From the UHGV virus genome UHGV-1455077: DNA of 64,000 nt; one strand, given 5' to 3'. The number at the start of each line of letters is the position of its first letter. Positions within the stretch are counted from its first letter, which is position 1. The position numbers were made by a program, and so were the translations under genes. The stretch is from a virus. The notes under the pieces were generated by a model. That model was not told the DNA's origin. It worked only from the letters and a program-made list of their open reading frames with translations, and did not search any database. This document shows positions 1-64,000 of the stretch, piece by piece.

Positions 1-2
1 TG

Positions 3-248
3 AATCCTTATTCAGGTTTATTTGAATTATTTGCTGAACAATTAATGTGCAATGGTAAATTTGTTCTTTCAAAAGAAGGTTCTTGGGTTGCATATTATTC
101 ACTTTTAACAGGTGAACAAATTTTCAAAAAATATCGTAAAGATATTACAAATGAAGATTATGATATGATTATGAAAGATTATGTTAATTTTCAAAATAAT
201 AAATTTGATTTAAAACCTGTTGAAAAAAATCCATTAGAATTTGAATAA
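3..248 (+). CDS. hypothetical protein, 5' end outside window (frame 3 is open from position 3; the track ORF 45..248 is its internal Met)
   Basis: No stop codon between position 3 and 248 in this frame; AT-rich codon usage typical of the window. Confidence 0.4.
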   Translation, partial: NPYSGLFELFAEQLMCNGKFVLSKEGSWVAYYSLLTGEQIFKKYRKDITNEDYDMIMKDYVNFQNNKFDLKPVEKNPLEFE

Positions 249-255
249 AAAACTC

Positions 256-285
256 TTGACAATTCTATTTTATATGATAAGTTAA
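256..285 (+). promoter_or_regulatory. sigma70-like promoter (TTGACA at 256-261 with an AT-rich -10 downstream)
   Basis: cttgacaattctattttatatgataagtt upstream of RBS aggaga and ATG at 327. Confidence 0.5.
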
Positions 286-326
286 TATCCGTAAGTGGTT
301 ATTAACTTATTTTTTAGGAGAAAATA

Positions 327-548
327 ATGACAGTTAGTATTTTTTGTATTTTAATTGTTTTGGGTATTGTATGTTGTTCATATCTAAAATATAAAAGTTG
401 GGTTTCTCACGAAGATTTCCGTGAAAAACTTAAAAATGATAAGGGTTTTATGAAATTGTATGAAGAATACAAAAATTTTGTAGAACAGAATCCTGATTTT
501 AATAAACATAAAACTGAAATTGAAAACTTTATGAAAGGAAAAAATTAA
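327..548 (+). CDS. small membrane protein (N-terminal TM helix)
   Basis: MTVSIFCILIVLGIVCCSY hydrophobic N-terminus; RBS aggaga; ATGA overlap with the downstream gene. Confidence 0.55.
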   Translation: MTVSIFCILIVLGIVCCSYLKYKSWVSHEDFREKLKNDKGFMKLYEEYKNFVEQNPDFNKHKTEIENFMKGKN

Positions 549-1702
549 TGATTAAACAATTTGTGGGTATTTTTGGTCTTATTGCTGTTGTCGTATTGGT
601 TTGGCTATCTGGCTCGTTGTTTGAAACAAATAAATTTGGTAATTATCAGATTAAACAAGCCGCAATGACTGGTACAATTTCTGTAAGAAATGAACCTGGT
701 TTCTATTGGCAGGGTGGTGGTTCAATTGTAACGTATCCTGTATCAGAAGATGTTAATTTTGAAACAGAAAATTTGAAAGTAAGATTTAATGATGGTTCAG
801 TTGCAAGTGTAGTTGGTACTGTAAAATTTAAGTTGCCAACTGACCCTGAAAAGCAGAAAGAATTGCATAGAGATTATGGAAATTATGATAATGTTGAAAA
901 GAACTTGATTGTTCGTAATGTTAGTGAAGCTTTGTCTAATACTGCAACTTATATGGTAGCTGAAGATTCTTATGCATCAGGACGTGCTGTATTCTCTGAT
1001 TTGGCAATGCAACAGTTGAAAGATGGTATTTTTAAGACATCAACTAAAACTGTTGAAGTAATTGATACTGATGGAACTAAATTTAAAAAGAAAGAAATTA
1101 GAGTAGTTTATGATGAAAATGGTAATCCTGTAATTCAGAAACCTTCTTTGCTTAAACATTATGGTATTGAAATCTTGCAGTTTGTTGTAAATGACTTTGA
1201 ATATGATGAAAAAATTAAGGATTTGATTGCTCGTAAAAAAGATGCTGAACAGAATAAAGTTGTAGCTATGGCAAATGCTGAAAAAGCAAAGCAGGATGCT
1301 ATTACTGCCGAAGAACAAGGTAAAGCTCGTGTAGCAGAAGCTCGTGCTAATGCAGAAGTTGAAAAAATTACTGCGGTAGTTGAAGCCCAGAAGAAAGCAG
1401 AAGTTGCAGAATTGGAAGCAAAACAGGCAAAATTTGAAGCCCAGAAAATTGCTGAAAAGGGTAAGGCTGAAGCAGAAGTTGCACGGCAGAAGGTTGCCGC
1501 TGGTTTGACACCATTGGAAAAAGCAACTCTTGAAAAAGAAACAGCTATTGGTGTAGCACAGCAGTTGGCTAATGTTAAATTCCCAGACACTATGGTTATT
1601 AGTGGTGGTTCAGATGGAAAAGCTAATCCTTGGGATGCTGTTGGTTTGAATCAGATGATGGAAATTACAGCAAAAATTAAAAACGCTAAAATGATTCAGT
1701 AA
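548..1702 (+). CDS. SPFH/band-7 (stomatin/HflKC/prohibitin-like) membrane protein
   Basis: N-terminal TM segment, SPFH-like core, C-terminal Ala/Glu/Lys-rich coiled coil (AEKAKQDAITAEEQGKARVAEARANAEVEK...). Confidence 0.65.
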   Translation: MIKQFVGIFGLIAVVVLVWLSGSLFETNKFGNYQIKQAAMTGTISVRNEPGFYWQGGGSIVTYPVSEDVNFETENLKVRFNDGSVASVVGTVKFKLPTDPEKQKELHRDYGNYDNVEKNLIVRNVSEALSNTATYMVAEDSYASGRAVFSDLAMQQLKDGIFKTSTKTVEVIDTDGTKFKKKEIRVVYDENGNPVIQKPSLLKHYGIEILQFVVNDFEYDEKIKDLIARKKDAEQNKVVAMANAEKAKQDAITAEEQGKARVAEARANAEVEKITAVVEAQKKAEVAELEAKQAKFEAQKIAEKGKAEAEVARQKVAAGLTPLEKATLEKETAIGVAQQLANVKFPDTMVISGGSDGKANPWDAVGLNQMMEITAKIKNAKMIQ

Positions 1703-1703
1703 T

Positions 1704-1730
1704 AAAAAGGTGGGAAAACCCACCTTTTTT
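1704..1730 (+). terminator. rho-independent terminator
   Basis: aaaaggtgggaaaacccacctttttt. Confidence 0.85.
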
Positions 1731-1808
1731 ACAAATAAAATTTTAATATTTGATTTTAAGATAATAAAATGATAAATTCTTTATGTAAAAAATATTAGGA
1801 GATTTTTA

Positions 1809-2045
1809 ATGACTGATGAAGATATTTACTACATATGGAATATATTAAAAGAATTTATTCAATCTAAAGATAGAGAAGAAGCATCATTGGCAATGCTAGA
1901 ATACGTTTATAATAATGATGGTTGCGTTGCTTCAATTAGAGATGCCGCTCAAGAAGAAGATGATGAATTTATAGTTAATTTAATTGATAAACATCAAGAA
2001 GATTTATTAGATGCTTATGATGATGGATATGAGGAAGATTGGTAA
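1809..2045 (+). CDS. hypothetical acidic protein
   Basis: ORF with RBS aggaga; ATGxxTAA overlap with the next gene. Confidence 0.5.
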   Translation: MTDEDIYYIWNILKEFIQSKDREEASLAMLEYVYNNDGCVASIRDAAQEEDDEFIVNLIDKHQEDLLDAYDDGYEEDW

Positions 2046-2500
2046 TGCAATATTTTCAATTTATTAAAAAAGATGAAACAAAATTAGAAGAAGTTTTAAA
2101 TTATTTTAATGATGAATATGAATTAGCCCGTGAAGAAATTAAAATTAAAGGAAGATTAAATAAATGTATTGCAGAATTACCTTCCTTATTTGAAATTAGA
2201 TTTTCTCAATTACAAGAATTAGAAGCAATTTTAGCTTATTTTAATAATAAATTAAATGGATTAAGAGGTTCAATTTATAGACAATTACAAGAACATTCAA
2301 AAAGACAGTTAAATTCAACTGATATTAAACAATATGTTGATAGTGATGAAAAAGTTCTTGCAATGCAAACAATTATTAATGAAATTGCATTAGTTAGAAA
2401 TAAATTTATTTCATTGTCAAAAGGATTTGAAACTAAAAATTGGCAGTTAAGTAATTTAACAAAATTACAATGTGCAGGCTTAGATGATATTCAAATTTAA
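2039..2500 (+). CDS. hypothetical protein
   Basis: 153-aa ORF, translationally coupled to upstream. Confidence 0.5.
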   Translation: MVMQYFQFIKKDETKLEEVLNYFNDEYELAREEIKIKGRLNKCIAELPSLFEIRFSQLQELEAILAYFNNKLNGLRGSIYRQLQEHSKRQLNSTDIKQYVDSDEKVLAMQTIINEIALVRNKFISLSKGFETKNWQLSNLTKLQCAGLDDIQI

Positions 2501-2518
2501 CTAATTTTGTGAGGAATA

Positions 2519-2929
2519 ATGAAAGTTTATACAACTGTTAAAACACATCAAAATTTTAGTAATATTGGTGTTGTTTTGTTAAGTGATAAAAATGACATAT
2601 ATATGATGAATAATTTTCAAGTTTCTGAAAAAGATAATGTCAAATCTCATATTTATGGAATTAAAAGAGCATTGAGTTTTGTTAAAAATATGAAGCTTTT
2701 ATATGCCAAAAATGATATGGAAATATTAATTCCAGAAGACATTGAATTAAAAAAATTTCAAGAAAGTATTGCAAATGATGAATATATTGTAATGGTTTCA
2801 AAACAATTAGATATTAATGTAGTATCAAAAGAAAATTTATTGCCTAATGATGATTACTTTAAAATGATTGCAAAACATCAATTAAAAAATATTATAAATC
2901 CTATTTTTAATATTAAAGAACGAGAGTAA
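2519..2929 (+). CDS. hypothetical protein
   Basis: 136-aa ORF with RBS gaggaataATG. Confidence 0.5.
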   Translation: MKVYTTVKTHQNFSNIGVVLLSDKNDIYMMNNFQVSEKDNVKSHIYGIKRALSFVKNMKLLYAKNDMEILIPEDIELKKFQESIANDEYIVMVSKQLDINVVSKENLLPNDDYFKMIAKHQLKNIINPIFNIKERE

Positions 2930-2950
2930 ATAATTAAAAAGGATATTTTT

Positions 2951-3187
2951 ATGAATAAAGAACAAGCATATTTAAGTATTATTAATGCAACTATTCGAAC
3001 ATTGAATGAATGTATTCAAAGAATAGATTCTCACGTCAGAAATTATTCTCAAACTCATCCAGTTTCTTCTAAAGAAAGTGATGAACATATGAATTATGTT
3101 GAAAATGTTATTAAAGTTTTAACTCGTATTGCTAAAGTTGTTAGTTCAAGAGCAAATACTGTATATAAAGCAGGAAAATATGATTAG
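2951..3187 (+). CDS. hypothetical protein
   Basis: 78-aa ORF. Confidence 0.4.
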   Translation: MNKEQAYLSIINATIRTLNECIQRIDSHVRNYSQTHPVSSKESDEHMNYVENVIKVLTRIAKVVSSRANTVYKAGKYD

Positions 3188-3253
3188 ACTTAATAAATAT
3201 TTAAAGATAATGAAATAAATTGTTATCTGTATAATTTATTTAAGGAGAAATTT

Positions 3254-3985
3254 ATGGGAAGACCTCTTGCTGGTTTTGGATTTTTTAATGCCGAAAAAAG
3301 ATTTGATGCTGAAGCAGAAAACTTTGAAAAAGTTAAAATTCACGCATTTTTAGAACAAGATGCTGAACCTGCTGTATGGGTAAAAAATACTCAATATGAA
3401 GTTGGTGATAAAGTTAAAAATGGTTCAAAATATTATATTTGCACAACAGCTAATTCACAAGCAACATTTAAAGCAAAAGAAACTGCTCCTGCCGCTTGGG
3501 TTGCCGCAACTGCATATAATGTTGGTGATAAAGTAACAAATAGTGGTTTATATTATATTTGTAAAACTGCTCATACTTCAAGTGATGACTTTGCAACTGA
3601 TTCAGCAAATTGGGATTCATACACATTAATTACCTACTGGACAGAATATACTTTAGGTGGTGGTGCAATTGAAGATGCAAAAATTATTAAACAAACAGGA
3701 TATAACAAATATTTAGTATCTGCTTCTGCTGATGTAAATCGTCAAGGTATTGTTATGTTAGTTGATAAAACTGATGCAACTGTTGCTGGAACTGCTTATA
3801 TTTCAGTAACTAAGTTAGCTGATTCATCAACTAAATATGCAAGTAAAATCGTTCGTAATGTTATTGAAACATTTGATGGTGAAGTTTTAACTTATCAATA
3901 TGATTTAACCGAAGAAGATGGCGAATTTTCAGGTGCATTTAATAAAGATAAAACAGTTGTTGAATGTTATCCAGAAGTATTTTAA
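3254..3985 (+). CDS. protein with two CBM5/12-like carbohydrate-binding repeats
   Basis: Repeats AVWVKNTQYEVGDKVKNGSKYYICTTAN and AAWVAATAYNVGDKVTNSGLYYICKTAH (W..T.Y.VGDKV.N.S.YYIC pattern); RBS aaggagaa. Confidence 0.5.
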   Translation: MGRPLAGFGFFNAEKRFDAEAENFEKVKIHAFLEQDAEPAVWVKNTQYEVGDKVKNGSKYYICTTANSQATFKAKETAPAAWVAATAYNVGDKVTNSGLYYICKTAHTSSDDFATDSANWDSYTLITYWTEYTLGGGAIEDAKIIKQTGYNKYLVSASADVNRQGIVMLVDKTDATVAGTAYISVTKLADSSTKYASKIVRNVIETFDGEVLTYQYDLTEEDGEFSGAFNKDKTVVECYPEVF

Positions 3986-4060
3986 TTAATATTTGACATT
4001 TAATCTAATTAAACCTATCATTAATTTGATAGGTTTAATTTTTAATATAAGGAAAAAATA

Positions 4061-4564
4061 ATGACAGTTAGAGTTGGTAAATTTGAAAAAATTAGTTTAG
4101 AACAATGGCATAAAGATTTTGACAACGATTCATCTAAAATTGTTGATAAAATGTTAAATGAAATTATTAAAATTCCAACCAGAGCTACAAAAGGGTCGGC
4201 AGGTTATGATATTGTTACACCATTTGATATAGATTTGCAACCAGGTGAATCAAGAAAAATCCCGACAGGATTAAAATGTCAAGTAGATAATGGTTGGTTT
4301 CTTGGTATTTTTCCAAAATCTGGTCTTGGTTTTAAATATTCGTTAAGATTAGGTAATTCAGTTGGTATTATTGATGAAGATTATCATAATAATGAAAACA
4401 ATGAAGGTCATATTTGGGTTAAAATTCAAAATGATGGATATAAAGAAGTTCATATAGATGCTGGTAAGGCATTTTGTCAAGGTATTTTTTTGCCATATGG
4501 TATTACTTATGATGATAAAACAGAAGGTGTTAGACAAGGCGGATTAGGTTCTACTAATTCATAA
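4061..4564 (+). CDS. dut: dUTP pyrophosphatase (trimeric dUTPase)
   Basis: dUTPase motifs: KGSAGYDIV, PKSGLG, GIIDEDYH, RQGGLGSTN. Confidence 0.85.
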   Translation: MTVRVGKFEKISLEQWHKDFDNDSSKIVDKMLNEIIKIPTRATKGSAGYDIVTPFDIDLQPGESRKIPTGLKCQVDNGWFLGIFPKSGLGFKYSLRLGNSVGIIDEDYHNNENNEGHIWVKIQNDGYKEVHIDAGKAFCQGIFLPYGITYDDKTEGVRQGGLGSTNS

Positions 4565-4591
4565 AAAGAGGGTTTAATAACCCTCTTTTTT
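4564..4591. terminator. bidirectional rho-independent terminator between convergent genes
   Basis: aaagagggtttaataaccctctttttt. Confidence 0.8.
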
Positions 4592-4991
4592 AATATCCAC
4601 AAGTGTACCATCTTCTTATATTTAAACCGTTACCAGAATAGAAATGAATTACAAATGAAGAATTAGTTACACTTACTATTGTTGCAGGAATATGCCAACC
4701 TGTAACAGTTTGTGACCAAGCACCATTAAATCCAGTTGTTTGAGTTATAAAATAATCAGAATTTGTATAAGGTTTGTGTAATTGAATTGTAATTTCAGAA
4801 TCAACTGCATTATAAGATTGTCCACCTTGTTCAATCCAGCCATCTGACCAAACACGATACCATTCAGTTCCTTCATTCCAAGTTTCAATGATATATTTTC
4901 TATTTTCTAAATTAATTAATCGGTTATTTATTTCATCTAATTTTGAAATTAATTCATCTACTCGTGATATAGGTAATTTACTTGTATCCAT
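4590..4991 (-). CDS. small fibre/whisker-like protein: N-terminal coiled coil plus conserved C-terminal domain (W.R.WSDGW.EQ.G ... CGY)
   Basis: Paralogue of 37183..37584 and 56649..57053; shares the YR.WSDGW.EQ motif with the C-termini of 61025..64000 proteins. Confidence 0.6.
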   Translation of the reverse strand: MDTSKLPISRVDELISKLDEINNRLINLENRKYIIETWNEGTEWYRVWSDGWIEQGGQSYNAVDSEITIQLHKPYTNSDYFITQTTGFNGAWSQTVTGWHIPATIVSVTNSSFVIHFYSGNGLNIRRWYTCGY

Positions 4992-5090
4992 TTGAATTAT
5001 CCCCTTTGTCTGTATTTATTAAATACAGACAAACTTTATAAAGAAAAAATTATACAATAAATATTATTATATTGATAGGAGAATATACTA

Positions 5091-5609
5091 ATGTTTAATG
5101 AAATAGTTACTCAATATGGTTCATCTGAACCTATTAAATCCTCTGTAACAACTTCTGAAAGTTCGGATAAAAAAATTGTTATTTCTTTTCCTTTATTGAT
5201 GAGAATTATGGAGTGGTGTCACGAAGATGCTAAAGATGATGTTGAAATGCACAAAGTAATGGAAAAATTAATAGCATTTAATGATGGTATGAATCCATTA
5301 ACTATTGATGTTTATGATTGCTTAATTGCAGATGTATCAGAAAATAATTGTCAAGATATGGTAGAACCTATGCAAACAGGTTGTTTTTCTGAATATGATA
5401 TGACTGATGCCGTTAGTGCTGTAAAAAAATCATATGATGAAATGATACCTTTAGATACCAAATCTTTTTCTTGGGAAAAAGGTTTAGATGATAATTCTAC
5501 AACAATTACATTAAATGGTGATGAAGAATGTTCTTCTGAACAACCACAAGAAGTTGATGCAGAATTAGAAGAAGAAATTCAAAATTTAATTAATTTAAGT
5601 AAATTATAA
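5091..5609 (+). CDS. hypothetical acidic protein
   Basis: 172-aa ORF with RBS taggagaa. Confidence 0.45.
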   Translation: MFNEIVTQYGSSEPIKSSVTTSESSDKKIVISFPLLMRIMEWCHEDAKDDVEMHKVMEKLIAFNDGMNPLTIDVYDCLIADVSENNCQDMVEPMQTGCFSEYDMTDAVSAVKKSYDEMIPLDTKSFSWEKGLDDNSTTITLNGDEECSSEQPQEVDAELEEEIQNLINLSKL

Positions 5610-5621
5610 TTAGGAATATTA

Positions 5622-8360
5622 ATGGCAATTAATTGGATAACACCTCAAGGAATATTAATAAATGATTATGAAGAAACACCTGTAAATAATTTATTCATAC
5701 AGGTTGAGCCAACTAATGCAATTATTGAAAAAATTGCTGGGGAATATCCAATGAATATGGATTTAAACTACGTTGAACCAGGAAAATATCAATTAGTCAG
5801 TTCAACAGGCAAATTACCAATTGTAAATGAAGAAACAAATTATTATTTCACATTAAGAGCATCTGTTGATGATGAATATTCTGACAGATGGTTTGGAATA
5901 ACAATTTTAAATAAAACAACCGATTGGAATATGCCTGAAACGGCATTTGAATATTCTGAAACATCATACGTTTCATTACAATTAAAATTATTAAATGCTC
6001 AAGGTAATGAAGAATTTTTTAAAATATCTGGTGAATTGCCACCAAATTTATTAATTAATAAAACTGGTTTAATTTATGGAATTGTAAATGAACAAGAAAA
6101 AGAAAAAACATTTTATTTTACAATTGGGGTTAGAAGAAATGATGAAGTTATTTTAACAAAAGATTTTAGTATAAAAGTTGTAAAATTATCTTCATTAAAT
6201 GAACCAATATGGATTACTGAAGCAGGTTTTTTAGGTGTATTAAATTATGATGAAGTTTCAACATTATTTGTAAAAGCATATGACCCTAATAATTTGCCAA
6301 TTACCTATACATTATCAACATCAGGAAATGATAATTTACCACCAGGTTTAACATTAGATACAAATACTGGAAAAATTAATGGTCGTTTGTCAACAAGATA
6401 TACTGATACTTGGAATTTTTCTGTTAATGTAAACAATGGAGAATATACAGTTTCCAGAGATTTTTATATTAATACAAATGTGATTTCTGAAAATAATAAA
6501 ATTGAATGGGTTTCTGAATCATTATTAGGAAATATTGCAATTGGTAATAACGTTTATATACAATTAGAAACTAATTCTAAAAAAACAGTTAATTATACTA
6601 TTGTAAGTGGTCAATTACCAGATGGATTAACATTTTCTTCAACTGGTTCAATAAACGGCGTATTATCATATCAAGATATTAAATCATATTCATTTATTGT
6701 TGAAGCATCAAATGGTTCAAATGTTATTCAAAAAGAATTTACTATTAATGTAGTTAAAGGCTTAGGTCAAAATGCATTAAAATGCTTTTATTATATTAAT
6801 AATGAATATATGGTTGAATATAATGAAATGAAAAATTCTTTTGATGTTGAAACAGCTTATCAACCATTAAATATTAAATATGATATTGCTACAAAACCTC
6901 GTATTGATATTTGTACTTTGAATTGTTTTGATAAAATTTTATTAAAACATTTATTAAACTTTAATACAACTGATACTTATCATTGGAAAAGAACAGTAAA
7001 ACAAAATTTTAATAATGAATATTCTGTATATTATAAAGAATTACAAGAAGATAATAGCGATTCTAATACATATCATATTGCTGGAAATAAAACATTTATT
7101 AAACCATCAGAAACTTCACCAACAGGTTGGGTTACAGAATATAATGATACACCAATTCAACCAAATGATACTTTAGGAAATGATTGGATTGATGGAAAAA
7201 CATATTATATTAACTCATTTAATGAAAAAATTTATATAGAATACTTAAATGATTCTATGTATTATGAAACTGAATCATTAAAAATTGTACCAAGTGGAAC
7301 ACCAATTTTTAAAGAACAAGTATTATTTCAAAATGAATTAATAGAATATCTTTATATATTAAAAGATGGTGTAAAATATTTTGTTACTAATGCGGCTGAT
7401 AATCAATTGTTAAATGTAGAAACACAAACTGTTTTAGCGGATACCCGTGAAAATATTGAACCATTAAAAGATGAAAAAACTCGTAGATGGTTCTTTATTC
7501 CAAATAGTTCATTAAGTATTGTACCAGCATCAGTATCTGGAATTCGAGATATATTGAATACTCAAATATTTGTTGAAAAAAATAATAATGAAAATGTTGT
7601 ATATGATGTTGCAACTCAAGTTATTATTGATGGAATTGATACAAGTAAGAAATTCATTATTAAATGGGATGAAAAAAGAAAAACATATTATACTGAATTT
7701 AATGGGGAAGAAGTATATTTAGATGTTTATGCAATTCTTGATACCGACCCAACAAAAACTCCAATTCAAGTTGAAGGTTTTATCAATGGAACAAATTATC
7801 AATTAGTTCGTGTATGGCAACAATTTAATAATACAGATGTTGATTATTTAAATTATTTAATATATGAAAAAGGAACTAATAAATTAGAAGAAAATATAAT
7901 TTTTGAATTAGATTGGAATCGTGGTAATGAGTTTGTGATTCAAAATGGTGTTGTTCATTTTATTAGTTACATAGATAATCCTTGGATGTATAAACCTGAA
8001 TTAAATGAATCTGTTGGTTATGGAGAAGAAATCGTATTACCTTATATTTTAGATTATGATGTAAGAGATATTGATAGTAAACCGTATATATATTTCTTTG
8101 ATAAAGCCAACGAGTCATTAATTGAATGGAAAGAAAGATATTTTCCAACTCTTGATTTATTTTATTCAAATCTTAATACAAATGTGGTATCATTATCTGA
8201 ATTAAATCAAAAAGAAAGAAAAGGTGAATATTGGACTGGTAAAAAATTTGTATTTTTTGAAGTAACATTTGAACCAATTTATAATAAAAATATTGACATA
8301 TTTGGGATTCAATTTTATAATCATAATCAACCTAATTCACCAGAATTTCAATTAATTTAG
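5622..8360 (+). CDS. large structural protein with repeated putative Ig-like (BIG/cadherin-like) domains
   Basis: Repeated ELPPNLLINKTGLIYG / LPPGLTLDTNTGKINGRLS / LPDGLTFSSTGSINGVLS motifs. Confidence 0.55.
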   Translation: MAINWITPQGILINDYEETPVNNLFIQVEPTNAIIEKIAGEYPMNMDLNYVEPGKYQLVSSTGKLPIVNEETNYYFTLRASVDDEYSDRWFGITILNKTTDWNMPETAFEYSETSYVSLQLKLLNAQGNEEFFKISGELPPNLLINKTGLIYGIVNEQEKEKTFYFTIGVRRNDEVILTKDFSIKVVKLSSLNEPIWITEAGFLGVLNYDEVSTLFVKAYDPNNLPITYTLSTSGNDNLPPGLTLDTNTGKINGRLSTRYTDTWNFSVNVNNGEYTVSRDFYINTNVISENNKIEWVSESLLGNIAIGNNVYIQLETNSKKTVNYTIVSGQLPDGLTFSSTGSINGVLSYQDIKSYSFIVEASNGSNVIQKEFTINVVKGLGQNALKCFYYINNEYMVEYNEMKNSFDVETAYQPLNIKYDIATKPRIDICTLNCFDKILLKHLLNFNTTDTYHWKRTVKQNFNNEYSVYYKELQEDNSDSNTYHIAGNKTFIKPSETSPTGWVTEYNDTPIQPNDTLGNDWIDGKTYYINSFNEKIYIEYLNDSMYYETESLKIVPSGTPIFKEQVLFQNELIEYLYILKDGVKYFVTNAADNQLLNVETQTVLADTRENIEPLKDEKTRRWFFIPNSSLSIVPASVSGIRDILNTQIFVEKNNNENVVYDVATQVIIDGIDTSKKFIIKWDEKRKTYYTEFNGEEVYLDVYAILDTDPTKTPIQVEGFINGTNYQLVRVWQQFNNTDVDYLNYLIYEKGTNKLEENIIFELDWNRGNEFVIQNGVVHFISYIDNPWMYKPELNESVGYGEEIVLPYILDYDVRDIDSKPYIYFFDKANESLIEWKERYFPTLDLFYSNLNTNVVSLSELNQKERKGEYWTGKKFVFFEVTFEPIYNKNIDIFGIQFYNHNQPNSPEFQLI

Positions 8361-8369
8361 GAGAATGAA

Positions 8370-8642
8370 ATGCCTATGATTTTTTTTGAAGCTGATAAAT
8401 TGAAAGATTTATCAAACATTGACCTTATACATAAACAACAAGAAATAGAAGAAAAACTATCTAATATTAAAAAGAATTTAATTTCACCTGATATTTTAGC
8501 ATCTATGAATATGATGAATGAATATTATAATAATGAAATTGAAAGAAGAATTATTTCTGGTGATTTAGATATGGATGAAATTGAGGAAATTGAAGAAGAA
8601 AACTTTTTTAAGAATTTAAATAATGGAAAATCAAGTAATTAA
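8370..8642 (+). CDS. hypothetical protein
   Basis: 90-aa ORF with RBS aggagaatgaaATG. Confidence 0.45.
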   Translation: MPMIFFEADKLKDLSNIDLIHKQQEIEEKLSNIKKNLISPDILASMNMMNEYYNNEIERRIISGDLDMDEIEEIEEENFFKNLNNGKSSN

Positions 8643-9153
8643 TTTAGGAAATAGAATTATTGATACTGATGGTAATGTTGTCTATTGTATAGACGCATTG
8701 ATTGAATTATTATACAATGGAGAAATACCTTCGGAAATATTATTTCCATATAATAATGAGGATGTTTTATTATTTAATAAATTTTCATATGAAAACTTTG
8801 ATGATATTTTATATAAATTGCCTGAAAAATTATTAACAACAAAAGAAAGACAAAACGATTGGTTTTTTCCTGATTATTATAAAGAAATTAATTTAGAAGA
8901 TTATTTCTTAAATTTATGTCAAACGGATATTGAAAAACAAAGAGTTATTGAAGAAACAAAATTATATAATGAAAAAGGATTTGATAATTTTTTAAGATTT
9001 TGTATATTCTTTTCTGATAAAATTAAAGAAAATAATTGGGTAATTGGCGTTGGCAGAGGTTCATCTTGTGCATCATATCTATTGTATTTGCTAAAAATAC
9101 ATTTAGTTGATTCTATAAAATATAATTTAGATATTAAAGAATTTTTAAAATAA
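8623..9153 (+). CDS. hypothetical protein
   Basis: 176-aa ORF overlapping upstream. Confidence 0.45.
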   Translation: MENQVINLGNRIIDTDGNVVYCIDALIELLYNGEIPSEILFPYNNEDVLLFNKFSYENFDDILYKLPEKLLTTKERQNDWFFPDYYKEINLEDYFLNLCQTDIEKQRVIEETKLYNEKGFDNFLRFCIFFSDKIKENNWVIGVGRGSSCASYLLYLLKIHLVDSIKYNLDIKEFLK

Positions 9154-9168
9154 TCAGGGAGAGAATAA

Positions 9169-9540
9169 ATGGATAAAGAATTTTTAAATAATTTATTTCT
9201 ATGGCTTCAAGAACTTTACAATAATACAACAGGCGGACAATTTGGTGAATATGATGAAATAGAAACATATGGTGATGTAAATGAAAATGGCTATCCTGAA
9301 ATAATTAAAATTGAAAAACGCCCAATAGAAGAATTATATGAAATTGTTGATAAGCCAGAAGGAACAAAACAAGAATTTGAGGATGAATGTTATGATGATA
9401 TTCCAACAGCTTATAAATTTTTAACTTATGAGTATTGCGACCAATGGAGAAATGGTGGTTATTCAGGAGATGATTATGCTGGACATATGTATTACCCATT
9501 GCCAGATGGTAAATTTATGAAAGTTTATTATTCCTGCTAA
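9169..9540 (+). CDS. hypothetical protein
   Basis: 123-aa ORF with RBS gggagagaataaATG. Confidence 0.45.
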   Translation: MDKEFLNNLFLWLQELYNNTTGGQFGEYDEIETYGDVNENGYPEIIKIEKRPIEELYEIVDKPEGTKQEFEDECYDDIPTAYKFLTYEYCDQWRNGGYSGDDYAGHMYYPLPDGKFMKVYYSC

Positions 9541-9542
9541 TT

Positions 9543-9624
9543 TTTTTTATTTTTCCTATTGACAAGTAATTTTTATATGTTATATTAACCTTATCAAAAA
9601 CAACAATGAAAGGTTAATAAGATG
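9543..9624 (+). repeat. promoter and 5'UTR module, copy 1 of an 82-bp exact repeat (TTGACA 9559-9564; the RBS lies in the 3' arm of an 8-bp hairpin)
   Basis: Identical to 29536-29617; ttaacctt...aaggttaa hairpin includes the RBS of the downstream ATG. Confidence 0.7.
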
Positions 9625-10080
9625 ACATTATACATTAACAAAGCACTTTACACCGATGTTCAATCTTGGAAAGTTATTGAATTGGATGAAGAAAAAGGTG
9701 AAGCAACTGTTATTGAAGTTGAAAAAAAGCCTGAAAATTTGAATTATGAGCTTGGTGGTTTTGTAGCTCATTTTAGCAATCTTAATGAAGCTTTTAGAAA
9801 TGCTCCTATTGTTGAAGTTAAAAATGCCAAACCTTTTAAATTGTATCGCAGAAAAAATGGTTGGTTTAAAAAACAAAATGTTGGTTATTCTCTTGACAAA
9901 AGGATTGTTGATTTAAATAATCTTAAAAAAGAACCAAATACAACTATTGTTGTTGATGAATTTTCAGTTCATTTTTTGAAAACAACAAAAACAGGTAAAC
10001 TTAAAGAAACATTCACAAAATTTTGTGATTTAAATGCAATGTCTGAAAATTGCAATTACTTTTACGACTACAATTTTTAG
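9622..10080 (+). CDS. hypothetical protein
   Basis: 152-aa ORF downstream of the repeated promoter module. Confidence 0.5.
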   Translation: MTLYINKALYTDVQSWKVIELDEEKGEATVIEVEKKPENLNYELGGFVAHFSNLNEAFRNAPIVEVKNAKPFKLYRRKNGWFKKQNVGYSLDKRIVDLNNLKKEPNTTIVVDEFSVHFLKTTKTGKLKETFTKFCDLNAMSENCNYFYDYNF

Positions 10081-10094
10081 TAAGGATAAAAACA

Positions 10095-10499
10095 ATGCCA
10101 TTGACCGATGATATTTTGGAAATATTAAAAGACCAACTGCAAAAAACAAATGATAACATTGCAGTTCTTGAAAAAAAGAAATTTGAAATTCAAGAAGGAA
10201 TTCAAAAATATATTCTCCAAGCAAAATTATATGAAACAGATTTCGTACCATATAAAGGTCAATGGCTTGATGAAATTACTTTAATTATTGAAGATAATTC
10301 TGGTATTCATCATATACATTATGATGGTGCATCTGTTGATAATAATGCTCATATTTCAGCATATCATACTGGAGAATTTAGTCATTGGGGATATAGTTGG
10401 AGTGATAAAGACCAATCTTATGTATATGATACCTGCTTTGATAATACAAAATTCCCCGTTAAAATAATTGGTTTTTATGATGTTAAAATGGATGAATAA
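10095..10499 (+). CDS. hypothetical protein (start moved to MPLTDD)
   Basis: The track start at 10050 overlaps the upstream gene; ATG at 10095 has an RBS-like aaggataaaaacaATG. Confidence 0.45.
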   Translation: MPLTDDILEILKDQLQKTNDNIAVLEKKKFEIQEGIQKYILQAKLYETDFVPYKGQWLDEITLIIEDNSGIHHIHYDGASVDNNAHISAYHTGEFSHWGYSWSDKDQSYVYDTCFDNTKFPVKIIGFYDVKMDE

Positions 10500-10844
10500 A
10501 TGCTAATAGAAGATGAAGAATTTTTTAAAAATAGTGCTAAAATTAATAGATTATATGCCGAAAATAAAAAAGGGTGCTGTAAATTTGTTAAAATAGATAC
10601 AGATTATCCAAAAATTATTGATGTTTTAGTTGAAGTTGGTATTGTAGAATCAAAAAGTCAATGCAGAAGATTAATTGAACAAAATGGTATAACAATTGAT
10701 GAATCTTGGGAATGTGAACAAAAACCAACAGATATTAATTGTATTGTTGACTTATCTATAGATGATTTTTTTGATGTTAGAATTGGGAAGAAAAAGCATT
10801 TTAGAATTTTTTGTTTAACTCCTAAAGAATTTTTAAAAAATTAA
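10500..10844 (+). CDS. hypothetical protein, possible S4-like RNA-binding fold
   Basis: SKSQCRRLIEQNGITIDE resembles S4 domain helix-loop; weak. Confidence 0.3.
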   Translation: MLIEDEEFFKNSAKINRLYAENKKGCCKFVKIDTDYPKIIDVLVEVGIVESKSQCRRLIEQNGITIDESWECEQKPTDINCIVDLSIDDFFDVRIGKKKHFRIFCLTPKEFLKN

Positions 10845-10980
10845 AAAAGTTTTGGACTTGGAAAAATCTTAATAGAAATAGAATTACAATTAAATTTATT
10901 GATTTAATTTTTCTTAAATGTTATTGGAATATTAAATTATTTAATAAAATAAATATTATCATATTAATAGAGGAATTAAA

Positions 10981-11316
10981 ATGATTGTTGATATTAACTT
11001 AAATAAACCAAATGTTTTTCAAAGTGAAGATTTATTAAATGTTTTGATAATGGATTATAAAAAATTAAAAAATAAAATTAATAATGTTCAAATTTCTATG
11101 ACAGATAGAAATTTATATAAAACTTTACTGCAATATGAAACTTCCTATATGGATGGAGTAGATTTAGAATATTTAGGAGATGGCGGTAATAAACAAAGTA
11201 AAGAATTCTATGTTAATTTTATTGCTATGGTTTTAGAAGCTAAAAAAAGAAATTTGCCATTAAATTATGAAAAATTGATAAGAAATATTGAATATGTTTG
11301 GGCAAATTATTATTAA
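10981..11316 (+). CDS. hypothetical protein
   Basis: 111-aa ORF with RBS agaggaattaaaATG. Confidence 0.45.
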   Translation: MIVDINLNKPNVFQSEDLLNVLIMDYKKLKNKINNVQISMTDRNLYKTLLQYETSYMDGVDLEYLGDGGNKQSKEFYVNFIAMVLEAKKRNLPLNYEKLIRNIEYVWANYY

Positions 11317-11388
11317 TAACATTTTTTGTTATTTTTAGTGATATATAAATAGATTCTAAAAATTTTTTAAATTTTTTATAAAAAATTC

Positions 11389-11417
11389 TTGACAAGTAAA
11401 ATTATTTATATTATATA
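11389..11417 (+). promoter_or_regulatory. sigma70-like promoter
   Basis: ttcttgacaagtaaaattatttatattatata (TTGACA, ~17 bp spacer, TATATA). Confidence 0.55.
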
Positions 11418-11641
11418 TGAATGTACAGAGAGGAAATAAGGTGAAATACCTTATTGAGAGAATTTAGTAAGAAGTACAATGAAAAATTTTCGATGGTGTA
11501 TAAAAGCAACACTCTGACTGCTATAAAAGTATTTTACAATATTTTTAATAGAGATATTATAAAATATTTTTAAGGTTTTTAATTTATTATTATAAATATC
11601 TTATGAACAAATAAATATTTTATGAAAAAAGAAAAAAATTC

Positions 11642-11670
11642 TTGACAAGTAAAATAAATAAGTTTATAAG
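11642..11670 (+). promoter_or_regulatory. sigma70-like promoter
   Basis: ttcttgacaagtaaaataaataagtttataag. Confidence 0.55.
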
Positions 11671-11806
11671 ATAGATATTGAAAAGGAAAAAAGTGATACA
11701 CAGTAATGTGGAAAATAATTCAAGAGATTATCAAATGTTTGCGATTAAACCTGCAAGCAAAAGGGCTTATATGTAACTATACAAAGGTATAAAATAGATA
11801 CAAAAT

Positions 11807-11843
11807 AAGCTCTAAAAGAAAATCTTTAGAGCTTTTTCTTTTT
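11807..11843 (+). terminator. rho-independent terminator
   Basis: aagctctaaaagaaaatctttagagctttttcttttt. Confidence 0.75.
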
Positions 11844-11867
11844 AATAAAAATAAATTAAAAAAGTTC

Positions 11868-11896
11868 TTGACATTAAAAAATAAATGATGTATAAG
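11868..11896 (+). promoter_or_regulatory. sigma70-like promoter (near-duplicate of 11963)
   Basis: aaaaagttcttgacattaaaaaataaatgatgtataag. Confidence 0.55.
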
Positions 11897-11962
11897 AACA
11901 AACATTGAAAGAAATTGAAAACATAAGTTGAAAAATCTTTCAAAAATAAATTAAAAAAGTTC

Positions 11963-11991
11963 TTGACAAACAAAATTAAATAGTTTATAAA
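11963..11991 (+). promoter_or_regulatory. sigma70-like promoter (near-duplicate of 11868)
   Basis: aaaaagttcttgacaaacaaaattaaatagtttataaa. Confidence 0.55.
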
Positions 11992-12438
11992 GAACACATA
12001 AAGAACGAAAGTTCTTGTTATAAAAGAAAAAATGGAGACCTTGCTCCTTGATAAACTTCAAATAATCTAAATCACCAAGGGATAACCTGACGACTATATG
12101 GTGTAACAGCAGATATAGAGAACGGTTAGAGGGAGATAGCAAAAACCCCTCAATTTATATAAGTGGTTAATAATGTGGAACTCATAAAAGTAATATTATA
12201 AGTATGCGATAAACGACATAGATGTAAGTGAAAGTAATATGAAATGAACGGAGTTTAAATTCCATAGACCATATGCGAAAAGATTAGGTATGGACACTTT
12301 TTAGTTTATTAACCATTTATATAAATTTATTTGAGCAACAAGATATTCGGGTCTCTACCGAATACGTTAGAACCTTCGGCGATTTTAGCAACAGTTCTTC
12401 ACGATAATTACGATAAGATTATCAAAGATTTTTTTAAT

Positions 12439-12524
12439 GCAGAGTTATACCGTAGGAGTAGCGGGACAGACTGTAAATCTGTTGCCTTTTGGCTCGGGTG
12501 GTGCGACTCCATCACTCTGCACCA
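12439..12524 (+). tRNA. tRNA-Tyr (GTA), type II
   Basis: Acceptor GCAGAGT/ACTCTGC; anticodon stem ACAGA/TCTGT; loop CTGTAAA; long variable arm; T-arm GGTGG-TGCGACT-CCATC; CCA encoded. Confidence 0.7.
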
Positions 12525-12534
12525 TTATTTTAAT

Positions 12535-12610
12535 GGCACTCTAGCAACCACGGTTGATGCGTCTGTCTGAAGAACAGAATAACTCGGTTCGACTCCGAGG
12601 GGTGCCACCA
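12535..12610 (+). tRNA. tRNA-Phe (GAA)
   Basis: Acceptor GGCACTC/GGGTGCC (one G.U pair); T-arm CTCGG-TTCGACT-CCGAG; anticodon loop CTGAAGA; CCA encoded. Confidence 0.6.
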
Positions 12611-12618
12611 ATTTTATT

Positions 12619-12698
12619 CGGGTAGTTGGGGAGTTTGGTTACCCCGCTTGCTTTGGGAGCAAGAGAACTCGCAGGTTCGAATCCTGCCTACCCGACCA
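12619..12698 (+). tRNA. tRNA-Pro (TGG)
   Basis: Acceptor CGGGTAG/CTACCCG; D-stem GGGG/CCCC; anticodon stem CTTGC/GCAAG; loop TTTGGGA; T-arm GCAGG-TTCGAAT-CCTGC. Confidence 0.7.
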
Positions 12699-12782
12699 TT
12701 TTTAATAAATTAAATGTTCCAATAGTTTCTAACTAGCTAGTAGAATAAAGGATAATAACCTTTTTGGAACGCCGAGTTTCTT

Positions 12783-12860
12783 GGGCCAGTAGTTCAGTTA
12801 GGGAGAACGCCTGCTTTGCAAGCAGGATGTCGTGGGTTCGATTCCCACCTGTGTCCACCA
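12783..12860 (+). tRNA. tRNA-Ala (TGC)-like with imperfect acceptor stem (possible pseudogene)
   Basis: Body closely resembles bacterial tRNA-Ala (AGTTCAGTTAGGGAGAACGCCTGCTTTGCAAGCAGG...GTGGGTTCGATTCCCAC), but 5' GGGCCAG pairs poorly with 3' CTGTGTCC. Confidence 0.4.
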
Positions 12861-13146
12861 ATTTTTAAAAAGATTTGTGATAGGTGAAAACTATCATAAA
12901 AATGGGTAAATGCATACCGTTAGTCACAAGCATTCGGAGTCAGCCGCTTCGTTAGATAAGGGTATCGCCGTTTGAGATTTTAAGCGTTATTAATAAATCT
13001 CACCAGTTAGGTAGACAACTCCTGATTTGACTAATCCAGAACATTAGGTGAAGATGTTTTTAATATATATTGAAAAGAGAAGCCGAGCGTCACTCGCTCT
13101 AAAGGAGTAATTGTAAATCGCTCACCAATTTATTTAAGTTTAAAAA

Positions 13147-13491
13147 ATGATAGAATTAAGAAATTGTAAAAAACACGGTTTAACAGAATTTTCATATCAT
13201 AAATCTGGTAATAGATGGAGATGTAAAAAATGTATGGTTGAAGCTGTTAAATTAAGAAGGAAAAAAATTAAAGAAAAAGCTGTCGAATATAAAGGTGGAA
13301 AATGCGAAATCTGTGGATATAATAAATGTATAGATGCATTAGAATTTCATCATTTAAATCCAAAAGAAAAAGATTTTGGAATTGGAGAAAAAGGTTATAC
13401 TCGCAGTTGGATAAAAATTCAAGAAGAACTTGATAAATGTATTATGGTGTGTGCAAATTGCCATAGAGAAATACATAATAAAGATACGTAA
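13147..13491 (+). CDS. HNH homing endonuclease with zinc-binding motifs
   Basis: CKKC...CEICGY...EFHHLNP...CANCHREIH; sits inside the tRNA cluster. Confidence 0.85.
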   Translation: MIELRNCKKHGLTEFSYHKSGNRWRCKKCMVEAVKLRRKKIKEKAVEYKGGKCEICGYNKCIDALEFHHLNPKEKDFGIGEKGYTRSWIKIQEELDKCIMVCANCHREIHNKDT

Positions 13492-13498
13492 TTTTTAT

Positions 13499-13575
13499 TC
13501 TGACGTAGCTCAGTTGGTTAGAGCGTTCGCCTGTTAAGCGAAGGGTCATAGGTTCAAGTCCTATCGTCAGAGCCA
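13499..13575 (+). tRNA. tRNA-Asn (GTT)
   Basis: Acceptor TCTGACG/CGTCAGA; D GCTC/GAGC; anticodon stem TTCGC/GCGAA; loop CTGTTAA; T-arm ATAGG-TTCAAGT-CCTAT; G73 then CCA. Confidence 0.8.
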
Positions 13576-13770
13576 ATATTTAATAAAAAATTTGTATGAA
13601 AGCTAGTGAGTAATACAGATAGTTTAACCCATCTGTACTTCAACAGGGTTCTTGCCATAGAAATAAATGGTCGTTGGATAGAAAATGTCAATGTTATGAA
13701 AAGGAACATTCAAAGTTTTAGTTTTTGAGTGGTAGTTACTAAATTAACAAATAAACTACCATACTTTTAT

Positions 13771-13846
13771 GGTTCGGTGACAGAACGATTAATGTACCCG
13801 TCTGCAAAACGGTGTTTAGTGGGTTTGACTCCCACCCGAATCTCCA
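13771..13846 (+). tRNA. tRNA-Cys (GCA), atypical D-arm
   Basis: Acceptor GGTTCGG/CCGAATC; anticodon stem CCGT/ACGG with loop CTGCAAA; T-arm GTGGG-TTTGACT-CCCAC; T73 then CCA. Confidence 0.5.
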
Positions 13847-13871
13847 TTATTGTTTTTTCAAAATTTTTAAG

Positions 13872-14010
13872 AATGGTGAGAAATTGATTTACATAGACTG
13901 GAAATCCGTGTGTAGAAAGTTCGATTCTTTCCCCATCGACCATTTAACGGTGGGTAGCTCATTGGTAGAGCAACGTAAAATGATAATCAATTGTTATGTT
14001 CCTTCTTAAT
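13872..14010 (+). ncRNA. structured tRNA-like RNA unit A (permuted)
   Basis: Order along the strand: aatggtgagaaattgatttacatag leader; T-arm GAAAG-TTCGATT-CTTTC; acceptor 3' strand CCCATCG-A-CCA; 5-nt spacer; acceptor 5' strand CGGTGGG; D-arm GCTC-ATTGGTA-GAGC. The unit is closed by AATTGATT (13882-13889) pairing with AATCAATT (13985-13992). Confidence 0.55.
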
Positions 14011-14029
14011 TTTAAAAGTTTTGGTAGTT

Positions 14030-14067
14030 GGAAGTTAAGCTTTTGGGGCAGGAGCAACTTAACTTCC
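14030..14067 (+). ncRNA. strong 10-bp hairpin of unknown role
   Basis: GGAAGTTAAG ... CTTAACTTCC with an 18-nt loop. Confidence 0.3.
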
Positions 14068-14483
14068 ATCTATTGATGCGTGTCCTGATTTAATTAATTA
14101 CCTTCTCGTGGTTCAGGATGTAAGTAAGAATTGCAGTTTTTGACATAAGACAATTCTGAAACTAAAGATTAATATTAAAATGATTTAATTGAAGTATAGT
14201 AAATTAAATAAGTTGATTAAATAAGTGAGCAAGATAGAATCAACTAAAGGTAATAATATGCAGATTATATGCCGAACTACTAACGCTTAAGGTAGATGTA
14301 GGAAATAACCTCGGTAGGGCAATTTAATTGTTAATCTCTTAGAAGTCCTAAAAAAATAAACCGTTTTAAAAAACTGCGTTAAATTAAAATTTTGAAATTG
14401 TTGTTCTCCTTTCATTGTTTTTCATACAACAAGAGTAAAAATATTCTTAGTATCGGGAGAGGTAATATCTTATCTCTCTCTTT

Positions 14484-14663
14484 TTATAAAAATGCTGGCA
14501 ATATTGGTTCGAATCCAATATGTATATCTTATCCTAAAAATTACTATTATAGTATTAGATTTAAATAGTAATGATATGTCAAATTTAATAAGAACGTGTT
14601 ATTGAATTATATACATTAGTTTAATGGTAGAACCCCAGCATTTCTATAAGAAGATTTTTATGG
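14484..14663 (+). ncRNA. permuted tRNA-like element
   Basis: The 3' half (GCTGG, variable loop, ATTGG-TTCGAAT-CCAAT, ATGTATA-T; 14494-14527) lies about 80 nt upstream of the 5' half (TATACAT-TA-GTTT-AATGGTA-GAAC-C-CCAGC; 14610-14639). Acceptor 7/7 and anticodon-stem 5/5 are complementary across the two halves. Outer closing stem ATAAAAAT/ATTTTTAT. Confidence 0.55.
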
Positions 14664-14735
14664 GTGTATAAGTCAACGGTTAGACTAACAGCCTTTTAAG
14701 CTGTAGATTCGGGTTCGATTCCTTTATAATCAATA
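14658..14735 (+). tRNA. tRNA-Lys (TTT)-like with degenerate 3' end (possible pseudogene)
   Basis: Acceptor 5' GGGTGTA; D AGTC/GACT; anticodon stem ACAGC/GCTGT; loop CTTTTAA. The T-arm is truncated (CGGG-TTCGATT-CC) and there is no matching acceptor 3' strand. Confidence 0.35.
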
Positions 14736-15219
14736 ATGTATAAGAAAAATAACAAATTTCTTTCTTGATAATTAGGTAATGAAATTAATGCCTAATTATG
14801 ACAAGTATTTAACAAAATTTTCTGACTCTAATCAAAGAATTAGTGATTGATAGTTTAAGAATTATCTGTATACGTGAATGACACCCTTTATCAACGTTTG
14901 CATACATAACTGCATAAATCAAGATGGGTTAGGTGGTCGTTTATCCGTTTCACCTTTCATATGATAAACAAAACGAAAAACGGATTGCATTTTTTATAAT
15001 ATTCAAAATGGGTATTAGATAAGATATTGGTAGCTAGATAACCCAATATATGATAAAAACCATTATTGATAAGGTTTAAGATTTCGACCTTTAACCCAAT
15101 GGAAATCCAGTTTATCTATTGTACTTGGTTAACAATAGCGTAGAATTGGTCATTCTCAAAAAGGTACGTAAGCCTTTTTATATTAAATAAATATCTTATA
15201 TAATTTATGAGGTATTAAA

Positions 15220-15642
15220 ATGAAATTAATTGACATATTAGCATTATTTAAAGCTATAAAAAATACTGCTAAAAAATATCATTGGAAAACTGTTGGCACA
15301 ACATTTATGTCTGACCATTTATTATTTGATAGAATTTATGATGATATTGATGATGACCAAATTGATACAATTGTTGAACAATATTATATGGGTCTTGGAA
15401 GAAAAGATATTGATGATTTAGATAATTTAATTGCATTATCTGCTCAATATGAAGGACAGTCTTTTACTGCTTCTTCTGAAAATTTATTAATGATGTATCA
15501 AGAATTAGCAAGAATGATGAATACATTTTTAGTAAATGTTGAAAAATTAAATTTATTAAGAGGTATAAATTCTGAATTAGATAATATTGCATCAACAATT
15601 ACTCAATTATATGGTTTAGTAACTGCAAGATTAATTCAGTAA
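15220..15642 (+). CDS. hypothetical protein
   Basis: 140-aa ORF with RBS tgaggtattaaaATG. Confidence 0.5.
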   Translation: MKLIDILALFKAIKNTAKKYHWKTVGTTFMSDHLLFDRIYDDIDDDQIDTIVEQYYMGLGRKDIDDLDNLIALSAQYEGQSFTASSENLLMMYQELARMMNTFLVNVEKLNLLRGINSELDNIASTITQLYGLVTARLIQ

Positions 15643-15673
15643 TTTATAAATTTAATATTATAAACATTTAAAT

Positions 15674-15750
15674 GACCCCATCGTCTAAATGGTTAGGATA
15701 CCACCCTTTCAAGGTGAAGATTACGGGTTCAAATCCCGTTGGGGTCGCCA
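15674..15750 (+). tRNA. tRNA-Glu (TTC)
   Basis: Acceptor GACCCCA/TGGGGTC; close to bacterial tRNA-Glu (TCGTCTAAATGGTTAGGATACCACCCTTTCAAGGTG); T-arm ACGGG-TTCAAAT-CCCGT; G73 then CCA. Confidence 0.8.
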
Positions 15751-15978
15751 ATTTTGGTTGCTATCGGAAATCAAGTGCGAATTTATGATATGATATATCG
15801 GATAAATCATATGGAAAAATGGTAACTTGTGGTACGCCAAACTTAATATGTACCGATAATGTATTAAGTTAAAAATAGCGTTTTAATATTCAATTTGTCC
15901 TTGCCTTTACTTTATAAAGGACTTACAGGCGAGGGGGTGGTCTGGAGTTTAAATAGAGGAAAGTCCCCCAACATTTTT

Positions 15979-16052
15979 GGTGTATTAGTTTAATGGTAAA
16001 ACTCCCGACTGTCTATCGGAAATCAAGGGTTCGATTCCCTTATACACCGCCA
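15979..16052 (+). tRNA. tRNA-Asp (GTC)
   Basis: Acceptor GGTGTAT/ATACACC; loop CTGTCTA; T-arm AAGGG-TTCGATT-CCCTT; G73 then CCA. Confidence 0.75.
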
Positions 16053-16107
16053 TTTTTTATTTTATGGGAATATTATCATTCGATATTATATTTTTATCTA
16101 TCAAATA

Positions 16108-16320
16108 GTGATAAATCAACAGCTTAAGATTAGGACACTTAATAAATGAAACAATGTAATTTTTGTGTGTAGTAAAATTTATTGGTAGTAATTTATTAAT
16201 ATATGGAAAATCTAATGAATCATTAATGTAGAAATACACAACTTTAATGATAGTGAAAAATAATTGTCAATGGTATTTCAAACAATTGTTTGATTTGATA
16301 TATAACCACGATATAATTAT
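16108..16320 (+). ncRNA. two further ATAGTGA-leader units (H at 16108, I at 16250), reduced versions of the structured RNA family
   Basis: aatagtgataaatcaac... and gatagtgaaaaataattg ... caattgtttg. Unit I has the closing stem AATAATTG/CAATTGTT with one G.U pair. Confidence 0.35.
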
Positions 16321-16377
16321 ATAATCAAGGTTTTACCTTGGTATTCCCCACCAAATTTATTAGAAGGATTTTTAATA

Positions 16378-16704
16378 ATGAAATATAAAAAGAAATATAT
16401 TGTAGTTGGTGCATACAAGATGAAAGATAATACAATTAATTATTCTTTTTATTATATGAATGAATGCTTTTTAAATACTTTTGCAACAACTTATTCATTA
16501 AATGAAGCTAAAGAAATTGTTAAACAGCTTTATAAAAATGTTAAAAAAGTTAATAAGCTAAAGAAAAATCGAAAAAGATATACATATTTCATTGTTAAAG
16601 CACATACATCAAAAACAAAATTATCTAATGGAAAATATTTATATATTAATAGAGATATACTTGATGAATTTAGTTCATATTGTATTAAATGTGAAATTAA
16701 ATAA
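16378..16704 (+). CDS. hypothetical basic protein
   Basis: 108-aa ORF with RBS agaaggatttttaataATG. Confidence 0.45.
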   Translation: MKYKKKYIVVGAYKMKDNTINYSFYYMNECFLNTFATTYSLNEAKEIVKQLYKNVKKVNKLKKNRKRYTYFIVKAHTSKTKLSNGKYLYINRDILDEFSSYCIKCEIK

Positions 16705-17021
16705 AAATGAGATATATGCCTAATGTTTTCGGTAAAAAATCAAGAAAACAAATGCCTAAATGGTCAAGACATATATCAATAGTCTGTGGTACCAAATTCC
16801 GTAAGGTTCAGCGGGAACTCCTGTATTTATACTTTCCTGCTGGTAAAAAGTTCAGTCATCGAACATAGAATGACCAAACCAGCGATAAAGGTGGAAAGCC
16901 TTTAACAATATATGTGTAGATATGGCGAAAGTTGGTAAAAGCTCCGAGTGATATTGGTTTTAGGTTGTTTGAATTTTGAAGGTTAAAATTCAATTCCTTT
17001 TTCTATGTATATAATTAATTT

Positions 17022-17097
17022 GGGTGTGTAACTTAATTGGTAGAGAAACTGACTCTTAATCAGTATGATGAGGGTTCGAGTCCCTCTGCACCCACCA
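17022..17097 (+). tRNA. tRNA-Lys (CTT)
   Basis: Acceptor GGGTGTG/TGCACCC; anticodon stem ACTGA/TCAGT; loop CTCTTAA; T-arm GAGGG-TTCGAGT-CCCTC; A73 then CCA. Confidence 0.75.
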
Positions 17098-17113
17098 ATA
17101 TGTAAATTTAATT

Positions 17114-17189
17114 GCACCCATAGGCTAATTGGACAAACCCAAAGTCTTCTAAACTTTTATTACAGGTTCGAGTCCTGTTGGGTGTGCCA
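17114..17189 (+). tRNA. tRNA-Arg (TCT)
   Basis: Acceptor GCACCCA/TGGGTGT; anticodon stem AAAGT/ACTTT; loop CTTCTAA; T-arm ACAGG-TTCGAGT-CCTGT; G73 then CCA. Confidence 0.7.
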
Positions 17190-17199
17190 TTTATAAAAA

Positions 17200-17337
17200 A
17201 TGATGAAACGGTGTGGCGGTGTACACGTCTGAAAGTAATAGACCTAGACTTTTAGTTTGAAAGTGAAAGCTAAACAAAGGTATTACCGTTAGAGGAAGTA
17301 AGAAGTCATTGGTTCAACTCCAATTTTCATCACAAAT
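17200..17337 (+). ncRNA. unusually long (~137 nt) tRNA-like element
   Basis: Perfect 7-bp acceptor pairing TGATGAA/TTCATCA flanks a T-arm (CATTGG-TTCAACT-CCAATT). No encoded CCA. The body is too long for a canonical tRNA. Confidence 0.35.
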
Positions 17338-17413
17338 GCTCGGTTAGTTCAGTTGGAAGAACACCGCTTTTACACAGCGGGGGTCGGCAGTTCGAACCTG
17401 TCACCGAGTACCA
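17338..17413 (+). tRNA. tRNA-Val (TAC)
   Basis: Acceptor GCTCGGT/ACCGAGT; D GTTC/GAAC; anticodon stem CCGCT/AGCGG; loop TTTACAC; T-arm GGCAG-TTCGAAC-CTGTC; A73 then CCA. Confidence 0.8.
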
Positions 17414-17422
17414 AAAAATATC

Positions 17423-17451
17423 TTGACAATAAATAAAATAAATTATATAAT
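17423..17451 (+). promoter_or_regulatory. consensus sigma70 promoter (TTGACA-17-TATAAT)
   Basis: tcttgacaataaataaaataaattatataat, immediately upstream of tRNA-Gln. Confidence 0.65.
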
Positions 17452-17461
17452 AAAGTTATAT

Positions 17462-17535
17462 TGGAAAGTCATCTAAGGGTAGGATAGCGGACTTTGACTC
17501 CGTTCATACTGGTTCGAATCCAGTCTTTCCAGCCA
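17462..17535 (+). tRNA. tRNA-Gln (TTG)
   Basis: Acceptor TGGAAAG/CTTTCCA; anticodon stem GCGGA/TCCGT; loop CTTTGAC; T-arm ACTGG-TTCGAAT-CCAGT; G73 then CCA. Confidence 0.7.
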
Positions 17536-17819
17536 TTTTTTAACTGGGGTTATGACTGTTATTCCCCATTCAGGTAAATGATACAGCTATTGTTATGAAG
17601 TAACACGTTGAGGAATACTATCGTGAAAAAGTATTGGTTTGTTGGTTATTTGTTAGATATGTCAAAGTTTTGGAATTCCCAAAAACCTGAAATCAACAGG
17701 GTATAATAAAACATCCTTGAGTTATATTAAGTTTGTCTTAAAGCATTTAATATAAACATTAAAGTTTTATTCGTGAATACTGAAACAATGTTAAGTACGT
17801 TAATCTTAACAATGTTAAT

Positions 17820-17911
17820 GGAATGTTACCCAAGTCTGGTGAAGGGGACTGTTTGCTAAACAGTTAGGAGCAGTAATGTTCGCAGAGGTTCAAATCCTCT
17901 ACATTCCGCCA
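17820..17911 (+). tRNA. tRNA-Ser (GCT), type II
   Basis: Acceptor GGAATGT/ACATTCC; anticodon stem ACTGT/ACAGT; loop TTGCTAA; long variable arm; T-arm AGAGG-TTCAAAT-CCTCT; G73 then CCA. Confidence 0.75.
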
Positions 17912-17941
17912 TTTTGAAAAATAATTTTTCAAAAAAAGTTC

Positions 17942-17970
17942 TTGACAATATAAATTAAATATATTATATT
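17942..17970 (+). promoter_or_regulatory. sigma70-like promoter
   Basis: aaaaagttcttgacaatataaattaaatatattatatt. Confidence 0.55.
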
Positions 17971-18374
17971 AAGTTCATAAGGAGTTACCATTAGTCCTTA
18001 AATCACAATCATAATGGCGTTAGAATATCACGAGACGATATTTGGTTTGTAGTTATCCAGAACTATAATGTCACAATACGGACATTTCGTAAATTTAAAA
18101 ACTGTATTGCGTGGCTGATTACCCATACCATTACGACAAGATGGTTAAAAAATTTAGGTTAAAATGTGATTCCTATAAATCAAAAAAGACATTCTTTTAC
18201 TATTTTAGAGTTAGAAAATAGCGTTCATAATTAGAGTGAAATTATCGGTGAATTTGATATTACATCGTGATAAAAAATATTGAAGGAAGGAAAACCGTGT
18301 TGAAACCTTATTTAATCATTGTTATAAATGATTCGTGGTGATTCAATAACTATTACGTGAATATAGTTTTTAAT

Positions 18375-18452
18375 AGGCTCGTGGTGTTAATGGTTGGCAC
18401 GTTCGCCTGATAAGCGAGAGGTTTGTGAGTTCGAATCTCACCGAGCCTACCA
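18375..18452 (+). tRNA. tRNA-Ile (GAT)
   Basis: Acceptor AGGCTCG/CGAGCCT; anticodon stem TTCGC/GCGAG; loop CTGATAA; T-arm GTGAG-TTCGAAT-CTCAC; A73 then CCA. Confidence 0.75.
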
Positions 18453-18487
18453 AATTAAAATTAATTTTTTGTGGGAGTATAAAATAA

Positions 18488-18700
18488 ATGCCAATGGAAA
18501 AGAAAGTTCTTACACAGGAAGAAAAAGAACTTAAAAAGAAAGAACAAGAATTTAATAAACATATGAATCAAGTATGGAAGCTAAGACCATATAAAATTAA
18601 TGGAATTTCTAAGAATGTTGGTAAAGCTCCAAAATGTAATACAAAAGTTAAAACTGAAAGACCAGTTGAAATGGTAAATCAGAAAAAGAAAAAGAAGTAA
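18488..18700 (+). CDS. small Lys-rich hypothetical protein
   Basis: 70-aa ORF with RBS gggagtataaaataaATG. Confidence 0.4.
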   Translation: MPMEKKVLTQEEKELKKKEQEFNKHMNQVWKLRPYKINGISKNVGKAPKCNTKVKTERPVEMVNQKKKKK

Positions 18701-18841
18701 TTAAAAAATATTTTTAATCGAAATTGAGTAAATCTTGAATATTTTATATTTGCAAGATAAATGCGATAGAGTAGCGAGAATCGAACGCTTGTAACAAATG
18801 TTCGGCTGTTAGAGTTCAGTATAAAAACTCATTTTTCTTAT

Positions 18842-18921
18842 TCTCTGGTAGCTAAACTGGTTGTAGCGGCGGTCTTATAAACCGTGTCTTTATGTGAGTT
18901 CAAGTCTCATCCAGAGAACCA
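18842..18921 (+). tRNA. tRNA with anticodon TAT (Ile, reads AUA)
   Basis: Acceptor TCTCTGG/CCAGAGA; D GCTA/TAGC; anticodon stem GCGGT/ACCGT; loop CTTATAA; T-arm GTGAG-TTCAAGT-CTCAT; A73 then CCA. Confidence 0.6.
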
Positions 18922-19319
18922 TTTTAAAAAATTTTTCAGAAATATATAAAATGGAACAAATGCTAGATAGTTCAATTCTATCAATCTTGTTAAAGATAAA
19001 GGACGGTATTTGAAAAGGTTTGAAGCCCATTATATTACTGAAATTTGGTTCAGACAATATCCATACAGCCGTATAACGTGTGGTGAGCCAATTAATTTAT
19101 GGGTCGCTCCCAATTAACGAATGGGTCTGATGACTTTTATAATTTTTCAATAAGAAAAAGTGTTGCAACAACCATTGATATAAAATCGTTTGCTAACAAG
19201 TTCGTGTATATCATATATGGTTAATAATGTTAGAGGAATAATTTGATATTTTGACTATGTAGAAAATATCCGATAGATTGGATAATCTTCATAAATCATT
19301 CGTTAAGTGATTATTTTAA

Positions 19320-19394
19320 TGCGGAATAGAGCAGAGGTAGCTTAACTGGCTCATAACCAGGAGGTCGGGCGGTTCGAATCCCCCTTCCGCAACA
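19320..19394 (+). tRNA. tRNA-Met (CAT), elongator-like; 3' end reads ACA rather than CCA
   Basis: Acceptor TGCGGAA/TTCCGCA (1:72 paired); D GAGC/GCTT; loop CTCATAA; body similar to bacterial Met tRNAs. Confidence 0.65.
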
Positions 19395-19497
19395 TCTAAC
19401 AAAAGCAAAACCTTTACGTGGTGTTAGATATAAGTAATTCGATTTGAATGAAACCAATTTGCTTAATTATTGAAAAATAGATATTTAAGGTTCAATA

Positions 19498-20163
19498 ATG
19501 TATTACCTAATTTATAAAATAACTAATAATGTAAATAATAAAATCTATATTGGAAAACATCAAACGGAAAATAAAGATGATGATTATATGGGTTCTGGAA
19601 AAATAATAAAAAGAGCTATTGAAAAATATGGTATAGATAAATTTACAAAAGAAATATTATATGAATGTAATTCATTAGAAGAAATGAATGAAAAAGAAGC
19701 AGAAATTGTTGATGAAGAATTTGTTGTTCGTTTAGATACATATAATATTAAATTAGGTGGTCAAGGTGGATGGGATTATGTCCATAAATATACTGATTGG
19801 AATGGATTTAAATATATAAATTCACAAAAGTTAAATAATAAATCGAATCAGTATAAAATATCTGCTGAAAAACTTAAAAATGATGAAAAATATGCAAAAG
19901 AATTTTCTTTAAAAATTTCTAATGGATTAAAATTATATTACCAATTACATAATAATCCATTTAAAGGGAAAAAACATACAATTGAATCAAAAATAAAAAT
20001 TGGTAAAGCAAATGCTATTAAACAAGCTGGTGAAGGAAATTCCAATTATGGAAAATGTTGGATTTATAATGAAGAATTAAAAGAAAATAAATCTATTAAA
20101 AAAGAAAATTTACAATCTTGGTTAGAGAAAGGTTGGAAAAAAGGGAGAAAAATGAAATTTTAA
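19498..20163 (+). CDS. GIY-YIG homing endonuclease
   Basis: N-terminus YYLIYKITNNVNNKIYIGKH...YMGSG matches the GIY-YIG motif. Embedded in the tRNA cluster. Confidence 0.8.
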   Translation: MYYLIYKITNNVNNKIYIGKHQTENKDDDYMGSGKIIKRAIEKYGIDKFTKEILYECNSLEEMNEKEAEIVDEEFVVRLDTYNIKLGGQGGWDYVHKYTDWNGFKYINSQKLNNKSNQYKISAEKLKNDEKYAKEFSLKISNGLKLYYQLHNNPFKGKKHTIESKIKIGKANAIKQAGEGNSNYGKCWIYNEELKENKSIKKENLQSWLEKGWKKGRKMKF

Positions 20164-20294
20164 ATTATTTATATAATTTAATTTTTTACTGGTAGGTACG
20201 AAGATAGCTCAAATACCTCGTTAAACTAAATAGTCGTGCTATCCGCAAACCTTTAGGAAGTAAATGGCGTTATAAGTAACTTCCTGTTTATAAT

Positions 20295-20369
20295 GGCAAT
20301 GTAGTGAAAAGGTTATCACGACTGACTCATATTCAGTAATTTCAAGTTCGATTCTTGACATTGCTACCA
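20295..20369 (+). tRNA. tRNA with anticodon CAT (Met, or Ile2 if lysidinylated)
   Basis: Acceptor GGCAATG/CATTGCT (G1.U72); D GTGA/TCAC; anticodon stem ACTGA/TCAGT; loop CTCATAT; T-arm TCAAG-TTCGATT-CTTGA; A73 then CCA. Confidence 0.65.
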
Positions 20370-20399
20370 TTCATTATTAACTTGTGGGATATTAATTTA

Positions 20400-21563
20400 A
20401 TGACAAATTACATTATAAATAATAATATCGTCAGAATTTTTGGCGAAGATGAAATCAATATTAAACCAGAAATTCCATTAGGAACATATTTGGTTAAAGA
20501 AAATGAATTAACAGGTGAATTGTTTTTAGAAAGAACAGCAGATTTTGTAAAGCCTGAAAAAATATATGGAGAATGTGAATTCCAATCTGAACGAATTATT
20601 AAAACATTTAAAGACAGACCTAATAATACTGGAGTTCTTTTAAATGGTGCAAAAGGTTCAGGAAAAACATTTTTAACTAAGTATATTTCCTATAAGCTTT
20701 TAAAAGATAATTATCCAACAATAATTATTAATGATATATTTAGTCCAACAAAGTTATCTTTATTAATTCAAACAATTAGTGAACCTTGTGTCATTATTTT
20801 TGATGAATTTGAAAAAATTTATCAATCAAATAAAAAAGATGATTTGCAAAACCCACAGAATGGTTTACTTTCATTGCTTGATGGTTTATTTCAAACTAAA
20901 AAGCTATTCATCTTTACTTGTAATGATGATAGTAATATTTCAGATTTGATGAAGAATAGACCTGGTAGAATTTTTTATAAATTGGAATTTAAAGGAATTA
21001 CTGAAAAAACAATTGAAGAATATTGTGAAGAAAAATTAAATAATAAATCATATATTTCTCAAATTTTTAGTATTCGTAAAATGATTAAAGATTTTACCTT
21101 TGATATTTTACAAGCAATTGTTGAAGAAGTTAATCGTTATAATGAAACTCCTTTAGATGTTGTTAAAATGCTTAATGTAACTCCAGAATCTTTATATGCA
21201 AAATATACTGTATCAATTAAGCCATTAAAGAATCAACAAATTGTAAAATTTGAAAAATCTTTATGGGTAAATCCATTATCTTCAGAAGAAGAATCAGTAT
21301 GGATTTATAGAACTAAAACATCAAATGCAGATGATAATAAATATGTTGTTGAAGACGAGGATATTAAAATTTGTGAGCTTAGTTGTGAAACTGATGATGA
21401 TGAAGATAATAATGTTAAAACAGTTACTGATTATTTTCCAGTATCATTGCTTACAATGGTATCATCTAACAAAAATACTTATGTGTATCAGAATGAAGAA
21501 TATCAGGTTACTTTAACTAAAAAGATTATTGATACTGATGATATGTGGAAGTATGCATTTTAA
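20400..21563 (+). CDS. AAA+ family ATPase (start moved to MTNYIINN; the track start at 20355 overlaps the tRNA)
   Basis: Walker A GAKGSGKT and Walker B IIFDEFE. Confidence 0.7.
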   Translation: MTNYIINNNIVRIFGEDEINIKPEIPLGTYLVKENELTGELFLERTADFVKPEKIYGECEFQSERIIKTFKDRPNNTGVLLNGAKGSGKTFLTKYISYKLLKDNYPTIIINDIFSPTKLSLLIQTISEPCVIIFDEFEKIYQSNKKDDLQNPQNGLLSLLDGLFQTKKLFIFTCNDDSNISDLMKNRPGRIFYKLEFKGITEKTIEEYCEEKLNNKSYISQIFSIRKMIKDFTFDILQAIVEEVNRYNETPLDVVKMLNVTPESLYAKYTVSIKPLKNQQIVKFEKSLWVNPLSSEEESVWIYRTKTSNADDNKYVVEDEDIKICELSCETDDDEDNNVKTVTDYFPVSLLTMVSSNKNTYVYQNEEYQVTLTKKIIDTDDMWKYAF

Positions 21564-21859
21564 AAAATTATTGACATATAAAAAATATTATGTTAATTGT
21601 TATAACAAAAGGGAAAATAAAAAACGCCCCTCTGTTAGAAATATATGAGTAGAAATAACAAGTCGTTAAGAAGATTCGCCTTATCTAACAAGGTTAAAGA
21701 GTTTTTTCCTAAAGATGATTTAGGTTTGATGATAAATCAGTAAAAAATATATTGACATATGTTAATTATTATGATATATTTAATTATATTTTAATTTTAA
21801 GTAATATATTAAAATCATTTAATAATTGGTTGGCAAGACCAATAGGATGCCTTTTTAAG

Positions 21860-22330
21860 GCAATGAAAGTAAAATCTTTCTTTTAATATATGAAGATAAA
21901 TTATGTCGTGAATGATTTAGTCGGAGAGATAAGCGACTAAGATAAAATAAAAAAATCTCAAATTCCATAGACGTATGGACGGCATAATAAATTAAATTGT
22001 TGTAACTCAAACAATGGGTAGCCTGCCCATAAGAGTATGCTGGATAATCTGAAAAGATTTGAAGGTAGTTGTGAGTAATACGAATCATAAGGTTGAAATA
22101 GCCACGGTTGGCTAACCGTGAGTGACGTAAGAACCAGACAAATCGTACAGATGAATAGGTCTGATGGCTGTATCTGGTTGGGAGTAGTCATTCTCCCCAT
22201 CCATTAAGCAAAGGAGTAATTAACCTTTGTGGGTGTGACTGAATAATGTGTCGTATGAGGGGCTTGTTGGTAGTCAGGAGTCCAACCAATAATTTAATTT
22301 TAACAGTTTGTGGCAGTCGTTCTGTTTAAA
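21860..22330 (+). ncRNA. GC-elevated structured noncoding region, candidate large ncRNA or ribozyme
   Basis: About 450 nt with no credible ORF and locally GC-rich paired segments (gggtagcctgccc..., ccacggttggctaaccgtg..., gggagtagtcattctcccc). Follows two TTGACA promoters at 21571 and 21752. Confidence 0.3.
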
Positions 22331-22353
22331 AACTCTGCCTTTTTAAACAAACA

Positions 22354-22455
22354 GATAGTGATTATTAGATTTACATAGTTCGATTCTATATTTTTTCATA
22401 TAAAAAGGAAAAATGCCAAAAGGGTGGCGTTTACAATCTAATGAATTTTCTTCTG
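22354..22455 (+). ncRNA. structured RNA unit B (ATAGTGA leader, reduced core with T-loop)
   Basis: gatagtgattattagatttacatag + TTCGATT ...; closing stem ATTAGATT/AATCTAAT. Confidence 0.45.
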
Positions 22456-22472
22456 TTTATTTAAAAATTTTC

Positions 22473-22545
22473 GATAGTGAGTATAAGATTTACATAGACC
22501 AGACTTTTAATCTGACATTTACAAAATCTTATAGATTGTTCTTCG
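22473..22545 (+). ncRNA. structured RNA unit C
   Basis: gatagtgagtataagatttacatag + hairpin CAGA-CTTTTAA-TCTG; closing stem TATAAGATT/AATCTTATA. Confidence 0.45.
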
Positions 22546-22564
22546 AATTAATACTTTTTTGTGA

Positions 22565-22662
22565 ATAGTGAGATATTAGGTTTACATAGCTAAAGTGGTT
22601 AAAGCATTTGACTTGAAATCAAAGTATTGTAGGTTCGATTCCTACTGTAATTTTAACTTAAT
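22565..22662 (+). ncRNA. structured RNA unit D, containing a complete class-I tRNA-like fold with anticodon TGA (22580-22653)
   Basis: Leader aatagtgagatattaggtttacatag. tRNA-like: acceptor GTTTACA/TGTAATT (one U-U), D GCTA/AAGC, anticodon stem TTTGA/TCAAA, loop CTTGAAA, T-arm GTAGG-TTCGATT-CCTAC. Closing stem TATTAGG/CTTAATA. Confidence 0.5.
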
Positions 22663-22727
22663 AAAATGTTCTTTCACAAATTTAATTATTTGACACTTTA
22701 TTATAAATGTTATATAAATAATAATAT

Positions 22728-22813
22728 GGAAGGTAACTGGCTGGATGAAGACACCGACTTGAAATCGGCTGGGCGTAACTGCTTTGGGGGTTCGAGTCCC
22801 TCACCTTCCGCCA
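22728..22813 (+). tRNA. tRNA-Ser (TGA), type II
   Basis: Acceptor GGAAGGT/ACCTTCC; loop CTTGAAA; long variable arm; T-arm GGGGG-TTCGAGT-CCCTC; G73 then CCA. Confidence 0.7.
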
Positions 22814-22820
22814 TTTTTAT

Positions 22821-23514
22821 TTGGTATTGTGGGATATGATAAAAGTAAGTAGAAAAGAATACGAAAATAATCCAGAAAAATATATTATATATTGTACAAA
22901 ATGTAAAAAACCAATAATATTTAAAGATTATAGACATTATTGTGATAGAGTTAATAAAATTAATATTAGACATCATCAACCATTTTGTTCAAAAGAATGC
23001 TCATATGAATATCATAGATTATTTACAAATAAAGGAATTTGTGATTTTTGTGGTAAAGAGTTTATTAGACAAAATGTTTATGGGGATAAAAGACAAAAAC
23101 ATACATTTTGTTCACAAAAATGTTCTGCAAAATATTTTAATAGTCATAAAAAATTTGGTTATAGAAAATCAAAAGCTGAAGAATATATTGTAAGTCAATT
23201 AAAAAAAAGATTATCCGTATTTAAATATTAAAGAAAATGATGTATCAACAATAGGTAAAGAACTTGATATTTATTTACCAGATTTAAATTTAGCATTTGA
23301 AATTAATGGTATAGTTCATTATAAACCTATATATGGAAAAGAAAAGTTAAATAAAATACAAAATAATGATTTTTTTAAAAAAGAATTATGTGAAAGTAAA
23401 AATATTTTATTGACAATAATTAATATAAGTGATATAAAAGTATTTAAAGAGAATTTAATTATAAATAAATATAATTACATTAAAGAAATTATAAGTAATA
23501 CAATGCCACGATAG
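22821..23514 (+). pseudogene. frameshifted homing-endonuclease-like gene: Zn-ribbon N-terminal ORF (22821..23231) plus endonuclease-like continuation in another frame (~23233..23514)
   Basis: N-terminal ORF has CxxC pairs (CTKCKK, CSKECSYEYH, CDFCGKEF, CSQKCS). The downstream frame encodes KELDIYLPDLNLAFEINGIVHYKP..., a Vsr/DUF559-type endonuclease core motif, with no ATG of its own. Confidence 0.5.
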
Positions 23515-23580
23515 CTCAACTGGCAGAGCAACCGATTTGTAATCGGTAGGTTGGGGATTCGACTTCCTCTCGTGGCACCA
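23505..23580 (+). tRNA. tRNA-Thr (TGT)
   Basis: Acceptor GCCACGA/TCGTGGC; D GCTC/GAGC; anticodon stem ACCGA/TCGGT; loop TTTGTAA; T-arm GGGGA-TTCGACT-TCCTC; A73 then CCA. Confidence 0.8.
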
Positions 23581-23711
23581 GATTTTAATAAGCTCCCCCG
23601 CTAAAGATACTTTGTGTATACAGCGAATATGGGTCAAAGTTTAAACTTTGCATTAAATTATAATAATTGTACAATAAAAAATTATGTGAGCATTTTTTAA
23701 TTTTGTATGGT

Positions 23712-23790
23712 AATAGTGACTTAAAGAATTACATAGATAACTGATTATTGTCTGCCAAAACAAGAAATTCTTTAAAATTATTCTTTACCA
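23712..23790 (+). ncRNA. structured RNA unit E
   Basis: taatagtgacttaaagaattacatag...; closing stem TTAAAGAATT/AATTCTTTAA (10 bp). Confidence 0.45.
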
Positions 23791-23805
23791 TTTAAACTAT
23801 TTTAG

Positions 23806-23945
23806 CAATAGTGAGAAAAGGATTTACATAGGTTTGTAACCCGTTGGTAATTGGTTCGAATCCAATCAAGTAATTGAAATATATTATTTGTAGCTCATTG
23901 GTAGAGCAACGATAAAAAATAATCCTTTATTATGTTCTTTGCTAA
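23806..23945 (+). ncRNA. structured tRNA-like RNA unit F (permuted, same architecture as unit A)
   Basis: Leader caatagtgagaaaaggatttacatag; T-arm ATTGG-TTCGAAT-CCAAT; acceptor 3' CAAGTAA. A few nt downstream, acceptor 5' TTATTTG (7/7 complementary) and D-arm GCTC-ATTGGTA-GAGC. Closing stem AAAGGATT/AATCCTTT. Confidence 0.55.
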
Positions 23946-23953
23946 CAAATATT

Positions 23954-24062
23954 TGGTGATAGTGATTAATTAGGTTTACATAGCTTAATGGTTAGAGCAT
24001 TGATTTAACACATCAAACGTTACAGGTTCAACTCCTGTTGTAATTAATACCTAATTTACTAT
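23954..24062 (+). ncRNA. structured RNA unit G, containing a complete class-I tRNA-like fold (23974-24046) with anticodon loop TTAACAC
   Basis: Leader tgatagtgattaattaggtttacatag; acceptor GTTTACA/TGTAATT; D GCTT/GAGC; anticodon stem TTGAT/ATCAA; T-arm ACAGG-TTCAACT-CCTGT; closing stem TAATTAGG/CCTAATT. Confidence 0.5.
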
Positions 24063-24082
24063 TCTTCACCAGTTCAATTTTG

Positions 24083-24115
24083 CACCCAAGAACATATGTT
24101 CTTGGGTATTTTTTT
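24083..24115 (+). terminator. rho-independent terminator closing the tRNA/ncRNA island
   Basis: cacccaagaacatatgttcttgggtattttttt. Confidence 0.8.
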
Positions 24116-24125
24116 ATATAAGTTA

Positions 24126-24155
24126 TTGACAAATCATCTATAAATGAAGTATATT
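24126..24155 (+). promoter_or_regulatory. sigma70-like promoter
   Basis: ttgacaaatcatctataaatgaagtatatt. Confidence 0.5.
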
Positions 24156-24181
24156 AATAAAAAACGTAAAAAGAGGTAAAA

Positions 24182-24481
24182 ATGAGCTATATTACAAATG
24201 AAGATGAACATCAACATATGACATTGTTTGTCTATTTTCCTTGTTCATTAGGTTATGAATGTGCAAAAATTATATTGCAACCTGGTGAGAAATTTTTTGC
24301 TAATGATGATGAAATTATTATGAAAATAGATAATAATAAAAATCCATTAAATAAAGATTTTGTAGGAATTAAAAACGGTGTTTTATATGCTGTTGGTCAA
24401 GAAATATATAAATTAGGAATGTTTAGAGAAAAACCTAAACAAATGACATTTGCCACGACAATGTTTAAATATACAGAATAA
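24182..24481 (+). CDS. hypothetical protein
   Basis: 99-aa ORF with RBS aagaggtaaaaATG. Confidence 0.45.
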   Translation: MSYITNEDEHQHMTLFVYFPCSLGYECAKIILQPGEKFFANDDEIIMKIDNNKNPLNKDFVGIKNGVLYAVGQEIYKLGMFREKPKQMTFATTMFKYTE

Positions 24482-24505
24482 ATTAATTATAAGGATTAAT
24501 AAATT

Positions 24506-24688
24506 ATGGATTATAATGAAGAATGGACTTTAGCTGATATTGATAATAATCACGATACACAGATGCTCAATGAATATTTTTCACAAAAAAGTATTAAAGA
24601 AAGAATATTAGAAAATAAAGAAAAATATCGTGCAGAACAAATACTTAAAACTAAAATGATTAAAGAAAATTTAGGTCAAAAAAGATAA
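24506..24688 (+). CDS. hypothetical protein
   Basis: 60-aa ORF. Confidence 0.35.
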   Translation: MDYNEEWTLADIDNNHDTQMLNEYFSQKSIKERILENKEKYRAEQILKTKMIKENLGQKR

Positions 24689-24760
24689 AAAAAGTAGTTG
24701 ACTAATAAAACTAAAAATGTTATAAAAACAATGTAAAATTAACTTATGGAGTGTTGAAAA

Positions 24761-26047
24761 ATGAAAACAAATAAAGCTGAAAAGAAACCAGCAATTTACA
24801 CTAATGAAGGTGGTAAAGCATCTCATATTAGTGATTTAGAAGAATTGAAAAGAGCAACAATGTCTTGTTTGCTTTGGGAAGATAACTTCTATGAAGATGG
24901 TGTATCAATTGCTGACAGAATTACCTCTTTAGTTAAAAATTGTATTGATAAAGGTCATTATGATGATGTAATTGATATTTTGAAAACTGTAAAATTTGAT
25001 ATGAGATTACGTCATTGTCCATTGTGGATGATTGTTGCAATTTATAAAGCAGGTAAAACTATTGATAAGAATGTTATTGCATCTATTCTTACAAGACCAG
25101 ATGATATGGGAGAATTACTTTCTCTTTATCGTAAAGACCAAGCAAATGCACCTATTCCAAATGCTATGAAAAAAGCTATGGCTATTGCCATTACTAAATT
25201 TGATGAATATCAATTGGCTAAATGGAATCGTGATGCTAATTACAAATTGGTTGATATTGTAAACATTTGTCATCCACAAGTAACTGAAGCTATTGATAAG
25301 TTGGTTAAAGGAACTTTAGAAACTCCAAAAACTTGGGAAGTTCTTCTTTCTGCCGCTGGTTCTGATAAAGAAAAGAAAAAAGAAGCTTGGTTGGATTTGA
25401 TTGAAACTAATAAATTACCTGATATGGCTCTTTTGAAGAATATTCGTGGTATGTTGGATGTAGGTGTTTCTAAAAACACATTGGTTGACCGTATTAATAA
25501 TATTAAAAATGGTAGATTATTGCCAATTGATTATATTAGAGCGGCAAATACAAATCCATCATTGGAAAATGAAATTGAAAAGAAATTCTTAAATTGCTTT
25601 GAAAAACCTTCTTTGAATGGTAAGACTGCAATTTTAGTAGATGTGTCAGGTTCTATGGATGGAGAAAGATTAAATTATGCAAATGCATTAGCGATGATTG
25701 GTCGTGAAATGTGTGAAAATGTTGATATTTACTCATTCTCTAATGAAGTCAAATTCATTCCAAATCGTAGAGGATTTGCTTTAGCAGAAGCTATTGATAA
25801 ATCACAATACCATAATGGAACTTATATGTGGGATGCTATTAGTACAGTTGAAAAAGCTCATTACGATAGATTAATTGTTATTACTGATGAGCAAACAATG
25901 GGTATGCCACACAACGCAGTTATTAAAAATGCATACATTATTAATGTTGCACCATATAATAAAGGTGTTGGTTACAATAATGGTTACAAACATATTAATG
26001 GTTTTTCAGATAAAGTATTTAATTATATTACTGAAATTGAAAAATAA
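24761..26047 (+). CDS. rsr: Ro60/Rsr-like protein (TROVE-like N-terminal region plus C-terminal vWA domain with MIDAS)
   Basis: N-terminal LKRATMSCLLWEDNFYEDG resembles the Ro60 LHRFLCFGSEGGTYY region. C-terminal AILVDVSGSMDG (DxSxS MIDAS) and a vWA-like fold. Size (428 aa) is appropriate. Confidence 0.6.
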   Translation: MKTNKAEKKPAIYTNEGGKASHISDLEELKRATMSCLLWEDNFYEDGVSIADRITSLVKNCIDKGHYDDVIDILKTVKFDMRLRHCPLWMIVAIYKAGKTIDKNVIASILTRPDDMGELLSLYRKDQANAPIPNAMKKAMAIAITKFDEYQLAKWNRDANYKLVDIVNICHPQVTEAIDKLVKGTLETPKTWEVLLSAAGSDKEKKKEAWLDLIETNKLPDMALLKNIRGMLDVGVSKNTLVDRINNIKNGRLLPIDYIRAANTNPSLENEIEKKFLNCFEKPSLNGKTAILVDVSGSMDGERLNYANALAMIGREMCENVDIYSFSNEVKFIPNRRGFALAEAIDKSQYHNGTYMWDAISTVEKAHYDRLIVITDEQTMGMPHNAVIKNAYIINVAPYNKGVGYNNGYKHINGFSDKVFNYITEIEK

Positions 26048-26084
26048 TTAAATAAATATAATAAACAAACCCGATAGGCTTCTT

Positions 26085-26160
26085 ATTTAATGAGTAGTAT
26101 GGGTATATTGGTTAAAGTTAGACTTGCCCCCCTCTGCTACTCACATCAATAAATGCTTCT
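26085..26160 (+). ncRNA. candidate Y-RNA-like stem-loop immediately downstream of the Ro60-like gene
   Basis: GAGTAG-TAT-GGGTA...TGCCC-CCCTCTG-CTACTC: two helices separated by an asymmetric internal loop. The next 240 nt are noncoding. Confidence 0.35.
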
Positions 26161-26404
26161 CGTTAGTCCACGAAGATTAACCGCCTAGATATTGATGAGT
26201 TTAAATACAGCACAATTATCTTTCTGGAATTGACCAGATAAGTTTATTAATATTCCTAGGTTCAATTAATAAATGGGTAGATTTATTTTTAACTTAATAA
26301 ATTCCAATCAAAAAATTTAATTATAAGTATTAAAATATAAGTTGGAGTTTAGTGTTAATTAATTTAACAAGAAGGATTGATTTCTTTCTTGTTAAATTAT
26401 TTTT

Positions 26405-26641
26405 GTGAAAAAGGATATGAAAATGTTAAATTTGAAAAGTATTTTAAATGATAATATGAGAGTTAAATTTGATTTTTATCGTGATGGTGCTTTATGGTAT
26501 TCAACAATGAATGGGTTTCAATTTCCTGTTCCTGTGAGAACTTTAGCCGCAACATCAATATTAAAAGCTAATGATAAAGCAACAGCATTCAGTTATTATA
26601 TTAAAAAATACTATAATGAATTAAATAAAAATAAGGAATAA
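26405..26641 (+). CDS. hypothetical protein
   Basis: 78-aa ORF. Confidence 0.4.
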   Translation: MKKDMKMLNLKSILNDNMRVKFDFYRDGALWYSTMNGFQFPVPVRTLAATSILKANDKATAFSYYIKKYYNELNKNKE

Positions 26642-26646
26642 TTTTT

Positions 26647-27066
26647 ATGAAAATGCAATTTTATGTTAGTACAAAAGAAATAAGTGAAAATAATTATTTG
26701 TATGGTGTAATGTCAATGATTAATGATGAACCATTTGATTTTATTGTTGGTCAAATGAATGGAGAAAAGGATGATATTATTAATTTAATATCTAAAAATA
26801 CATTGATAAAAAATAAAACAGTATTGAAAAATAATTATTATACTTTTAAATATGAGGATTTATATACAACAAAAAAAATGTTATCAAAATTTCATACAGA
26901 TGATTTTTATAAATCATATTCAAAAGAACAGCAAACTGATTTAGATGCTTTGCCAGCATTATTTCTTTCGGATACAACAAAAATGATGCCATTAAATAAA
27001 AAGATGAATAATTATAAACAAATGCTTCAATATTATCAGATAACAAAAGAAAAAAATCGGAAATAA
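26647..27066 (+). CDS. hypothetical protein
   Basis: 139-aa ORF followed by a terminator. Confidence 0.45.
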   Translation: MKMQFYVSTKEISENNYLYGVMSMINDEPFDFIVGQMNGEKDDIINLISKNTLIKNKTVLKNNYYTFKYEDLYTTKKMLSKFHTDDFYKSYSKEQQTDLDALPALFLSDTTKMMPLNKKMNNYKQMLQYYQITKEKNRK

Positions 27067-27083
27067 AAAATCCGATTTTTTTC
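27053..27083 (+). terminator. rho-independent terminator
   Basis: aaaatcggaaataaaaaatccgatttttttc, followed directly by promoter ttcttgacag. Confidence 0.75.
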
Positions 27084-27085
27084 TT

Positions 27086-27147
27086 GACAGTTAATTTTTT
27101 TATGTTATATTGACCTTATCTTAAACAATTAAAGGAATATAACAATG
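27086..27147 (+). promoter_or_regulatory. sigma70-like promoter plus leader, related to the 9543/29536 repeat
   Basis: ttgacagttaatttttttatgttatattgaccttatcttaaacaattaaaggaatataacaATG. Confidence 0.5.
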
Positions 27148-27219
27148 ATTTATCTTTTCTTTGCCTGCGTAATTTTTTTCATTATTTTTAATGATTCTAT
27201 TGGTTAATGGAGAAAAATT

Positions 27220-27459
27220 ATGAAATGGTACACACAACAAGATATGCCTTATGGAAAAGACCCAATTGTGATTAAAACAATTGATAAACAAATATTTGTT
27301 GGTAATCATCAACATATCCATAATTCAAGTCTTAAGCATAAATTTAAGAATGAAGAACAATGGGTATTAACGACTAATCAAAATAAAATTGAATGGTCAA
27401 AGGTTAAAGAATGGCATTATGTTCGTAAATTTATTGAAGTAATAGAAAGGAATTTTTAA
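27220..27459 (+). CDS. hypothetical protein
   Basis: 79-aa ORF. Confidence 0.4.
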   Translation: MKWYTQQDMPYGKDPIVIKTIDKQIFVGNHQHIHNSSLKHKFKNEEQWVLTTNQNKIEWSKVKEWHYVRKFIEVIERNF

Positions 27460-27460
27460 A

Positions 27461-27730
27461 ATGTCAAATTATCTAATAATGGTCTATGGTTTTTCTCATT
27501 GGACTTGGATTTACGATTTTAAAAATAAAAAATGGGATAGATTTAATTGGTGTAATAAAAACGCTAATGAAAAATTTATTGAAGTTGTTAAAACTCATCA
27601 TACTTTATTTTTTAATGCAACTGAAATGGAAGAAGCATATACAAAATTTGATGAAGATGAACTTGAATATATGGGTTTTGAAAATCCTAATTGGAAAGAT
27701 TTTGTAAAGGTTGTTAGTTATGTTTGTTAA
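27461..27730 (+). CDS. hypothetical protein
   Basis: 89-aa ORF. Confidence 0.4.
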   Translation: MSNYLIMVYGFSHWTWIYDFKNKKWDRFNWCNKNANEKFIEVVKTHHTLFFNATEMEEAYTKFDEDELEYMGFENPNWKDFVKVVSYVC

Positions 27731-28070
27731 AAAAATATTGATTTTTTGGATTACATTAATTACACTTGTTTTATGTATTTCTATAAGTGAAGCTAATGCA
27801 AAATATGTTATTGCATCAAGTTATCAATATTCAACTGATGATTTTGCAACACTTATAGAAATTTCTGAATTAAAAGGTTGCCAATTAAAAGGTAATATTT
27901 TTAATATTTCAAATAATGTAATTGGTATATTAATGGAATGTCCTCATAATTTTGATTATGATAAAATCTTTGAAAGATATATGGAAATTATGGATAATGA
28001 ACATATGGAAATTATGGATAATGAACATATTAAAATTGAAATGCCACGAGATATAGGAAGATTTCTATAA
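27711..28070 (+). CDS. secreted or membrane protein (signal peptide) with a short internal tandem repeat
   Basis: Hydrophobic N-terminus ILIFWITLITLVLCISISEANA; 24-nt direct repeat encoding MEIMDNEH twice. Confidence 0.4.
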   Translation: MLVMFVKKILIFWITLITLVLCISISEANAKYVIASSYQYSTDDFATLIEISELKGCQLKGNIFNISNNVIGILMECPHNFDYDKIFERYMEIMDNEHMEIMDNEHIKIEMPRDIGRFL

Positions 28071-28082
28071 ATATTTTAACAA

Positions 28083-28171
28083 TGGTGGACGTAGCCAAGT
28101 TGGTCGAAGGCGTTAGATTGTGGCTCTAATACATTAGAAACATCGTGGGTTCGAATCCCACCGTTCACCCC
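28083..28171 (+). tRNA. tRNA-His (GTG) with G-1 and C73, unusually long variable region
   Basis: G(-1) + acceptor GTGGACG/CGTTCAC + C73 + CCA; anticodon stem TTAGA/TCTAA; loop TTGTGGC; 15-nt variable region; T-arm GTGGG-TTCGAAT-CCCAC. Confidence 0.55.
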
Positions 28172-28174
28172 AGA

Positions 28175-28252
28175 TGGCTCGTTAGGCGAATTGGCATAGC
28201 CGTCTGTCTTAGGTACAGATGTTTGGGGGTTCGAGTCCCTCACGAGCTACCA
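28175..28252 (+). tRNA. class-I tRNA with anticodon TAG (would decode CUA Leu, but lacks the long variable arm)
   Basis: Acceptor GGCTCGT/ACGAGCT (G1.U72); anticodon stem GTCTGT/ACAGAT; loop CTTAGGT; 5-nt variable loop; T-arm GGGGG-TTCGAGT-CCCTC; A73 then CCA. Confidence 0.5.
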
Positions 28253-28285
28253 AAAATTAAATAATCTATTTTGAGAGTAATATAA

Positions 28286-28843
28286 ATGTCAGACATACAA
28301 AAAGTTAAACAAGAAGAAGTCATTTATTGTGATGATGAATCTAAATGGGATAAAATTAAAGAAAAGTTTGATGATATTCTTTATGAAATATTACCTCGTT
28401 TTTTATATAGATTTTTACATAATTTATTTAATTTATCTATGTGGAGAGGAAAAATTAGAAGATTTTTCCAAAGAATAATAAGAGGATGGGATGATTCTGA
28501 TACTTGGTCATTAGATACAACTTTTTATCAATGGTTTTTACCAAGATTTAAAAGATTTCAAGAATTAAATTGTGGTTATTCTTGTGGTTATGAAACATTT
28601 GAACAATGGGATAATGAGTTAAAAGAAAAAATTTATGAGTTGGAAATGCTTATTAAATATATGGATGATAATAAAAATTTTCCAATTAACAAATATTTAA
28701 CAAGTGAATTTATTAAAGAATTTGATATTGATAATAATAAAATTAAAAATGACAAATCTTATCATAATTTATGGGCATATACAGCTTGTTTAGAAAATTT
28801 TAATAATTGGTTTGGTAAAAAAATTAATCATTTGTGGTGGTAA
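28286..28843 (+). CDS. hypothetical protein
   Basis: 185-aa ORF. Confidence 0.45.
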   Translation: MSDIQKVKQEEVIYCDDESKWDKIKEKFDDILYEILPRFLYRFLHNLFNLSMWRGKIRRFFQRIIRGWDDSDTWSLDTTFYQWFLPRFKRFQELNCGYSCGYETFEQWDNELKEKIYELEMLIKYMDDNKNFPINKYLTSEFIKEFDIDNNKIKNDKSYHNLWAYTACLENFNNWFGKKINHLWW

Positions 28844-29186
28844 AAAATGTTTAAAGATTTATGGTTTGAAATTAAAGAATGGTTATATGCTATTTGTTGG
28901 CTATTTAAATAAAAGTTGGAAAAGAAATTATAAAGGAAAACATCAATAGAAGGAATCATAATGGCAACATTAAGTAAAGATTCTAAATATTATGATATTT
29001 CCAATGGCTCAAGAAAATATATAAAATATATTACCAAAAGAAAAGCCAGAAGAAATTTTAAAAAAGGATTGATGGAAGTTAATTCTAAAAAATTAATTGG
29101 CTGTAAAGAATATTATTTCGATAGATATTGGTAAATAAAAAAAGAATTAAAAATAATTATTATGTCAAACTTAATTACTATGTTTT

Positions 29187-29477
29187 ATGGAAAATAAAGA
29201 TAGTTTAATTTTTCAGATGTACCACGTTAATAACGGTAAGTCCTTTGATTCAAAAAATTGTGTGCTTCTAATGGATTCAAAAGTTCATAAGTACCCAGAA
29301 GAAAAGTGTCCGTTTTGTAATAGTGTTCTGGAAGAAGGTCATTCAAAGGATTGTATGATGTATGAATATCCAGAAATATCTATTTGGTGGTTTATTTTAC
29401 CCATATTACTGTTAATTATGACAGGTTATATGTGGTTAAAATTTAAAATAAATGAATATCGTAAGCGAAAAAAATAA
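29187..29477 (+). CDS. hypothetical protein with C-terminal TM helix and CxxC motif
   Basis: KCPFCNS...; hydrophobic WWFILPILLLIMTGYMWL. Confidence 0.4.
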   Translation: MENKDSLIFQMYHVNNGKSFDSKNCVLLMDSKVHKYPEEKCPFCNSVLEEGHSKDCMMYEYPEISIWWFILPILLLIMTGYMWLKFKINEYRKRKK

Positions 29478-29502
29478 TTTTTGCAACTAATTTTTTCATT
29501 TT

Positions 29503-29542
29503 AAGTGTATTACTGCTTGTGAAAGTCGTATACACTTTTTTT
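29503..29542 (+). terminator. rho-independent terminator
   Basis: aagtgtattactgcttgtgaaagtcgtatacacttttttt. Confidence 0.7.
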
Positions 29543-29617
29543 ATTTTTCCTATTGACAAGTAATTTTTATATGTTATATTAACCTTATCAAAAACAACAA
29601 TGAAAGGTTAATAAGAT
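29536..29617 (+). repeat. promoter and 5'UTR module, copy 2 (identical to 9543-9624)
   Basis: 82 bp identical, including TTGACA, -10, leader hairpin and RBS. Confidence 0.7.
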
Positions 29618-29813
29618 GTCTAAAATTGCTAAATTTGTTTTAAGATTTGGTTACAAAGATAAATTTGTTTTAAAAACAGGTAATTTATATTCTGAACGTG
29701 GCGTTAACTCCATTGAAGAAGCTAATCAATTAGTTAAAGAAGCAAATATGAAAATGTTTGATGAGGTAACTTTATTTAATCAGCGTAATTGGAGCATCGT
29801 TAAAAAGTATTAA
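29616..29813 (+). CDS. hypothetical protein
   Basis: 65-aa ORF downstream of the repeated promoter module. Confidence 0.45.
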   Translation: MSKIAKFVLRFGYKDKFVLKTGNLYSERGVNSIEEANQLVKEANMKMFDEVTLFNQRNWSIVKKY

Positions 29814-29820
29814 AAAAGAC

Positions 29821-29849
29821 TTGACAATATTGCAACTCCTTGTATAATA
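29821..29849 (+). promoter_or_regulatory. perfect consensus sigma70 promoter TTGACA-N17-TATAAT
   Basis: ttgacaatattgcaactccttgtataat. Confidence 0.7.
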
Positions 29850-29893
29850 CCAGTTATACAAGGAGTTTTTTATTTATAAAAAGGAATAAAATA

Positions 29894-30160
29894 ATGTGTA
29901 ACTATGATATTGATGTTTTATATGTCAGATTAGAAAACGCTGAAAAGAAAATTGCAGAATTAACAAATACTTTAAATGAAGTTATTAGAATTAATAACTT
30001 ATTTACTAAAGAATATCCAATAACAGTACCAATGGTAACAAAATTAATGGAAAAAACAGGTGAATGTTATTATACCTGTGAAAAAGCATTAATTAAAAAT
30101 CACGGTGATATGGAAAAAGCATTAGCGGGATTGGTTCGTTATACAAAGGAAGATATATGA
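29894..30160 (+). CDS. hypothetical protein (start moved to MCNYDID, RBS aaaaaggaataaaataATG)
   Basis: The track start at 29840 lies inside the promoter. Confidence 0.45.
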   Translation: MCNYDIDVLYVRLENAEKKIAELTNTLNEVIRINNLFTKEYPITVPMVTKLMEKTGECYYTCEKALIKNHGDMEKALAGLVRYTKEDI

Positions 30161-30423
30161 AAACACCAATTAAAATTAAACCCTGTTCTTGTGGTTGTAA
30201 ACATCCAAAATTTTATTCAGAAATGAATAAAGAGAAAACAACTGTCCATAATAATGAAGATGGTATAATGCTAGAAAAAGAAAACTGGTTTCCAGTAGGA
30301 ACAGCTTATTTTGGAACAGTAAAATGTAATGTTTGTGGTAAAACTAATGAAATGATTTCGTGGGGAACATCTTGGGAATCTTGTGCTAAAATTGCTATTG
30401 AAGATTGGAATAAAGACAAATGA
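30157..30423 (+). CDS. hypothetical Cys-containing protein
   Basis: ATGA overlap with upstream; CSCGCKHPK...CNVCGK. Confidence 0.45.
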   Translation: MKTPIKIKPCSCGCKHPKFYSEMNKEKTTVHNNEDGIMLEKENWFPVGTAYFGTVKCNVCGKTNEMISWGTSWESCAKIAIEDWNKDK

Positions 30424-30638
30424 TAGGTATGGAAAAAATTCTTGCTGAAATATTAATTGATAAGCAAAAAGAAGTAATTGCTCAATATGAAGAAATAATT
30501 AAAAAGAAAAATGAACAATTAATAAAAGAAATGAAAAGAGCTAACGAATTGTTTCAATTATCATATAAGAGAAAATTAAGAATTCAAGAATTAGAAAATG
30601 AATTATCTCAACTTAAAAATGAAAGAAATAAATTATGA
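30420..30638 (+). CDS. hypothetical coiled-coil protein
   Basis: Overlapping start and stop; heptad-rich. Confidence 0.4.
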   Translation: MIGMEKILAEILIDKQKEVIAQYEEIIKKKNEQLIKEMKRANELFQLSYKRKLRIQELENELSQLKNERNKL

Positions 30639-31048
30639 AAAAATATAAATGTACTTGGGGAAGTATTGAACAAATAATATGTTGTAATTCAGAAGATGAA
30701 GCAAGAGAGGAATTTGTATCATCTCTTATTTCTGATGAAGAATTAAATAATTTTTATTTTTATGAAGATTTACGTTTTGAAACAAAAGTTCAAGAAATTT
30801 TAAATATTGAAGTTGGTAAATGTTATCTGTCAAGAGATGGTAGAAAATGCTTTGTTTATTCTAAACCAAAATGCTTAAATGATACTTTTTTATTTAGCCG
30901 TGAAGAATTTCCAGATGATGTATTTTGGGAAACAAAATTAGATACAAAATTTTATCAATGCGATTCATCAGGAAAGATTTATAAAGATTATTGTGATAAT
31001 GAATTAAAAGAAATATTTAAAAATTTTGATTTAGTAGAGGAAATTTAA
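30635..31048 (+). CDS. hypothetical protein
   Basis: 137-aa ORF, translationally coupled. Confidence 0.45.
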   Translation: MKKYKCTWGSIEQIICCNSEDEAREEFVSSLISDEELNNFYFYEDLRFETKVQEILNIEVGKCYLSRDGRKCFVYSKPKCLNDTFLFSREEFPDDVFWETKLDTKFYQCDSSGKIYKDYCDNELKEIFKNFDLVEEI

Positions 31049-31050
31049 TT

Positions 31051-31293
31051 ATGACAAAAACAGAAATAACTAATAGTGGTATATATGGATTTGGATTATT
31101 AATTATTATATTTTTATTTACACTTACATTAGCAATACCTGGTTGTATAGCTTATGACCAACAAAAAAGTAATCTTCGGTCAGAGGTTATAAATGATTTA
31201 TGCAATCAAAATAATGGAAAATATGATTTTTATGTATTAGATAAAACAACTTATCATTATATTGAAAAGGTCAATGAAAATGGCAGAAAATAA
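31051..31293 (+). CDS. small membrane protein
   Basis: TM segment GFGLLIIIFLFTLTLAIPG. Confidence 0.4.
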   Translation: MTKTEITNSGIYGFGLLIIIFLFTLTLAIPGCIAYDQQKSNLRSEVINDLCNQNNGKYDFYVLDKTTYHYIEKVNENGRK

Positions 31294-32017
31294 TAATTAT
31301 ATAAATTTTGATGGTAGTTATCCTCTTGTTAAAGAAGATGATACAGGTATAAGACCTGCGGGAAAACCTGATGAATGTTTTTATTGTGGTAGTAAAGTTG
31401 GTGAACCTCATAAACACGGATGTGTTACAGTTGTAAAAAAAGTTAAGTTAAAAGCAACAATTGAATATGAAAAAGAAGTTCCCGCCGATTGGGATGATGA
31501 ACAAATTTATTATCATTACAATTTAGGCACTTGGTGTGCAAATAATATTGTTGATGATTTAAAAGATTACATTGATGAATTAAATGAATATAATGATTGT
31601 TTATGTCATTATTCTGAAATAGAAGTTATTGAGGAACAAAAAATGAATGATATAAAAATTGAAAAGATAGATGTTAATTGTCCAGCAAGACCATTAAGTG
31701 AAGATTTTCAAGAATATTTTGATAAGTTATATGGTCGTCCTTGTACAGATATGTATGATTTTGAATTTCTTACTCTTGAAGAATGTGAAGAAAAAGGTTT
31801 AGATTGGGGTTGGAAATCTAAAAAGAAAGAAAATATTACAGAAGACCAAAAGATTAAAAAACAACGTGAAAAATATTCATATTTAGATATGAAACCTCTC
31901 ATTGTTACAGAAGAAATGACTAATATATCAACAGGTATAACTGAACAAGTTACAAATGAATTAAAAAAAGTTATTGATGAAGCAATTTTGGAAAGGCTAT
32001 TTGAAAATGAATATTAA
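31262..32017 (+). CDS. hypothetical acidic protein
   Basis: 251-aa ORF. Confidence 0.45.
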   Translation: MKRSMKMAENNNYINFDGSYPLVKEDDTGIRPAGKPDECFYCGSKVGEPHKHGCVTVVKKVKLKATIEYEKEVPADWDDEQIYYHYNLGTWCANNIVDDLKDYIDELNEYNDCLCHYSEIEVIEEQKMNDIKIEKIDVNCPARPLSEDFQEYFDKLYGRPCTDMYDFEFLTLEECEEKGLDWGWKSKKKENITEDQKIKKQREKYSYLDMKPLIVTEEMTNISTGITEQVTNELKKVIDEAILERLFENEY

Positions 32018-32465
32018 TGCAAAAATGTTCGAATTATTAAAATCAATATATCCTAAAATTGTAGCAGAACAGCTTACTTCTGTTCAATCTATTACTTCAA
32101 ATTTTAATGATGAATTAAGAAAAGAAATAGTTATTCCAGAATTTTATCAACAAATTATTGATGAAATTTCTAGTATGAAAACAAATTTTCGTTTCATTCA
32201 TTATGATAATCGTTTTGATAAAATTTCAGGTCACATTAATTTAGTAAATTATGACACACATATTTTTACTGGAAATTTAAAAAGCGAAAGTATCAAAGAC
32301 AAATATTTTGATATGTATAAAGAAGATATTGACATTATTAAAAATATTTGTAAGAATTACAATGTTAATGTTGAATTTAAATTATCTGATTTACATTGCT
32401 TTGCATTTGGGTGGTGTAATATAATTGATATGGAAATAAAGAAGAAAGATGAAAATAATGGCTGA
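32007..32465 (+). CDS. hypothetical protein (start uncertain; MNINAKMF or MFELLKS)
   Basis: The track start overlaps the upstream gene by about 40 nt. Confidence 0.4.
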   Translation: MNINAKMFELLKSIYPKIVAEQLTSVQSITSNFNDELRKEIVIPEFYQQIIDEISSMKTNFRFIHYDNRFDKISGHINLVNYDTHIFTGNLKSESIKDKYFDMYKEDIDIIKNICKNYNVNVEFKLSDLHCFAFGWCNIIDMEIKKKDENNG

Positions 32466-32937
32466 TAATCTAAATAGGTATATTATAAAATTATGTAATG
32501 ATTTACAAGATGGTAAAGAATTATTTTATGAAATCCCTTTATTTGATAATATTGAAAAAATTATAAATGATAAAAATATGATTGATGAAAAACAAATTAA
32601 AAATAATTTTCAAATATTCATTTCTGCATTAAATCATTTACCAAGAAATAGTTTTATATTTAAAACAATTATAATTAAAAAACCAACTAATAGTAATGAT
32701 ATTACAAATAAATTGCAAAAATGGTTTCAAGAAAGTTTAGAAAATTTAGGTGATTTATTAAATTATGCTATTGGTTTTGAATTAGATAATATTGAAGATT
32801 TAATTTGGAAAAATAATCCTAAATATGCTATTTATAAAACACCCATAGGATTACTTAAAATATTTCCAATGACTTGGTTTTGTAACGATAATTTTGAAAT
32901 ATTGTGCAGTAAAATTATTAATGGAGATAATAAATGA
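32449..32937 (+). CDS. hypothetical protein
   Basis: 162-aa ORF. Confidence 0.45.
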   Translation: MKIMADNLNRYIIKLCNDLQDGKELFYEIPLFDNIEKIINDKNMIDEKQIKNNFQIFISALNHLPRNSFIFKTIIIKKPTNSNDITNKLQKWFQESLENLGDLLNYAIGFELDNIEDLIWKNNPKYAIYKTPIGLLKIFPMTWFCNDNFEILCSKIINGDNK

Positions 32938-32957
32938 AAATAAAAAGGAAATAATAA

Positions 32958-33188
32958 ATGCAAAAACTAAATATTAAAATGCCACGCCCTATGCCTGATG
33001 ATTATAATATTGAATTAGAAAAAGGCAATTATATTGTTAAAGATACTAGAGGTAATTTTTATATTGATACTTGGTTAGATAATACAATGGGATTTTATTG
33101 TTGGGAACTTGATGCTTTATCAGAAATTGTATGTAAATTGCCTGATTGTGAAACTTTAATGAAAATTTTGGAAGACTATAAAAATTAA
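32958..33188 (+). CDS. hypothetical protein
   Basis: 76-aa ORF. Confidence 0.4.
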   Translation: MQKLNIKMPRPMPDDYNIELEKGNYIVKDTRGNFYIDTWLDNTMGFYCWELDALSEIVCKLPDCETLMKILEDYKN

Positions 33189-33200
33189 GGAGATTTTTAT

Positions 33201-33518
33201 ATGAAAAAAATATTTTTAGTTATTTTAATGTGTTTAATTTCATATAATGCAAATGCAGGAATATTTACATATTTGGAAGCATCAGGTGCTAATAATGCGG
33301 CTAATAAGGCATTAAATAGTCAAGAACAATTAAATAATAGACTTATTCGTTTAGAAAACGAAATAATTCAAATAAAAAATGAAATTGTTGAAAATAGAAA
33401 GTATTTAATTATAATTAAAGAACATTTGAAAGCAGATGAAAAAGAAATTGTTAAGAAACAGGTTTCTTATCCTATAATGCCTAATAATGAATTAAAAAAT
33501 TATACAATACGATATTAA
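33201..33518 (+). CDS. secreted coiled-coil protein (signal peptide)
   Basis: MKKIFLVILMCLISYNANAG signal-like N-terminus; RBS aaggagatttttatATG. Confidence 0.45.
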   Translation: MKKIFLVILMCLISYNANAGIFTYLEASGANNAANKALNSQEQLNNRLIRLENEIIQIKNEIVENRKYLIIIKEHLKADEKEIVKKQVSYPIMPNNELKNYTIRY

Positions 33519-33526
33519 AGGACAAA

Positions 33527-34090
33527 ATGAATAATATAACATTTATTTCTAATGGTAATGTAAAAGATTACCCAAGTCAACCTGTTAGTTATACATTAAC
33601 TTGGAAAAGACAAACAATAAATTTTAATAAGGAAACAGAAATGCAAGATAAAATTTTAAACGCTTATAAGCAGGCAGTTAAAGAAAATGATTTTTGGAGA
33701 AAGAAAGTTTTAACTACTTTACGCTCTGAAATTAAAAATATGGAAATTATGCTTCGTCCAAAAAATTTAACACCAACTGATGCAGATATTCTTTGTGTTA
33801 TTCAAAAAATTATTAAACAAGATAAAGAAGCACTTGGTATGTTTATTGAAAGTGGACGACAAGATTTGATTGATGCAACTAATACTGAAATTACAATTCT
33901 TGAAGAATTTTTACCAACACAATTAACAAATGATGAAATTGATAATATCATCAAACAAGAAATTGAAAATAATAGCTATTCATCAATGAAAGATATGGGC
34001 AAATTGATGGGATATTTTAAGAATAATTATTCTGGTCAATGTGATATGGGATATGTATCTAAGAAAATTAAGGAGATGTTAAATGGATAA
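33527..34090 (+). CDS. GatB/YqeY-domain protein
   Basis: C-terminal pattern TILEEFLPTQLTNDEIDNIIKQEI...MKDMGKLMGYFKNNYSGQCDMGYVSKKIKEML matches the YqeY / GatB C-terminal domain. Confidence 0.5.
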   Translation: MNNITFISNGNVKDYPSQPVSYTLTWKRQTINFNKETEMQDKILNAYKQAVKENDFWRKKVLTTLRSEIKNMEIMLRPKNLTPTDADILCVIQKIIKQDKEALGMFIESGRQDLIDATNTEITILEEFLPTQLTNDEIDNIIKQEIENNSYSSMKDMGKLMGYFKNNYSGQCDMGYVSKKIKEMLNG

Positions 34091-34340
34091 TATATTTGCA
34101 GGATTATCTAAAAAGCAAATATTATTAATATTGATGATGGCATATAAATGTAGTACATTAGTATCTCCATTAGATATGAAAAAAATTTACAATATTTCTT
34201 ATGATAGAAATTTTTCAGAATTTTTAAAAGATTTATGTTATAAAATTGATAATAATGAAATAATGAATATTGATAATGATTATTTTTATTCAAAAGTTTT
34301 AAATAATTTAGAAAATGAATTAATAAATGAGGAAAAATAA
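34083..34340 (+). CDS. hypothetical protein
   Basis: 85-aa ORF. Confidence 0.4.
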   Translation: MDNIFAGLSKKQILLILMMAYKCSTLVSPLDMKKIYNISYDRNFSEFLKDLCYKIDNNEIMNIDNDYFYSKVLNNLENELINEEK

Positions 34341-34827
34341 AATGTTTAAACTAATCGGTAATACTATTGATAAAATGATGTCAAGTTTTGATAAATGTTT
34401 CGATAAATTCGATAAATTGGATAAATGTATAGATAAATTTGAAAGTAATTTTGCAGGTGGTACATTTACAAATTGTAACTTTAAAAGTTTTAGAATTTCA
34501 AGTAAAGAAAAAAATAATATTCAAATTGGTAATAAAACGTATAATGGTAAAAATATTAGAGGTGTTAATAATAAAATTATTATTGATGATAATATTGTGC
34601 TTGATTCTTCTGAAATTCCTATAATTATTATTAATAGTGATGTTGATGGTATAGATGCCACTTCTGTAATAGTTAATGGTAATGTTAATGGAGATATTGA
34701 TTGTACATCTATTAAAGTAGCTGGAAATGTAAAAGGTGATATAGATGGTACAAATGTTACTATTGAAGGAAATTATGAAGGCAATATTGATGGACTAAAT
34801 GTTACAATTAATAACAAAGGAAAATAA
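34327..34827 (+). CDS. beta-helix repeat protein (bactofilin-like repeats)
   Basis: NVNGDIDCTSIKVAGNVKGDIDGTNVTIEGNYEGNIDGLNVTIN repetitive pattern. Confidence 0.35.
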   Translation: MRKNKMFKLIGNTIDKMMSSFDKCFDKFDKLDKCIDKFESNFAGGTFTNCNFKSFRISSKEKNNIQIGNKTYNGKNIRGVNNKIIIDDNIVLDSSEIPIIIINSDVDGIDATSVIVNGNVNGDIDCTSIKVAGNVKGDIDGTNVTIEGNYEGNIDGLNVTINNKGK

Positions 34828-35042
34828 TGAAAAACGAAAGTTGTATAATATCAGATGTTCTTGATTGTGATGGTTTATATCAAGTAACATATAATAGAAA
34901 ATGCAATAATTGTGATTATCAAGAATTAAAAGATAGAAAATTTGTTCAAGTTTTAAAAAATGGATATACTCAAGATATTGATAATTGGCGTTGTCCAAAA
35001 TGTAATTCATTAAATATTACTCAAATAATTGCAGATAAATAA
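34827..35042 (+). CDS. zinc-ribbon protein
   Basis: CNNCDY...CPKCNS. Confidence 0.4.
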   Translation: MKNESCIISDVLDCDGLYQVTYNRKCNNCDYQELKDRKFVQVLKNGYTQDIDNWRCPKCNSLNITQIIADK

Positions 35043-35074
35043 GTTAAAATAATAAACTTAAAAAGGAGTCTGTT

Positions 35075-35362
35075 ATGACATTTAAAGAAATTTGGACATC
35101 ATTTTGTGATAAAACAAAAGAACAAGGAATTAAGGCTTGGGAAGGCATCAAACAAGTATGTTCATCATCTTTTACAATTTTAAAAAATGCAGTTGTTGGT
35201 TTCTTTACAGGAATCTATAATTGGTTAATTGAAATTGTAACTGGTGTAGGTAAAATTGCTATGGCATTAATTTCATTTGTTTTTACTGCAATTGGTTCAG
35301 CTATTTTTGCAACATTAAAATTATGTTTAGATAAATTAGTTGATTGGGTAATGAAATGGTAA
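35075..35362 (+). CDS. small membrane protein
   Basis: Hydrophobic segments; RBS aaaaggagtctgttATG. Confidence 0.45.
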   Translation: MTFKEIWTSFCDKTKEQGIKAWEGIKQVCSSSFTILKNAVVGFFTGIYNWLIEIVTGVGKIAMALISFVFTAIGSAIFATLKLCLDKLVDWVMKW

Positions 35363-35429
35363 TCTAATTTAAATTAGACTAATCTATACTATATAAATAA
35401 ATGCATAATAAAGAAAAAAGGATTTTATT

Positions 35430-36098
35430 ATGCATTTTTTATTTTCAACAATAAGTGGTTTTATTGAATCAATCTGGCGTAGATGGTATGGTGGTTGGAT
35501 TGAAGGAACTATGGAAGATAAATTACCTAAATGGTTATATAGATTTTTATCTTCTCGTGGAACACAAACTATTTTTAATTTAATTGTTTTATTTGGCATC
35601 TTTATGCTTAATCCTATATGGACGACAACACCATTGTCTTCTTGGTTAATTTCTCACGGAATATATGATTGGTGTATAGCATCAATAATGTCAATTATTA
35701 TACAATTTGAATTTTGGAGTCGAGGACACGGCCCAGCATTTGATGAAGGCAGAGGAATACCAACACAAGAAACAATAGATAGATACCAAAAAGTTTGGTG
35801 GGTGTTCATTCCGAATAAATTAGTTCCTAAAGAACATTGGTATGGTTTTCTTTATGATTTTATTTGGATGTGGACAAGATATACTATTGGATTATTCTTA
35901 ATGATTCCATTTTTATGGTCATTTAATATTCTTTGGTTAGGCTTAATTACAACAAGCATTTATGCATTATGTTGGACTTTATATGAACGAGAACCTTGGA
36001 TATTTCCATTAATACCGTGGAAAATGACATCAGTCGCTACACAATTAGCTGAATTATTAGTAGGGTTTGTAGTAGGTTTTTGGCTAATGTGGTTTTAA
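35430..36098 (+). CDS. polytopic membrane protein, Trp-rich
   Basis: Several predicted TM helices (IFNLIVLFGIFML, WLGLITTSIYALCW, LLVGFVVGFWLMWF). Confidence 0.45.
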   Translation: MHFLFSTISGFIESIWRRWYGGWIEGTMEDKLPKWLYRFLSSRGTQTIFNLIVLFGIFMLNPIWTTTPLSSWLISHGIYDWCIASIMSIIIQFEFWSRGHGPAFDEGRGIPTQETIDRYQKVWWVFIPNKLVPKEHWYGFLYDFIWMWTRYTIGLFLMIPFLWSFNILWLGLITTSIYALCWTLYEREPWIFPLIPWKMTSVATQLAELLVGFVVGFWLMWF

Positions 36099-36137
36099 TA
36101 TTTTGTAGAAAAGTGTTATACATTTTCTACAAAAATC

Positions 36138-36165
36138 TTGACATTATTAAAAATTATGATATAAT
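36138..36165 (+). promoter_or_regulatory. sigma70 promoter TTGACA-N16-TATAAT
   Basis: tcttgacattattaaaaattatgatataat. Confidence 0.6.
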
Positions 36166-36197
36166 AAATATAATTTTTAATTTATTGGAGAAATAAA

Positions 36198-36548
36198 ATG
36201 TTGAATTATGAAAAATACAAAAATACATTAAAACCTGCACCAAGATTTTATGATGAATGTATTGAACTTAAGAAATTACAAAAACTTAATGAATTAACTC
36301 CTGCTCAACAGTTAAGAGTAAAAGAATTAGAAAATTTTATTGAGAACGCCAAAAAGCAAGCCGATTTATATGATGCTGAAGAAAAGCAATTGCGTGACCT
36401 TTGGATTAATGATTTGTATGAAGAATATGGTGTAAAAGATAATCCTAAAGCAGATGATGCTTACCATCTTGCTTATGAATATGGACACGCTTATGGATAT
36501 TCTGACATTGAAAATTATTTTAGTGATTTAGTAGAACTTATTAAATAA
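36198..36548 (+). CDS. hypothetical protein
   Basis: 116-aa ORF with RBS ttggagaaataaaATG. Confidence 0.45.
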   Translation: MLNYEKYKNTLKPAPRFYDECIELKKLQKLNELTPAQQLRVKELENFIENAKKQADLYDAEEKQLRDLWINDLYEEYGVKDNPKADDAYHLAYEYGHAYGYSDIENYFSDLVELIK

Positions 36549-36634
36549 ATTTAATATTATTTAAATTTTCCTATTGACAAATAAAAAACTGGTGTTAATA
36601 TAACATCAGTTTTTAACTTATATGGAGATAAAAA

Positions 36635-37171
36635 ATGACCACTTTAACAACAACAATTTGCTGGAATCCTTTTATCTTGAATGGCAGACGAGTTACTAAC
36701 ATCATTTTTTATAATGATGAAGGAATTATGTTTGAAACACATCGTGGTTGGTTTGGCAATGGAAATAATGTTTTCAGAACATTAAATGTTGGTGATGTTA
36801 AAACTCGTAGAGTTACTGCTTTGGAGAAAATGGATAAAAAAGAGAATTTCTGTGTTACAACAAAAATTCCTTATTCAAATGATAAAGGTTATGTCCTTTA
36901 CTTGTATGTTGATGGTGAAGGTATTCAACTTATTAAAGAAGAAGAAAAAGAAGAAATTTTTTCTCCTACACAAATTAGAAAATATGTTGAGCGTACAATT
37001 AGATTGTACGGGATTATGATTGATTTGGAAGAAACTTTAAAATTTATTGATAATGAATTTGGTAAAAAAGTTAAAGAATTTCAAAAAGAATTAGAAAGTT
37101 TTGGAATCAAACTTAATTGTTGGGATGCAGAAAACATTTTAAAACATTATGAATTTGTAAGGCGGTCTTAA
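36635..37171 (+). CDS. hypothetical protein
   Basis: 178-aa ORF with RBS tatggagataaaaaATG; promoter TTGACA at 36585. Confidence 0.45.
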   Translation: MTTLTTTICWNPFILNGRRVTNIIFYNDEGIMFETHRGWFGNGNNVFRTLNVGDVKTRRVTALEKMDKKENFCVTTKIPYSNDKGYVLYLYVDGEGIQLIKEEEKEEIFSPTQIRKYVERTIRLYGIMIDLEETLKFIDNEFGKKVKEFQKELESFGIKLNCWDAENILKHYEFVRRS

Positions 37172-37186
37172 TGACCGCTTTTTTAA
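37159..37186. terminator. bidirectional terminator between convergent genes
   Basis: aaggcggtcttaatgaccgctttttt. Confidence 0.65.
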
Positions 37187-37584
37187 TAACCATAAGCATA
37201 CCAAATAGTATGACGGTTATGATAACAAGAAAATGATGATGTTGTTCGTGTACCTCTATTTATTGTAGCATTTCTTGAATTGTCAGATGTGCTTGATGGG
37301 TCTGATTCTGAAAATAAAACTTCATAATTTGTTGTTGTAAATTCTTTTAACAATTGAACTGTTACTGTTGCACTAGTTCCAGATGTTATGATACTTCCTT
37401 GTTCAATCCAGCCATCTGACCAAACTCTATACCAATCATCTCCATTGGAATATGTTTCAATAATATGTTTATGTGATTCTAGTACACTTATTCTATTTGA
37501 TAATGAAGTAATATTGTTATTAATTTCTTCAAGTTTTGTTAATAATTCGTCAACACGAGAAATAGGTAATTTACTGCTATCCAT
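37183..37584 (-). CDS. small fibre/whisker-like protein (paralogue of 4590..4991 and 56649..57053)
   Basis: MDSSKLPISRVDEL... coiled coil, then WYRVWSDGWIEQG and C-terminal YGY. Confidence 0.6.
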   Translation of the reverse strand: MDSSKLPISRVDELLTKLEEINNNITSLSNRISVLESHKHIIETYSNGDDWYRVWSDGWIEQGSIITSGTSATVTVQLLKEFTTTNYEVLFSESDPSSTSDNSRNATINRGTRTTSSFSCYHNRHTIWYAYGY

Positions 37585-37626
37585 TGAATTATCTCCTTTA
37601 TTTCTATTTAATAAATAGAAATAAAC

Positions 37627-38160
37627 TCAATATTTAATGAAGTAATTAACTATTGAAGCAGGTGGTTGAACGGTATTTGATTTACCATAAATTGAATTAT
37701 ATGAATTTAAATTACCATTGATAATAATTTTACGTGGAGCATTACTTCCTGTATCAGCACCACCATTAGCATTTTCTATAGCTCCAGAATCACTTCCTGA
37801 AATAGAGCCTGTATTATTTTGTAAGCCAATAAATCTACCGTGGGCTTCTACTAAATAAAATGAACCACTCATATCTACATTTGGTAAACCAGCTTCAATT
37901 TCCTGACCTAAAGATTGATTATCATTTATCATTTGAAGAAATTTACCTTTGTAATTAGGCACATTAAATGTTGTTGTGCCGTCACCAAAGCCAAAAGTTG
38001 TTCCAATAATTTCAAATAAATCTACATAATCAGTTCTTGATACTTCCTGACCGTCACATAAAAGCCAACCATTTTTATATGTTCTTAATGAATATGTTAA
38101 ATCACCTGGTTCAACACCATCATCAATACGATTCATTTTAATTTTTGATATATCAGCCAT
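37627..38160 (-). CDS. phage tail-collar domain protein
   Basis: GWLLCDGQEVSRTDYVDLFEIIGTTFGFGDGTTTFNVPNYKGKF matches the tail-collar fold. Paralogue of 60506..61024. Confidence 0.7.
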   Translation of the reverse strand: MADISKIKMNRIDDGVEPGDLTYSLRTYKNGWLLCDGQEVSRTDYVDLFEIIGTTFGFGDGTTTFNVPNYKGKFLQMINDNQSLGQEIEAGLPNVDMSGSFYLVEAHGRFIGLQNNTGSISGSDSGAIENANGGADTGSNAPRKIIINGNLNSYNSIYGKSNTVQPPASIVNYFIKY

Positions 38161-38253
38161 ATTAACCCCTTTGAAGTTATTTAATAAATAACTTCAAACC
38201 TTTTTAATGATTCTTCAATGAATAAATATTTGTATAGTTTTAAAGGTTATTAA

Positions 38254-40923
38254 ATGGCTGAAATTTTAGGAAGTAAATTAAAAATTAATTCAATTGATAT
38301 TATCCCTTCTACCATCAATCATAATGATGAATATTTAAAAGTAGCAACGGATGAAACTACTTATGAATATGTTTCTAATCAAGATGTTAAAAATGAATTA
38401 AATATATCTTATGAAAAAAATGCTGTTGTAAATAAAGGTTATAATAAAACTTACGATTTATCTTTAACTAATTTCTCAACAGGTTTATTAACATCAAATT
38501 ATAGTAATGGTTTTGTTATTACAACAAATGGTTCACAATATGATAGTAGTTGGTCAGTATTAAATGCTTTCAATGGAATAATATTAGGCGAATGGTATTC
38601 CGCAAAAGCTGATAACATTTATCTTCAAATACAAACCCCTGTTCCAATGGCTTATACAGGAATATTGAGAAGGGTTATTGATTGGTATGATAATGTTAGA
38701 GCATTTGAACCTTTAAATTTTGTTGTTGAAGCATCAAATGATGGGCAAACATTTGTTGAAATGTTAAATCAAACAGAAGTATCATTAGCACCTGCAAATG
38801 TTTATGAATATACTTTTAATGAAAATAAAGTAAAATATTTATATTGGCGTATAAGATACCCAACTGCTGGCGTAACTGGACAAAGATTTTCATATTGCTT
38901 TTTAGGAGAAATTGAACCAAATTTGTTTACTCAAACAGAATATCAGAAAAATAAATTGGTAAAATTAACTCCATTTTGGATGCAAGAATTAATTACTTAT
39001 AGAACAACTTATTCAAATGAAAATGGAACTGTATCTGGAAGTGATAATATAACAGAATATAATGCAAACAATCAAATGTGGCAAGCATTTAGAGGTCGTG
39101 TTGATACATCAAATCAAGGTTGGATGTCAGCAAATACTCAAGCAGTCCCTTGTGATTTAATTTATACCCCAACAGAAATTTATACGTCAGGTTATTATTC
39201 TTTTTCATTTAGAAAAGGTATTTGGGGTGATACTTGGGGTTATACTCCTACTAATGTTGCGATACTTATTGTTGATGAAAATGATGCCGAACACGTAGTA
39301 TGGCATAGAGTTATGCATTATATTAATCCAGCAACATTTTCAACTGAAATTTTATATATTCCATATAATTTTAAACAAGTTAAATGGAGAATAATTTCAA
39401 AATATTCAACACACGTTTCAATGGGTTGGTGTCAAGTATTAAAATGTAAAAATGAAAATGAATTTAATGTTGGTACACTTAGACAAGATTATAATATCTT
39501 TATGGCTAATAAAGGAACAAATTTAAGAGCTGGTGGATATTTTCATAATCCGCATATTGAATTTAATGTTGATGAAAATAATCCATTAGACGTTACATTT
39601 CCTGATAATTCTAAAAAAACATTTACATCATTAAATGCGATAGATATTAAACCTCAAAAAAAATTTCGTTTAATTACTCCAAAACATTTAGAATCAGATA
39701 CATATAATTCAGCAATATTTGGAGAAATTAGTAATAATACAGATTATGTAAATATTGTTCAAGGAACTTGTACAGGAGTTGGTTCACAATTAGATGCTTC
39801 AAGATATTTTTGGAGAGCTATGTGTACTGATGTTAGAACAGCAGATGATTGTTGGCTTACTACAAATAATGGTGCATTAGGTGGCCCAATTTATAAATGG
39901 AATCAAATGAAGCCAAAAGGAAAATATGTATTTAAATTTAATACAGGTTGGTGGAAAGATACTAATGGATATTCTGCATCTGAAGTTAGAGTTCACGTAA
40001 GAAATGGCGATTCAGATGAATGGAAAACTGTTTGGAATGTCGTAAATATACCAGCAACTTATTCAACTTATTGGTGGTCACCAGTTATTGATATTAATTT
40101 TGAATTTAATCAAGTTTATTTTGAAATGGTATCACGAAACCAATCATATCACGGTGGTCTTGCTTGCTGTGCAGTTTTCCAAGAATGTGATTATGATTAT
40201 CAAATTGTAACTGGAGTTGCTGAAAAAGAAAGATATTTATTTGAAAGAGCATATCAATATGCATATGATTATCAAGAATCACAAAACCTTTATTTGAAAA
40301 AAGATGGAATAGTATATGGTTTATCAAATAATGTTTATAGACAAGCCGAACAACCAGCAGAACCAGTAGAAAATGATATTTGGTATGATAATAAACAAGA
40401 ACCATTAAGAGTATATCAATACAAAAATAATGAATGGATATTATTTAATGATGTATTATTAGGTAACTTTAATTTAATTAATGGTATGATTCAAACATTT
40501 CACGAAAATCCATATAATGATAATGGAACTTATAAAAATTCAGATTGTATTTGGTCAACAGAATTGACATTATCTGATGAAGCAACTATATTTGATGGCG
40601 ATGTATTTTCTATTGTTAATTTAATATCAAATGTTTATCATAATTTAAATATTCAAGATACAACTAAGTATAAAGCTGAATGTTATTTAAAATGCGTTGC
40701 TGAAGATTGTGGCTATGAACCAGGTGATATTGGTATGGGTACAGTTGTAATGTTAAGTGATACATTGTTTGCTCAACCAATACCATATTTAACAAAAAAT
40801 ACAATTGGTATTTGGACATCTAATTTAAATACTGGTTGGAGAGTAATACATAAATGGTCTGGACAAATTGTTAATGCAAATTGTAATAATTGGAGATTAG
40901 TATTTAAGATAAGGGAATTATAA
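38254..40923 (+). CDS. large receptor-binding/tail protein with discoidin (F5/8 type C)-like carbohydrate-binding domains and a conserved C-terminal module
   Basis: W..AF.G..W...........Y...........P..FVVEASNDGQTF patterns. C-terminal CGYEPGDIG...NTGWRVIHKW...NWRLVFKI is shared with the next two genes. Confidence 0.6.
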   Translation: MAEILGSKLKINSIDIIPSTINHNDEYLKVATDETTYEYVSNQDVKNELNISYEKNAVVNKGYNKTYDLSLTNFSTGLLTSNYSNGFVITTNGSQYDSSWSVLNAFNGIILGEWYSAKADNIYLQIQTPVPMAYTGILRRVIDWYDNVRAFEPLNFVVEASNDGQTFVEMLNQTEVSLAPANVYEYTFNENKVKYLYWRIRYPTAGVTGQRFSYCFLGEIEPNLFTQTEYQKNKLVKLTPFWMQELITYRTTYSNENGTVSGSDNITEYNANNQMWQAFRGRVDTSNQGWMSANTQAVPCDLIYTPTEIYTSGYYSFSFRKGIWGDTWGYTPTNVAILIVDENDAEHVVWHRVMHYINPATFSTEILYIPYNFKQVKWRIISKYSTHVSMGWCQVLKCKNENEFNVGTLRQDYNIFMANKGTNLRAGGYFHNPHIEFNVDENNPLDVTFPDNSKKTFTSLNAIDIKPQKKFRLITPKHLESDTYNSAIFGEISNNTDYVNIVQGTCTGVGSQLDASRYFWRAMCTDVRTADDCWLTTNNGALGGPIYKWNQMKPKGKYVFKFNTGWWKDTNGYSASEVRVHVRNGDSDEWKTVWNVVNIPATYSTYWWSPVIDINFEFNQVYFEMVSRNQSYHGGLACCAVFQECDYDYQIVTGVAEKERYLFERAYQYAYDYQESQNLYLKKDGIVYGLSNNVYRQAEQPAEPVENDIWYDNKQEPLRVYQYKNNEWILFNDVLLGNFNLINGMIQTFHENPYNDNGTYKNSDCIWSTELTLSDEATIFDGDVFSIVNLISNVYHNLNIQDTTKYKAECYLKCVAEDCGYEPGDIGMGTVVMLSDTLFAQPIPYLTKNTIGIWTSNLNTGWRVIHKWSGQIVNANCNNWRLVFKIREL

Positions 40924-42836
40924 TGACACAAGTTAATCCAAAAGTAGAATATGATAATTTAGAAGGATTTCCATCATATGATGGAAATGAAATTCATTAT
41001 CTTAAAAGTACAACTGATTTAGTTAATTTAAAAGATGTTTCTGTGAATGAAATTAAAACAGAAATGGATTTTAATAATCCTCAAAAATTAAATTATAATT
41101 ATATTCAAGAAGCTCCTGCAAATATTTTACAAGATATTAAAAAAGAAATTTTTACATTTCCTGTAATGACTGCCAACGAAACAACTGTTGGAGATATTAC
41201 TTATATTGCTTCTTCATCATCACAATATAATGATACTTATGCCGCTTGGAAAGCATTTACAGGTACATTTGCGGCAGAAACTGATGCTTGGCAATCAGTT
41301 GCATTACCAACTGTTGATGCTCCACAATGGCTTAAAATATATTGTGGTGGGCAAGATATTTTTCCATTATATTGGACATTTGGAAATTGTGGTTCTTATA
41401 CACGCTCAATGAAAAATTTTGTTATTCAAGGTTCTAATAACGATACTGAATGGACTGATTTAGTAACTGATATTAATTATTCAAATATAGCTAATGATAC
41501 ATTTTTTGTTTATTCAACTATTAAAAATCAATCATTTAAATATTTTAGAACACTTATTACCACAGGAAATGCAACTGATTTGGTAAAAATTGGTAATTGG
41601 TCAATGATTGGTTATTTAAATTCATCTACTATTACAATTCCATCAAACATTGATGAAAATAATCCATTAAAATATGTAGATGATAATGGTACTGTTCATA
41701 CAATTACAACTCCATTATCTATTAATGTCCAGCCAAATAGTTATACTAATATTGTACCTCATATGAATAGTAATGAAGAACAAGGTTGGACATTAACAAG
41801 TAATAGAATGAATGGATATGCATATGCTCAACCATATTTTATGACAAGTGGAATTAACACGCAAGGTTTTCATTGTAATACCGCTATTGCTACAAATAAC
41901 ATAAGCTATGTAAGTTATGCTAAAGATACAACATTTACTCCAGTAGCATTTAAAATTAAAAATAGATGGGATTATGGAAGTGGTATTGCTTATGAAGCAA
42001 TTATTGGTTTTAATGTTAAAAATGAAAAATCAAATGTTTTATATAGAACTAATCAACATTATCGTTTAGCCCAAAATACTTGGCAAGAATTTAAATTACA
42101 AAGAATTGAACCTTGTACTTCATTTATTATTGAAGCATTTAATAGTGATAATACAAATTCATATCATAATTATGGCAGAGGATTTGAAATTTTAGTAGAA
42201 GATAATAATGGTACAGATTTCTTAGAATGGAGTACATCATATATCTTTTTAAATACTACAACTAATCAATTGATTGAAGAAAAAGGTAAATTTACTATTT
42301 CGCAAATAATTCCAGCAACTCCTAAAAATAATGACCTTTGGTTAAGTATTTTAGATAAGAGCAGAGTTTATAAATTTGATGGTACAAATTGGAATTTAAC
42401 AACATATATACCCATTGCTATGATTGTATTTAATTATTATCAAATAGCAAAGGTATATAACTATCCAATAAATGCTAACTGGTATGATTTAACAACTAAA
42501 TCTATGTGGAAATCTGCGGAATTAATGCCTGCAACAAATGCGTGGATAATGTATCCTCATAATCAACAAATGCAAAATATTAAAAATAAATTTTATGACG
42601 TAATATTAATTAATAAAGTTGCTGAATTTGGCTATGAACCAGGTGATATTGCTGAAGGAATTTCTATGGATTATGTTGCAACAGATAATCGTTATCCAAT
42701 GATTTATTTAGATGATGAATTAATTGGTATTCATACTGGAACTTTAAATACAGGTATTTCAATACTACAAAAAAATAGTTCAACTGAACAATATATTACA
42801 TTAGCTAATTGGCGTTTAATATTTAGAATATGGTAA
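40923..42836 (+). CDS. receptor-binding/tail protein paralogue (discoidin-like domain plus shared C-terminal module)
   Basis: YAAWKAFTGTF...WLKIYCGG...FVIQGSNNDTEW; C-terminal FGYEPGDIAEG...NTGISILQK...NWRLIFRIW; ATGA overlap with upstream. Confidence 0.6.
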   Translation: MTQVNPKVEYDNLEGFPSYDGNEIHYLKSTTDLVNLKDVSVNEIKTEMDFNNPQKLNYNYIQEAPANILQDIKKEIFTFPVMTANETTVGDITYIASSSSQYNDTYAAWKAFTGTFAAETDAWQSVALPTVDAPQWLKIYCGGQDIFPLYWTFGNCGSYTRSMKNFVIQGSNNDTEWTDLVTDINYSNIANDTFFVYSTIKNQSFKYFRTLITTGNATDLVKIGNWSMIGYLNSSTITIPSNIDENNPLKYVDDNGTVHTITTPLSINVQPNSYTNIVPHMNSNEEQGWTLTSNRMNGYAYAQPYFMTSGINTQGFHCNTAIATNNISYVSYAKDTTFTPVAFKIKNRWDYGSGIAYEAIIGFNVKNEKSNVLYRTNQHYRLAQNTWQEFKLQRIEPCTSFIIEAFNSDNTNSYHNYGRGFEILVEDNNGTDFLEWSTSYIFLNTTTNQLIEEKGKFTISQIIPATPKNNDLWLSILDKSRVYKFDGTNWNLTTYIPIAMIVFNYYQIAKVYNYPINANWYDLTTKSMWKSAELMPATNAWIMYPHNQQMQNIKNKFYDVILINKVAEFGYEPGDIAEGISMDYVATDNRYPMIYLDDELIGIHTGTLNTGISILQKNSSTEQYITLANWRLIFRIW

Positions 42837-42844
42837 GGTAAAAA

Positions 42845-44551
42845 ATGGCAAATAAAACAAGTTATAAAAATGTTGAAGGATTAGTACCATTACAAAATAA
42901 TGGTGGTAAATTTATTGGTATAAAAAATAACCAATTACAAGCAGTATCTAATATGGAATTATTAGATGCATTTAATATTAGTCAACGAGTACCATTTAGT
43001 AAAAATGCTTGTTCTAATAATTTTATTAAACCATATGGAATTATTTCAAGTGGTAATGAAATAACTTTATATCCTATGAAATTAATGGATTCAACAAATA
43101 CAGTAGAAATAAATTTAACACAGACATTAACAAAAAATATGAATTTATTTGCTGAAGGTAATAATCAGGGTTGTAAAGATAATTCTTACACAAAATGGCA
43201 ACAACCGATTATGACTGGTGAATATGCTCCAATGGGTCGTTGCTATCAATCTCAAGGAACTATGACTTCTGCACCTTATATGGCTATGGATGGTATTATA
43301 GATTCTCCATTAAATCAATGGTTAGCATCAACAATTAATTCAACTTGGATTTATGTTAATCCTAATCCAATTATTGTCGAATCATTATATTTACATAATA
43401 CTAATACTATAAACAGAAGTAGAGATTTGGATATTTTTGTCAATGAAAATATTGAAGATAAAATATTATCTGATTATGTATGTTCTCCTGATATATACGA
43501 TGTCAATTATGTTAATATACCTTATGAAAATCGTAAAGAATCAACATCTATTGGTATATTAGTTAAAACTGCATTTGTTGGCACAACAGTTGGATTTACT
43601 GAAATTGAAATTAATGCAAAAACAAAATATGTTCAGCCAAAAACATATTATAATGTATTTTTAATTATGAATGAAGATAAAACTAAAGTAGATTTTATTA
43701 TTTCATCAGATGCAAAACCAATAATGCCAACTGGATTTGAGAATGGTTTTTATGCATATGTTAAACAAGTTCAAACTGATATAATTTATACAGTATTTGA
43801 AACTTCTTTAGGAGATGGATTAGTTTTTGATTTATCTCGTGATTTAATTATTACTAATTGTAACAACCAAACATCTATAATTACAAATGAATTACCAATA
43901 TTAAAATTTAATGATACTGATTTAACAAAAGAAATAATTCATACTGTTTATTGTAAAATGGATGGTACAGTATATGATAGAACATCAAAATTTTATAAAA
44001 ATATTGATAATTTACCAGTAGCCACAGAAGTTGGTGAAGTAGCATTTGTTACAAGTAAATATGCTGATGGTAAAGCATTTGAATGGAATGGTGAAAGTTG
44101 GGTAGAATTTAATGATGTTCCTTTATGTGAAGTTTATAGATATAATAATAAAACAATAGCTATAAATCAATTTCCTTGTAATAATAATTTTTATATTAAT
44201 GCTATTCAAAATAATGTATGGATTCATAAAGAAACATTGAAATTAGGTTATAATTATATTATTCCCCATAATTTAAATATTGAAGACATTACAGATTATA
44301 AATTTGATTGCCAACTTTTATGTGTAAATGCAGATGCAGGATATATGGCAGGAGAAATAGCTATGTGTCCAACACGTTTATTTAATACTTCTAATAATAT
44401 TAAAAATATTCAACCTTATTTAACTAAAAACTATATTGGTTTAATGTCAGGAACTGTTAATGCTGGTTTTTGGGTTGTACATAAAACAAGAGGTTATGCG
44501 TGGGATATTAATATAAACAAATGGCAACTTGTGTTTAGGATTTGGAAATAA
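42845..44551 (+). CDS. receptor-binding/tail protein paralogue
   Basis: C-terminal AGYMAGEIAMCP...NAGFWVVHKTRGY...KWQLVFRIWK. Confidence 0.6.
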   Translation: MANKTSYKNVEGLVPLQNNGGKFIGIKNNQLQAVSNMELLDAFNISQRVPFSKNACSNNFIKPYGIISSGNEITLYPMKLMDSTNTVEINLTQTLTKNMNLFAEGNNQGCKDNSYTKWQQPIMTGEYAPMGRCYQSQGTMTSAPYMAMDGIIDSPLNQWLASTINSTWIYVNPNPIIVESLYLHNTNTINRSRDLDIFVNENIEDKILSDYVCSPDIYDVNYVNIPYENRKESTSIGILVKTAFVGTTVGFTEIEINAKTKYVQPKTYYNVFLIMNEDKTKVDFIISSDAKPIMPTGFENGFYAYVKQVQTDIIYTVFETSLGDGLVFDLSRDLIITNCNNQTSIITNELPILKFNDTDLTKEIIHTVYCKMDGTVYDRTSKFYKNIDNLPVATEVGEVAFVTSKYADGKAFEWNGESWVEFNDVPLCEVYRYNNKTIAINQFPCNNNFYINAIQNNVWIHKETLKLGYNYIIPHNLNIEDITDYKFDCQLLCVNADAGYMAGEIAMCPTRLFNTSNNIKNIQPYLTKNYIGLMSGTVNAGFWVVHKTRGYAWDININKWQLVFRIWK

Positions 44552-44584
44552 TAAATATTCTATATAAGAAATGAAGGAAATTTA

Positions 44585-45316
44585 ATGTCTACAATTTATG
44601 ATATAGCTGGTACAACATCTGATGCTTTTAATCTTAATGGTAAAGTAACTTTCTTACAAGGTGATGAAGCTCCAGAAGTATATCAAGGTATTAATGGAGA
44701 TGTTTATTTTAGAACAAATGGTTTAATTTATTCTAAACAAAATAATACTTGGTTAAACTTATCATCTGCATCTTTACCTGATGCCGCTTCTGGTGCAGGA
44801 AAATTTATTATGTCAAATGGACAGAACTATGAATTTGCTGAAATACCTGTTCAAGATATTGCATCTAAAACAGAAGATAATGTATGGTCAGGTAATAATA
44901 CATTTACAGGTACAATAAATGGTATTTCAATGGGTTCATATTGGGGTGACTTAGCAGAATATTATGAATCTGATAATGAATATCCTAAAGGAACTTTAGT
45001 TAAATTTGGTGGTGAAAAAGAAATTACTATTGCAGATGATACTGTTAATGCTGTTATTACATCTAATCCAGGTTTTATATTAAATATGGGAATGAATAAA
45101 AAAACTCGTCAAGCAATTGCATTAGTTGGTCGTGTTCCTGTAAGAGTTATTGGTAAATGTAATAAATTTGATTATTTAACATTATCTGATGTTCCTGGTA
45201 TTGCAAGAGCATTGGAACAAAATGAATTTCCAATGAATGTTATTGCAAGAGCGTTAGAAAATAAAGATGAAATTAAAGAAGATTTAGTTCTTTGTGTGGT
45301 CAAACTTGACTTATAA
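44585..45316 (+). CDS. tail-fibre-like protein
   Basis: Sits in the structural block; Gly/Asn-rich beta-rich composition; followed by a terminator. Confidence 0.4.
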   Translation: MSTIYDIAGTTSDAFNLNGKVTFLQGDEAPEVYQGINGDVYFRTNGLIYSKQNNTWLNLSSASLPDAASGAGKFIMSNGQNYEFAEIPVQDIASKTEDNVWSGNNTFTGTINGISMGSYWGDLAEYYESDNEYPKGTLVKFGGEKEITIADDTVNAVITSNPGFILNMGMNKKTRQAIALVGRVPVRVIGKCNKFDYLTLSDVPGIARALEQNEFPMNVIARALENKDEIKEDLVLCVVKLDL

Positions 45317-45340
45317 ATATGATTATTGAAAACTAATTAA

Positions 45341-45376
45341 AAATCTCTTATGATGAATACCATAAGAGATTTTTTA
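45341..45376 (+). terminator. rho-independent terminator
   Basis: aaatctcttatgatgaataccataagagatttttt. Confidence 0.75.
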
Positions 45377-45395
45377 TAATAAATAGTTAATATAA

Positions 45396-46118
45396 ATGGA
45401 GAAAATAATGGTAGAGTTTTCATACGATTTAATAAAAACAAATAAAGTAGAAAGAAATGATGAAAATGGTAAAAAAATTATTGAATTATTACCACAAACA
45501 GATATTACATCAGACGAATTATTAGAATTATTAAATTATGTTTATAATTTAGAAAATAATGAAGAATTTAAAGATACAATTCTTTTACAATTAAAAGGCT
45601 TAAACAAAAATCTTTTAATTGATGCCTTTAAATATTCATTATCAAGAGAAGATTTAAAAGACCCAATAATGATTTTAAATATTATTAATCTTATTAAAAT
45701 TTATAATAATTTAAATGATAATTTCTTTCAAGATGAAAACATTTATATTTCTTCAAAAGCTGATTTATTAGATATTAAGAAAAATTTGAAACCTGAATTA
45801 AAAGAATTTGTAAAGAAAGTTAGTATTTACTTTTTATCAGTTATTAAATCATATAATAAAGTAACTTATACTTCACTTGATACTTTTGAAATATTACCTA
45901 ATATTTACAGAACTATCTTTTTATCATCAGACTTTTTAACATTATCAGGTATTTTTTCAGTTTCAGAACCATTTAATACAGAAGAATGTGTAACAATCAA
46001 AGATTCTTTTACTTATGTGTCGGCATTTTTAACAAAGAATTTAATTGGATTAAATTTTATGGATTCATTCTTCAAAAATTTAGAACAAAATAAACCTATT
46101 GAAAATAAGGAAGAATAA
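45396..46118 (+). CDS. hypothetical protein
   Basis: 240-aa ORF; ATGA overlap with the next gene. Confidence 0.45.
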   Translation: MEKIMVEFSYDLIKTNKVERNDENGKKIIELLPQTDITSDELLELLNYVYNLENNEEFKDTILLQLKGLNKNLLIDAFKYSLSREDLKDPIMILNIINLIKIYNNLNDNFFQDENIYISSKADLLDIKKNLKPELKEFVKKVSIYFLSVIKSYNKVTYTSLDTFEILPNIYRTIFLSSDFLTLSGIFSVSEPFNTEECVTIKDSFTYVSAFLTKNLIGLNFMDSFFKNLEQNKPIENKEE

Positions 46119-46765
46119 TGGCTGTACAAAAAGGTGAATTAATTGTATATCAGGATTTAATTGATTTTGTATTAACAAATATTAAATCACATTGTTCAAA
46201 TATTGATGCATTTGCAAGTAATGTTCCTGTATCTTTAAGAAATGGGTCAAGTTATGTATTAGCATCTACACCTGGTGGTAATGGAACTGTTACAGCCACA
46301 GGTACAGTTAATGATGGTTTATTAGTTACCGTTTCAAGTGCAACTGTTGAACAACAATTAAATGATTTTTTAGTTGCTAGAGGTATTAAAAATAAACCTG
46401 ATAGAGTTGTAGCATTTAAAGATATTATGAATTTTTACAATAATATTGCTTCATTTTTAGCTACAAAATTAATGTTTGTAAGTAATAGTTTTGGTAGTGG
46501 TACTTTTATTTTTTATAATAGTGCAAATACATCATTTCCTTCTGTTAATTTAGATATTACAAGTATTGATTTTACTAATCCAGAAGTTAAAACAAGTATA
46601 ACTGATTTAATGAACGCAATTAATAATGTTTCAAATACACATTATGCCGCTACAACTATTGTTTATACTTGTTCATCAAGTAGTTCATCTAGTTGTTCTT
46701 CATCAAGTAGTTCATCTAGTTGTTCTTCATCAAGTTCAATGTTTATTGCATATATGGATATATAA
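46118..46765 (+). CDS. protein A of a paralogous pair; C-terminal Cys/Ser-only tail (CSSSSSSSCSSSSSSSSCSSSSS); candidate substrate of the downstream radical SAM cassette
   Basis: Shares MA(V/I)Q..., NFL, F..TKL.F..S and YNSANTS/YTANTS patterns with the next ORF. The tail is encoded by a 27-nt tandem repeat. Confidence 0.55.
   Translation: MAVQKGELIVYQDLIDFVLTNIKSHCSNIDAFASNVPVSLRNGSSYVLASTPGGNGTVTATGTVNDGLLVTVSSATVEQQLNDFLVARGIKNKPDRVVAFKDIMNFYNNIASFLATKLMFVSNSFGSGTFIFYNSANTSFPSVNLDITSIDFTNPEVKTSITDLMNAINNVSNTHYAATTIVYTCSSSSSSSCSSSSSSSSCSSSSSMFIAYMDI
46670..46738 (+). repeat. 27-nt tandem repeat (~2.5 copies) encoding the CS-rich tail
   Basis: tgttcatcaagtagttcatctagt / tgttcttcatcaagtagttcatctagt / tgttcttcatcaagttca. 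Confidence 0.8.
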
Positions 46766-47316
46766 TGGCTATACAAAATATTACATATAATGAAATTGTT
46801 GAAGCAGTTAAAAATTATGCAAAAAGTAACTGTATGAATATTGCTAATTTTGGAGCTATTCCAGCGGCATTTAAAGCAGGATATTCTTTATCAGGAGATA
46901 TTAGTTCATCGGGAAATAGATATACATCTAAATATGTTGTTACAATTACTAGAGCTGTTTCGCAAGTAGCTTCAAGTGTAGTTGATACAGATATGAATAA
47001 TTTTTTAACAAGCATAAATGTTGCTAATAAATTAAATGACAATATTCCTGCAAGTGAATTTATTAATTTTATAAATGATATGGTAAGTTTTTGTTCAACA
47101 AAATTATGTTTTGCTACCAGTCAATATGATGGCAATAGATATTTAATTTATTATACAGCAAATACTTCTTATTCATCAGTAGTTTCTATTACAACAAATA
47201 ATCAATTAAAACTTATTGAAGCAAGTGATGTTAATTCAATCTTAAATATGCTTTTTAATGTTGTCAAACAAAATATTAGAAATGTACCTTGTACATATAA
47301 TATTGCATTATCTTAA
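46765..47316 (+). CDS. protein B of the paralogous pair (no CS tail); start at TAATG overlap (MAIQNITYNE)
   Basis: The track start at 46720 is an in-frame upstream Met inside protein A. Homology to A begins at MAIQ. Confidence 0.5.
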   Translation: MAIQNITYNEIVEAVKNYAKSNCMNIANFGAIPAAFKAGYSLSGDISSSGNRYTSKYVVTITRAVSQVASSVVDTDMNNFLTSINVANKLNDNIPASEFINFINDMVSFCSTKLCFATSQYDGNRYLIYYTANTSYSSVVSITTNNQLKLIEASDVNSILNMLFNVVKQNIRNVPCTYNIALS

Positions 47317-47363
47317 TTTTTTTAATATAATTATTTCCATAAACTATTTTAAGGATATTTTTT

Positions 47364-48230
47364 ATGAATTGTAAGCCTGTATACGAATTTTTATTATGGG
47401 ATAATTGTAATAATAATTGTAAATTCTGTTGGCAACGAGAAAATCCAAGAATTTTTAATAAACAACAACGAGAAAAAATATTAAATAATGTAATTAAATT
47501 TATTGAAAGTAGTAAATTTAAAAAAGGCAGTCATATTCTTATCGTTGGTGGAGAAATATTTGATAAACCTTCTGATTTTGAAATGCTCGATGCTTTCTTT
47601 TGTAAAATTCTTGAATTTATGATTGCTGGAGTAATTGATTTATTATATATTAATACAAATCTTATCTATAAAGATTTAACTGGTATTGTCCGCTTATTAC
47701 AAAGAATAAAAATATTAAATTTATTTGATAAATTAAGATTTACAACTTCTTATGATACAGAAGGAAGATTCAAATCATTAGAAGATAAAGATTTAATGTT
47801 ATCTAATTTAAAACTTCTTACAGGTATATATGATAAACTACAAACAGTTACAAATGTAATTTTAACTAAACCAACTTGCCAAGCAATTATTAATAAAGAA
47901 TTTAGTATTAAAGACTTTATGAATAATTTTAATTGCTGGGTTAATCTTATTCCGTATATTGTATTAAATAATGATTTGACGGCTAACAGAGAAGAAATAT
48001 TTAATGCTTTGCAATTTGTTGATGAAGAAAATAATGGATATTTACAAAAATACATTACTAATTTGGATTTAGCTCAAGATAAATTATTATATATGTTTAA
48101 AGATGGTAGATTTCAATTTTGTAGTTGTGAAAATGCAGATTGTGGACATTCAATCAATTTTAAAAAATATTCTAATACTAATGAATGTTTTATATGTGAT
48201 TTAAAGGAATTATTTAATGGAAAACTTTAA
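47364..48230 (+). CDS. radical SAM enzyme, paralogue 1
   Basis: N-terminal CNNNCKFC (CxxxCxxC); GGE motif ILIVGGEIF; C-terminal CGHS...CFICD cysteine motif. Confidence 0.8.
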   Translation: MNCKPVYEFLLWDNCNNNCKFCWQRENPRIFNKQQREKILNNVIKFIESSKFKKGSHILIVGGEIFDKPSDFEMLDAFFCKILEFMIAGVIDLLYINTNLIYKDLTGIVRLLQRIKILNLFDKLRFTTSYDTEGRFKSLEDKDLMLSNLKLLTGIYDKLQTVTNVILTKPTCQAIINKEFSIKDFMNNFNCWVNLIPYIVLNNDLTANREEIFNALQFVDEENNGYLQKYITNLDLAQDKLLYMFKDGRFQFCSCENADCGHSINFKKYSNTNECFICDLKELFNGKL

Positions 48231-49137
48231 GAATAGAAATCGTTTTATTCAATATGAATTATGGAAAGATTGTAGTTTAGGTTGCAAATTTTGTTTTAAT
48301 AAAAAACAAAAAGATGCCGATAAAATAGAATCATTGTTATTTGTTATTGATAAATTAGATAATCCAGAAGTTTTAGATTATAATGAAGTTGGTTTTATTG
48401 GCGGAGAATTTTTTAATGGTGAAATAGCTAAACCAAAAGTAAAACAATTATTTTATAATTTGTTTAAAAAACTTTCAACAATGCATTTTGAAAAAATATA
48501 TATAACAGGTGCATTAATGTATGATATGAATACTTATTTAATTCCTTTTTTAGATTATTTAAAAGAAATTAAATTATTAGATAAAACTTTATTCTGTACA
48601 TCCTATGATTTAAAATATCGTTTTTATACAAAAGAAAGAGAAGATTTATGGAAAAATAATATGTTATTACTTCATAAATTATATCCTGAATTAAAATTAC
48701 ATACAGAAACTGTTATTACACAATATTTTATAGATGCTGTATTAAATGATGAATTTAGTATAACTGATTTTTGTAACACTTATCATACAAGATTAGATTA
48801 TATTGAACCTACATCAGGATTATATTATAAAGATAAGCAAGAATGTATAAAAGATATTCCAGATTTTTTTCCTACAAAAGATAGTTTTATTGATTTTATG
48901 ATGAAAACAGGTGTAGAATCAAATGAAATTGATTTAAAAACATTTTTATCTATGGAAATACGTTCTAATAAATTATATTATTTAGATGAAGGCATTAGAT
49001 GTGTATCAGCCGATAGACGAGAAAATGACGGAATGATAGTTCCAAAAAATAATTCAGTTAAGTATGAAATAGGTTTTTCAGATTCAGATGATAATATGCC
49101 AGAATTAGTTAGAGATTTTTGTTTAACAGTAGGATAA
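48217..49137 (+). CDS. radical SAM enzyme, paralogue 2
   Basis: CSLGCKFC; VGFIGGEFF; lacks the C-terminal CGH motif. Confidence 0.75.
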   Translation: MENFKNRNRFIQYELWKDCSLGCKFCFNKKQKDADKIESLLFVIDKLDNPEVLDYNEVGFIGGEFFNGEIAKPKVKQLFYNLFKKLSTMHFEKIYITGALMYDMNTYLIPFLDYLKEIKLLDKTLFCTSYDLKYRFYTKEREDLWKNNMLLLHKLYPELKLHTETVITQYFIDAVLNDEFSITDFCNTYHTRLDYIEPTSGLYYKDKQECIKDIPDFFPTKDSFIDFMMKTGVESNEIDLKTFLSMEIRSNKLYYLDEGIRCVSADRRENDGMIVPKNNSVKYEIGFSDSDDNMPELVRDFCLTVG

Positions 49138-49141
49138 CATT

Positions 49142-50131
49142 ATGGATTTAATAGATTGGTGGATAAACTTAGAACCTTTGTCAGTAGAAGAAAAAAAATT
49201 ATTAACTTCTTCAAGAAATGATGAATTTATAGATAAAATTTTTACAGTATCATTGACATCAGAATTTATTAAAAGATTACCAAATTGTAATTTATCTAAT
49301 GAATATCAAGTACGTGTAGATAATTGTGCAACGAATTTAATTCAAAGTTTATTTAATACATATATTGATGATGATACTCTTGTTATATATACCGAAAATG
49401 AGCATTATAAAATTAAAGGAATTCTTGATGCATTTAAAAATAAATTGGTATTAAGTTATAATGATATACTTAAATTAAATATGTCTAAAATAGCTTCTCA
49501 ATTATCTAAATTCAAAAAAGTTTTTGTTTATATTATTGGAACTCAATTATCAAGTGGAGAAATAACTTCTCAATATTTTTTCATAAAATTAAAAGAATTA
49601 TTAAATACTTATAAATGTCAATATAAATTAGTTTTAGATGATGTTCACGGAATGTTTTTTGTCCCTCGTGATTATAGCATATTTGATTATATTATTGGAA
49701 CAACACACGCCCTCATTCCATCATATCATATGGGGATTTTAATTGGTAAAGAAAATATGGATAAATTTGGAAGAATACAATATCAATGGGAAGATGAATA
49801 TCTTAGAGCATTAGATGTATTATTAAAAAGAAAAGAAAAAATTTATCAATTTAAATATATAATGGAACAAAGTTTAGCTAAAATTATTTCTGAAGGTAAA
49901 TGTCATTTATTAACTCAAACTGCCCCACATTTGTTTACTTTAAAAACCGACCAATTACAATATAATCAAGAATTTAAAGATGAATTGGATAAGTATGGAA
50001 TAAGGTTAGAAGGGGTTAATGAAGAATTAAAATATATTTTATGTAGAGTATCACAATTTATTATTAATCCTAATATATTAAAAGAAGGTATTGAAACATT
50101 AAATATTGTATTAAACTATATGTATGAATAA
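49142..50131 (+). CDS. hypothetical protein embedded in the radical SAM cassette
   Basis: 329-aa ORF with no recognisable motif. Confidence 0.45.
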   Translation: MDLIDWWINLEPLSVEEKKLLTSSRNDEFIDKIFTVSLTSEFIKRLPNCNLSNEYQVRVDNCATNLIQSLFNTYIDDDTLVIYTENEHYKIKGILDAFKNKLVLSYNDILKLNMSKIASQLSKFKKVFVYIIGTQLSSGEITSQYFFIKLKELLNTYKCQYKLVLDDVHGMFFVPRDYSIFDYIIGTTHALIPSYHMGILIGKENMDKFGRIQYQWEDEYLRALDVLLKRKEKIYQFKYIMEQSLAKIISEGKCHLLTQTAPHLFTLKTDQLQYNQEFKDELDKYGIRLEGVNEELKYILCRVSQFIINPNILKEGIETLNIVLNYMYE

Positions 50132-50142
50132 GGAAAAAAATT

Positions 50143-51069
50143 ATGGGTAATATGGTTCAATTTGGAGTTTGGTCTAATTGTTGTAATGCGTGTGATTTTT
50201 GTTTACGTGAAGAAAGAATTCCATATAGCAAAGAAAAACAATTATATTATTTAGATATGATTAAAAAGAATATTGAATATATTGATTGGAAAGATAAATT
50301 TTCATATGGAATTTCATTACTTGGCGGAGAATTATATTACATTACTGATAAAGATTTACAAAAATCATTTCTTGAATTAATTGATGTTATTATTGAAAAA
50401 GTATTAAAAGTTTCTACTAATCCAGAATGTAAGTATTCAACTGTTACAAATGGATTATACGACCCTGCATTTTTATATCAAGTTATTGATAAAATTGTTA
50501 ATGAAGTAGGATTAAAAGCAATTGATGTTAATTTTTCATATGATTTAAAATACAGATTTAAATCAGAAGAAGACCGTTTAAAATGTTTAAAAAATATTAA
50601 TGATTTTCATTCAAGATATGATTATAATGTTGGTGTGCAAATGATTATGACACAATATGTTATTAATGAATGGAAAGCTGGACGATTTGATGTCAATAAA
50701 TTTATGGAAGAAGAAATTCCAGGAAATTATTTAACGTTTTTATATCCACATCCTGTAAGAACAGGTAAAAAATTAGATGATTTTAATTTTAACAGAAATG
50801 ATTTTTTAGATTTTATTCAATATTTAAAAGATGAATGTTATAATGTTTATTTGTCATTTTTACATTCAACAAAAAATTCAGGAACTTTTAAATATACAGG
50901 CTTACAAAATCGTATTCATCCATCAGTTAATGCCCAGCCTGTATTATCAGATGGTAAAGAAATTATAAATCAAGAATGTGGTCATTCTATCATATATAAA
51001 TGTTATAGCGATTGTGATGATTGTGTCTTATGCGATTTAAAAAATTTTGATGAGGAAGTATATCTATGA
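50143..51069 (+). CDS. radical SAM enzyme, paralogue 3
   Basis: CCNACDFC; SLLGGELYY; C-terminal ECGHSIIYKCYSDCDDCVLCD. Confidence 0.8.
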   Translation: MGNMVQFGVWSNCCNACDFCLREERIPYSKEKQLYYLDMIKKNIEYIDWKDKFSYGISLLGGELYYITDKDLQKSFLELIDVIIEKVLKVSTNPECKYSTVTNGLYDPAFLYQVIDKIVNEVGLKAIDVNFSYDLKYRFKSEEDRLKCLKNINDFHSRYDYNVGVQMIMTQYVINEWKAGRFDVNKFMEEEIPGNYLTFLYPHPVRTGKKLDDFNFNRNDFLDFIQYLKDECYNVYLSFLHSTKNSGTFKYTGLQNRIHPSVNAQPVLSDGKEIINQECGHSIIYKCYSDCDDCVLCDLKNFDEEVYL

Positions 51070-52052
51070 AAAAACAAATGCAATTTGAATTATGGGACGA
51101 ATGTAATTCTAAATGTACTTTTTGTCATTTATGTAATAAAAATGGAAATACTCCAAATAATATAAAATTAGAAATGCTTCAAGATACATTAGATAAAATT
51201 TCTGATTTATCAATTTATTCTGAATATAATACAATTGGTTTTATTGGTGGGGAATTTTTTCAAGGACAACTTAATACGCCTGAAATTAAATCTAAATTTA
51301 TGGAATTGATGGATAAGGCTTGTTGGTTATTAAATAATGATTATATAGATAATGTTTGGATTAATGCTACATTAACAATTGGAAATCAAGATGATTTATA
51401 TGCCGTTTTAAAGCGTTTTGAGGGGCATAAAGGAAATTTATGGATACTTACCTCATTTGATACATTAGGACGCTTCCACACCCAAAAAATGAAAGATAAT
51501 TGGGATTATCATATGAAGAATATTCATAATTTATATCCAGAAATTAAATTTAATATTACTACTATTTTATCAGGTGATTTTATTGAACGCTATTTAAATG
51601 ATGAAATAAATTTTGAGCAATTTATGCAAGAATATAATGCTTCATTATTTTTTAAAGTTCCTGCATTACAAAAAGAATATTATCATACTAATAAAGAAAT
51701 GAATGATAAAATTGGTTATTTTTTTCCTACACGGGATTTATTTTTAGAATTTTTATCAAAATTTAGACAAACAGAACATCCTGATTTATGGAATAAATTA
51801 TTTAATATTGAATATCGTGCCGATACATTATATTGTAAAGAAAATGGCGATGATATAGAAATAACTCGTTCTAAAGATAATAATTATATGGAAACAATTA
51901 TAGATACAACCATTAATGAACAAATGGAAAGAGTAAAAGAAAAGCAAATGGATTATATTATGGATTGCGGGCATTTAAGTACATATAATTCTTATATAGA
52001 TGAAGATGGTTGTGCATTATGTGATAAGTTAATGTTTGAAGAACTAATATAA
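51066..52052 (+). CDS. radical SAM enzyme, paralogue 4
   Basis: CNSKCTFC; IGFIGGEFF; FFQGQLNTPEIKSKFMEL; C-terminal DCGHLSTYNSYIDEDGCALCD. Confidence 0.8.
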   Translation: MKKQMQFELWDECNSKCTFCHLCNKNGNTPNNIKLEMLQDTLDKISDLSIYSEYNTIGFIGGEFFQGQLNTPEIKSKFMELMDKACWLLNNDYIDNVWINATLTIGNQDDLYAVLKRFEGHKGNLWILTSFDTLGRFHTQKMKDNWDYHMKNIHNLYPEIKFNITTILSGDFIERYLNDEINFEQFMQEYNASLFFKVPALQKEYYHTNKEMNDKIGYFFPTRDLFLEFLSKFRQTEHPDLWNKLFNIEYRADTLYCKENGDDIEITRSKDNNYMETIIDTTINEQMERVKEKQMDYIMDCGHLSTYNSYIDEDGCALCDKLMFEELI

Positions 52053-52072
52053 ATATTTCAAAAGGTAAAATA

Positions 52073-53023
52073 ATGAGTAAACAGATGCAATTTGAGTTAT
52101 GGCAAGAATGCAATTCTAAATGTAAATTTTGTTATTTAGGAAAAGAAAATTGTCATACACCAGATGAATTAAAATTACAATCTTTACAAAATGCAATTGA
52201 TAAAATTTCTGATTTATCAATTTATTCTGAATATGATACTTTATCATATCTGGGTGGAGAATTTTTTCAAGGACAACTTAATACGCCCGAAATTAAATCT
52301 AAATTTATGGAATTGATGGAAAAAACCGCTTGGTTATATGATAATGATTATATTAAACACGTATGGATTTATGCTACATTAACTATCGGCGACCAACAAG
52401 ATTTATATGATACTTTGAAATTATTTAATAAAAAAGATGAATTATGGATTTTAACATCATATGATACAATTGGTAGATTTCATACTAAAAAGATGTTTGA
52501 TAATTGGGATTATCATATGAAGAATATTCATAATTTATATCCAGAAATTAAATTTAACATTACTACTATTTTATCAGAAGACTGTATAGACAAGTATTTA
52601 AATGATGAATTGTCATTTAAAGATATGATGGAAGAATATCATTGTTCATTCTTTTTTAAGCAATGCGGCAATGGTTCTTATACAAAAGAAGAAATGAATA
52701 CAATTATTCCTCACTTCTTTCCACCTAGAGATAAATTTATTGACTTCTTACAAAAATTCCGCAATGAAGAAAATGATGAAATGTGGAATAAATTATTTAA
52801 TATTCATTATAGAGCAGATAGTTTGTATAGGAATTTCAATGATAAAAATCATCAAATGGAATTAAATGTTCGTCATAAAGATTCATTAAATGAAATTGAA
52901 AATGATAATAAAGATGAAATGGAAACAAATGAATGTGGTCATTTAAAAGTTTATGCGGCATATATTGATTGTGATGAGTGTGTACTTTGTGATAAATTAA
53001 TGATAGAAGAATTTTTAAAATAA
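52073..53023 (+). CDS. radical SAM enzyme, paralogue 5 (very recent duplicate of 4)
   Basis: CNSKCKFC; LSYLGGEFF; DNA stretches >50 bp identical to paralogue 4; C-terminal ECGHLKVYAAYIDCDECVLCD. Confidence 0.8.
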   Translation: MSKQMQFELWQECNSKCKFCYLGKENCHTPDELKLQSLQNAIDKISDLSIYSEYDTLSYLGGEFFQGQLNTPEIKSKFMELMEKTAWLYDNDYIKHVWIYATLTIGDQQDLYDTLKLFNKKDELWILTSYDTIGRFHTKKMFDNWDYHMKNIHNLYPEIKFNITTILSEDCIDKYLNDELSFKDMMEEYHCSFFFKQCGNGSYTKEEMNTIIPHFFPPRDKFIDFLQKFRNEENDEMWNKLFNIHYRADSLYRNFNDKNHQMELNVRHKDSLNEIENDNKDEMETNECGHLKVYAAYIDCDECVLCDKLMIEEFLK

Positions 53024-53033
53024 GGAAATATAA

Positions 53034-53510
53034 ATGATTACAATTGAAAATAATGATAATGATATTATGATTGAAAATGATGTCAATCAACCATATGTAA
53101 AAAAAATTATATTAAATAAAAGTATTACTATTAAAGCACAAACTAATACTTCTTTTGATATTAATACTGTCTTTAAATTTACTGATAATAATGATTTTGC
53201 ATTTGTTGAAGGTGTTATTGTTGATGCAAAAGATTATTATGTAGTTGGAGAAGTATATAGTTTAGACCGCCAAAATAATAAATTATCTTTATTAATTGGT
53301 AATAATTCAAATGTATCTTATACAATTCCAGCAGGAACTCATATTGCTAATATCTATACATTAGCAAAAAATTTTAGTGGTAATGTTATATATAATAATG
53401 GAAATATTGCAGTAATAGATTATAATAACTATTATAAAGTTAGTGATACAACTTTAACTGAATTTCCAGATGGAAAAAAAGCTATAACAATTAATTTAGA
53501 TAAAGAATAA
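53034..53510 (+). CDS. hypothetical protein embedded in the radical SAM cassette
   Basis: 158-aa ORF; ATGA overlap with the next gene. Confidence 0.45.
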   Translation: MITIENNDNDIMIENDVNQPYVKKIILNKSITIKAQTNTSFDINTVFKFTDNNDFAFVEGVIVDAKDYYVVGEVYSLDRQNNKLSLLIGNNSNVSYTIPAGTHIANIYTLAKNFSGNVIYNNGNIAVIDYNNYYKVSDTTLTEFPDGKKAITINLDKE

Positions 53511-54466
53511 TGAGTTTACAAATACAATATGAATTATGGAGAGAGTGTAATTGTAAATGTACATATTGCACTCTTGGAATAGATAATTGCTTAACAAGTA
53601 ATGAATTAAAACTTCAATCAATGCAAACAGCAATTGATGAAATGAAACAATTTAAATCAAATGAACATCAAACAGTTGGTTTTATTGGTGGAGAGTTTTT
53701 TCAAGGACAACTTAATACACCTGAAATTAAATCTAAATTTATGGAATTAATTACAGAAGCAAATAATTTATTAAATAATAATATTGTAAAAGATTTATGG
53801 CTTAATGCATCATTATTAATCGGTAATCAAGATGATTTATATGAAGCAATAAATTTAATTAATGATAAAACAAAACTATGGGTTTTAACATCATATGATA
53901 CAATTGGTAGATTTCACACATCTAAAATGTTAGATACTTGGAAATATCATATGAATAAACTTCATAATGATTATCCAGAAGTTAAATTAAACACTACAAG
54001 TATTTTAACGGGTGATTTTATTGAAAAATATTTAAATGATGAATTTGATATTGAAGATTTTAAAGCTAAATATCATACCAATTTATTTTTAAAAACAACT
54101 GTTAAACCTGGTCATTTAAGCCATTTAACAAAACAAGAAATTAATGATAAGATAGGTAATTTTTTTCCTACACAAGAAAAATTTCAAGAATTTTTATTTA
54201 CATATTATTCACGTGAAGGAGAAGATGAATATCATAAATTGTTTAGTAATGATTTAAGAGCCGATGAGGTTCGTAAAAATTTCAATGATGAAAATAAAAG
54301 AAATATTAAATTTATAAGAGATAAAAACACTCTTGAAGAAACAATTGATTGTATTGATGAACATATTGATAATTTATCTTGTGGTCATTCATCTATCTAT
54401 CAATCTTATGTTGATTCAGATGATTGTTCAATATGTGATAAACAACAAATTTTGGATATAATTTAA
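53510..54466 (+). CDS. radical SAM enzyme, paralogue 6
   Basis: CNCKCTYC; VGFIGGEFF; C-terminal SCGHSSIYQSYVDSDDCSICD. Confidence 0.8.
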   Translation: MSLQIQYELWRECNCKCTYCTLGIDNCLTSNELKLQSMQTAIDEMKQFKSNEHQTVGFIGGEFFQGQLNTPEIKSKFMELITEANNLLNNNIVKDLWLNASLLIGNQDDLYEAINLINDKTKLWVLTSYDTIGRFHTSKMLDTWKYHMNKLHNDYPEVKLNTTSILTGDFIEKYLNDEFDIEDFKAKYHTNLFLKTTVKPGHLSHLTKQEINDKIGNFFPTQEKFQEFLFTYYSREGEDEYHKLFSNDLRADEVRKNFNDENKRNIKFIRDKNTLEETIDCIDEHIDNLSCGHSSIYQSYVDSDDCSICDKQQILDII

Positions 54467-55101
54467 TGCCTGATTTTGAAAAAAATAATTATTATAAAAT
54501 TATAGATATAAAAACAAATGCTATTATTTGTGCAGGGAAGATTGCATTTATTAAACAAACTAAAGATATGCCTATTCTAATTAGTTTTGATAATAAATTC
54601 TTCTTCAATTCCGAAGGAACTTCAAAATATAAAGTTGTTAAATCTGATACAGAGGTTGATGTTCCTTTATTAAGAAATATTATATTAGAATCTTATAAAA
54701 TATGCTTATATGAAGATTATTTTAATTATCCTGATTATGATATATTTAGAGAATATGATATTAATGAATTAGATGAGCCAGTTATTAAATTAGTTACTAT
54801 ATTAAATAAATTTGATGATATTGAAACCACAGGAAGTTGTTGCGGACACGGTGATAATTATTTATGGGTTGATATTATGTTTCATTCGTTATCATCTATT
54901 AATTTAATTATTGATTTATTAAATGATGATAAATGGAATAATAAATTTATTTTAAGTAATTATTATACTAATAAAAATAAATCTAATTATTCTGTTATGC
55001 TACATTTACGTTCATTTACTAAAGGTGAAGAAGCATATAAAGATGCTAGTTTATTAGCAGATGATTTACAAGAAATTTATGAATTACTTTATGGATTATA
55101 A
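54466..55101 (+). CDS. hypothetical protein following the radical SAM cassette (contains a TTGSCCGHGD motif)
   Basis: 211-aa ORF with ATGxxTAA coupling to radical SAM 6. Confidence 0.45.
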   Translation: MPDFEKNNYYKIIDIKTNAIICAGKIAFIKQTKDMPILISFDNKFFFNSEGTSKYKVVKSDTEVDVPLLRNIILESYKICLYEDYFNYPDYDIFREYDINELDEPVIKLVTILNKFDDIETTGSCCGHGDNYLWVDIMFHSLSSINLIIDLLNDDKWNNKFILSNYYTNKNKSNYSVMLHLRSFTKGEEAYKDASLLADDLQEIYELLYGL

Positions 55102-55144
55102 ATGATATTTAGATTTTAAATAATTTATTATAGAAATAAACTAT

Positions 55145-55176
55145 AAAAAAGAGAGCTTTTTAAAGCTCTCTTTAAC
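55145..55176. terminator. bidirectional terminator between convergent genes
   Basis: aaaaaagagagctttttaaagctctctttaac. Confidence 0.75.
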
Positions 55177-56551
55177 TATCACCTTGAGCAAAAATTATTC
55201 TAAAAGCTACTGTTGGACCATCAAATGTGTAACCTATTGTAAATTTTTGTCCTTTTCTAACAGGAAAATAAAGAACATCATTAACACCACTTGTTGACCA
55301 TTTTATTGCAATTGTATTTTCATCAACGCTAGTTGATGGTAAATCATTATCATAAGCAATCATATATTGACCACTAGCAGTTGCTTGTTTAACAAATTGA
55401 ATATATCCATTTGCTAATGCTGTATAAGTTGTTCCAGATACACCTAATTCTAAATCAACATATTTAGAAGAAGGCATTGCTTGTTCTGCAATAAAAGTCG
55501 TATCATTTTTATCTAATAATTGATTTGTATTATATGGATTAAAAGAAATTATTTTACCTAAATTATTAGATATTGCTGTTCCACAAATATATCTTTGTTG
55601 ATTATCCCAAGTAGTTCCATTATAATAAAACATTTTATTATCATTTAAAACAAAATAATTTCCATTTCCAAAAACTTCTTCTTTTGTTTTAATGGTAAAT
55701 ATTGGTCTAAATAAAAGGGAATTAGATTGTTGAATAAAAATATATCCATTTCTTTCAATAGTTTCATTATAAATTAATACATTTGTTGTAATCGTTTCAA
55801 TATTATTTAAACTACCATCTGAATTTCTATTATTTGGAATCAATCCTTTAACTCCAGGTAATGCAAATATTGTTGAACCAATAAAACCCAATCCATTAAA
55901 TATCTGGTCAATAGAAATAATTCCAGTACCATTTGTTATATTTAATAAACTAAATGGCAACGAACAACCATTTTGCCAATTTGCTCCATTATCAATAGTA
56001 TATTTAATAATATTATTTGCAGTATCATACCAAAAAGCATATGTTGCAGTAACGGTTGGTGCAGTATCTCCACTAAATTGTTGAGTTGATATTACCAATG
56101 CTTGAATTAAATTTGTTGGTAATAAACAAGCCATATGTTGGTTAGAAGCATAGGTTGATGCATTAAAACTAATATCATTCTCAATTATTTTAATATCAAA
56201 TTTTTTAGTAGTACCATCAGTTTCAAAACCATTAGGAATATATAATTTACTACCTGCTTTTAAAGTAATCGTATTATCTGAATTTAATTCTACTTTAATA
56301 TCTTGAGGTATTTCAGTAATGCAATTAGTAACTTGATTATAACCTATTTGTTCTTCACGCCATATTAAATTAGTGCCATCATTACTTAATATTTGTTGAC
56401 TTGTTTCAGTATTAAATTCTGGTATTGCTCCACCGTCAGGAGTTATATAAAATTCATTTTCAACTAATTGTCCAGCTTCTTTTAATTCTTCATATTTTGC
56501 TGAACTCATTTTATTAAATTTTAATTGTGCAATATCTGTATTTGTTGTCAT
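55172..56551 (-). CDS. tail fibre / receptor-binding protein (start probably MTTNTD with RBS aaggaaaag; the track gives 56581)
   Basis: Paralogue of 57378..58643 (ITLKAGSKLY, QVFNGLGFIG, FDKNDTTFI shared motifs). Confidence 0.6.
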   Translation of the reverse strand: MTTNTDIAQLKFNKMSSAKYEELKEAGQLVENEFYITPDGGAIPEFNTETSQQILSNDGTNLIWREEQIGYNQVTNCITEIPQDIKVELNSDNTITLKAGSKLYIPNGFETDGTTKKFDIKIIENDISFNASTYASNQHMACLLPTNLIQALVISTQQFSGDTAPTVTATYAFWYDTANNIIKYTIDNGANWQNGCSLPFSLLNITNGTGIISIDQIFNGLGFIGSTIFALPGVKGLIPNNRNSDGSLNNIETITTNVLIYNETIERNGYIFIQQSNSLLFRPIFTIKTKEEVFGNGNYFVLNDNKMFYYNGTTWDNQQRYICGTAISNNLGKIISFNPYNTNQLLDKNDTTFIAEQAMPSSKYVDLELGVSGTTYTALANGYIQFVKQATASGQYMIAYDNDLPSTSVDENTIAIKWSTSGVNDVLYFPVRKGQKFTIGYTFDGPTVAFRIIFAQGDS

Positions 56552-56612
56552 AATAAACTTTTCCTTGATAAACTTATACAAATATTTATTTTAAAATTAT
56601 TGATAATAAAGT

Positions 56613-56639
56613 TTGTGGATATTTATTAAATATCCACAA
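56613..56639. promoter_or_regulatory. 27-bp perfect palindrome in a divergent promoter region, candidate operator (copy 1)
   Basis: TTGTGGATATTTATTAAATATCCACAA; identical copy at 60458-60484. Confidence 0.6.
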
Positions 56640-56648
56640 AGGGGATAA

Positions 56649-57053
56649 TTGATGACTGATATAAGTAAAATAGATATGGAACGAATTAATGGATTACTTG
56701 ATAAACTTGAAGAAGTAACTGATAAACTTAATTCAATGAAATATGTTGTGGAAACTGGTGGAGATTCAACGCAATGGTATAGAAAATGGAATGATGGTTT
56801 TATAGAACAATGGGGGAATATAATTTTTTCACAATCTGCTGGAAGTTATACTAATCAAACAACAACATTACCAATAGCATTTTCTTCAACTGCATATTAT
56901 ATAACACTTATTGCAACAAATTCAAATAATCAACAAAGTCACACCTGTGGTATTTTAGTTAAAAATAAAAATTCATTTAATTGGTCATCATCATATTGGT
57001 GGGCAAGAGATGCATATGTTTCAAGCTTTAATTGGTATGCGTGTGGATATTAA
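56649..57053 (+). CDS. small fibre/whisker-like protein (paralogue of 4590 and 37183)
   Basis: MMTDISKIDMERINGLLDKLEE coiled coil, WYRKWNDGFIEQWG, C-terminal ACGY. Confidence 0.6.
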   Translation: MMTDISKIDMERINGLLDKLEEVTDKLNSMKYVVETGGDSTQWYRKWNDGFIEQWGNIIFSQSAGSYTNQTTTLPIAFSSTAYYITLIATNSNNQQSHTCGILVKNKNSFNWSSSYWWARDAYVSSFNWYACGY

Positions 57054-57082
57054 AAAAGAGAGGTTTTAAAACCTCTCTTTAT
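57052..57082. terminator. bidirectional terminator
   Basis: aaaaagagaggttttaaaacctctctttatt. Confidence 0.75.
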
Positions 57083-57378
57083 TCTTTTGGATATTTTTCT
57101 TTAATTGATTTAATTAATGTTTGCCAGTTATTTGTTCCATCTTCTAAATCGTGATATATCATATCTAACTGTTCAGCTAATGGTGGATATTCTTTTAATC
57201 TATTATTAATAGCAACAGCATTATGTGATTCAGATTCTTTAATATATTCTCCATTAACTAAAATATATTTTTCATTTGTTTTCACTATTTTATCAAATTC
57301 CATAAGAGGAATAGATTCAATTTCTTTCTTTGTATTTTTAACTACAATAATCTTGTTATTTTGATAACCTAACCACAT
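57079..57378 (-). CDS. hypothetical protein
   Basis: 99-aa ORF whose stop overlaps the upstream gene start. Confidence 0.45.
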   Translation of the reverse strand: MWLGYQNNKIIVVKNTKKEIESIPLMEFDKIVKTNEKYILVNGEYIKESESHNAVAINNRLKEYPPLAEQLDMIYHDLEDGTNNWQTLIKSIKEKYPKE

Positions 57379-58643
57379 TATATTTCCCCTTTTGCATAGA
57401 TAAATTTAAAACTAATTAAATTTGTAAATTCAGTATCAAACAATATTTGACAAGTTTCACCTTTTAAAACAGGTATAATTGTTCTTAAATATTTGTCTGC
57501 ACTTCTTGATGCATAACAATAACCATAATTTAAACCACTTCTTATAATAGCTATATCAACCCAGTTTGGCCCTTGCCCATCTATACTGAAATAACCATTT
57601 GCTGGAGCAATATAAGTTGCTCCTGATGCTCCTAAAGTTAATGAAACATATTTACTACCTGGCATAACTTGTTGTGTAATAAATGTAGTATCATTTTTAT
57701 CAAATAATTGATATGCATTATTAAAACTAAATGTAGTAATTTTTCCAGAAGCATCAGTTAAAAATGTTCCAATTGGACATACTACCCAATCATTTAACCA
57801 TCCATTTGAAATATCATTTAAAACATATTTCCATTTATTTTCATTTGGAGAATACCAAATAGAATATGTAGATAATGTTGGTGCATTATTTTGATAATAA
57901 ACTTTTGATGTTTCTAAAAACTCTAATTGTCTTTCATCATCTGAAACTCTAGCAAATAATGTATATGATGTATTTGGAGCTAAAGATATTGTCCAATAAG
58001 TTAAAGTAGGTAAAATTTTTACAATATTATTTTGACTTCCATCATCATTGTTACCATTTGGAAATATATAAGTATTTCCACCATTTTTAATTATTGTATT
58101 TCCAATAAAACCAAATCCGTTAAATACTTGGTCAATAGATGTCCAAGATGTTGTAGTAGATGTTCCAATAGCAAATGGAAAAGAACATTCTTGCCAACCA
58201 TCAGTTGTATCCAAATAACATTTTTTATCAGTTGTATTAAAATAAATTTTAAATGTTGCAGTTGATTCGGGTAATTCAGATACAGTTTCACCTGTTAAAA
58301 ATCCAGTTAATAATACATCATAATCTTTAGAAAGTGCTAACATAACTTGACCATCATAATTTGCATTTGCACTTGTAATATCTGTTGTGGTAGTTTTCAT
58401 AATACCATTACCATTATAAACTTTACTACCTGCTTTAAGTGTAATTGTACCATTATTTAATTCAAGTTTAATATCTTGAGGTATTTTTGTTAAACAGTTT
58501 GTAATTTGACCATAAGTCCAATATGGTTTAGAACCATTATTACTTAACATCATTCCTGATGTTTCATCATTCATTAATGGCATTTGAACACCATTTAACA
58601 TAATTTTTTGACTAAGTTCATTGTTACCTAAATATAATGTCAT
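57378..58643 (-). CDS. tail fibre / receptor-binding protein paralogue
   Basis: Shared motifs with 55172..56551. Confidence 0.6.
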   Translation of the reverse strand: MTLYLGNNELSQKIMLNGVQMPLMNDETSGMMLSNNGSKPYWTYGQITNCLTKIPQDIKLELNNGTITLKAGSKVYNGNGIMKTTTTDITSANANYDGQVMLALSKDYDVLLTGFLTGETVSELPESTATFKIYFNTTDKKCYLDTTDGWQECSFPFAIGTSTTTSWTSIDQVFNGFGFIGNTIIKNGGNTYIFPNGNNDDGSQNNIVKILPTLTYWTISLAPNTSYTLFARVSDDERQLEFLETSKVYYQNNAPTLSTYSIWYSPNENKWKYVLNDISNGWLNDWVVCPIGTFLTDASGKITTFSFNNAYQLFDKNDTTFITQQVMPGSKYVSLTLGASGATYIAPANGYFSIDGQGPNWVDIAIIRSGLNYGYCYASRSADKYLRTIIPVLKGETCQILFDTEFTNLISFKFIYAKGEI

Positions 58644-60397
58644 TATTCACCCCAATCTACTATTGTTGCCGCAATATATGTTTTTAAAATTTTGTACATT
58701 TCCATCCAGTATGTTGTATTTGTTAATTCTGTTCCCGCTGGAATATTATCTTGTAATCCTAAATAACCATATTGAGCTGTACTATCTTCATATGTTACAA
58801 AATCACTAGCAATATATGCTTTACTTGAATCCCAATCACCTTTAGGATTAATACCTTTACCACTTGTAATATCTACTGGAGTTGGGTTTTCTAAACCACC
58901 GTCATTTGTCCAAGATAATGTATAACCATTTTCCATAGGAGTTAATTCTGGAGTAAATGTTATACCTTCTGTACCAATATTAAGATTGTAAAAATATTTT
59001 AAATCTACTAATGTTCCAGCAGTTAATCCAGAAACTAATGTAACTGTTTTTTTATCTGTTCCTAATGTATAAGCCGCAGAAGTTAATTCTGTATTACCAA
59101 CATTTACAGACAATACTGATTTATCATAAATTTCGTGAGAAGCTACAAAAGTTGTTTGTCCTTCTGTGGCTGTAAATGATTCAACAATTCTTTGTGCATA
59201 ATTAGTATAGATAGAAATTGTTTCAGGATTATCTAAATTTTTATTATTTGTAAATGAAATTGTTGCTTCGTGTGCATCTTGTGTTGTATGTGGTGTATAT
59301 GTAACACCATCAGAAATAACAACGTCCGTTGGATTAGGCAATCCAGCATCATTTGTCCAAGATAATGTTGTATCCAAACCAACTTTAGTTTGAGTTGGAG
59401 TATAGGTTGCACCATCTTTTATAATAACAGTATTTGGATTTTCCAATTCTCCATCATTTGTCCAAGATAATGTTGTTTCTGTTCCTGTTTTAGATTGTGA
59501 AGGAATAAATGTAACACCATCATAGATATGAGAATCTGCTGGGTTTTCTAAACCACCGTCATTTGTCCAAGATAATGTTGTATCTCTATCAACTTTATTA
59601 ATATGAGGAGTATAAGTTGCACCTACTTGAATCTCTAAATTATTAAACCAAGATAATTGAACTCTTGTTCCTATTGGAACAGCATTTTTTAAAACAACGG
59701 TATCTAAAGTTTCATTTAAATCCCATTCAGAATTTAAAATAACTGAATTTTCAATATTAACAGTAATTAAATCTTTTTTAAGAACTTTTTCACCTAAAGG
59801 AAAATCAGTTGTACTTTCTAAAGTTGTTGTAAATGATTTTGAAACAATTTGAGATACGTTTGTTGGAATAATCATATTACCATATACAATTACTTCAATA
59901 TTATTACCTGGTTCAACTGGCTCATTAAAAGTAAGAGTTTTACCATCTTCAGCTAATGTATAGTTATTTGATTGTAATAAAAGGTTATTAATATTAACTG
60001 ATAAAGATTCTTTGTTAGCAACTGCATCATCTAATACAACACTTGTAATTTCATTTACAGGGTCATAGAAAAATTTAGATGATTTAAAATAACCTGCTAA
60101 TAATTGCCATTTATTAAAATCAAATGGTTCTTGAGCTGTATGTTCCATTCTACATTGAAATAAACTATTATTATATGAAACAATATCGCCAACACGGTAA
60201 GTAATACCAGGTGTCCAAATTGTTGAAGTATTATCACCACCTGTACCACCAATATCGTGAGCAACTTCATCAGGTGTTAAATATTGAGCAAAACCATCAT
60301 TATTAATTTTTACATAAGTATTAGGATTATCCTTAAAAGGTGATTGAAATTCATCAATCATACTTGTTGTAATTTTTATATTTGGTGTTCCAACCAT
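58643..60397 (-). CDS. tail fibre protein with four tandem ~30-aa repeats (start moved to MVGTPNIKITTSM)
   Basis: Repeats ...TYTP..TK...DTTLSWTNDGGLENP.... The track N-terminal extension to 60565 runs through the palindromic operator and intergenic promoter. Confidence 0.6.
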   Translation of the reverse strand: MVGTPNIKITTSMIDEFQSPFKDNPNTYVKINNDGFAQYLTPDEVAHDIGGTGGDNTSTIWTPGITYRVGDIVSYNNSLFQCRMEHTAQEPFDFNKWQLLAGYFKSSKFFYDPVNEITSVVLDDAVANKESLSVNINNLLLQSNNYTLAEDGKTLTFNEPVEPGNNIEVIVYGNMIIPTNVSQIVSKSFTTTLESTTDFPLGEKVLKKDLITVNIENSVILNSEWDLNETLDTVVLKNAVPIGTRVQLSWFNNLEIQVGATYTPHINKVDRDTTLSWTNDGGLENPADSHIYDGVTFIPSQSKTGTETTLSWTNDGELENPNTVIIKDGATYTPTQTKVGLDTTLSWTNDAGLPNPTDVVISDGVTYTPHTTQDAHEATISFTNNKNLDNPETISIYTNYAQRIVESFTATEGQTTFVASHEIYDKSVLSVNVGNTELTSAAYTLGTDKKTVTLVSGLTAGTLVDLKYFYNLNIGTEGITFTPELTPMENGYTLSWTNDGGLENPTPVDITSGKGINPKGDWDSSKAYIASDFVTYEDSTAQYGYLGLQDNIPAGTELTNTTYWMEMYKILKTYIAATIVDWGE

Positions 60398-60457
60398 TTC
60401 AATTTTCCTTATATATTCATATAAGATATTTATAAAAAAATTTAGGAATAAAAAAGT

Positions 60458-60484
60458 TTGTGGATATTTATTAAATATCCACAA
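60458..60484. promoter_or_regulatory. 27-bp perfect palindrome, copy 2
   Basis: TTGTGGATATTTATTAAATATCCACAA inside the 36-bp repeat aaagtttgtggatatttattaaatatccacaaaggg. Confidence 0.6.
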
Positions 60485-60505
60485 AGGGTTATTTTGGAAA
60501 TAGTT

Positions 60506-61024
60506 ATGGCTGATATTAGTAAAATTAAAATAGATAGAATTGATGGTCTTGAAGAAGAACTTCAAAAAGTATCATCACCTGGTGATTTATGTTATTCATT
60601 ATGTACTTCAAAAACAGGTTGGCTTTTATGTGATGGAACAAGTTATTCAGTTTCAGATTATCCAAACTTATTTAATGTCATTGGTTATACCTTTGGTGGA
60701 AGTGGAGATAATTTTAATGTGCCTAATTACAAAGGTAAATTTCTTCAAATGATAAATGATAATCAATCTTTAGGTCAGGAAATTGAAGCTGGTTTACCTA
60801 ATATTGTAGGTAAATTTTCAGGAAGATGTATATTAAATGATTCTATACAATATTCAGGTGCCCTTTATGAAGATAATACATATACTACTCAATTAGCTGG
60901 TGGTACATCAGGTAATCATACTAGAGGTATTGGTTTTAATGCATCAAAATCAAATACAATTTATGGTAAGTCAAATACAGTTCAACCACCTGCTTCATTA
61001 GTTAATTACTTCATCAAATATTAA
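60506..61024 (+). CDS. phage tail-collar domain protein (start moved to MADISKIKIDR)
   Basis: GWLLCDGTSYSVSDYPNLFNVIGYTFGGSGDNFNVPNYKGKF; paralogue of 37627..38160. Confidence 0.7.
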   Translation: MADISKIKIDRIDGLEEELQKVSSPGDLCYSLCTSKTGWLLCDGTSYSVSDYPNLFNVIGYTFGGSGDNFNVPNYKGKFLQMINDNQSLGQEIEAGLPNIVGKFSGRCILNDSIQYSGALYEDNTYTTQLAGGTSGNHTRGIGFNASKSNTIYGKSNTVQPPASLVNYFIKY

Positions 61025-62320
61025 TTAATATCCTTCTGCTTGCCAATAACCAGCAGTAATTGTCATACCTGTTGTTGTAATATTAGTTGCTCCAACAGTT
61101 GTTGTTAATGGTATATTTTCAAATGCAACAGGAAATACTGGATTAGCATTATTTCCCCATTGTTCTTTCCATCCGTCTGAATAAATTCTATATCCAATTG
61201 TTGTTGCTTGTTCTTTAACTACAAAATGATGCTCAAAACTTGAAGTTAAATCTCGTGTTGGAAAATAAGAACTTAATTGTGAAGATGTTGCTTTAAATCT
61301 ACCAATTAATTTATATCTATTTGTTGGTTCAACATCAGAATAAATGAAATCATCATTTATAAAATCATAATATACATTATATGTTACATTAATTTTTAAT
61401 GATTCTGTATTAAAGTATTCAATTTTCATATAACCATTAGAACCATTATAAGCAATAGTATTACTACCAGAAGTATTTGAATCTCCACCTTTACCATATG
61501 TTTCATAAACTGGTGTGCCACCATTTTTATAACCACCATTTGCTCCATAATTTCCTGAAACACCATCTAAATTAAATACTTCTTCTTCAATAGTAAAATT
61601 AATTACTGTTGTTAATCCACCAGTCTTTGCGGCTTCTGCTCCACTTCTCCACCAAGAATGTCCACCAAAACCACCAGGTGTTGAAATATATTGGCTATCT
61701 GATAATTTTAATATTGTTGCTCCACCTGTATCACCAGTTGCATTCATATCTAAACCATATTTTGCATTACCACCTTGACCAACAGTTAAAGTATAAGTTC
61801 CTTCTGCTAAAAATACTTTACATTGATATGCTGAACCAGATGCACCTGCGGATGATGCAGATGAATTACTTGATTGTGTTCCTGCTCCGCCACCACCAGC
61901 ACCAACAGTTGTAATAATATAAAAACCAGAAGGTAAATATTTTTGAATAGTTTGTGGTGTATCACTTTCAAATAATATTTCTCCAGCAGTTAAATCAATT
62001 TCACTTTCATCAGCAAATTTTAAGTTTTTTACTGTTGGTTTATTAAAAATATATAATTTTTCTGTTTCTTCATCATAAAATGAGCCTTCACTTATAATAA
62101 GTCTATTATCAAAATTTGATAAAGTTAAACCATTATTATATTCACGTAATGCCATATGAGAAACTAAATCATCTTGTGGAATATAATTAATTGTTTTCTC
62201 ATCTTCAAAAACTGCAATGTTATTTGCATTATTAAATGGTTTAATATTTAATTCTAAACGTGGATTTGATATTTTTACACTCATTTTAATAGCCTTTTGC
62301 AAACCAATAACCAGCGGCAA
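61025..62320 (-). CDS. tail fibre / receptor-binding protein with Gly-rich region and conserved C-terminal domain
   Basis: GAGGGGAGTQSSNSSASSAGASGS...; C-terminal IGYRIYSDGWKEQWGNNANPVFPVAF...GY. Confidence 0.6.
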   Translation of the reverse strand: MPLVIGLQKAIKMSVKISNPRLELNIKPFNNANNIAVFEDEKTINYIPQDDLVSHMALREYNNGLTLSNFDNRLIISEGSFYDEETEKLYIFNKPTVKNLKFADESEIDLTAGEILFESDTPQTIQKYLPSGFYIITTVGAGGGGAGTQSSNSSASSAGASGSAYQCKVFLAEGTYTLTVGQGGNAKYGLDMNATGDTGGATILKLSDSQYISTPGGFGGHSWWRSGAEAAKTGGLTTVINFTIEEEVFNLDGVSGNYGANGGYKNGGTPVYETYGKGGDSNTSGSNTIAYNGSNGYMKIEYFNTESLKINVTYNVYYDFINDDFIYSDVEPTNRYKLIGRFKATSSQLSSYFPTRDLTSSFEHHFVVKEQATTIGYRIYSDGWKEQWGNNANPVFPVAFENIPLTTTVGATNITTTGMTITAGYWQAEGY

Positions 62321-63278
62321 TTGTCATTCCTGTACGAGTAACAGCAGAAGCCCCTCTTGAAATAGATAATGGAATTTCATTAAATGCTACTGGAAATACA
62401 GGATTAACTAAATTACCCCATTGTTCTTTCCATCCGTCTGAATAAATTCTATATCCTGTCGTTCCTGATTGCTCTTTAATTATATATCTATTTTGATATG
62501 ATGTTGCTAAATCTTGTGTTGGATAATAACGAACAATTGAGGTGCTATCACTTGCAGTTACAAAATAGCCTATTTCTCTAAATACTTCTCCATTATTTTC
62601 AAAATCAGTATCTGCACTTTGTGATAGTACATAAGGATATAATGCATTAGGTTGTAATGTTGGCATATCAATAATGAAATCTTGAGTAATTTCTAAATAT
62701 TTTTTATCTAATATTTTTTTATAATGATATTCATTATTAATCGGAACATAATATAATAATTCATCACCTTCATTCATTATTGGTTTATCTGCATAACTTG
62801 TTATAATCATATCATATTCATTAATATGATTTTTAATACGGCAAAGATAATATTTTAATGTTTCTCCTGTTGATGAATCTAATCCGCCATCACCATTTGT
62901 ATTATATAAATTAGTTGTATATCTTACTTGATAATTATTAACTGTTAAATCCATCGGTTGAAATTGATATGTTACATTAATATCCCATAATGGATAATTT
63001 GAATGAAAATGCTGTTGATTAGAATTTATTTCAAGATAGTAATCACAAACTGTATCTAAAAAGGTATGCCCTTTTGTAAGCATTAATTGCCCATTTACCA
63101 TTTTAAATGTTAATCCAGAAGAAGCATTTGAAAGATTATATTTTTCTGCAAGTTCAGTTGAAGAAATAGTATCTAATGCAGAAGCGTTTGAATTTATTAC
63201 AACAAATCCATTATTATCAGGCAATGGACGTTCAAATCTATTAAATTTTATTTTATTTGTCATATTAATATCCTTCAA
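62286..63278 (-). CDS. receptor-binding protein paralogue (same C-terminal domain)
   Basis: C-terminal TGYRIYSDGWKEQWGNLVNPVFPVAF...AKGY. Confidence 0.6.
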   Translation of the reverse strand: MKDINMTNKIKFNRFERPLPDNNGFVVINSNASALDTISSTELAEKYNLSNASSGLTFKMVNGQLMLTKGHTFLDTVCDYYLEINSNQQHFHSNYPLWDINVTYQFQPMDLTVNNYQVRYTTNLYNTNGDGGLDSSTGETLKYYLCRIKNHINEYDMIITSYADKPIMNEGDELLYYVPINNEYHYKKILDKKYLEITQDFIIDMPTLQPNALYPYVLSQSADTDFENNGEVFREIGYFVTASDSTSIVRYYPTQDLATSYQNRYIIKEQSGTTGYRIYSDGWKEQWGNLVNPVFPVAFNEIPLSISRGASAVTRTGMTIAAGYWFAKGY

Positions 63279-64000
63279 CCTTCCAATTTCTTGCTGTAAT
63301 TGTCATACCTGTTGTTGTAACATTTGTAGCATCTCTTTCAACAATTTGTGGTATTCTAATAAAAGCAACAGGAAATGTTGGATTAGCATTATTTCCCCAT
63401 TGGACTTTCCATCCATCTGAATAAATTCTATATCCAATTGTTTCAAGTGATTCAGCAATAACATTACCGTGCATAAATGATTCTTCAAGAGTTAATGATG
63501 GATAAAAATATTCAGTTTCATTTAAAATATTTGTGTTATAAAAACCTATTTTAGCATATTCAGTATATCCATCAGGCAAAGTTGGAATGTTATCAATTGA
63601 AGTTAATATTTTTCCTTCTTTATTTTCTCCACCTATTGCAAAAATATTATATGATTGATTAGGTATTCTAAAATCGTGATAATATGCAACAATTATAAAT
63701 CTTCCTATTGATACATATCCTTCTGCGTGTGTTGAAGCATAATTAACATATCTAAAATAACTATATTCTTTTAAAGTTTCTTTTGCTTGATATTCATTAA
63801 TAGCATTTTCCACAGTATTTGGAATAATATCTTTATTATTAACAGAAACCAATATGTCCCAATTAACTCCATCTTGAGAAGCTAAAATATCAAAAACTGT
63901 TCCACTTGTTGTTGCATCAGCTTGTCTATTTTGAATAACAAATTTTTCAACTCTTATTGGAAATATTGTTTTATATTGTAGCCAATGTGGATATTCCGTA
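63265..64000 (-). CDS. receptor-binding protein paralogue, N-terminus beyond window end
   Basis: The reading frame stays open from the track Met at 63852 to position 64000. C-terminal IGYRIYSDGWKVQWGNNANPTFPVAF...EGY. Confidence 0.5.
   Translation of the reverse strand, partial: TEYPHWLQYKTIFPIRVEKFVIQNRQADATTSGTVFDILASQDGVNWDILVSVNNKDIIPNTVENAINEYQAKETLKEYSYFRYVNYASTHAEGYVSIGRFIIVAYYHDFRIPNQSYNIFAIGGENKEGKILTSIDNIPTLPDGYTEYAKIGFYNTNILNETEYFYPSLTLEESFMHGNVIAESLETIGYRIYSDGWKVQWGNNANPTFPVAFIRIPQIVERDATNVTTTGMTITARNWKVEGY

What the first reader, a model, noticed from the sequence alone, without database searches (positions are those of the whole stretch)
24761..26400. Phage-encoded Ro60/Rsr-like protein with a candidate Y-RNA-like hairpin downstream
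The 428-aa ORF has an N-terminal region resembling the Ro60 TROVE module and a C-terminal vWA domain with the DVSGSMDG MIDAS motif. That domain architecture is characteristic of Ro60/Rsr. Bacterial and phage Rsr genes are normally accompanied by tRNA-like Y RNAs (YrlA). Directly downstream is 350 nt of noncoding sequence. It starts with a bulged stem (GAGTAG/CTACTC and GGGTA/TGCCC, separated by an asymmetric internal loop). The same genome region also carries a family of tRNA-like permuted RNA units (next finding).
Basis: partly seen in the sequence, partly recalled or inferred. Interest (0 to 1): 0.8.

Follow-up and report, generated by a model that had tools for sequence, protein, structure and literature searches.

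The report
Phage Ro60 gene; Y RNAs lie upstream
The 428-aa gene is a genuine phage copy of the ring-shaped RNA-binding protein Ro60, a kind already known in phages. Its tRNA-like partner "Y RNAs" are encoded upstream, and the hairpin noticed downstream is an optional insert in a different, undescribed small structured RNA.

Summary
ORF 24761-26047 (428 aa) hits Pfam TROVE at 63.6 bits against a cut-off of 23. Its AlphaFold model matches only Ro60 structures at full length, with phage phiLo Ro60 best. The MIDAS residues are invariant in 29 homologues. The 357 nt downstream are non-coding and the GAGTAG/CTACTC hairpin exists.

The Y-RNA reading of that hairpin fails. Rfam gives no hit at E<=10. 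A clade-tuned Y-RNA model scores it -0.2 bits. The hairpin is absent from five of the related phages compared.

The Y-like RNAs lie upstream on the same strand as seven units. Two of them (13867-14009, 23802-23945) hit Rfam YrlA at full model length, at 42.5 and 35.4 bits; Caulobacter phage CcrColossus, a phage reported to carry Y-like RNAs, gives a hit at 42.3 bits. Of 76 other phage TROVE loci, 67 carry such units, with 128 hits upstream and 14 downstream.

The downstream spacer holds a separate conserved four-helix RNA, which I call R1 (26064-26284). Fourteen of its 26 pairs covary, and one loop keeps a palindrome whose sequence changes between phages. R1 matches no Rfam family and occurs only in this phage clade. 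Its function is unknown.

Verdict: a new member of a known kind, with one possibly new small RNA.

The parts
24698..24726 (+). Promoter-like site for the Ro60 gene: TTGACT, 17 nt spacer, TATAAA. GGAG lies 8 nt before the ATG.
   Evidence: Read from the sequence. It is a member of the repeated promoter-like family D4 (24688-24739). The promoter scanner did not list it because the -10 hexamer ends in A. Inferred.
24761..26047 (+). Phage Ro60/Rsr homologue (TROVE HEAT-repeat ring plus vWA domain), 428 aa.
   Evidence: Pfam TROVE 63.6 bits. PHROG 850 'RNA-binding protein', E 1.7e-28. Full-length PDB sequence hit to phiLo phage Ro60 9kop/9l5y, E 1.9e-13. AF2 model pLDDT 88.3. The top 13 Foldseek PDB hits are all Ro60/Rsr, TM 0.63-0.71.
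25640..25654 (+). Codons for the MIDAS motif D294-V-S296-G-S298.
   Evidence: D294, S296, S298, T354 and D376 are invariant in 29 homologues.
26064..26284 (+). R1: a conserved structured RNA with a four-helix junction. P1 is ACCC 26069-72 / GGGT 26275-78. P2 is GATAG 26073-77 / TTATC 26216-20. P3 is 26224-37. P4 is 26243-73.
   Evidence: Alignments A3, A4 and A8. 92.8% of cells are paired, 14 of 26 pairs change on both sides, and 0 of 500 shuffles reach that. No Rfam match.
26092..26142 (+). It is a lineage-specific insert in the apical loop of P2 of R1.
   Evidence: Present in the window, L002-4, L042 and L178. Absent in L039, L040, L041, L182, L184, L177 and L183. Scores -0.2 bits with Y-RNA model R2.
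26144..26197 (+). Second insert hairpin (CATCAATA / TATTGATG), found only in this phage.
   Evidence: A 52-nt insertion relative to L002-4. Folds at -11.6 kcal/mol, z = -2.85.
26224..26237 (+). P3 hairpin of R1: CTGG, loop AATTGA, CCAG.
   Evidence: The closing pair is C-G, U-A, G-C or A-U in different phages.
26243..26273 (+). P4 hairpin of R1: a 9-bp stem and a 13-nt loop carrying the palindrome CCTAGG (26255-26260).
   Evidence: Six different 6-8-nt palindromes occupy the same loop in the homologues.
26285..26359 (+). Remnant of a second conserved module (R1b) that is intact in relatives.
   Evidence: About 60 nt are deleted relative to L002, L039, L040 and L041. The palindromic-loop hairpin is lost.
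26360..26404 (+). Intrinsic terminator: a 17-bp stem, a 6-nt loop and a T run. It ends the Ro60-R1 transcript.
   Evidence: Terminator scan. Conserved in L002-4 and L042.
23802..23945 (+). U6: a YrlA-type Y-like RNA. Order of elements: basal stem, T-arm, acceptor-like stem-loop, D-arm. It is 816 nt upstream of the gene.
   Evidence: Rfam YrlA 35.4 bits, full model, E 1.5e-6 locally. R2 115.7 bits. Covariation in A9.
23954..24071 (+). U7: the same basal module enclosing a complete cloverleaf tRNA (anticodon AAC, 23974-24046).
   Evidence: R2 42.8 bits.
23707..23791 (+). U5: a short unit with the basal module only.
24084..24116 (+). Terminator hairpin plus T run. It closes the U5-U6-U7 transcription unit.
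   Evidence: Read from the sequence. Inferred.
22351..22678 (+). U2, U3 and U4: three tandem units with the same basal module. U4 encloses a 76-nt tRNA with anticodon UGA.
   Evidence: R2 39.7 and 34.6 bits.
13867..14009 (+). U1: a second YrlA-type Y-like RNA. Its acceptor-like stem is followed by ACCA.
   Evidence: Rfam YrlA 42.5 bits, E 4.8e-6. R2 109.9 bits.

Best explanation
The ORF encodes a phage Ro60/Rsr protein: a HEAT-repeat ring closed by a vWA domain with an intact metal site.

Its RNA partners are most likely the seven Y-like RNAs encoded upstream on the same strand (U1-U7). All seven share a basal stem with a conserved asymmetric internal loop: 5' U-R-G-U-G-A and 3' U-(G/A)-U-U-C-Y. 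I take this loop to be the protein-binding site, by analogy with other Y RNAs. The units carry different heads. Two are YrlA-type permuted tRNA-like domains, two are whole tRNAs and three are short hairpins.

By analogy with D. radiodurans Rsr-Y RNA-PNPase and with Thermus phage phiLo Ro60-Yrl, the ribonucleoprotein would act on structured or damaged RNA during infection. It may do so by recruiting a host exoribonuclease. This step is inferred, not shown.

The 357-nt spacer downstream is not a Y RNA. It carries R1, an independent small RNA of about 105 nt in its minimal form, folded as a four-helix junction. In this phage R1 has no promoter of its own, so it is probably made as the 3' tail of the Ro60 transcript, which ends at the terminator 26360-26399.

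I take R1 to be a trans-acting stable RNA of the phage's tRNA/Y-RNA cluster. It probably pairs with itself through the palindromic P4 loop. Whether it works with Ro60 is open.
For: Protein.
- TROVE 63.6 bits.
- Full-length sequence match to the solved phage Ro60.
- AF2 model pLDDT 88.3.
- Foldseek top 13 hits are all Ro60/Rsr.
- MIDAS residues are invariant.

Upstream Y-like RNAs.
- Rfam YrlA full-length hits at 13890-14003 (42.5 bits) and 23817-23931 (35.4 bits). A CcrColossus locus hit scores 42.3 and Xanthomonas phage Tabio 52.1. CcrColossus is named as a phage with Y-like RNAs in PMC12135203.
- In a 16-sequence alignment across distant phages, 96.3% of cells are paired, 25 of 33 pairs change on both sides, and 0 of 500 shuffles reach that.
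- 21 units in 7 genomes have 19 distinct outer stems and 16 distinct inner stems. All are complementary, and the R:Y pair covaries in 21 of 21.
- 67 of 76 independent TROVE loci carry such units, all on the gene's strand. 128 hits lie upstream and 14 downstream, at a median of 70 nt from the start codon.

Downstream element.
- No Y-RNA signal.
- The hairpin is an insert.
- R1 structure is supported by covariation.
- G-U pairs in P2 and P4 fit the + strand only.
- R1 sits behind its own TTGACC-N17-TATACT/TATTAAT promoter and upstream of the gene in L177 and L183. It lies between two tRNAs in L179.
- The P4 loop palindromes change sequence but stay palindromic.
Against: - Binding of any of these RNAs by the protein is not shown.
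- The window units lack the GNCGAA(N)G motif that defines bacterial YrlA. Their Rfam scores are below the curated cut-off of 69.
- The nearest unit is about 690 nt from the gene, with two small ORFs and a terminator between. The median distance elsewhere is 70 nt.
- The basal module could be an RNA-processing stem rather than a Ro60 site.
- The R1 covariation counts come from an alignment fitted to the model. Only about 8 distinct R1 sequences exist.
- R1 was not found near the Ro60 gene in 76 other phages, so a link to Ro60 is unproven.
- About 12% of TROVE loci (9 of 76) do have Y-like units downstream, so the position alone was not an unreasonable lead.
Confidence: 0.75

Rival explanations
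1. One reading: the downstream hairpin, or the spacer as a whole, is a divergent Y RNA homologous to YrlA/Y RNAs and is bound by the Ro60 protein.
For: It lies on the same strand, directly after the gene. It is well folded. In 9 of 76 phage TROVE loci Y-like units do lie downstream.
Against: No Rfam Y_RNA or YrlA hit at E<=10. The clade-tuned model R2 gives -0.2 bits for the hairpin and at most 5.5 bits anywhere in 25900-26600 with filters off. It has no T-arm, no D-arm, no URGUGA/UGUUCY loop and no TTACATAG box. The hairpin is absent from five related phages that keep the gene.
Confidence: 0.03
2. R1 is not homologous to Y RNAs but is a lineage-specific additional RNA ligand or regulator of the Ro60 particle. 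For example, it could be a dimeric scaffold bringing two rings together.
For: R1 is always transcriptionally linked to the module. It is the 3' tail of the Ro60 mRNA in 7 genomes. It shares one promoter-terminator unit with the YrlA-type RNA in L177. It lies just upstream of the YrlA unit in L183. Its palindromic loop suggests homodimers. phiLo Ro60-Yrl2 forms dimeric assemblies (PMC12135203).
Against: R1 shares no motif with the Y-like units. It is absent within 3 kb of the gene in 76 other phages and in 14 further loci. In L179 it sits among tRNAs 3 kb away. Linkage could simply reflect membership of one stable-RNA gene cluster.
Confidence: 0.25
3. The spacer is a cis-acting element rather than a trans-acting RNA. 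It could be a 3'-UTR stabiliser or translational operator of the Ro60 mRNA, a leader of the next gene (26405), or a DNA-level protein-binding palindrome.
For: There is no terminator between the stop codon and R1, and no convincing promoter in front of R1 in this clade. The loops are palindromic.
Against: In L177, L183 and L179 R1 is detached from the Ro60 mRNA and has its own promoter or lies in a tRNA operon. The p78 gene is absent there, and the p139 homologue lies on the other side. A protein site would keep its sequence, but the palindrome changes six times. G-U pairs are strand-specific.
Confidence: 0.12
4. The shared basal module of U1-U7 is a maturation signal for the phage's stable RNAs, such as a double-strand-specific nuclease site. 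It is not the Ro60 binding site, and the linkage with the gene is only synteny.
For: The module flanks very different cargos, including two real tRNAs. The canonical GNCGAA motif is missing.
Against: Only 2 of about 23 tRNAs carry it. The same module (UGGCGUAG ... UGUUCC) flanks the YrlA-type RNAs of CcrColossus and Tabio and of 67 of 76 TROVE loci, always next to the gene and on its strand. Its place in the RNA corresponds to the Ro-binding stem of known Y RNAs.
Confidence: 0.15

Closest known systems
Thermus phage phiLo Ro60 with Yrl1/Yrl2 (PDB 9KOP, 9L5Y; PMC12135203)
   Same: It is a phage-encoded TROVE+vWA ring protein and the best sequence and fold match. Its Y-like RNAs are encoded upstream of the gene on the same strand, and there are several of them per locus.
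   Different: About 20-22% identity, and 500 aa against 428 aa. The phiLo RNAs were picked by a CGAA motif in a bulge, whereas here the loop is URGUGA/UGUUCY. No binding or PNPase data exist for this phage.
YrlA RNAs of bacteria and phages (Rfam RF02553; Chen et al. 2014, PMC4201824), including Caulobacter phage CcrColossus
   Same: U1 and U6 have the defining order: basal stem, T-arm, acceptor-like stem-loop, D-arm. They lie on the gene's strand, and U6 is within 4 kb. The protein is 37% identical to the CcrColossus TROVE protein. Their Rfam scores match that of a CcrColossus locus hit.
   Different: Scores are below Rfam's gathering score. The GNCGAAN0-1G motif is replaced. There is an extra outer stem. 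The phage has seven units with three kinds of head, two of which are complete tRNAs.
Deinococcus radiodurans Rsr-Yrn1-PNPase (RYPER) and Salmonella rsr-yrlBA-rtcBA
   Same: Same protein fold (2nvo) and the same logic of a ring protein plus a tethering RNA.
   Different: No rtcB/rtcA or other RNA-repair gene was found among the genes checked next to the ORF. The setting is a lytic-phage tRNA array.
Kissing-loop dimerising RNAs (the HIV-1 DIS hairpin, as I recall it)
   Same: R1's P4 is a hairpin whose loop carries a 6-8-nt self-complementary sequence. The sequence varies between lineages but stays palindromic.
   Different: No sequence or overall structural relation. Dimerisation of R1 is inferred only.

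Membership tests
Ro60/Rsr (TROVE + vWA) proteins | TROVE domain profile match above the curated cut-off | tested here: met
   PF05731 63.6 bits against 23.
Ro60/Rsr (TROVE + vWA) proteins | Full-length fold of a HEAT-repeat ring closed by a vWA domain | tested here: met
   AF2 model pLDDT 88.3. The 13 best PDB matches are Ro60/Rsr chains, TM 0.63-0.71, probability 1.0.
Ro60/Rsr (TROVE + vWA) proteins | MIDAS motif DxSxS...T...D in the vWA domain | tested here: met
   D294, S296, S298, T354 and D376 are invariant in 29 homologues. The vWA Pfam profiles themselves are below cut-off.
Ro60/Rsr (TROVE + vWA) proteins | Binds Y RNA or misfolded RNA | not testable with these tools
   Needs RIP or EMSA.
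Y RNA / YrlA: downstream hairpin 26092-26142 and spacer | Match to the Rfam Y_RNA or YrlA covariance models | tested here: not met
   No hit at E<=10 in 25950-26500.
Y RNA / YrlA: downstream hairpin 26092-26142 and spacer | tRNA-like T-arm and D-arm, and a basal stem with a conserved loop, as in phage Y-like RNAs | tested here: not met
   R2 with filters off gives -0.2 bits for the hairpin and at most 5.5 bits elsewhere in 25900-26600. No TAGTGA...ACATAG pattern.
Y RNA / YrlA: downstream hairpin 26092-26142 and spacer | Conserved together with the Ro60 gene | tested here: not met
   The hairpin is absent in L039, L040, L041, L182 and L184.
YrlA: upstream units U1 and U6 | Rfam RF02553 match at or above the gathering score | tested here: not met
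   42.5 and 35.4 bits against 69, but over the full model length with E 4.8e-6 and 5.3e-4 in 64 kb. A CcrColossus locus hit scores 42.3.
YrlA: upstream units U1 and U6 | Order of elements: stem, T-arm, acceptor-like stem-loop, D-arm, stem, with tRNA-like T and D loops | tested here: met
   Alignment to the model. Covariation in all helices.
YrlA: upstream units U1 and U6 | GNCGAAN0-1G motif near the 5' end (PMC4201824) | tested here: not met
   The window units have U(A/G)GUGAG. Distant phage units have UGGCGUAG, one mismatch from the motif.
YrlA: upstream units U1 and U6 | Within 4 kb of the Ro60 gene, on the same strand, and not a tandem-tRNA artefact | tested here: met
   U6 is 816 nt upstream and U1 is 10.8 kb upstream. 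Neither overlaps a predicted tRNA.
Any described RNA family: R1 | Match to one of the 4227 Rfam models | tested here: not met
   Window version and minimal version L040 5280-5600: nothing better than E 0.58, and none of the weak hits falls on R1.

The most novel reading that the evidence does not exclude
R1 would be a new class of small phage RNA: a four-helix junction that homodimerises through a palindromic loop and tolerates modular hairpin inserts. It would work together with an expanded, modular Y-RNA set in which the Ro60-binding stem is grafted onto permuted tRNA domains, onto whole tRNAs and onto short hairpins. This would give the phage a Ro60-based system for handling tRNAs or damaged RNA during infection.
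Probability: 0.25. Interest if true: 0.65.

Novelty: new member of a known kind. Interest (0 to 1): 0.4.

Why it matters
Phage Ro60-Y RNA particles are known. Chen et al. 2014 report likely Y RNAs in 22 bacteriophages. A phage Ro60 structure with two Y-like RNAs and host PNPase recruitment was published in 2025. So the gene itself is not a surprise.

What this locus adds has three parts.
- It corrects where the partner RNAs are.
- It gives a covariation-backed consensus for phage Y-like RNAs that detects them in 67 of 76 viral TROVE loci. Rfam's curated cut-off misses all those tested here, so current annotation under-calls them.
- It identifies a clade-specific structured RNA (R1) with an evolving palindromic loop, plus Y-type stems that enclose complete tRNAs.

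The last two points are cheap to test by Northern blot, native gel and EMSA. They bear on what phage Ro60 particles actually recognise.

Tried and rejected
- Rfam at the gathering threshold over the window found only tRNAs. NCBIfam gave nothing for the protein.
- Nucleotide search of 24000-27500 against 50,697 phage records gave one irrelevant 109-nt hit.
- A 16-mer from the spacer searched in IMG/VR gave 25 hits, but only the window's own contig and three close relatives were real.
- A loose gapped pattern in metagenomes gave 120 or more loci, almost all by chance. Only 3 were real, and all were near-identical to known ones. My one metagenome scan was largely wasted on this.
- A stricter R1 pattern gave 0 viral hits and 8 genome hits, of which 1 was real: L184, a 283-kb contig of a bin labelled 'uncultured bacterium', presumably phage.
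- The single-sequence MFE of the spacer differs from the comparative fold, so I did not use it for the model.
- MAFFT misaligned the divergent R1 copies, so I counted pairs on the model-based alignment instead.
- The model R1 could not bridge the 113-nt inserts in the window copy and reported 26179-26284 only. I set the 5' boundary (26064) from the alignment.
- I considered that U1 and U6 might be tandem-tRNA artefacts and rejected it. The acceptor-like segment is a closed 7-8-bp hairpin and no tRNA overlaps it.
- I considered that R1 might be a leader of the next genes and rejected it.
- Pfam on nine neighbouring ORFs gave nothing informative.
- R1 was not found in 90 other TROVE loci.
Full report
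**Observation.**
The window carries ORF 24761-26047 on the + strand (428 aa). It is preceded by a TTGACT-N17-TATAAA promoter-like site that belongs to a repeated family. It is followed by 357 nt with no ORF above 26 aa. The hairpin GAGTAG/CTACTC with inner GGGTA/TGCCC is at 26092-26142 and folds modestly better than shuffles (z -2.4). The spacer as a whole is well folded (z -6.5), holds the local G+C peak and ends in a strong intrinsic terminator at 26360-26399.

**The protein.**
- Pfam TROVE scores 63.6 bits against a cut-off of 23. The vWA profiles are sub-threshold.
- PHROG 850 'RNA-binding protein' matches end to end.
- The only solved relatives by sequence are 9KOP/9L5Y, E 1.9e-13 over residues 14-427. 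These are the Ro60 of Thermus phage phiLo (PMC12135203).
- An AlphaFold2 model from 29 homologues has pLDDT 88.3 and pTM 0.78.
- Its 13 best PDB matches are all Ro60/Rsr chains: phiLo, Xenopus, human and D. radiodurans, with TM 0.63-0.71. vWA domains follow only after those.
- The MIDAS residues D294, S296, S298, T354 and D376 are invariant.
- Homologues at 31-41% identity occur in RsoM2USA, Xanthomonas phages, CcrColossus, Brevundimonas jumbo phages and crAss001.
- More than 5000 metagenomic proteins match at E<=1e-10.

The protein is a Ro60/Rsr family member. That some jumbo phages carry TROVE proteins with a tRNA-like partner is already noted in PMC7824862.

**Is the downstream hairpin a Y RNA?**
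Rfam with permissive filters over 25950-26500 returns no Y_RNA or YrlA hit at E<=10. Comparison with relatives is decisive. I fetched loci encoding proteins 60-86% identical. Five genomes (L039, L040, L041, L182, L184) keep the gene and the spacer but lack the hairpin entirely. The window has a further private 52-nt hairpin at 26144-26197. The hairpin is therefore an optional insert, not a conserved partner RNA.

**Where the Y-like RNAs are.**
A whole-window Rfam scan at E-value threshold gives two full-length YrlA (RF02553) matches on the + strand. They are at 13890-14003 (42.5 bits, E 4.8e-6) and 23817-23931 (35.4 bits, E 5.3e-4). Neither overlaps a tRNA. The alignment shows the basal stem, a GGTTCGAATCC T-arm, a closed acceptor-like stem-loop and a near-perfect TAGCTCA..GGTAGAGC D-arm.

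Both scores are below Rfam's cut-off of 69, but so are those of comparable phage loci. The best YrlA hit in the CcrColossus locus scores 42.3, and Xanthomonas phage Tabio gives 52.1 and 37.3. CcrColossus is named among phages with Y-like RNAs in PMC12135203. In eight distant IMG/VR loci, five have such hits 57-145 nt upstream of the gene.

**A seven-member family.**
Both window hits belong to a larger family. The pattern TAGTGA-N5-16-ACATAG occurs six times against 0.08 expected, and a seventh copy has TGGTGA. Each unit has the same layout:
- an outer stem;
- a 5' loop U-R-G-U-G-A;
- an inner stem;
- the box TTACATAG;
- a variable head;
- the inner stem 3' strand;
- a 3' loop ending U-(G/A)-U-U-C-Y;
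- the outer stem 3' strand.

The units are U1 13867-14009, U2 22351-22456, U3 22470-22547, U4 22560-22678, U5 23707-23791, U6 23802-23945 and U7 23954-24071. In 21 units from 7 genomes the stems are complementary but differ in sequence (19 distinct outer, 16 distinct inner). The loop R pairs with the loop Y in 21 of 21 (A-U or G-C). CcrColossus and Tabio RNAs show the same module as UGGCGUAG ... UGUUCC.

**Covariation and the R2 model.**
A 16-sequence alignment across these phages gives a consensus with 96.3% of cells paired. Shuffled controls give 67.9% and slid registers 39-49%. Of 33 pairs, 25 change on both sides. The model built from it (R2) finds U6, U1, U7, U3 and U4 in the window.

**Survey of other loci.**
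In 76 further viral TROVE loci, 67 have R2 hits at E<=1e-4. All are on the gene's strand, with 128 hits upstream and 14 downstream. The median gap to the start codon is 70 nt, with a median of 2 and up to 6 units per locus. So the rule is 'several Y-like RNAs just upstream'. A downstream position does occur (9 loci), but it is not what is found here.

**What the spacer holds.**
After removing the inserts, a core of about 105 nt aligns in all clade members. RNAalifold folds it into a four-helix junction:
- P1: ACCC/GGGT.
- P2: GATAG/TTATC. Its apical loop takes the inserts.
- P3: CTGG-AATTGA-CCAG.
- P4: a 9-bp stem with a 13-nt loop.

A model of it (R1) also finds copies upstream of the gene in L177 and L183, behind their own TTGACC-N17-TATACT/TATTAAT promoters. 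In L177 R1 shares one transcription unit with the YrlA-type RNA. A further copy lies between tRNA-His and tRNA-Ser in L179. On 10 sequences, 92.8% of cells pair and 14 of 26 pairs change on both sides, with 0 of 500 shuffles reaching that. Slid registers give 22-45%. The caveat is that this alignment was fitted to the model.

G-U pairs in P2 and P4 point to an RNA read from the + strand. The P3 closing pair takes all four Watson-Crick forms.

The P4 loop always carries a palindrome, but a different one in different lineages: CCTAGG, CCATGG, GATGCATC, TCTAGA, ACCGGT and TACTAGTA. This pattern fits loop-loop self-pairing better than a protein site. A second module after R1, with CAGCTG/CATATG loops, is intact in relatives but mostly deleted in the window.

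R1 matches no Rfam family, either in its window form or in its minimal form. It is absent from 90 other TROVE loci. It does not travel with the downstream genes.

**Mechanism.**
- Shown: the fold and motifs of the protein; the structure, conservation and placement of the Y-like units; the structure of R1.
- Inferred from established Ro60 biology (Stein 2005 as cited in PMC4201824; PMC12135203): the ring binds the basal stem-loop of the units. The tRNA-like heads engage tRNA-recognising enzymes or an exoribonuclease.
- Inferred from sequence: the Ro60 gene and R1 form one transcript, from the 24698 promoter to the 26399 terminator. U5-U7 form another, ending at the terminator at 24084-24116.
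- The role of R1 is a guess. I favour a trans-acting stable RNA of the stable-RNA cluster. I put roughly one chance in four on it working with the Ro60 particle.

**Verdict.**
The protein call is right and is a new member of a known kind. The Y-RNA call for the downstream hairpin is wrong, and the real Y-like RNAs are the upstream units. The spacer contains a previously undescribed, clade-restricted structured RNA that deserves a separate look.

Noticed in passing
window 22560-22678 (U4) and 23954-24071 (U7); also L002 2832-2948 and 3759-3874, L041 607-724, L042 1166-1282: Complete cloverleaf tRNAs (Rfam tRNA 59-61 bits; anticodons UGA, AAC, UUU) sit inside the same Y-RNA-type basal stem and loop as the YrlA-type units. 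None has an encoded CCA. They look like Y RNAs whose head is a whole tRNA.
   Followed up: partly
window 22727-22815: A type-II tRNA with acceptor GGAAGGT/ACCTTCC, anticodon UGA, a long variable arm and an encoded CCA. ARAGORN missed it and it appears only as a sub-threshold tRNA-Sec hit (30.7 bits). It is probably the real tRNA-Ser(UGA). The 76-nt 'tRNA-Ser tga' inside U4 lacks the long arm.
   Followed up: no
window 26255-26260 and the homologous loops in L039, L040, L041, L177, L179, L183: The P4 loop of R1 keeps a 6-8-nt palindrome whose sequence changes between phages (six versions). This suggests RNA self-dimerisation.
   Followed up: yes
L002 5470-5600, L039, L040, L041, L182, L183 2985-3090; window 26285-26359: A second conserved module (R1b) follows R1. 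One of its hairpins has the loop U-CAGCUG-UUC or U-CAUAUG-UUC, again a palindrome. About 60 nt of it are deleted in the window.
   Followed up: partly
L194 (Bacteroides phage crAss001) 4351-5255: A 906-nt non-coding gap lies directly downstream of the crAss001 TROVE gene. It contains a 144-nt match to the tRNA model (4624-4767, 46.6 bits). No YrlA hit was found in that locus.
   Followed up: no
window 12441-28252: A 16-kb array of 21 (ARAGORN) to 23 (Rfam) tRNA genes, all on the + strand. It is interspersed with a SegE-like GIY-YIG ORF (19498-20163) and an AAA/STAND NTPase ORF (20355-21563). The Ro60 gene sits inside this array.
   Followed up: partly
window 11370-12010, 17413-17983, 21557-21776, 23400-23447, 24688-24739, 27076-27128, 29545-29597: A repeated promoter-like family: A-tract, (T)TCTTGACAA, about 17 nt, then TATAA. 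One copy lies immediately before the Ro60 gene and another before the tRNA-Thr/U5-U7 block.
   Followed up: partly
L038 66-1439, L039 3-1394, L182 2252-3628: An IS605 OrfB/TnpB (Cas12f-like) gene is inserted upstream of the Ro60 gene in some relatives. In these loci no Y-like units are found within 4 kb.
   Followed up: no
L007 3576-3705: A sub-threshold tmRNA-model hit (26.2 bits, E 1.2e-6) lies just upstream of a distant TROVE gene, next to its Y-like unit.
   Followed up: no
window 548-1702 and L194 6622-7320: An SPFH/Band-7 protein gene lies in the same genome region as the TROVE gene, both here and in crAss001. A YqeY-like gene (33527-34090) is shared with L040.
   Followed up: no

Follow-up and report, generated by a model that had tools for sequence, protein, structure and literature searches.

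An operon of radical SAM enzymes and a Ser/Cys-tailed protein in uncultured gut jumbo phages that looks like an undescribed protein-modification system

Why would a phage carry six radical SAM genes in its tail-fibre block, directly behind a protein with a tract made of Ser and Cys alone? The question is raised by the window analysed here, a 64,000-nucleotide stretch of the virus genome UHGV-1455077, in which positions 45396-55101 form one tightly packed operon of 12 genes. All the open reading frames of the original prediction are found where it placed them, and the cassette it outlined is real, but the conserved unit opens one gene before the proposed start at 46118, with Z at 45396. The operon and its flanking genes are the following.

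44585-45316, Peptidase_G2 flanking gene, tail-fibre-like
45396-46118, plus strand, Z (240 aa), first gene of the conserved unit
46118-46765, plus strand, A (215 aa), globular alpha/beta domain (about residues 1-185), Cys/Ser-only tract and conserved C-terminal motif; putative substrate
46765-47316, plus strand, B (183 aa), paralogue of A that ends at the point matching the start of A's tract
47364-48230, plus strand, RS1, radical SAM of clade RS1, C-terminal CGH-x12-CxxCD
48217-49137, plus strand, RS2, radical SAM of clade RS2, the sole clade without the CGH...CxxC motif
49142-50131, plus strand, U1 (329 aa), core accessory protein
50143-51069, plus strand, RS3, radical SAM of clade RS3, CGH...CxxC motif with extra Cys residues
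51066-52052, plus strand, RS4, radical SAM of clade RS4/5/6
52073-53023, plus strand, RS5, radical SAM of clade RS4/5/6, 62% identity to RS4
53034-53510, plus strand, U2 (158 aa), sporadic, usually 3' of an RS5-type gene
53510-54466, plus strand, RS6, radical SAM of clade RS4/5/6, 48% identity to RS4
54466-55101, plus strand, U3 (211 aa), weak TYW3-like N-terminal motif (TTGSCCGHG), outside the conserved core
56649-57053, Gp53-like_C flanking gene, tail-fibre-like
58643-60565, CBM_5_12 flanking gene, tail-fibre-like
61025-62320, flanking gene matching a tail-fibre-assembly PHROG

Overlaps of 1 nt join the stop codon of Z to the start of A, and likewise link A with B (TAATG), U2 with RS6, and RS6 with U3. 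RS3 and RS4 overlap by 4 nt, RS1 and RS2 by 14 nt, and the remaining junctions are gaps of 4-47 nt. This packing is consistent with the translational coupling initially proposed, and the tail-fibre-like flanking genes agree with the location assigned to the cassette. None of the operon components belongs to a characterised family, and no description of a module combining radical SAM enzymes with a Ser/Cys tail was found in the literature searched, so that for these sources the arrangement can be called undescribed, as first claimed.

Protein A had been described as ending in a Cys/Ser run. In fact, the run is followed by a further conserved element:

46670-46738, plus strand, Cys/Ser-only tract of A, CSSSSSSSCSSSSSSSSCSSSSS, 23 residues (185-207), read directly from the sequence
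46739-46765, plus strand, conserved C-terminal motif MFIAYMDI and stop codon, directly after the tract

In this phage, the tract is encoded by a perfect tandem repeat (27-bp unit, 2.4 copies, 100% match by tandem repeat finder). Across 91 distinct tails drawn from 112 A-family sequences, it measures 9-37 residues, its length differing even between near-identical strains, and consists exclusively of Ser and Cys. Thr, which makes up 10% of the body of A-family proteins, is absent from it, while all six Ser codons occur, with both Ser codon families heavily used. Cys is distributed by position, reaching 47% at position 1 and 1-5% across the last five positions. Six tails are Cys-free, with a pure poly-Ser tract, and a chemistry that requires Cys can therefore not apply to every member. 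The chain terminates 7-12 residues past the tract, with the consensus x-F-I-A-Y-M-[DNKRE]-[IL] among 85 distinct tails, and this tail architecture is kept in all 69 A homologues, down to 25% identity. The C-terminal MFIAYMDI may serve in recognition, as a 'follower' element, or dock as a strand. On inspection of the sequence, FIAYMDI resembles LIVYQDL at A's own N-terminus.

The AF2 model of A (pLDDT 77.7) shows a disordered tail and has no structural neighbour in the PDB, and tblastn against deposited phages returns nothing even at E <= 10. The proposed paralogy of A and B is borne out by BLASTP (30% identity over 148 aa, E = 7e-17), and the second paralogue is also tailed in several lineages (L025, L028, L030, L034, L035, L037, and L038). 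For Z, neither Pfam nor the PDB yielded a relative; Z-like ORFs lie alongside A/B in most related loci, in two copies where A/B are duplicated.

A disordered tail of labile length, in some cases purely poly-Ser, is what would be seen if A and B were accessory subunits of the fibre or baseplate and the tract an unmodified flexible tether, with FIAYMDI docking into a partner (B, another A, or Z). The radical SAM enzymes would then target something else, such as fibre proteins or host molecules. The tail-less B could serve as a cap in such an assembly, the likeness between the two ends of A fits docking, and the Peptidase_G2 fibre gene usually stands upstream of Z in related loci. This explanation is nevertheless judged decidedly unlikely, as Gly, Thr, Asn, and Ala should be acceptable in a plain linker, yet the tracts of the 91 tails contain none of them. 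Moreover, the positional bias of Cys suggests a chemical role, and the strict tracking of the tailed protein by four radical SAM clades would be left unexplained.

These clades emerge from comparison of the enzymes across phages. All six ORFs of ~290-330 aa carry the predicted CxxxCxxC triad followed by GGE[FIL], but the triad is not confined to the first 20 residues, its last Cys lying at 20-26. They are not six recent tandem copies but represent four old clades of orthologues (RS1, RS2, RS3, and RS4/5/6), conserved across highly divergent jumbo-phage contigs (~200-290 kb) in metagenomes of gut and rumen, with orthologues 34-74% identical across lineages. RS3 forms a separate clade and is the most conserved, with orthologues in all lineages (44-74% identity). 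RS1 orthologues share 34-61% identity between lineages, and three cultured jumbo phages, RSF1, RSL2, and FLC6, have distant relatives (28-30%); RS1 also matches Pfam PF04055 at 30.2 bits (cut-off 29.5) and PHROG 1802 at 3.7e-13. Metagenomes contain more than 500 homologues of RS4, and RS6 groups with the RS6-type gene of locus L018. The C-terminal motif announced for five of the enzymes is indeed present in all clades but RS2, as C-G-H-x12-C-x-[LI]-C-D, although its invariant residues are three Cys and one His instead of four Cys, the extra Cys being confined to RS3 and RS5. The conservation of four clades suggests that they perform distinct steps.

Genes of the RS4/5/6 clade vary in number, RS4 is missing from the close relative L014, and the cassette is mosaic between strains. 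Together with the strain-to-strain differences in tract length, this would fit the earlier suggestion of a diversifying accessory system, in which tandem radical SAM copies and a repeat-encoded tail generate variation in a receptor-binding component. Such a system is barely credible here and is not supported, because the four clades are conserved orthologues, not fast-diverging copies, and hypervariability is restricted to tract length. The tail motif and composition are strongly conserved, and family searches of the operon proteins revealed no reverse transcriptase or invertase.

The folds nearest to the AF2 model of RS4 (pLDDT 91.3) are anSME, BlsE, SkfB, ChlB, and viperin, and thus include the peptide/protein maturases anSME, SkfB, and ChlB. 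The SPASM motif and the RRE domain are absent from all six enzymes, none of which has an above-threshold match to peptide-maturase models. At the sequence level, their matches in PDB, NCBIfam, and PADLOC are to viperins only, far below threshold. Viperin is a nucleotide-modifying enzyme, and the radical SAM proteins, U1, and U3 could accordingly synthesise or alter a nucleotide, a cofactor, or a base in tRNA, by chemistry akin to that of viperin, MoaA, TYW1/TYW3, or MiaB, with Z, A, and B as fibre-associated or scaffold proteins merely sharing the operon. The phage encodes 21 tRNAs, and radical SAM clusters adjoin DHFR and oxygenase genes in cultured jumbo phages. U3 matches Pfam TYW3 at 18 bits (E = 0.002), and NCBIfam Taw3 and PRK04235 weakly. 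Cassettes of relatives also hold a MiaB/RimO (MtaB-like) methylthiotransferase, sometimes with an RS2-type domain fused C-terminally in place of the RNA-binding TRAM domain (P0415, P0421, and P0422). A pathway of this kind is unlikely, though it deserves consideration. Indeed, the viperin/pVip matches are limited to the ~60-residue cluster-binding N-terminus, at 17-25 bits against a cut-off of 180, while the TYW3 match is below its cut-off of 27 bits and U3, confined to close relatives and L019, is no core gene. The methylthiotransferase is absent from the window, and its fused form has lost the TRAM position to RS2. It would also remain unexplained why a Ser/Cys-tailed protein is almost always present, and duplicated, together with these genes.

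U2, which has no family match, has homologues in L009, L016, L017, and L018 (26-32% identity). U1 has 146 homologues, every one from the same uncultured-phage family, and probably adopts the fold of class-V aminotransferases (NifS/IscS-like), with a substitution at the PLP-binding Lys (SGHK to GT-x-HA). In an alignment with IscS its conserved motifs stay in register, Pfam Aminotran_5 matches 2 of 14 members (best E = 1.2e-5), and the NifS-like structure 1ecx is retrieved at E = 0.82. The U1 profile has no match among PDB sequences and hhalign gives a probability below 1%, so the assignment is weak. The likeness to cysteine desulfurases, the many cluster-dependent enzymes in the module, and the enrichment of Cys at the start of the tract would suit a tail that acts with U1 as a carrier or scaffold supplying sulfur or Fe-S clusters to the phage enzymes rather than as a substrate. 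Against this very improbable role, besides the weakness of the assignment, all U1 members lack the catalytic PLP lysine and some tails are Cys-free. In addition, scaffolds of the IscU, SufBCD, and NfuA types hold fixed Cys triads within folded domains.

Tail-bearing proteins and radical SAM genes are found together in almost every case, whichever of the two seeds the search. In 35 of 38 loci seeded with the radical SAM genes, a tailed A-family member is encoded no more than 10 kb from them, the other three being truncated contigs or short loci. Conversely, all seven IMG/VR matches to DNA encoding FIAYMDI and a stop lie beside Z-A-B-RS genes. Among A homologues with sufficient sequence around them, the most divergent, P0188 (L065), is embedded in a radical SAM cassette; for the other divergent homologue, P0186 (L064), the contig is 7.4 kb long and stops shortly beyond the genes, and the neighbours it shows are limited to Z and A-family members. 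Duplication follows the same pattern, with two full RS3-RS5-A-B-Z-RS2 sets in L021 and two Z-A-B sets each in L009 and L017.

The preferred reading, held tentatively at slightly less than an even chance, is that 45396-55101 is a protein-maturation module of a widespread clade of uncultured giant phages from gut and rumen, in which radical SAM enzymes modify the putative-substrate tail of A. The maturation originally proposed thereby gains indirect support from co-occurrence, co-duplication, the Ser/Cys-only tract, and the maturase-like folds of RS4, while the lack of SPASM and RRE in the six enzymes counts against it. The conserved C-terminus behind a tract of variable length, the four separate clades, and the packing of the operon also speak for this reading. 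So do the peptide-type enzymes that relatives have in addition in their cassettes, namely the methylthiotransferase and a radical SAM protein with a SPASM domain scoring above the cut-off. We infer A as the substrate, joined in some lineages by its paralogue, as well as the type of chemistry and any role in the virion. The folded N-terminal domain would present the disordered tract, the heptapeptide F-I-A-Y-M-x-[IL] at its end would be recognised, and four distinct enzyme types would act on it, with U1 and Z as conserved helpers. The three-Cys-plus-His site of RS1, RS3, and RS4/5/6, missing in RS2, may hold an auxiliary cluster or metal. 5'-Deoxyadenosyl radicals would take hydrogen from C-alpha or C-beta of tract Ser/Cys, the favoured guess being an anSME-like oxidation to C-alpha-formylglycine; Cys-to-backbone thioether links could be formed instead or in addition, and epimerisation is likewise possible. 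The mature protein probably works together with the adjoining tail-fibre genes.

Some observations weigh against a substrate role for the tail. Viperins are the sole type of sequence-level match for the six enzymes, a tract of poly-Ser might be no more than a flexible linker, and synteny cannot tell a substrate from a partner or scaffold. With its 215 aa and folded domain, A also differs from usual RiPP precursors, and the operon has no protease or exporter gene.

The cassette covers about 9.7 kb (45396-55101) in the order Z, A, B, RS1, RS2, U1, RS3, RS4, RS5, U2, RS6 and U3, in which RS1 to RS6 are radical SAM (rSAM) enzymes, B (183 aa) is a paralogue of A (215 aa), and Z and U1 to U3 are additional proteins. 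All open reading frames of the original prediction were recovered with unchanged coordinates. Genes Z and A, A and B, U2 and RS6, and RS6 and U3 overlap by 1 nt, RS3 and RS4 by 4 nt, and RS1 and RS2 by 14 nt, the remaining intergenic gaps measuring 4-47 nt. A terminator scan found none separating A and B from the enzyme genes, and promoter-like sites were not commoner than in shuffled sequence. The operon is flanked by genes of fibre-like proteins:

38254-42836, F5/8-type-C proteins
44585-45316, Peptidase_G2/IMC protein
56649-57053, Gp53-like_C
58643-60565, CBM_5_12 protein
61025-62320, tail-fibre-assembly PHROG

Two near-identical 26-nt hairpins, AAAGAGAG-N10-CTCTCTTT, at 55148-55173 and 57055-57080, end convergent/divergent fibre genes and are probably a common terminator motif.

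The window is AT-rich (GC about 25%) and 99% identical to part of L001, a metagenomic contig of 289 kb. No nucleotide match was found in about 50,700 deposited phage genomes, including by megablast of the cassette, and tblastn of the RS4 protein against the same genomes was equally negative. The relation to L001 and the absence of deposited matches assign the window to an uncultured jumbo phage.

All six enzymes carry the CxxxCxxC and GGE[FIL] motifs, as originally predicted, and C13, C17 and C20 (RS4 numbering) do not vary among 42 aligned sequences. The enzymes also have a partial TIM-barrel fold along with the SAM-binding GGE motif, which places them in the radical SAM superfamily; RS1 reaches 30.2 bits against the PF04055 threshold of 29.5, and RS2 to RS6 stay below it (14.5-24.4 bits). 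RS4 is 62% identical to RS5 and 48% to RS6, against 19-29% for RS1, RS2 and RS3, while RS2 to RS6 are 20-25% identical to RS1. In a neighbour-joining tree of the window enzymes and homologues from ten divergent loci, RS1, RS2, RS3 and RS4/5/6 form four clades, and nearly every lineage contributes at least one member to each. Thus, the cassette consists of four old, distinct enzymes, the RS4/5/6 type having multiplied in this window. A fifth clade, of SPASM type, is limited to some relatives; three related loci (L007, L009 and L015) encode a separate rSAM whose SPASM domain exceeds the cut-off, and the window does not. The C-terminal motif, first described as a four-Cys motif, is C-G-H-x12-C-x2-C-D, with three invariant Cys and one His. 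It is kept across clades RS1, RS3 and RS4/5/6, the RS3 copy of locus L021 being the sole exception in the tree set, and never occurs in clade RS2. In RS1 and RS3 to RS6, the segment C-G-H-x12-C-x2-C lies downstream of beta-hairpins and upstream of a helix, and is a candidate site for an auxiliary Fe-S cluster or zinc.

An exhaustive HMM search with this rSAM family (E <= 1e-3, representatives clustered at 50% identity) returned 832 cluster representatives. Some are fusions, in which an RS5-type domain is joined to a P-loop NTPase (P0310, P0312) or to a ~300-aa N-terminal domain with the motif ILLDDADF (P0334, P0344, P0347 and similar), or an RS2-type domain stands at the TRAM position of a MiaB/RimO methylthiotransferase (P0415, P0421, P0422). 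In P0317, an RS5 homologue of 484 aa, an insertion of ~140 residues with intein-like/Hint-like ends (C...VVHNC) splits the CxxxCxxC region, entering after the last cluster Cys and before the following Tyr.

The AlphaFold model of RS4 (pLDDT 91.3) gave weak Foldseek matches to PDB structures, with TM about 0.4, led by the epimerase EpeE (E = 2e-5, TM 0.40). Its structural neighbours are anSME (score 14.4, with the longest alignment, 255 residues), BlsE (14.1), SkfB (14.0), ChlB (13.5), viperin (13.2), SuiB (12.9) and MoaA (12.8). The family is thus located in the SPASM/twitch/viperin/MoaA neighbourhood and is a member of none of these families. The comparison with anSME, SPASM/twitch and NrdG/PflA models proposed in the original prediction gave nothing above cut-off, the likeness to anSME being one of fold only. 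The SPASM motif CX2CX5CX3C and a TIGR04085 match are absent from all six enzymes, and no protein of the window matches the anSME model TIGR03942. A PqqD-like RRE, which is not present in every SPASM/twitch maturase, gave no Pfam or NCBIfam match in the RS proteins, Z, U1, U2 or U3. Pfam, PHROGs, NCBIfam and PADLOC assigned no operon component to a characterised family; membership of the radical SAM superfamily is the only one established. Designed PPR proteins came out on top when the PDB was searched with a profile of the rSAM alignment and were discarded as a repeat artefact in which many segments of ~5 bits add up.

The neighbourhood of viperin and MoaA raises the alternative that the enzymes serve a nucleotide, cofactor or tRNA pathway. 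Viperins act on NTPs and are encoded by single genes, whereas the present enzymes form a four-clade cassette with a tailed protein; viperins are not known to possess the C-terminal CGH...CxxC motif found here. Matches to viperin models in NCBIfam, PADLOC and a PDB-sequence profile search reach 17-25 bits, where the cut-off is 180, and mostly cover the first ~60 residues. For the viperin/pVip model NF038283, they score 17.8-24.6 bits over roughly residues 3-75 and none is full-length, and the PADLOC pVip matches are N-terminal only, save that of RS6, which extends to residue 163. NrdG models give 12-14 bits against cut-offs of 126-152, which leaves the enzymes outside the PflA/NrdG activases, and family searches of part of the 64 kb found no glycyl-radical enzyme among the ORFs searched. 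The sporadic accessory protein U3 contains a TYW3-like motif, scoring 18 bits against 27 for PF02676 and limited to profile positions 19-48 of 211, which falls short of a TYW3 assignment. A MiaB/RimO-family enzyme sits within the cassette of L009 (TIGR00089, E = 1e-49; scores stay below the equivalog cut-offs) and is missing from the window. A nucleotide, cofactor or tRNA pathway is on balance unlikely.

Protein A is a paralogue of B (E = 7e-17), and its N-terminal domain has no Pfam match; tblastn of the globular domain against deposited phages found nothing at E <= 10. A was predicted to end in its Cys/Ser run, but the run occupies residues 185-207 and is followed by MFIAYMDI. The same design of tract plus motif is kept in all 69 database homologues, at identities down to 25%. 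Together with ORFs of fetched loci, these make 112 A-family sequences; their tails come in 91 distinct forms (85 in a first pass), in which the tract measures 9-37 residues (median 21) and is composed exclusively of Ser and Cys. The protein ends directly with x-F-I-A-Y-M-[DNKRE]-[IL]. Each tract contains 0 to 8 Cys, six tails having none, and these are unevenly placed, with Cys at 47% in tract position 1, 13-20% in positions -6 to -8 and 1-5% in the last five. Ser is encoded by all six of its codons (AGT 231, TCT 212, TCA 194, AGC 80, TCG 51, TCC 34). Thr, Gly, Ala and Asn are all one nucleotide change away from Ser codons, and Thr makes up 10% of the body of the same proteins. The exclusion of these four residues suggests selection on the -CH2-OH/-CH2-SH side chain, beyond mere flexibility. 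This bears on a further alternative, in which the tract would be an unmodified linker, the C-terminal motif a docking strand, and the rSAM enzymes would act elsewhere; a labile tract length would suit such a role, whereas a plain linker should also admit Gly, Thr, Asn and Ala, and this explanation is judged decidedly improbable.

A perfect tandem repeat with a 27-bp unit (46672-46735) underlies the tract of A. The tract length differs between near-identical strains, with 18 Ser in L007 (2920-3582) against 29 in L008 (2887-3582), and the homologue P0124 has one 9-residue unit fewer, so that replication slippage probably alters tract length. Such variation is what a diversifying system, another option of the original prediction, could draw on; with Ser/Cys composition and end motif kept throughout the family, such a system is barely credible. 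In the N-terminal part of A, the segment LIVYQDL (46139-46159, family consensus I-T-Y-x-D-L) is similar to the C-terminal FIAYMDI (46742-46762). One of the two might mimic the other as a strand in docking or head-to-tail association, or the likeness could be a coincidence of short motifs. The frame of B is also open for 45 nt 5' of its ATG (46720-46764), across the end of the tract of A and with a TTG at 46720. A frameshift in this interval would join A to B, and no canonical slippery site was seen there.

The linkage of tailed protein and enzymes was followed in 38 related loci fetched with rSAM queries. A tail-bearing ORF is present in 35 of them; in the other three, the contig is truncated or the locus short. 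In lineages whose enzymes are just 34-74% identical to those of the window, the genes again follow the order Z-A-B-RS1-RS2-...-RS3-RS5, with or without U1. Tailed proteins and their neighbours have also been duplicated, as two Z-A-B sets each in L009 and L017, two complete RS3-RS5-A-B-Z-RS2 sets in L021, and four tailed paralogues in L037. In the reverse direction, a DNA pattern for FIAYMDI-stop was searched in IMG/VR, and all seven matches adjoin these cassette genes. The two most divergent homologues of A are P0188, located inside an rSAM cassette (L065), and P0186, on a 7.4-kb contig (L064) that ends just beyond the genes and shows only a Z-like gene and a second A-family gene as neighbours. 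The metagenomic co-occurrence of these enzymes with Cys/Ser-tailed proteins, for which a search had been proposed, is thus near-obligate in both search directions.

Jumbo phages with these enzymes come from gut and rumen samples of human, chicken, rabbit and buffalo origin. With more than 800 cluster representatives of the rSAM family and this range of animals, the module is a common element of gut viromes. The GTDB genomes (L039-L052) were rejected as a guide to the host, as the cassette contigs lie in MAGs of mutually inconsistent taxa (Succinivibrionaceae, Muribaculaceae, Bacilli, Erysipelotrichaceae, Bacteroides, Melainabacteria, Senegalimassilia, Oribacterium). These contradictory labels, together with the size of several of the contigs (~245-283 kb), indicate that they are probably phage DNA mis-binned into bacterial MAGs.

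The near-obligate co-occurrence in both directions, the co-duplication, the Ser/Cys-only tract and the motif placed after a variable tract fit best with an enzyme-substrate module, in which the rSAM enzymes would modify the tail of A. Synteny cannot tell a substrate from a partner, so we infer this role from the sequences and hold it tentatively, as a plausible reading with somewhat less than an even prospect of being right. The tract would be the core receiving the modification, FIAYM-x-[IL] a recognition element or docking strand, and the globular domain of A the functional cargo. The favoured chemistry would be hydrogen abstraction at C-beta or C-alpha of Ser/Cys. Of three possible outcomes, one would be oxidation of Ser/Cys to formylglycine in the manner of anSME, the others epimerisation or the formation of thioethers from Cys; the positional bias of Cys hints at a role of its own, and the Cys-free tails have to be accommodated. 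That several new rSAM types turn a run of 9-37 Ser/Cys into a modified chain (e.g. formylglycine aldehydes or a thioether ladder) that aids adhesion, cross-linking or receptor chemistry by the tail-fibre apparatus is a speculative extension and rather unlikely. There is a similarly small but real chance that new chemistry is applied to a phage structural protein.

A role of the tail as a sulfur or Fe-S scaffold would give its Cys a different purpose, and the accessory protein U1 is pertinent here. U1 belongs to the core genes and has 146 homologues, and its motifs DDDTLVIT..EH, VLDDVHG (DAVQE in some members) and FDYxIGTxHAL are in register with those of the PLP site of IscS. hhalign of U1 against E. 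coli IscS gives a probability of 0.7%, yet the EH, D-x-V-Q/H and S/T-x-H motifs are in register. PF00266 matches 2 of 14 U1 members, and a search of PDB sequences with a U1 profile gave a negative result. The position of the Schiff-base Lys is Ala in the family (T187-x-H189-A190), which departs from the S-x-H-K pattern. The motif register and the two Pfam matches offer a weak lead towards a class-V aminotransferase/cysteine desulfurase fold for U1. A scaffold would be compatible with such a partner and hard to reconcile with tails lacking Cys, and is very unlikely. Z (45396-46118) is likewise a core gene, for which family and structure-database searches returned no relatives, whereas U2 and U3 occur sporadically.

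Several known systems share parts of this arrangement. The anSME/SPASM-twitch maturases (SkfB, ChlB, SuiB, CteB) have the rSAM core in common with the RS enzymes, which also resemble them in a post-core beta-hairpin, a Cys-rich C-terminal segment and a helix, and in being encoded next to a putative substrate. anSME turns Cys as well as Ser into formylglycine, an acceptance that fits a tract where these two residues alone are allowed. The RS enzymes differ in having neither CX2CX5CX3C, nor TIGR04085/TIGR03942, nor an RRE, the C-terminal motif offering 3 Cys and 1 His only, and in comprising four enzyme types instead of one. Instead of the sulfatase motif C/S-x-P/A-x-R or any Pro/Ala-x-Arg context, the tail of A has an unbroken run of 9-37 Ser/Cys near the C-terminus of a ~200-aa protein whose fold has no PDB neighbour.

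Proteusin/polytheonamide clusters place several rSAM genes next to that of a precursor with a large N-terminal leader domain and a repetitive C-terminal core. The present cassette is similar, as several rSAMs adjoin a protein with a repetitive C-terminal region after an N-terminal domain. As in RiPP cassettes, the gene of A adjoins the enzyme genes and the composition of its tract is strongly biased, and among RiPP epimerases (PoyD, EpeE/YydG), EpeE is the one that heads the Foldseek matches of RS4. However, RiPP precursors are short (typically under ~110 aa, with a leader), whereas A has 215 aa and a folded domain, unrelated to nitrile-hydratase-like or Nif11 leaders. Its recognition-like motif is C-terminal to the tract, unlike in proteusins. 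The cassette also differs from rSAM RiPP cassettes in having no B12-binding rSAM methyltransferase, protease or exporter (family searches found no peptidase or transporter domain in the operon), and in its carrier, a phage in which tail-fibre genes adjoin it. Addition of a methylthio group to a protein side chain by an rSAM enzyme has a precedent in RimO, and a MiaB/RimO family member is found inside one related cassette (L009) or fused to an RS2-type domain in related phages. The fused proteins carry RS2 in the TRAM position, and the window has no such gene.

Among cultured phages, Chiangmaivirus offers the nearest described analogue: these jumbo phages of Ralstonia (RSF1, RSL2) and Burkholderia (FLC6, S13) also carry rSAM genes in a row, four being annotated in RSF1. 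One of these rSAMs is 28-30% identical to RS1, the only cassette protein for which distant relatives were found in deposited phages. Three of these phages encode a 186-aa protein with a Cys/Ser-rich end:

L054:5027-5587, RSF1 ORF071, ending in CHSSCH(S/T)SCHGSRGRR
L055:301-861, RSL2 ORF068, with the same end
L056:301-861, FLC6 gp72, with the same end

ORF071 lies directly 3' of the first rSAM gene, within the four-rSAM cluster. It was rejected as a detectable homologue of A (hhalign probability 0.5%), and its tail, in which a short C-H-x-S repeat is followed by a basic end, is unlike the Ser/Cys-only tract and FIAYM motif of A. The Chiangmaivirus cluster additionally holds cupin, 2OG oxygenase and DHFR genes, and BLASTP found no Z-like or U1-like genes in it. 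The rSAM genes of these phages have been described as accessory and of unknown function (PMC11898562, PMC5468394). No account of the present module came up in full-text literature searches. An rSAM maturase cassette with its substrate is a known kind of system, to which the module would belong; its enzyme clades, the design of the putative substrate and the carrier are all new.

If the rSAM enzymes modify the tail of A, radical SAM maturation of proteins would gain a new class, with four uncharacterised enzyme clades, a viral carrier and an unusual substrate, a Ser/Cys homopolymer with a C-terminal recognition motif; for RiPP and rSAM research, this would be new enzymology. Phages would then tailor their own, possibly virion, proteins far past the known cross-links and glycosylations. 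With such a modified chain, a phage structural protein would for the first time be seen to undergo radical maturation by several enzymes, through new rSAM chemistry. Experiments are favoured by the compactness of the ~9.7 kb cassette and by the analogous arrangement in cultured Ralstonia and Burkholderia jumbo phages.

Close relatives differ from the window in gene content and in local identity. An ICEA-family gene (PF05315, L001:3701-4321) sits between the Peptidase_G2 gene and Z, and a 242-aa ORF between U1 and RS3 (L002:4398-5126, L006:7334-8062); both are missing from the window and are probably mobile insertions. L012 is 77-89% identical to the window from A to U1 and 98-100% from RS3 to U3, L002 reaches ~100% at RS3 and RS4 only, and RS4 is missing from L014. 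This patchy identity between strains points to recombination breakpoints within the operon. Elsewhere in the window, 12535-28252 holds 21 tRNA genes, all on the + strand with small ORFs between them and including tRNA-Ile(tat), two tRNA-Met and two tRNA-Lys, and GC is locally raised to 0.356 at 12-14 kb.

Follow-up and report, generated by a model that had tools for sequence, protein, structure and literature searches.

The small fibre-tip genes of UHGV virus genome UHGV-1455077, of which we analysed a stretch of 64,000 nucleotides (the window), are preceded by palindromes that most likely carry each small gene's own promoter rather than an operator common to both divergent fibre genes. Our tentative proposal is that these palindromes are a portable, structure-dependent promoter module. 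The palindrome forms the front end of a cassette in which it is followed by a ribosome-binding site and a small tail-fibre-tip gene, and such cassettes are dispersed nine to eleven times through the genomes of human-gut jumbo phages, almost always against the flanking genes. According to this model, the invariant AT-only apex of the palindrome would carry a -10 element similar to that of T4 late promoters (TAAATA), and transcription would start in the 3' arm, just 5' of an invariant CAAAGG. The flanking inverted repeat would have to be able to pair, in the form of a DNA hairpin or cruciform; recognition would then rely on the sequence of the apex and the structure of the stem. Only the small gene would be driven by the module; the divergent large fibre gene has its own ATAAATAT promoter about 23 bp away.

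The 36-mer AAAGTTTGTGGATATTTATTAAATATCCACAAAGGG is present exactly twice in the window, both times on the + strand (copies D and E, see Table 1), and no exact match is expected by chance (100 dinucleotide shuffles). No further matches were found in the 64-kb window at up to three mismatches. The original prediction of an identical element at two sites is thus correct, as is, after refinement of the start codons, its placement of both copies between divergently transcribed genes. The element had also been described as a perfect 27-bp palindrome with 13-bp arms. An inverted repeat is indeed present, and it is even longer, with 14-nt arms (TTTGTGGATATTTA and TAAATATCCACAAA) around one central T in a 29-bp core; it is, however, not strictly perfect because the central T is unpaired and the reverse strand differs by one base. 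We propose paralogy or gene conversion as the reason for the identity of D and E. A search for additional copies identified three palindromes of the same architecture that had been overlooked (A, B and C), bringing the total in the window to five; these three differ from D and E in the mid-stem. A covariance-model scan of the whole window with the filters off returned exactly these five palindromes (61-72 bits; next best hit 16 bits). In a search of the window against Rfam 15, only tRNAs reached the gathering score; the best match at the element had an E-value of 0.19 and 19.7 bits as compared to a gathering score of 88. The palindromes do form a repeat family, yet every copy stands at the 5' end of a gene, and the many copies at non-promoter positions that would have pointed to a mere repeat or terminator family were not found.

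Table 1. Palindromes, small fibre-tip genes and neighbouring elements in the 64,000-nt window.
Feature	Position	Strand	Details
Palindrome A	5005..5033	-	stem GTCTG; A at the centre (gene orientation); ATG of gene A 13 nt downstream
Palindrome B	37597..37625	-	stem ATTTC with outer box TTTA/TAAA; flanked by the ATG of gene B and the stop of Collar gene C; without divergent partner
Palindrome C	38170..38198	-	stem GAAGT; 9 nt upstream of the ATG of gene C
36-bp repeat, copy D	56608..56643	+	palindrome 56612-56640; stem GTGGA; then GGGG (Shine-Dalgarno); ATG at 56652
36-bp repeat, copy E	60453..60488	+	palindrome 60457-60485; stem GTGGA as in D; then GGG; ATG at 60506
Small fibre-tip gene A	4590..4991	-	133 aa; N-terminus MDTSKL..; between the dUTPase gene and the cluster of the Ig-domain 912-aa gene
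Small fibre-tip gene B	37183..37584	-	133 aa; weak Gp53-like_C match
Small fibre-tip gene C	37627..38160	-	177 aa; Collar
Small fibre-tip gene D	56652..57053	+	133 aa; N-terminus MTDISKI..; Pfam Gp53-like_C
Small fibre-tip gene E	60506..61024	+	172 aa; N-terminus MADISKI..; Pfam phage tail Collar
Fibre gene divergent from D	55172..56551	-	459 aa
Fibre gene divergent from E	58643..60397	-	584 aa; CBM_5_12
Late-like promoter motif	5056..5064	+	canonical; belongs to the 172-aa/912-aa genes divergent from A; distance to the palindrome 23 nt
Late-like promoter motif	38221..38229	+	canonical; belongs to the 889-aa gene divergent from C; distance to the palindrome 23 nt
Late-like promoter motif AATAAATAT	56582..56590	-	canonical; belongs to the 459-aa fibre gene divergent from D; distance to the palindrome 22 nt; kept in the palindrome-less relative
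Late-like promoter motif TATAAATAT	60426..60434	-	canonical; belongs to the 584-aa fibre gene divergent from E; distance to the palindrome 23 nt
Intrinsic terminator	57055..57080	.	GC-cored, bidirectional; closes cassette D, between the convergent genes D and 57079-57378; example of a real terminator here

The genes behind the palindromes are small and fibre-like, share the N-terminus M-x-D-x-SK, and are nearly always oriented against their neighbours. Usually, no terminator separates them from the upstream main-direction gene, on which they converge or whose stop codon they overlap, as is the case for gene E and 61025-62320. This arrangement would suit an insulator or terminator that stops the transcripts of the flanking main-direction operons, which run antisense through the small gene, ahead of the next operon, and that may stop sense read-through as well. 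Moreover, the antisense strand reads CTTTTTT after copy E and CCTTTTT after copy C, and a consensus scan flagged D and E as terminator-like. We nevertheless consider such a role very unlikely: The T-run is missing or weak in many copies (B, A, D and the L003 type), with a mean of 4.1 of 8 bases being A on that side. The base of the stem is A·U-rich, whereas the real terminators have GC cores with A/T runs (the one that closes cassette D, 55148-55173, and those in L007 and L016). On the sense side, GGGGATAA follows the stem, which has at most 3-4 G·C pairs and none at its base. In addition, an invariant 13-nt apex would be needless for a pure terminator, and some copies already adjoin a real one. 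Rho-independent terminators are defined by a G+C-rich stem with a U tract directly after it; assignment of the element to this class was rejected since it has no such stem with an immediate U tract and its antisense tail is variable.

In related human-gut jumbo-phage contigs of about 200-285 kb, the palindrome occurs about 9-11 times each. All 119 matches in these contigs, which correspond to 47 distinct sequences, lie 7-23 nt upstream of the ATG of a gene of the M-x-D-x-SK family or of one other fibre gene; in the four IMG/VR jumbo contigs of the clade there were no copies elsewhere. In gene orientation, the module reads (A-rich)G - TTTG - N4/5 - TATTTA-T-TAAATA - N4/5' - CAAA - GG(G/A)... 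- ATG, a clade-specific arrangement of about 45 bp. The 13-nt apex TATTTA(T)TAAATA is invariant across the 47 distinct rows except for the central T/A, and the counts of the two central-base variants are biased as the collection scans demanded A or T at this position. Both the outer box, TTTG, and the inner one, TATTTA, are conserved and symmetric. The 4-5 bp between them vary freely in each half-site and are self-complementary throughout: The mid-stem comes in about 20 versions that are always Watson-Crick complementary. Among the 609 cells of the 47 distinct sequences, 99.8% are paired, without any G·U. Double changes affect six of the 13 pairs (103 cells), one-sided changes are absent, and none of 500 shuffles reached such pairing. 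Likewise, indels that alter the arm length (14-15 nt) are compensated, the outer box of one copy is TTCA/TGAA, and at an orthologous locus a C:G pair has become T:A by a double change. The single imperfect copy has a C·A in the sense RNA and a G·U only in the antisense. Finally, the palindrome is always followed directly by GG, even if the true Shine-Dalgarno sequence is further downstream. Templated mutation in palindromes, rather than selection, could account for part of the perfect symmetry.

A pairing constraint might also come from an RNA hairpin with which the small-gene mRNA begins and which serves as a stabiliser against 5'-end-dependent decay, as the operator of an RNA-binding translational regulator or as a processing site. 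The fold is stable (about -13.5 kcal/mol alone; z-scores from -1.9 to -4.9 in eight folds), and the palindrome always ends exactly where the Shine-Dalgarno sequence starts. An invariant loop and upper stem on a co-varying lower stem is the typical anatomy of an RNA operator, and in the tandem from C to B a read-through mRNA would include palindrome B. However, the complete lack of G·U would be unusual for a constraint on one RNA strand, and the mismatch in the lone imperfect copy is of the wrong polarity for pairing in the sense RNA. Moreover, the terminators that abut the palindrome in at least six contexts leave no space for an upstream start site, and no Rfam family matches the element. Taken together, this makes a function at the RNA level quite unlikely and suggests that the paired form is DNA.

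The original prediction had seen in the element the binding site of a dimeric factor for both divergent promoters. Operators of this kind consist of two sequence-conserved half-sites in dyad symmetry. Here, the monomers of a phage DNA-binding protein could contact the outer TTTG and the inner TATTTA of each half-site, and the protein might repress or activate the overlapping small-gene promoter and possibly also the divergent late promoter, for which the centre of the palindrome would be near -50. This idea agrees with the conservation and perfect symmetry of both boxes, with the strict Watson-Crick pairing, which indicates symmetry at the level of the DNA, and with the tight spacing of 22-25 nt between the palindrome and a divergent ATAAATA motif in 27 of 51 contexts. 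A dyad at about -50 is also where class-I-type activators and the P2/P4 late-promoter dyad sit, and a small gene at 15220-15642 encodes a generic candidate for a DNA-binding protein. However, the specificity of one protein does not predict about 20 mid-stems that are each perfectly self-complementary, nor compensated changes in arm length. Contig 143958 lacks the palindrome and gene D but has kept the 459-aa fibre gene and its ATAAATAT promoter; because of this, we assign the element to the small-gene cassette and not to a shared operator. Moreover, copy B, several copies in the relatives and the terminator-preceded copies have no divergent gene to regulate, and no cognate regulator is linked to the site. 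We therefore regard an operator as unlikely. What stands of the prediction is that the palindrome acts in cis and is located in divergent intergenic regions that look like late promoters and adjoin genes of the receptor-binding type, and the symmetry on both strands without G·U does fit recognition at the DNA level; the self-complementary variation of the mid-stem, contig 143958 and the partnerless copies tell against the sharing.

If the palindrome is the promoter of the small gene, the surrounding sequence defines where this promoter can be. In at least six distinct contexts, a canonical intrinsic terminator ends 0-9 nt before the palindrome. Moreover, the 25 nt upstream at the E locus are not conserved between relatives, whereas the palindrome apex, the outer boxes and the following GGG are. 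A promoter therefore fits only within the palindrome. The possibility that -10 and -35 elements overlap the palindrome had been raised before; no sigma-70-like -35/-10 pair was found at a usable position in or before the palindromes, and it is the apex that looks like a late promoter instead. The late-like promoter of this phage is [AT]ATAAATAT, which is located about 20-30 nt (in one case 56 nt) upstream of the ATG of many genes, including ordinary structural genes. The apex holds TAAATA on both strands. On the sense strand it reads ATTAAATA, with a mismatch at a core position and without the downstream T..TATA of the canonical sites, and AATAAATA, a better match to the consensus, is present on the opposite strand in 46 of 51 contexts. 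With a PWM of 13 canonical sites (10.5-17.7 bits), the apex of four of the five copies scored between 5.8 and 10.9 bits when read in gene orientation, and the same held for four of five when it was read the other way; the lowest values in the two orientations were 5.8 and -4.5. The apex is thus below almost all canonical sites; D and E score about equally both ways, and the five copies have no consistent preference for one orientation. Neither a gp55-like late sigma factor nor a hairpin-reading polymerase was identified in the 64-kb window, and no virion-carried single-subunit RNA polymerase was seen among the window ORFs scanned.

The cassettes behave as units. Cassette D is present or absent in related phages, a given stem variant recurs in as many as 8-9 different contexts, identical leaders and N-termini go together with different stems, and the module is also fused to another fibre gene, MALYLGS. 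In addition, the 1.1-kb contig L226 joins the upstream flank of D to an E-type leader exactly across the shared 36-mer. Since the phage also encodes a UvsY-like mediator, one might think of a primarily recombinational role of the palindrome as a structure-defined site or homology patch for cassette insertion, exchange and deletion, as in PeSL shuffling or at integron attC sites. However, no recombinase is associated with the cassettes, the boundary of the cassette D indel is about 14 nt outside the palindrome with microhomology only, and the L226 junction may be an assembly chimera at the repeat. Moreover, recombination alone would leave the invariant apex and the fixed position by the ribosome-binding site unexplained, and in the only clear large rearrangement the crossover is not in the palindrome but within genes, in an 86-bp block. 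This role is highly improbable in our view. An attC-like site was also considered and rejected: attC sites are imperfect hairpins that contain extrahelical bases, mark the 3' end of cassettes without a promoter and are used by a tyrosine integrase, whereas the hairpin studied here is perfect and at the 5' end, the cassettes are dispersed and not arrayed, and the scanned ORFs of the window included no integrase.

Among the known systems, the proposed promoter module is closest to the PeSL cassettes of T4-type phages with respect to its role in the genome and to the hairpin promoters of phage N4 with respect to its architecture. PeSLs (promoter-early stem-loops) are mobile regulatory cassettes composed of a strong sigma-70-type early promoter and a separate terminator stem-loop (Arbiol et al. 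2010, PMC2839356; Comeau et al. 2014, PMC4122927). In both cases, short repeated composites of a promoter-like element and a stem-loop stand before small accessory ORFs in many scattered copies per large phage genome. PeSLs are tied to indels and modular shuffling between close relatives, and the same may hold here, given the indel of cassette D in 143958, the boundary of which is, however, outside the palindrome. In contrast to the PeSLs, the palindromes bear a late-type promoter-like motif at the hairpin apex, they have a long, A·T-rich and perfectly palindromic stem of 13-15 bp that has little resemblance to a terminator, and they serve one paralogous gene family. In the N4 promoters, conserved bases are contacted and the variable stem bases need only pair; there are three of them at one genome end, with stems of 5-7 bp, a 3-nt loop and a GC-rich heptamer centred at -11, and they are used by a giant single-subunit vRNAP with the host SSB (PMC4496689). 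The palindromes share with them an inverted repeat whose centre is a short distance upstream of the presumed start site, a conserved apex on a stem with variable bases that need only pair, and probably a function at the DNA level, which is consistent with the lack of G·U. They differ by their 9-11 dispersed copies, their stems of 13-15 bp and their AT-only apex, and their start site is only presumed.

T4-type late promoters consist of TATAAATA without a -35 element, at a fixed distance from the late genes downstream, and work with gp55/gp33/gp45; they are not known to require a hairpin. The likeness lies in the [AT]ATAAATAT motif of the ordinary structural genes and in the TAAATA on both strands of the apex, and the difference in the sense apex, which deviates from the canonical motif and is embedded in an obligatory palindrome. 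The UvsY-like recombination mediator encoded by the phage points to T4-like biology. In the T4 genes e, soc, 49 and I-TevI, a late promoter is located inside a hairpin that silences read-through transcripts by sequestering the Shine-Dalgarno sequence or the AUG. Here, too, a late promoter would be part of a stem-loop by the ribosome-binding site, and the hairpin would form only in long transcripts and not in those initiated at the promoter; however, the stem stops exactly before the Shine-Dalgarno sequence and thus excludes it. The late promoters of P2 and P4, which depend on Ogr/Delta, have a conserved dyad that is common to a set of late morphogenetic operons, with its centre some 50 bp before the late start. 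The position of the palindromes relative to the divergent fibre genes matches this distance, but the P2/P4 dyads are partial and sequence-defined and lack co-varying self-complementary spacers, and here the divergent promoter is present in a relative that lacks the dyad.

The central base of the palindrome varies among otherwise identical cassettes: Five cassettes were found in both states, and copy A of the window differs at this base from a 99%-identical relative. With a T in gene orientation, the perfect AATAAATA would point away from the small gene, and with an A it would point into it. One could speculate that the palindromes are DNA hairpin (cruciform-type) promoters read by an otherwise T4-like late machinery, with the direction set by the unpaired central base, and that flip-flop inversion of the loop switches the cassettes, although we give this scenario very little credence. 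If true, single receptor-binding-protein cassettes would be turned on and off, resulting in virions with stochastic repertoires of fibre tips. The switch between fibre sets that had been suggested in the original prediction finds no support at the element itself; the 23-kb inversion by which the window differs from a close relative maps to an unrelated 86-bp inverted repeat inside the two Collar genes. Another repeat, an exact one of 83 bp at 9542 and 29536, carries a sigma-70-type promoter and is closer to a true PeSL.

The exact 36-mer AAAGTTTGTGGATATTTATTAAATATCCACAAAGGG is present at 56608-56643 and 60453-60488, both on the plus strand, and no third match with up to three mismatches was found in the window; shuffled sequences are expected to yield none. 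As described in the original prediction, both copies (D and E) separate a fibre-like gene that runs leftward from a small gene that runs rightward, with start codons that we refined from the sequence. The inverted repeat is real, but its arms comprise 14 nt, one pair more on each side than had been noted, and its centre is a single T; with this odd central base, the palindrome is not perfect in the strict sense. A search of the rest of the window for short-loop inverted repeats revealed three more palindromes of the same 14+1+14 architecture (copies A to C), which keep the outer TTTG/CAAA and the inner TATTTA.TAAATA boxes and differ in the middle bases. We built a covariance model from 15 distinct copies; run over the whole window with filters off, it retrieved exactly five copies, all in sense orientation, with 61-72 bits, the next match scoring 16 bits. 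When each of the five is read in the direction of its nearest gene, the scheme is always (A-rich)G-TTTG-N4-TATTTA-N-TAAATA-N4'-CAAA-GG, and an ATG follows 9-20 nt further on. The downstream genes are five paralogues encoding small proteins of 133-177 aa with the common N-terminus M-x-D-[IT]-S-K-[IL]..R-[IV]-[DN], followed by a Gp53-like C-terminal knob or a Collar domain, and each gene is oriented against its flanking genes. Small fibre-tip genes typically converge on their neighbour: the stop codons abut or overlap by 4 nt (61024/61025; L003, L007, L008 and others among the fetched relatives), and no terminator lies in between. Full-length transcripts of the small gene and its neighbour would thus be mutually antisense, and the cassettes could be subject to antisense regulation.

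Positions of the palindromes, the associated genes and other features in the window
Feature	Position	Orientation	Remarks
Palindrome copy A	5005-5033		mid-stem GTCTG
Palindrome copy B	37597-37625		mid-stem ATTTC
Palindrome copy C	38170-38198		mid-stem GAAGT
Palindrome copy D	56612-56640	plus strand	mid-stem GTGGA
Palindrome copy E	60457-60485	plus strand	mid-stem GTGGA
Small gene A	4590-4991		
Small gene B	37183-37584		
Small gene C	37627-38160		Collar gene
Fibre-like gene at copy D	55172-56551	leftward	459 aa
Small gene D	56652-57053	rightward	133 aa, Pfam Gp53-like_C
Fibre-like gene at copy E	58643-60397	leftward	584 aa, CBM_5_12
Small gene E	60506-61024	rightward	172 aa, Pfam tail Collar
Exact 86-bp inverted repeat	37883-37968, 60713-60798		inside Collar genes C and E
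Exact 83-bp direct repeat	9542-9624, 29536-29618		ahead of two different genes
DNA-polymerase fragment	8623-9153		176 aa
tRNA genes	12441-28252	plus strand	21-23 genes
HNH and homing-endonuclease genes in tRNA block	13147-13491, 19498-20163, 22821-23231		
Tandem paralogues	47364-54466		about seven, 290-330 aa
Near-identical bidirectional terminators	55148-55173, 57055-57080		at convergent gene junctions
Three consecutive fibre genes	61025-63852	minus strand	431, 330, 195 aa

A megablast search of the GenBank phages with 55000-62500 found no match, and tblastn with the ATPase and Collar proteins gave only distant matches (31-48% identity), thus no annotated relative exists. According to pattern scans of IMG/VR and metagenome contigs, the element is confined to one clade of jumbo phages with 25% GC, the contigs of which (203-286 kb, several labelled human gut metagenome) carry 9-11 copies each; the window is 96-99% identical to one related contig, IMGVR_UViG_3300045988_152892. 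When homologues of the small proteins were fetched independently of the DNA motif, all clade members with an M-x-D-x-SK start had a perfect palindrome upstream, except for a single one (L035) in which the upstream palindrome has one mismatch. The palindrome is absent from more distant phages, in which the knob domain forms the end of long fibre proteins. Many copies at non-promoter positions would have pointed to a repeat or terminator family, which the scans did not bear out: the full-palindrome pattern without the GG found no new copies in four IMG/VR jumbo contigs of the clade, and outside the clade, giant viruses and unrelated phages yielded only AT-only palindromes that are not related to the element. 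A looser pattern of loop and 3' arm was discarded, as in IMG/VR it matched mostly chance AT-rich sequences outside the clade. CRISPR repeats, REP/RAYT elements, attC sites and protelomerase sites were rejected on anatomy, since the element occurs as single dispersed copies in 5' position, is an odd-length perfect palindrome and has no associated enzyme.

Pairing was analysed in 119 hits representing 47 distinct sequences, with shuffles and slid alignments as controls. Watson-Crick pairs make up 99.8% of the 609 pair cells, and six of the 13 pairs show changes on both sides (103 cells) and none a change on one side, hence there is not a single G·U pair; no control comes near this value, and the set of 15 sequences gives the same result. 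The mid-stem occurs in about 20 variants; three mid-stem variants have 15-nt arms, i.e. a compensated insertion, and one has the outer box TTCA/TGAA. Between the window and an 84%-identical relative, one stem pair of the orthologous A locus is altered on both sides (C:G to T:A), and two paralogues of one genome differ by one mismatch over 76 nt of leader and N-terminal coding sequence and by three compensated pairs in the stem. The single copy with an internal mismatch has C·A in the sense strand and G·U only if read antisense. The 13-nt apex is invariant except for its central base; of the 51 unique contexts, 46 have T there and 5 have A, a count that is biased as the collection scans required one of these two bases at the centre. 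Every copy with A has an otherwise identical twin with T (copy A of the window, position 5019, as compared to the relatives L001/L030, and four other cassettes), which is compatible with recurrent inversion of the loop ("flip-flop") or simple T-to-A changes. Moreover, GG always directly follows the 3' arm, even if a working Shine-Dalgarno sequence is located further downstream. The invariant apex and the covarying stem point to an element that would be recognised by its sequence at the apex and has a structural requirement in the stem, and the absence of wobble pairs argues that this requirement applies to both DNA strands. The computed stability of the hairpin is -8.2 to -10.5 kcal/mol for DNA and about -13.5 kcal/mol for RNA. 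Extended pairing with the flanks, such as the sequestration of the AUG in copy D, was dismissed because it is not conserved between the copies.

It had been proposed that one site controls both divergent promoters. A putative promoter resembling T4 late promoters, [AT]ATAAATAT followed by ..TATA, is found about 20-30 nt (in one case 56 nt) before many ATGs, and the divergent large genes at copies A, C, D and E each have such a motif 22-23 nt from the palindrome. Given the 25% GC of the window, WATAAATAT shows no overall enrichment (23 found versus 26 expected) and is informative by position and strand only. In the related contig IMGVR_UViG_3300045988_143958 (L019), the palindrome and gene D are jointly absent at about 9040-9080 as compared to 56598-57053 of the window, and the ATAAATAT promoter of the 459-aa fibre gene is immediately contiguous with the terminator that ends the upstream operon; only microhomology, of the TTAAAA type, is seen at this junction. 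The fibre promoter is thus independent of the palindrome, which argues against control of both promoters from one site, and the unit of gain and loss is the palindrome together with the small gene. A dimeric regulator bound to the conserved boxes would fit the symmetry at the DNA level and the location of the palindrome at about -50 relative to the divergent start, but the mid-stem varies freely yet stays self-complementary and the fibre promoter exists without the palindrome, so that we regard such a regulator as unlikely.

Several further observations bear on the location of the cassette's own promoter: (i) Copy B, located 3' of the stop codon of gene C, lacks a divergent partner. (ii) Relatives offer at least six distinct contexts in which the palindrome is preceded, at a distance of 0-9 nt, by the end of a canonical GC-rich intrinsic terminator. 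(iii) At the E locus, relatives show no conservation of the 25 nt ahead of the palindrome, whereas the apex, the outer boxes and the following GGG are conserved and the mid-stem differs (GTGGA versus GTTCT). (iv) One lineage carries the module as a fusion with another fibre gene, MALYLGS. Together with the 143958 junction, these leave the palindrome as the only remaining place where the putative promoter of the cassette could lie. A hairpin in the 5' untranslated RNA that acts as a stabiliser or translational operator is quite improbable, as G·U pairs are lacking and there is no room for a start site upstream. An insulator or terminator against antisense read-through would fit the T-runs that some copies have in antisense direction, but the stems are unlike the real terminators of the phage, and we give this role little credit. 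It should be noted that these roles are not all mutually exclusive. In the relatives, the terminators next to the palindrome are preceded by a conserved TATTTATAAAAA, the opposite strand of which reads as a T-run and then ATAAATA; TATTTATAAAAA and the terminator may form a composite terminator-promoter motif. The two near-identical bidirectional terminators at convergent gene junctions have the form AAAGAGAGG/C..loop..CCTCTCTTT.

We tentatively favour the idea that the module is a self-contained portable promoter with a putative -10-like element at the apex of the hairpin, a reading that we hold to be plausible at somewhat less than even strength. The -10-like TAAATA would lie in the apex of a repeat that could fold into a DNA hairpin or cruciform, and transcription would start in the 3' arm, immediately ahead of the invariant CAAAGG. 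With a position weight matrix derived from 13 canonical late-like sites, the apex scores below almost all of those sites, and the matrix does not discriminate between the orientations of the apex, copies D and E scoring about equally both ways. The sense strand of the apex reads ATTAAATA, and in most copies the better match to the consensus, AATAAATA, is on the other strand. A scan for sigma-70 promoters gave no more hits than in shuffles and none that was usefully placed, and the window yielded neither a late sigma factor nor a special polymerase. A UvsY-like protein encoded in the window suggests T4-like biology.

The invariant apex and the stem that needs only to pair resemble the promoters of the virion RNA polymerase of coliphage N4, in which conserved apex bases are contacted and the other stem bases need only pair (PMC4496689). 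However, the N4 promoters have a GC heptamer, a short stem and their dedicated polymerase, whereas our element has neither the heptamer nor the short stem. In its genomic role, it resembles the promoter-early stem-loop (PeSL) cassettes of T4-type phages (PMC2839356, PMC4122927), but these have an early sigma-70 promoter and a terminator-type stem; the element lacks such a promoter, and its stem does not appear to be of that type. It also lacks the defining features of intrinsic terminators and attC sites. Rfam contains no family for the element, and in the literature we found no description of the contig accessions or of a comparable element in gut jumbo phages; we are thus aware of no Rfam family, annotated phage or paper that describes it. 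We rate it as a repeated candidate promoter/stem-loop regulatory cassette of unusual apex-in-hairpin design that serves an accessory receptor-binding regulon. If the apex acts as promoter, this would be a second, independent class of phage promoters after N4 that is recognised partly as DNA structure, and it would serve 9-11 accessory receptor-binding genes, as their own regulon, in jumbo phages that are abundant in the human gut but uncultured. Even as an operator or 5'-UTR hairpin, the element defines a co-regulated and directly testable set of host-range genes. The signature G-TTTG-N4/5-TATTTATTAAATA-N4/5-CAAA-GG is a ready finder of all fibre-tip cassettes in clade genomes, and the element points out the shuffling units of host-range determinants, the cassettes and the Collar-gene modules. 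The window also contains an 83-bp repeat with a sigma-70-type promoter (TTGACA, 17 nt, TATATT), a leader and a ribosome-binding site, which is a PeSL-like early regulatory cassette; more TTGACA promoters are clustered at 11.3-11.7 kb and 17.4 kb.

A switch between alternative fibre sets had been suggested. Exchange of fibre modules of this kind is apparent, but at the 86-bp repeat rather than at the palindrome: the roughly 23 kb between the two blocks are inverted in the window as compared to 152892 (L025, L017, L026), with the crossover inside the repeat, so that Collar genes C and E have exchanged their 3' modules. The 3' halves of the Collar genes are of three types that are shuffled among the window, 152892 and the related contig 149940. 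This inversion could reflect shuffling of receptor-binding modules by homologous recombination, an invertible segment at the population level, or assembly ambiguity caused by the inverted repeat. That the palindrome itself is primarily a recombinational site is highly improbable in our view. The stem variant GTGGA that D and E have in common is present in at least eight different contexts across the clade, which suggests that the two copies share it as paralogues or through gene conversion. Since they form direct repeats of 36 bp at a distance of 3.8 kb, they could act as substrates for deletion. In a 1.1-kb gut contig (L226, OGPJ01045393.1, 1143 bp), at about 117-930, the sequence upstream of copy D continues exactly across the shared GTGGA repeat into an E-type leader and Collar gene, and a B-type palindrome follows the Collar gene; this junction may stem from a natural deletion of the stretch that separates the direct repeats or, equally well, from chimeric assembly at the repeat.

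Other features of the window deserve mention. Just upstream of the fibre locus is an array of tandem paralogues, some pairs of which share 71-75% DNA identity and several of which have weak radical-SAM/4Fe-4S matches, an unusual cargo beside tail-fibre genes. The tRNA genes are interspersed with HNH and homing-endonuclease genes, and the DNA-polymerase fragment suggests that the polymerase gene is split. Finally, the three consecutive fibre proteins all end with the same C-terminal knob of about 60 aa (GYRIYSDGWKEQWGN...GY), which shows a relationship to Gp53-like_C in the small genes as well; thus, the locus encodes many alternative tips on one fold.
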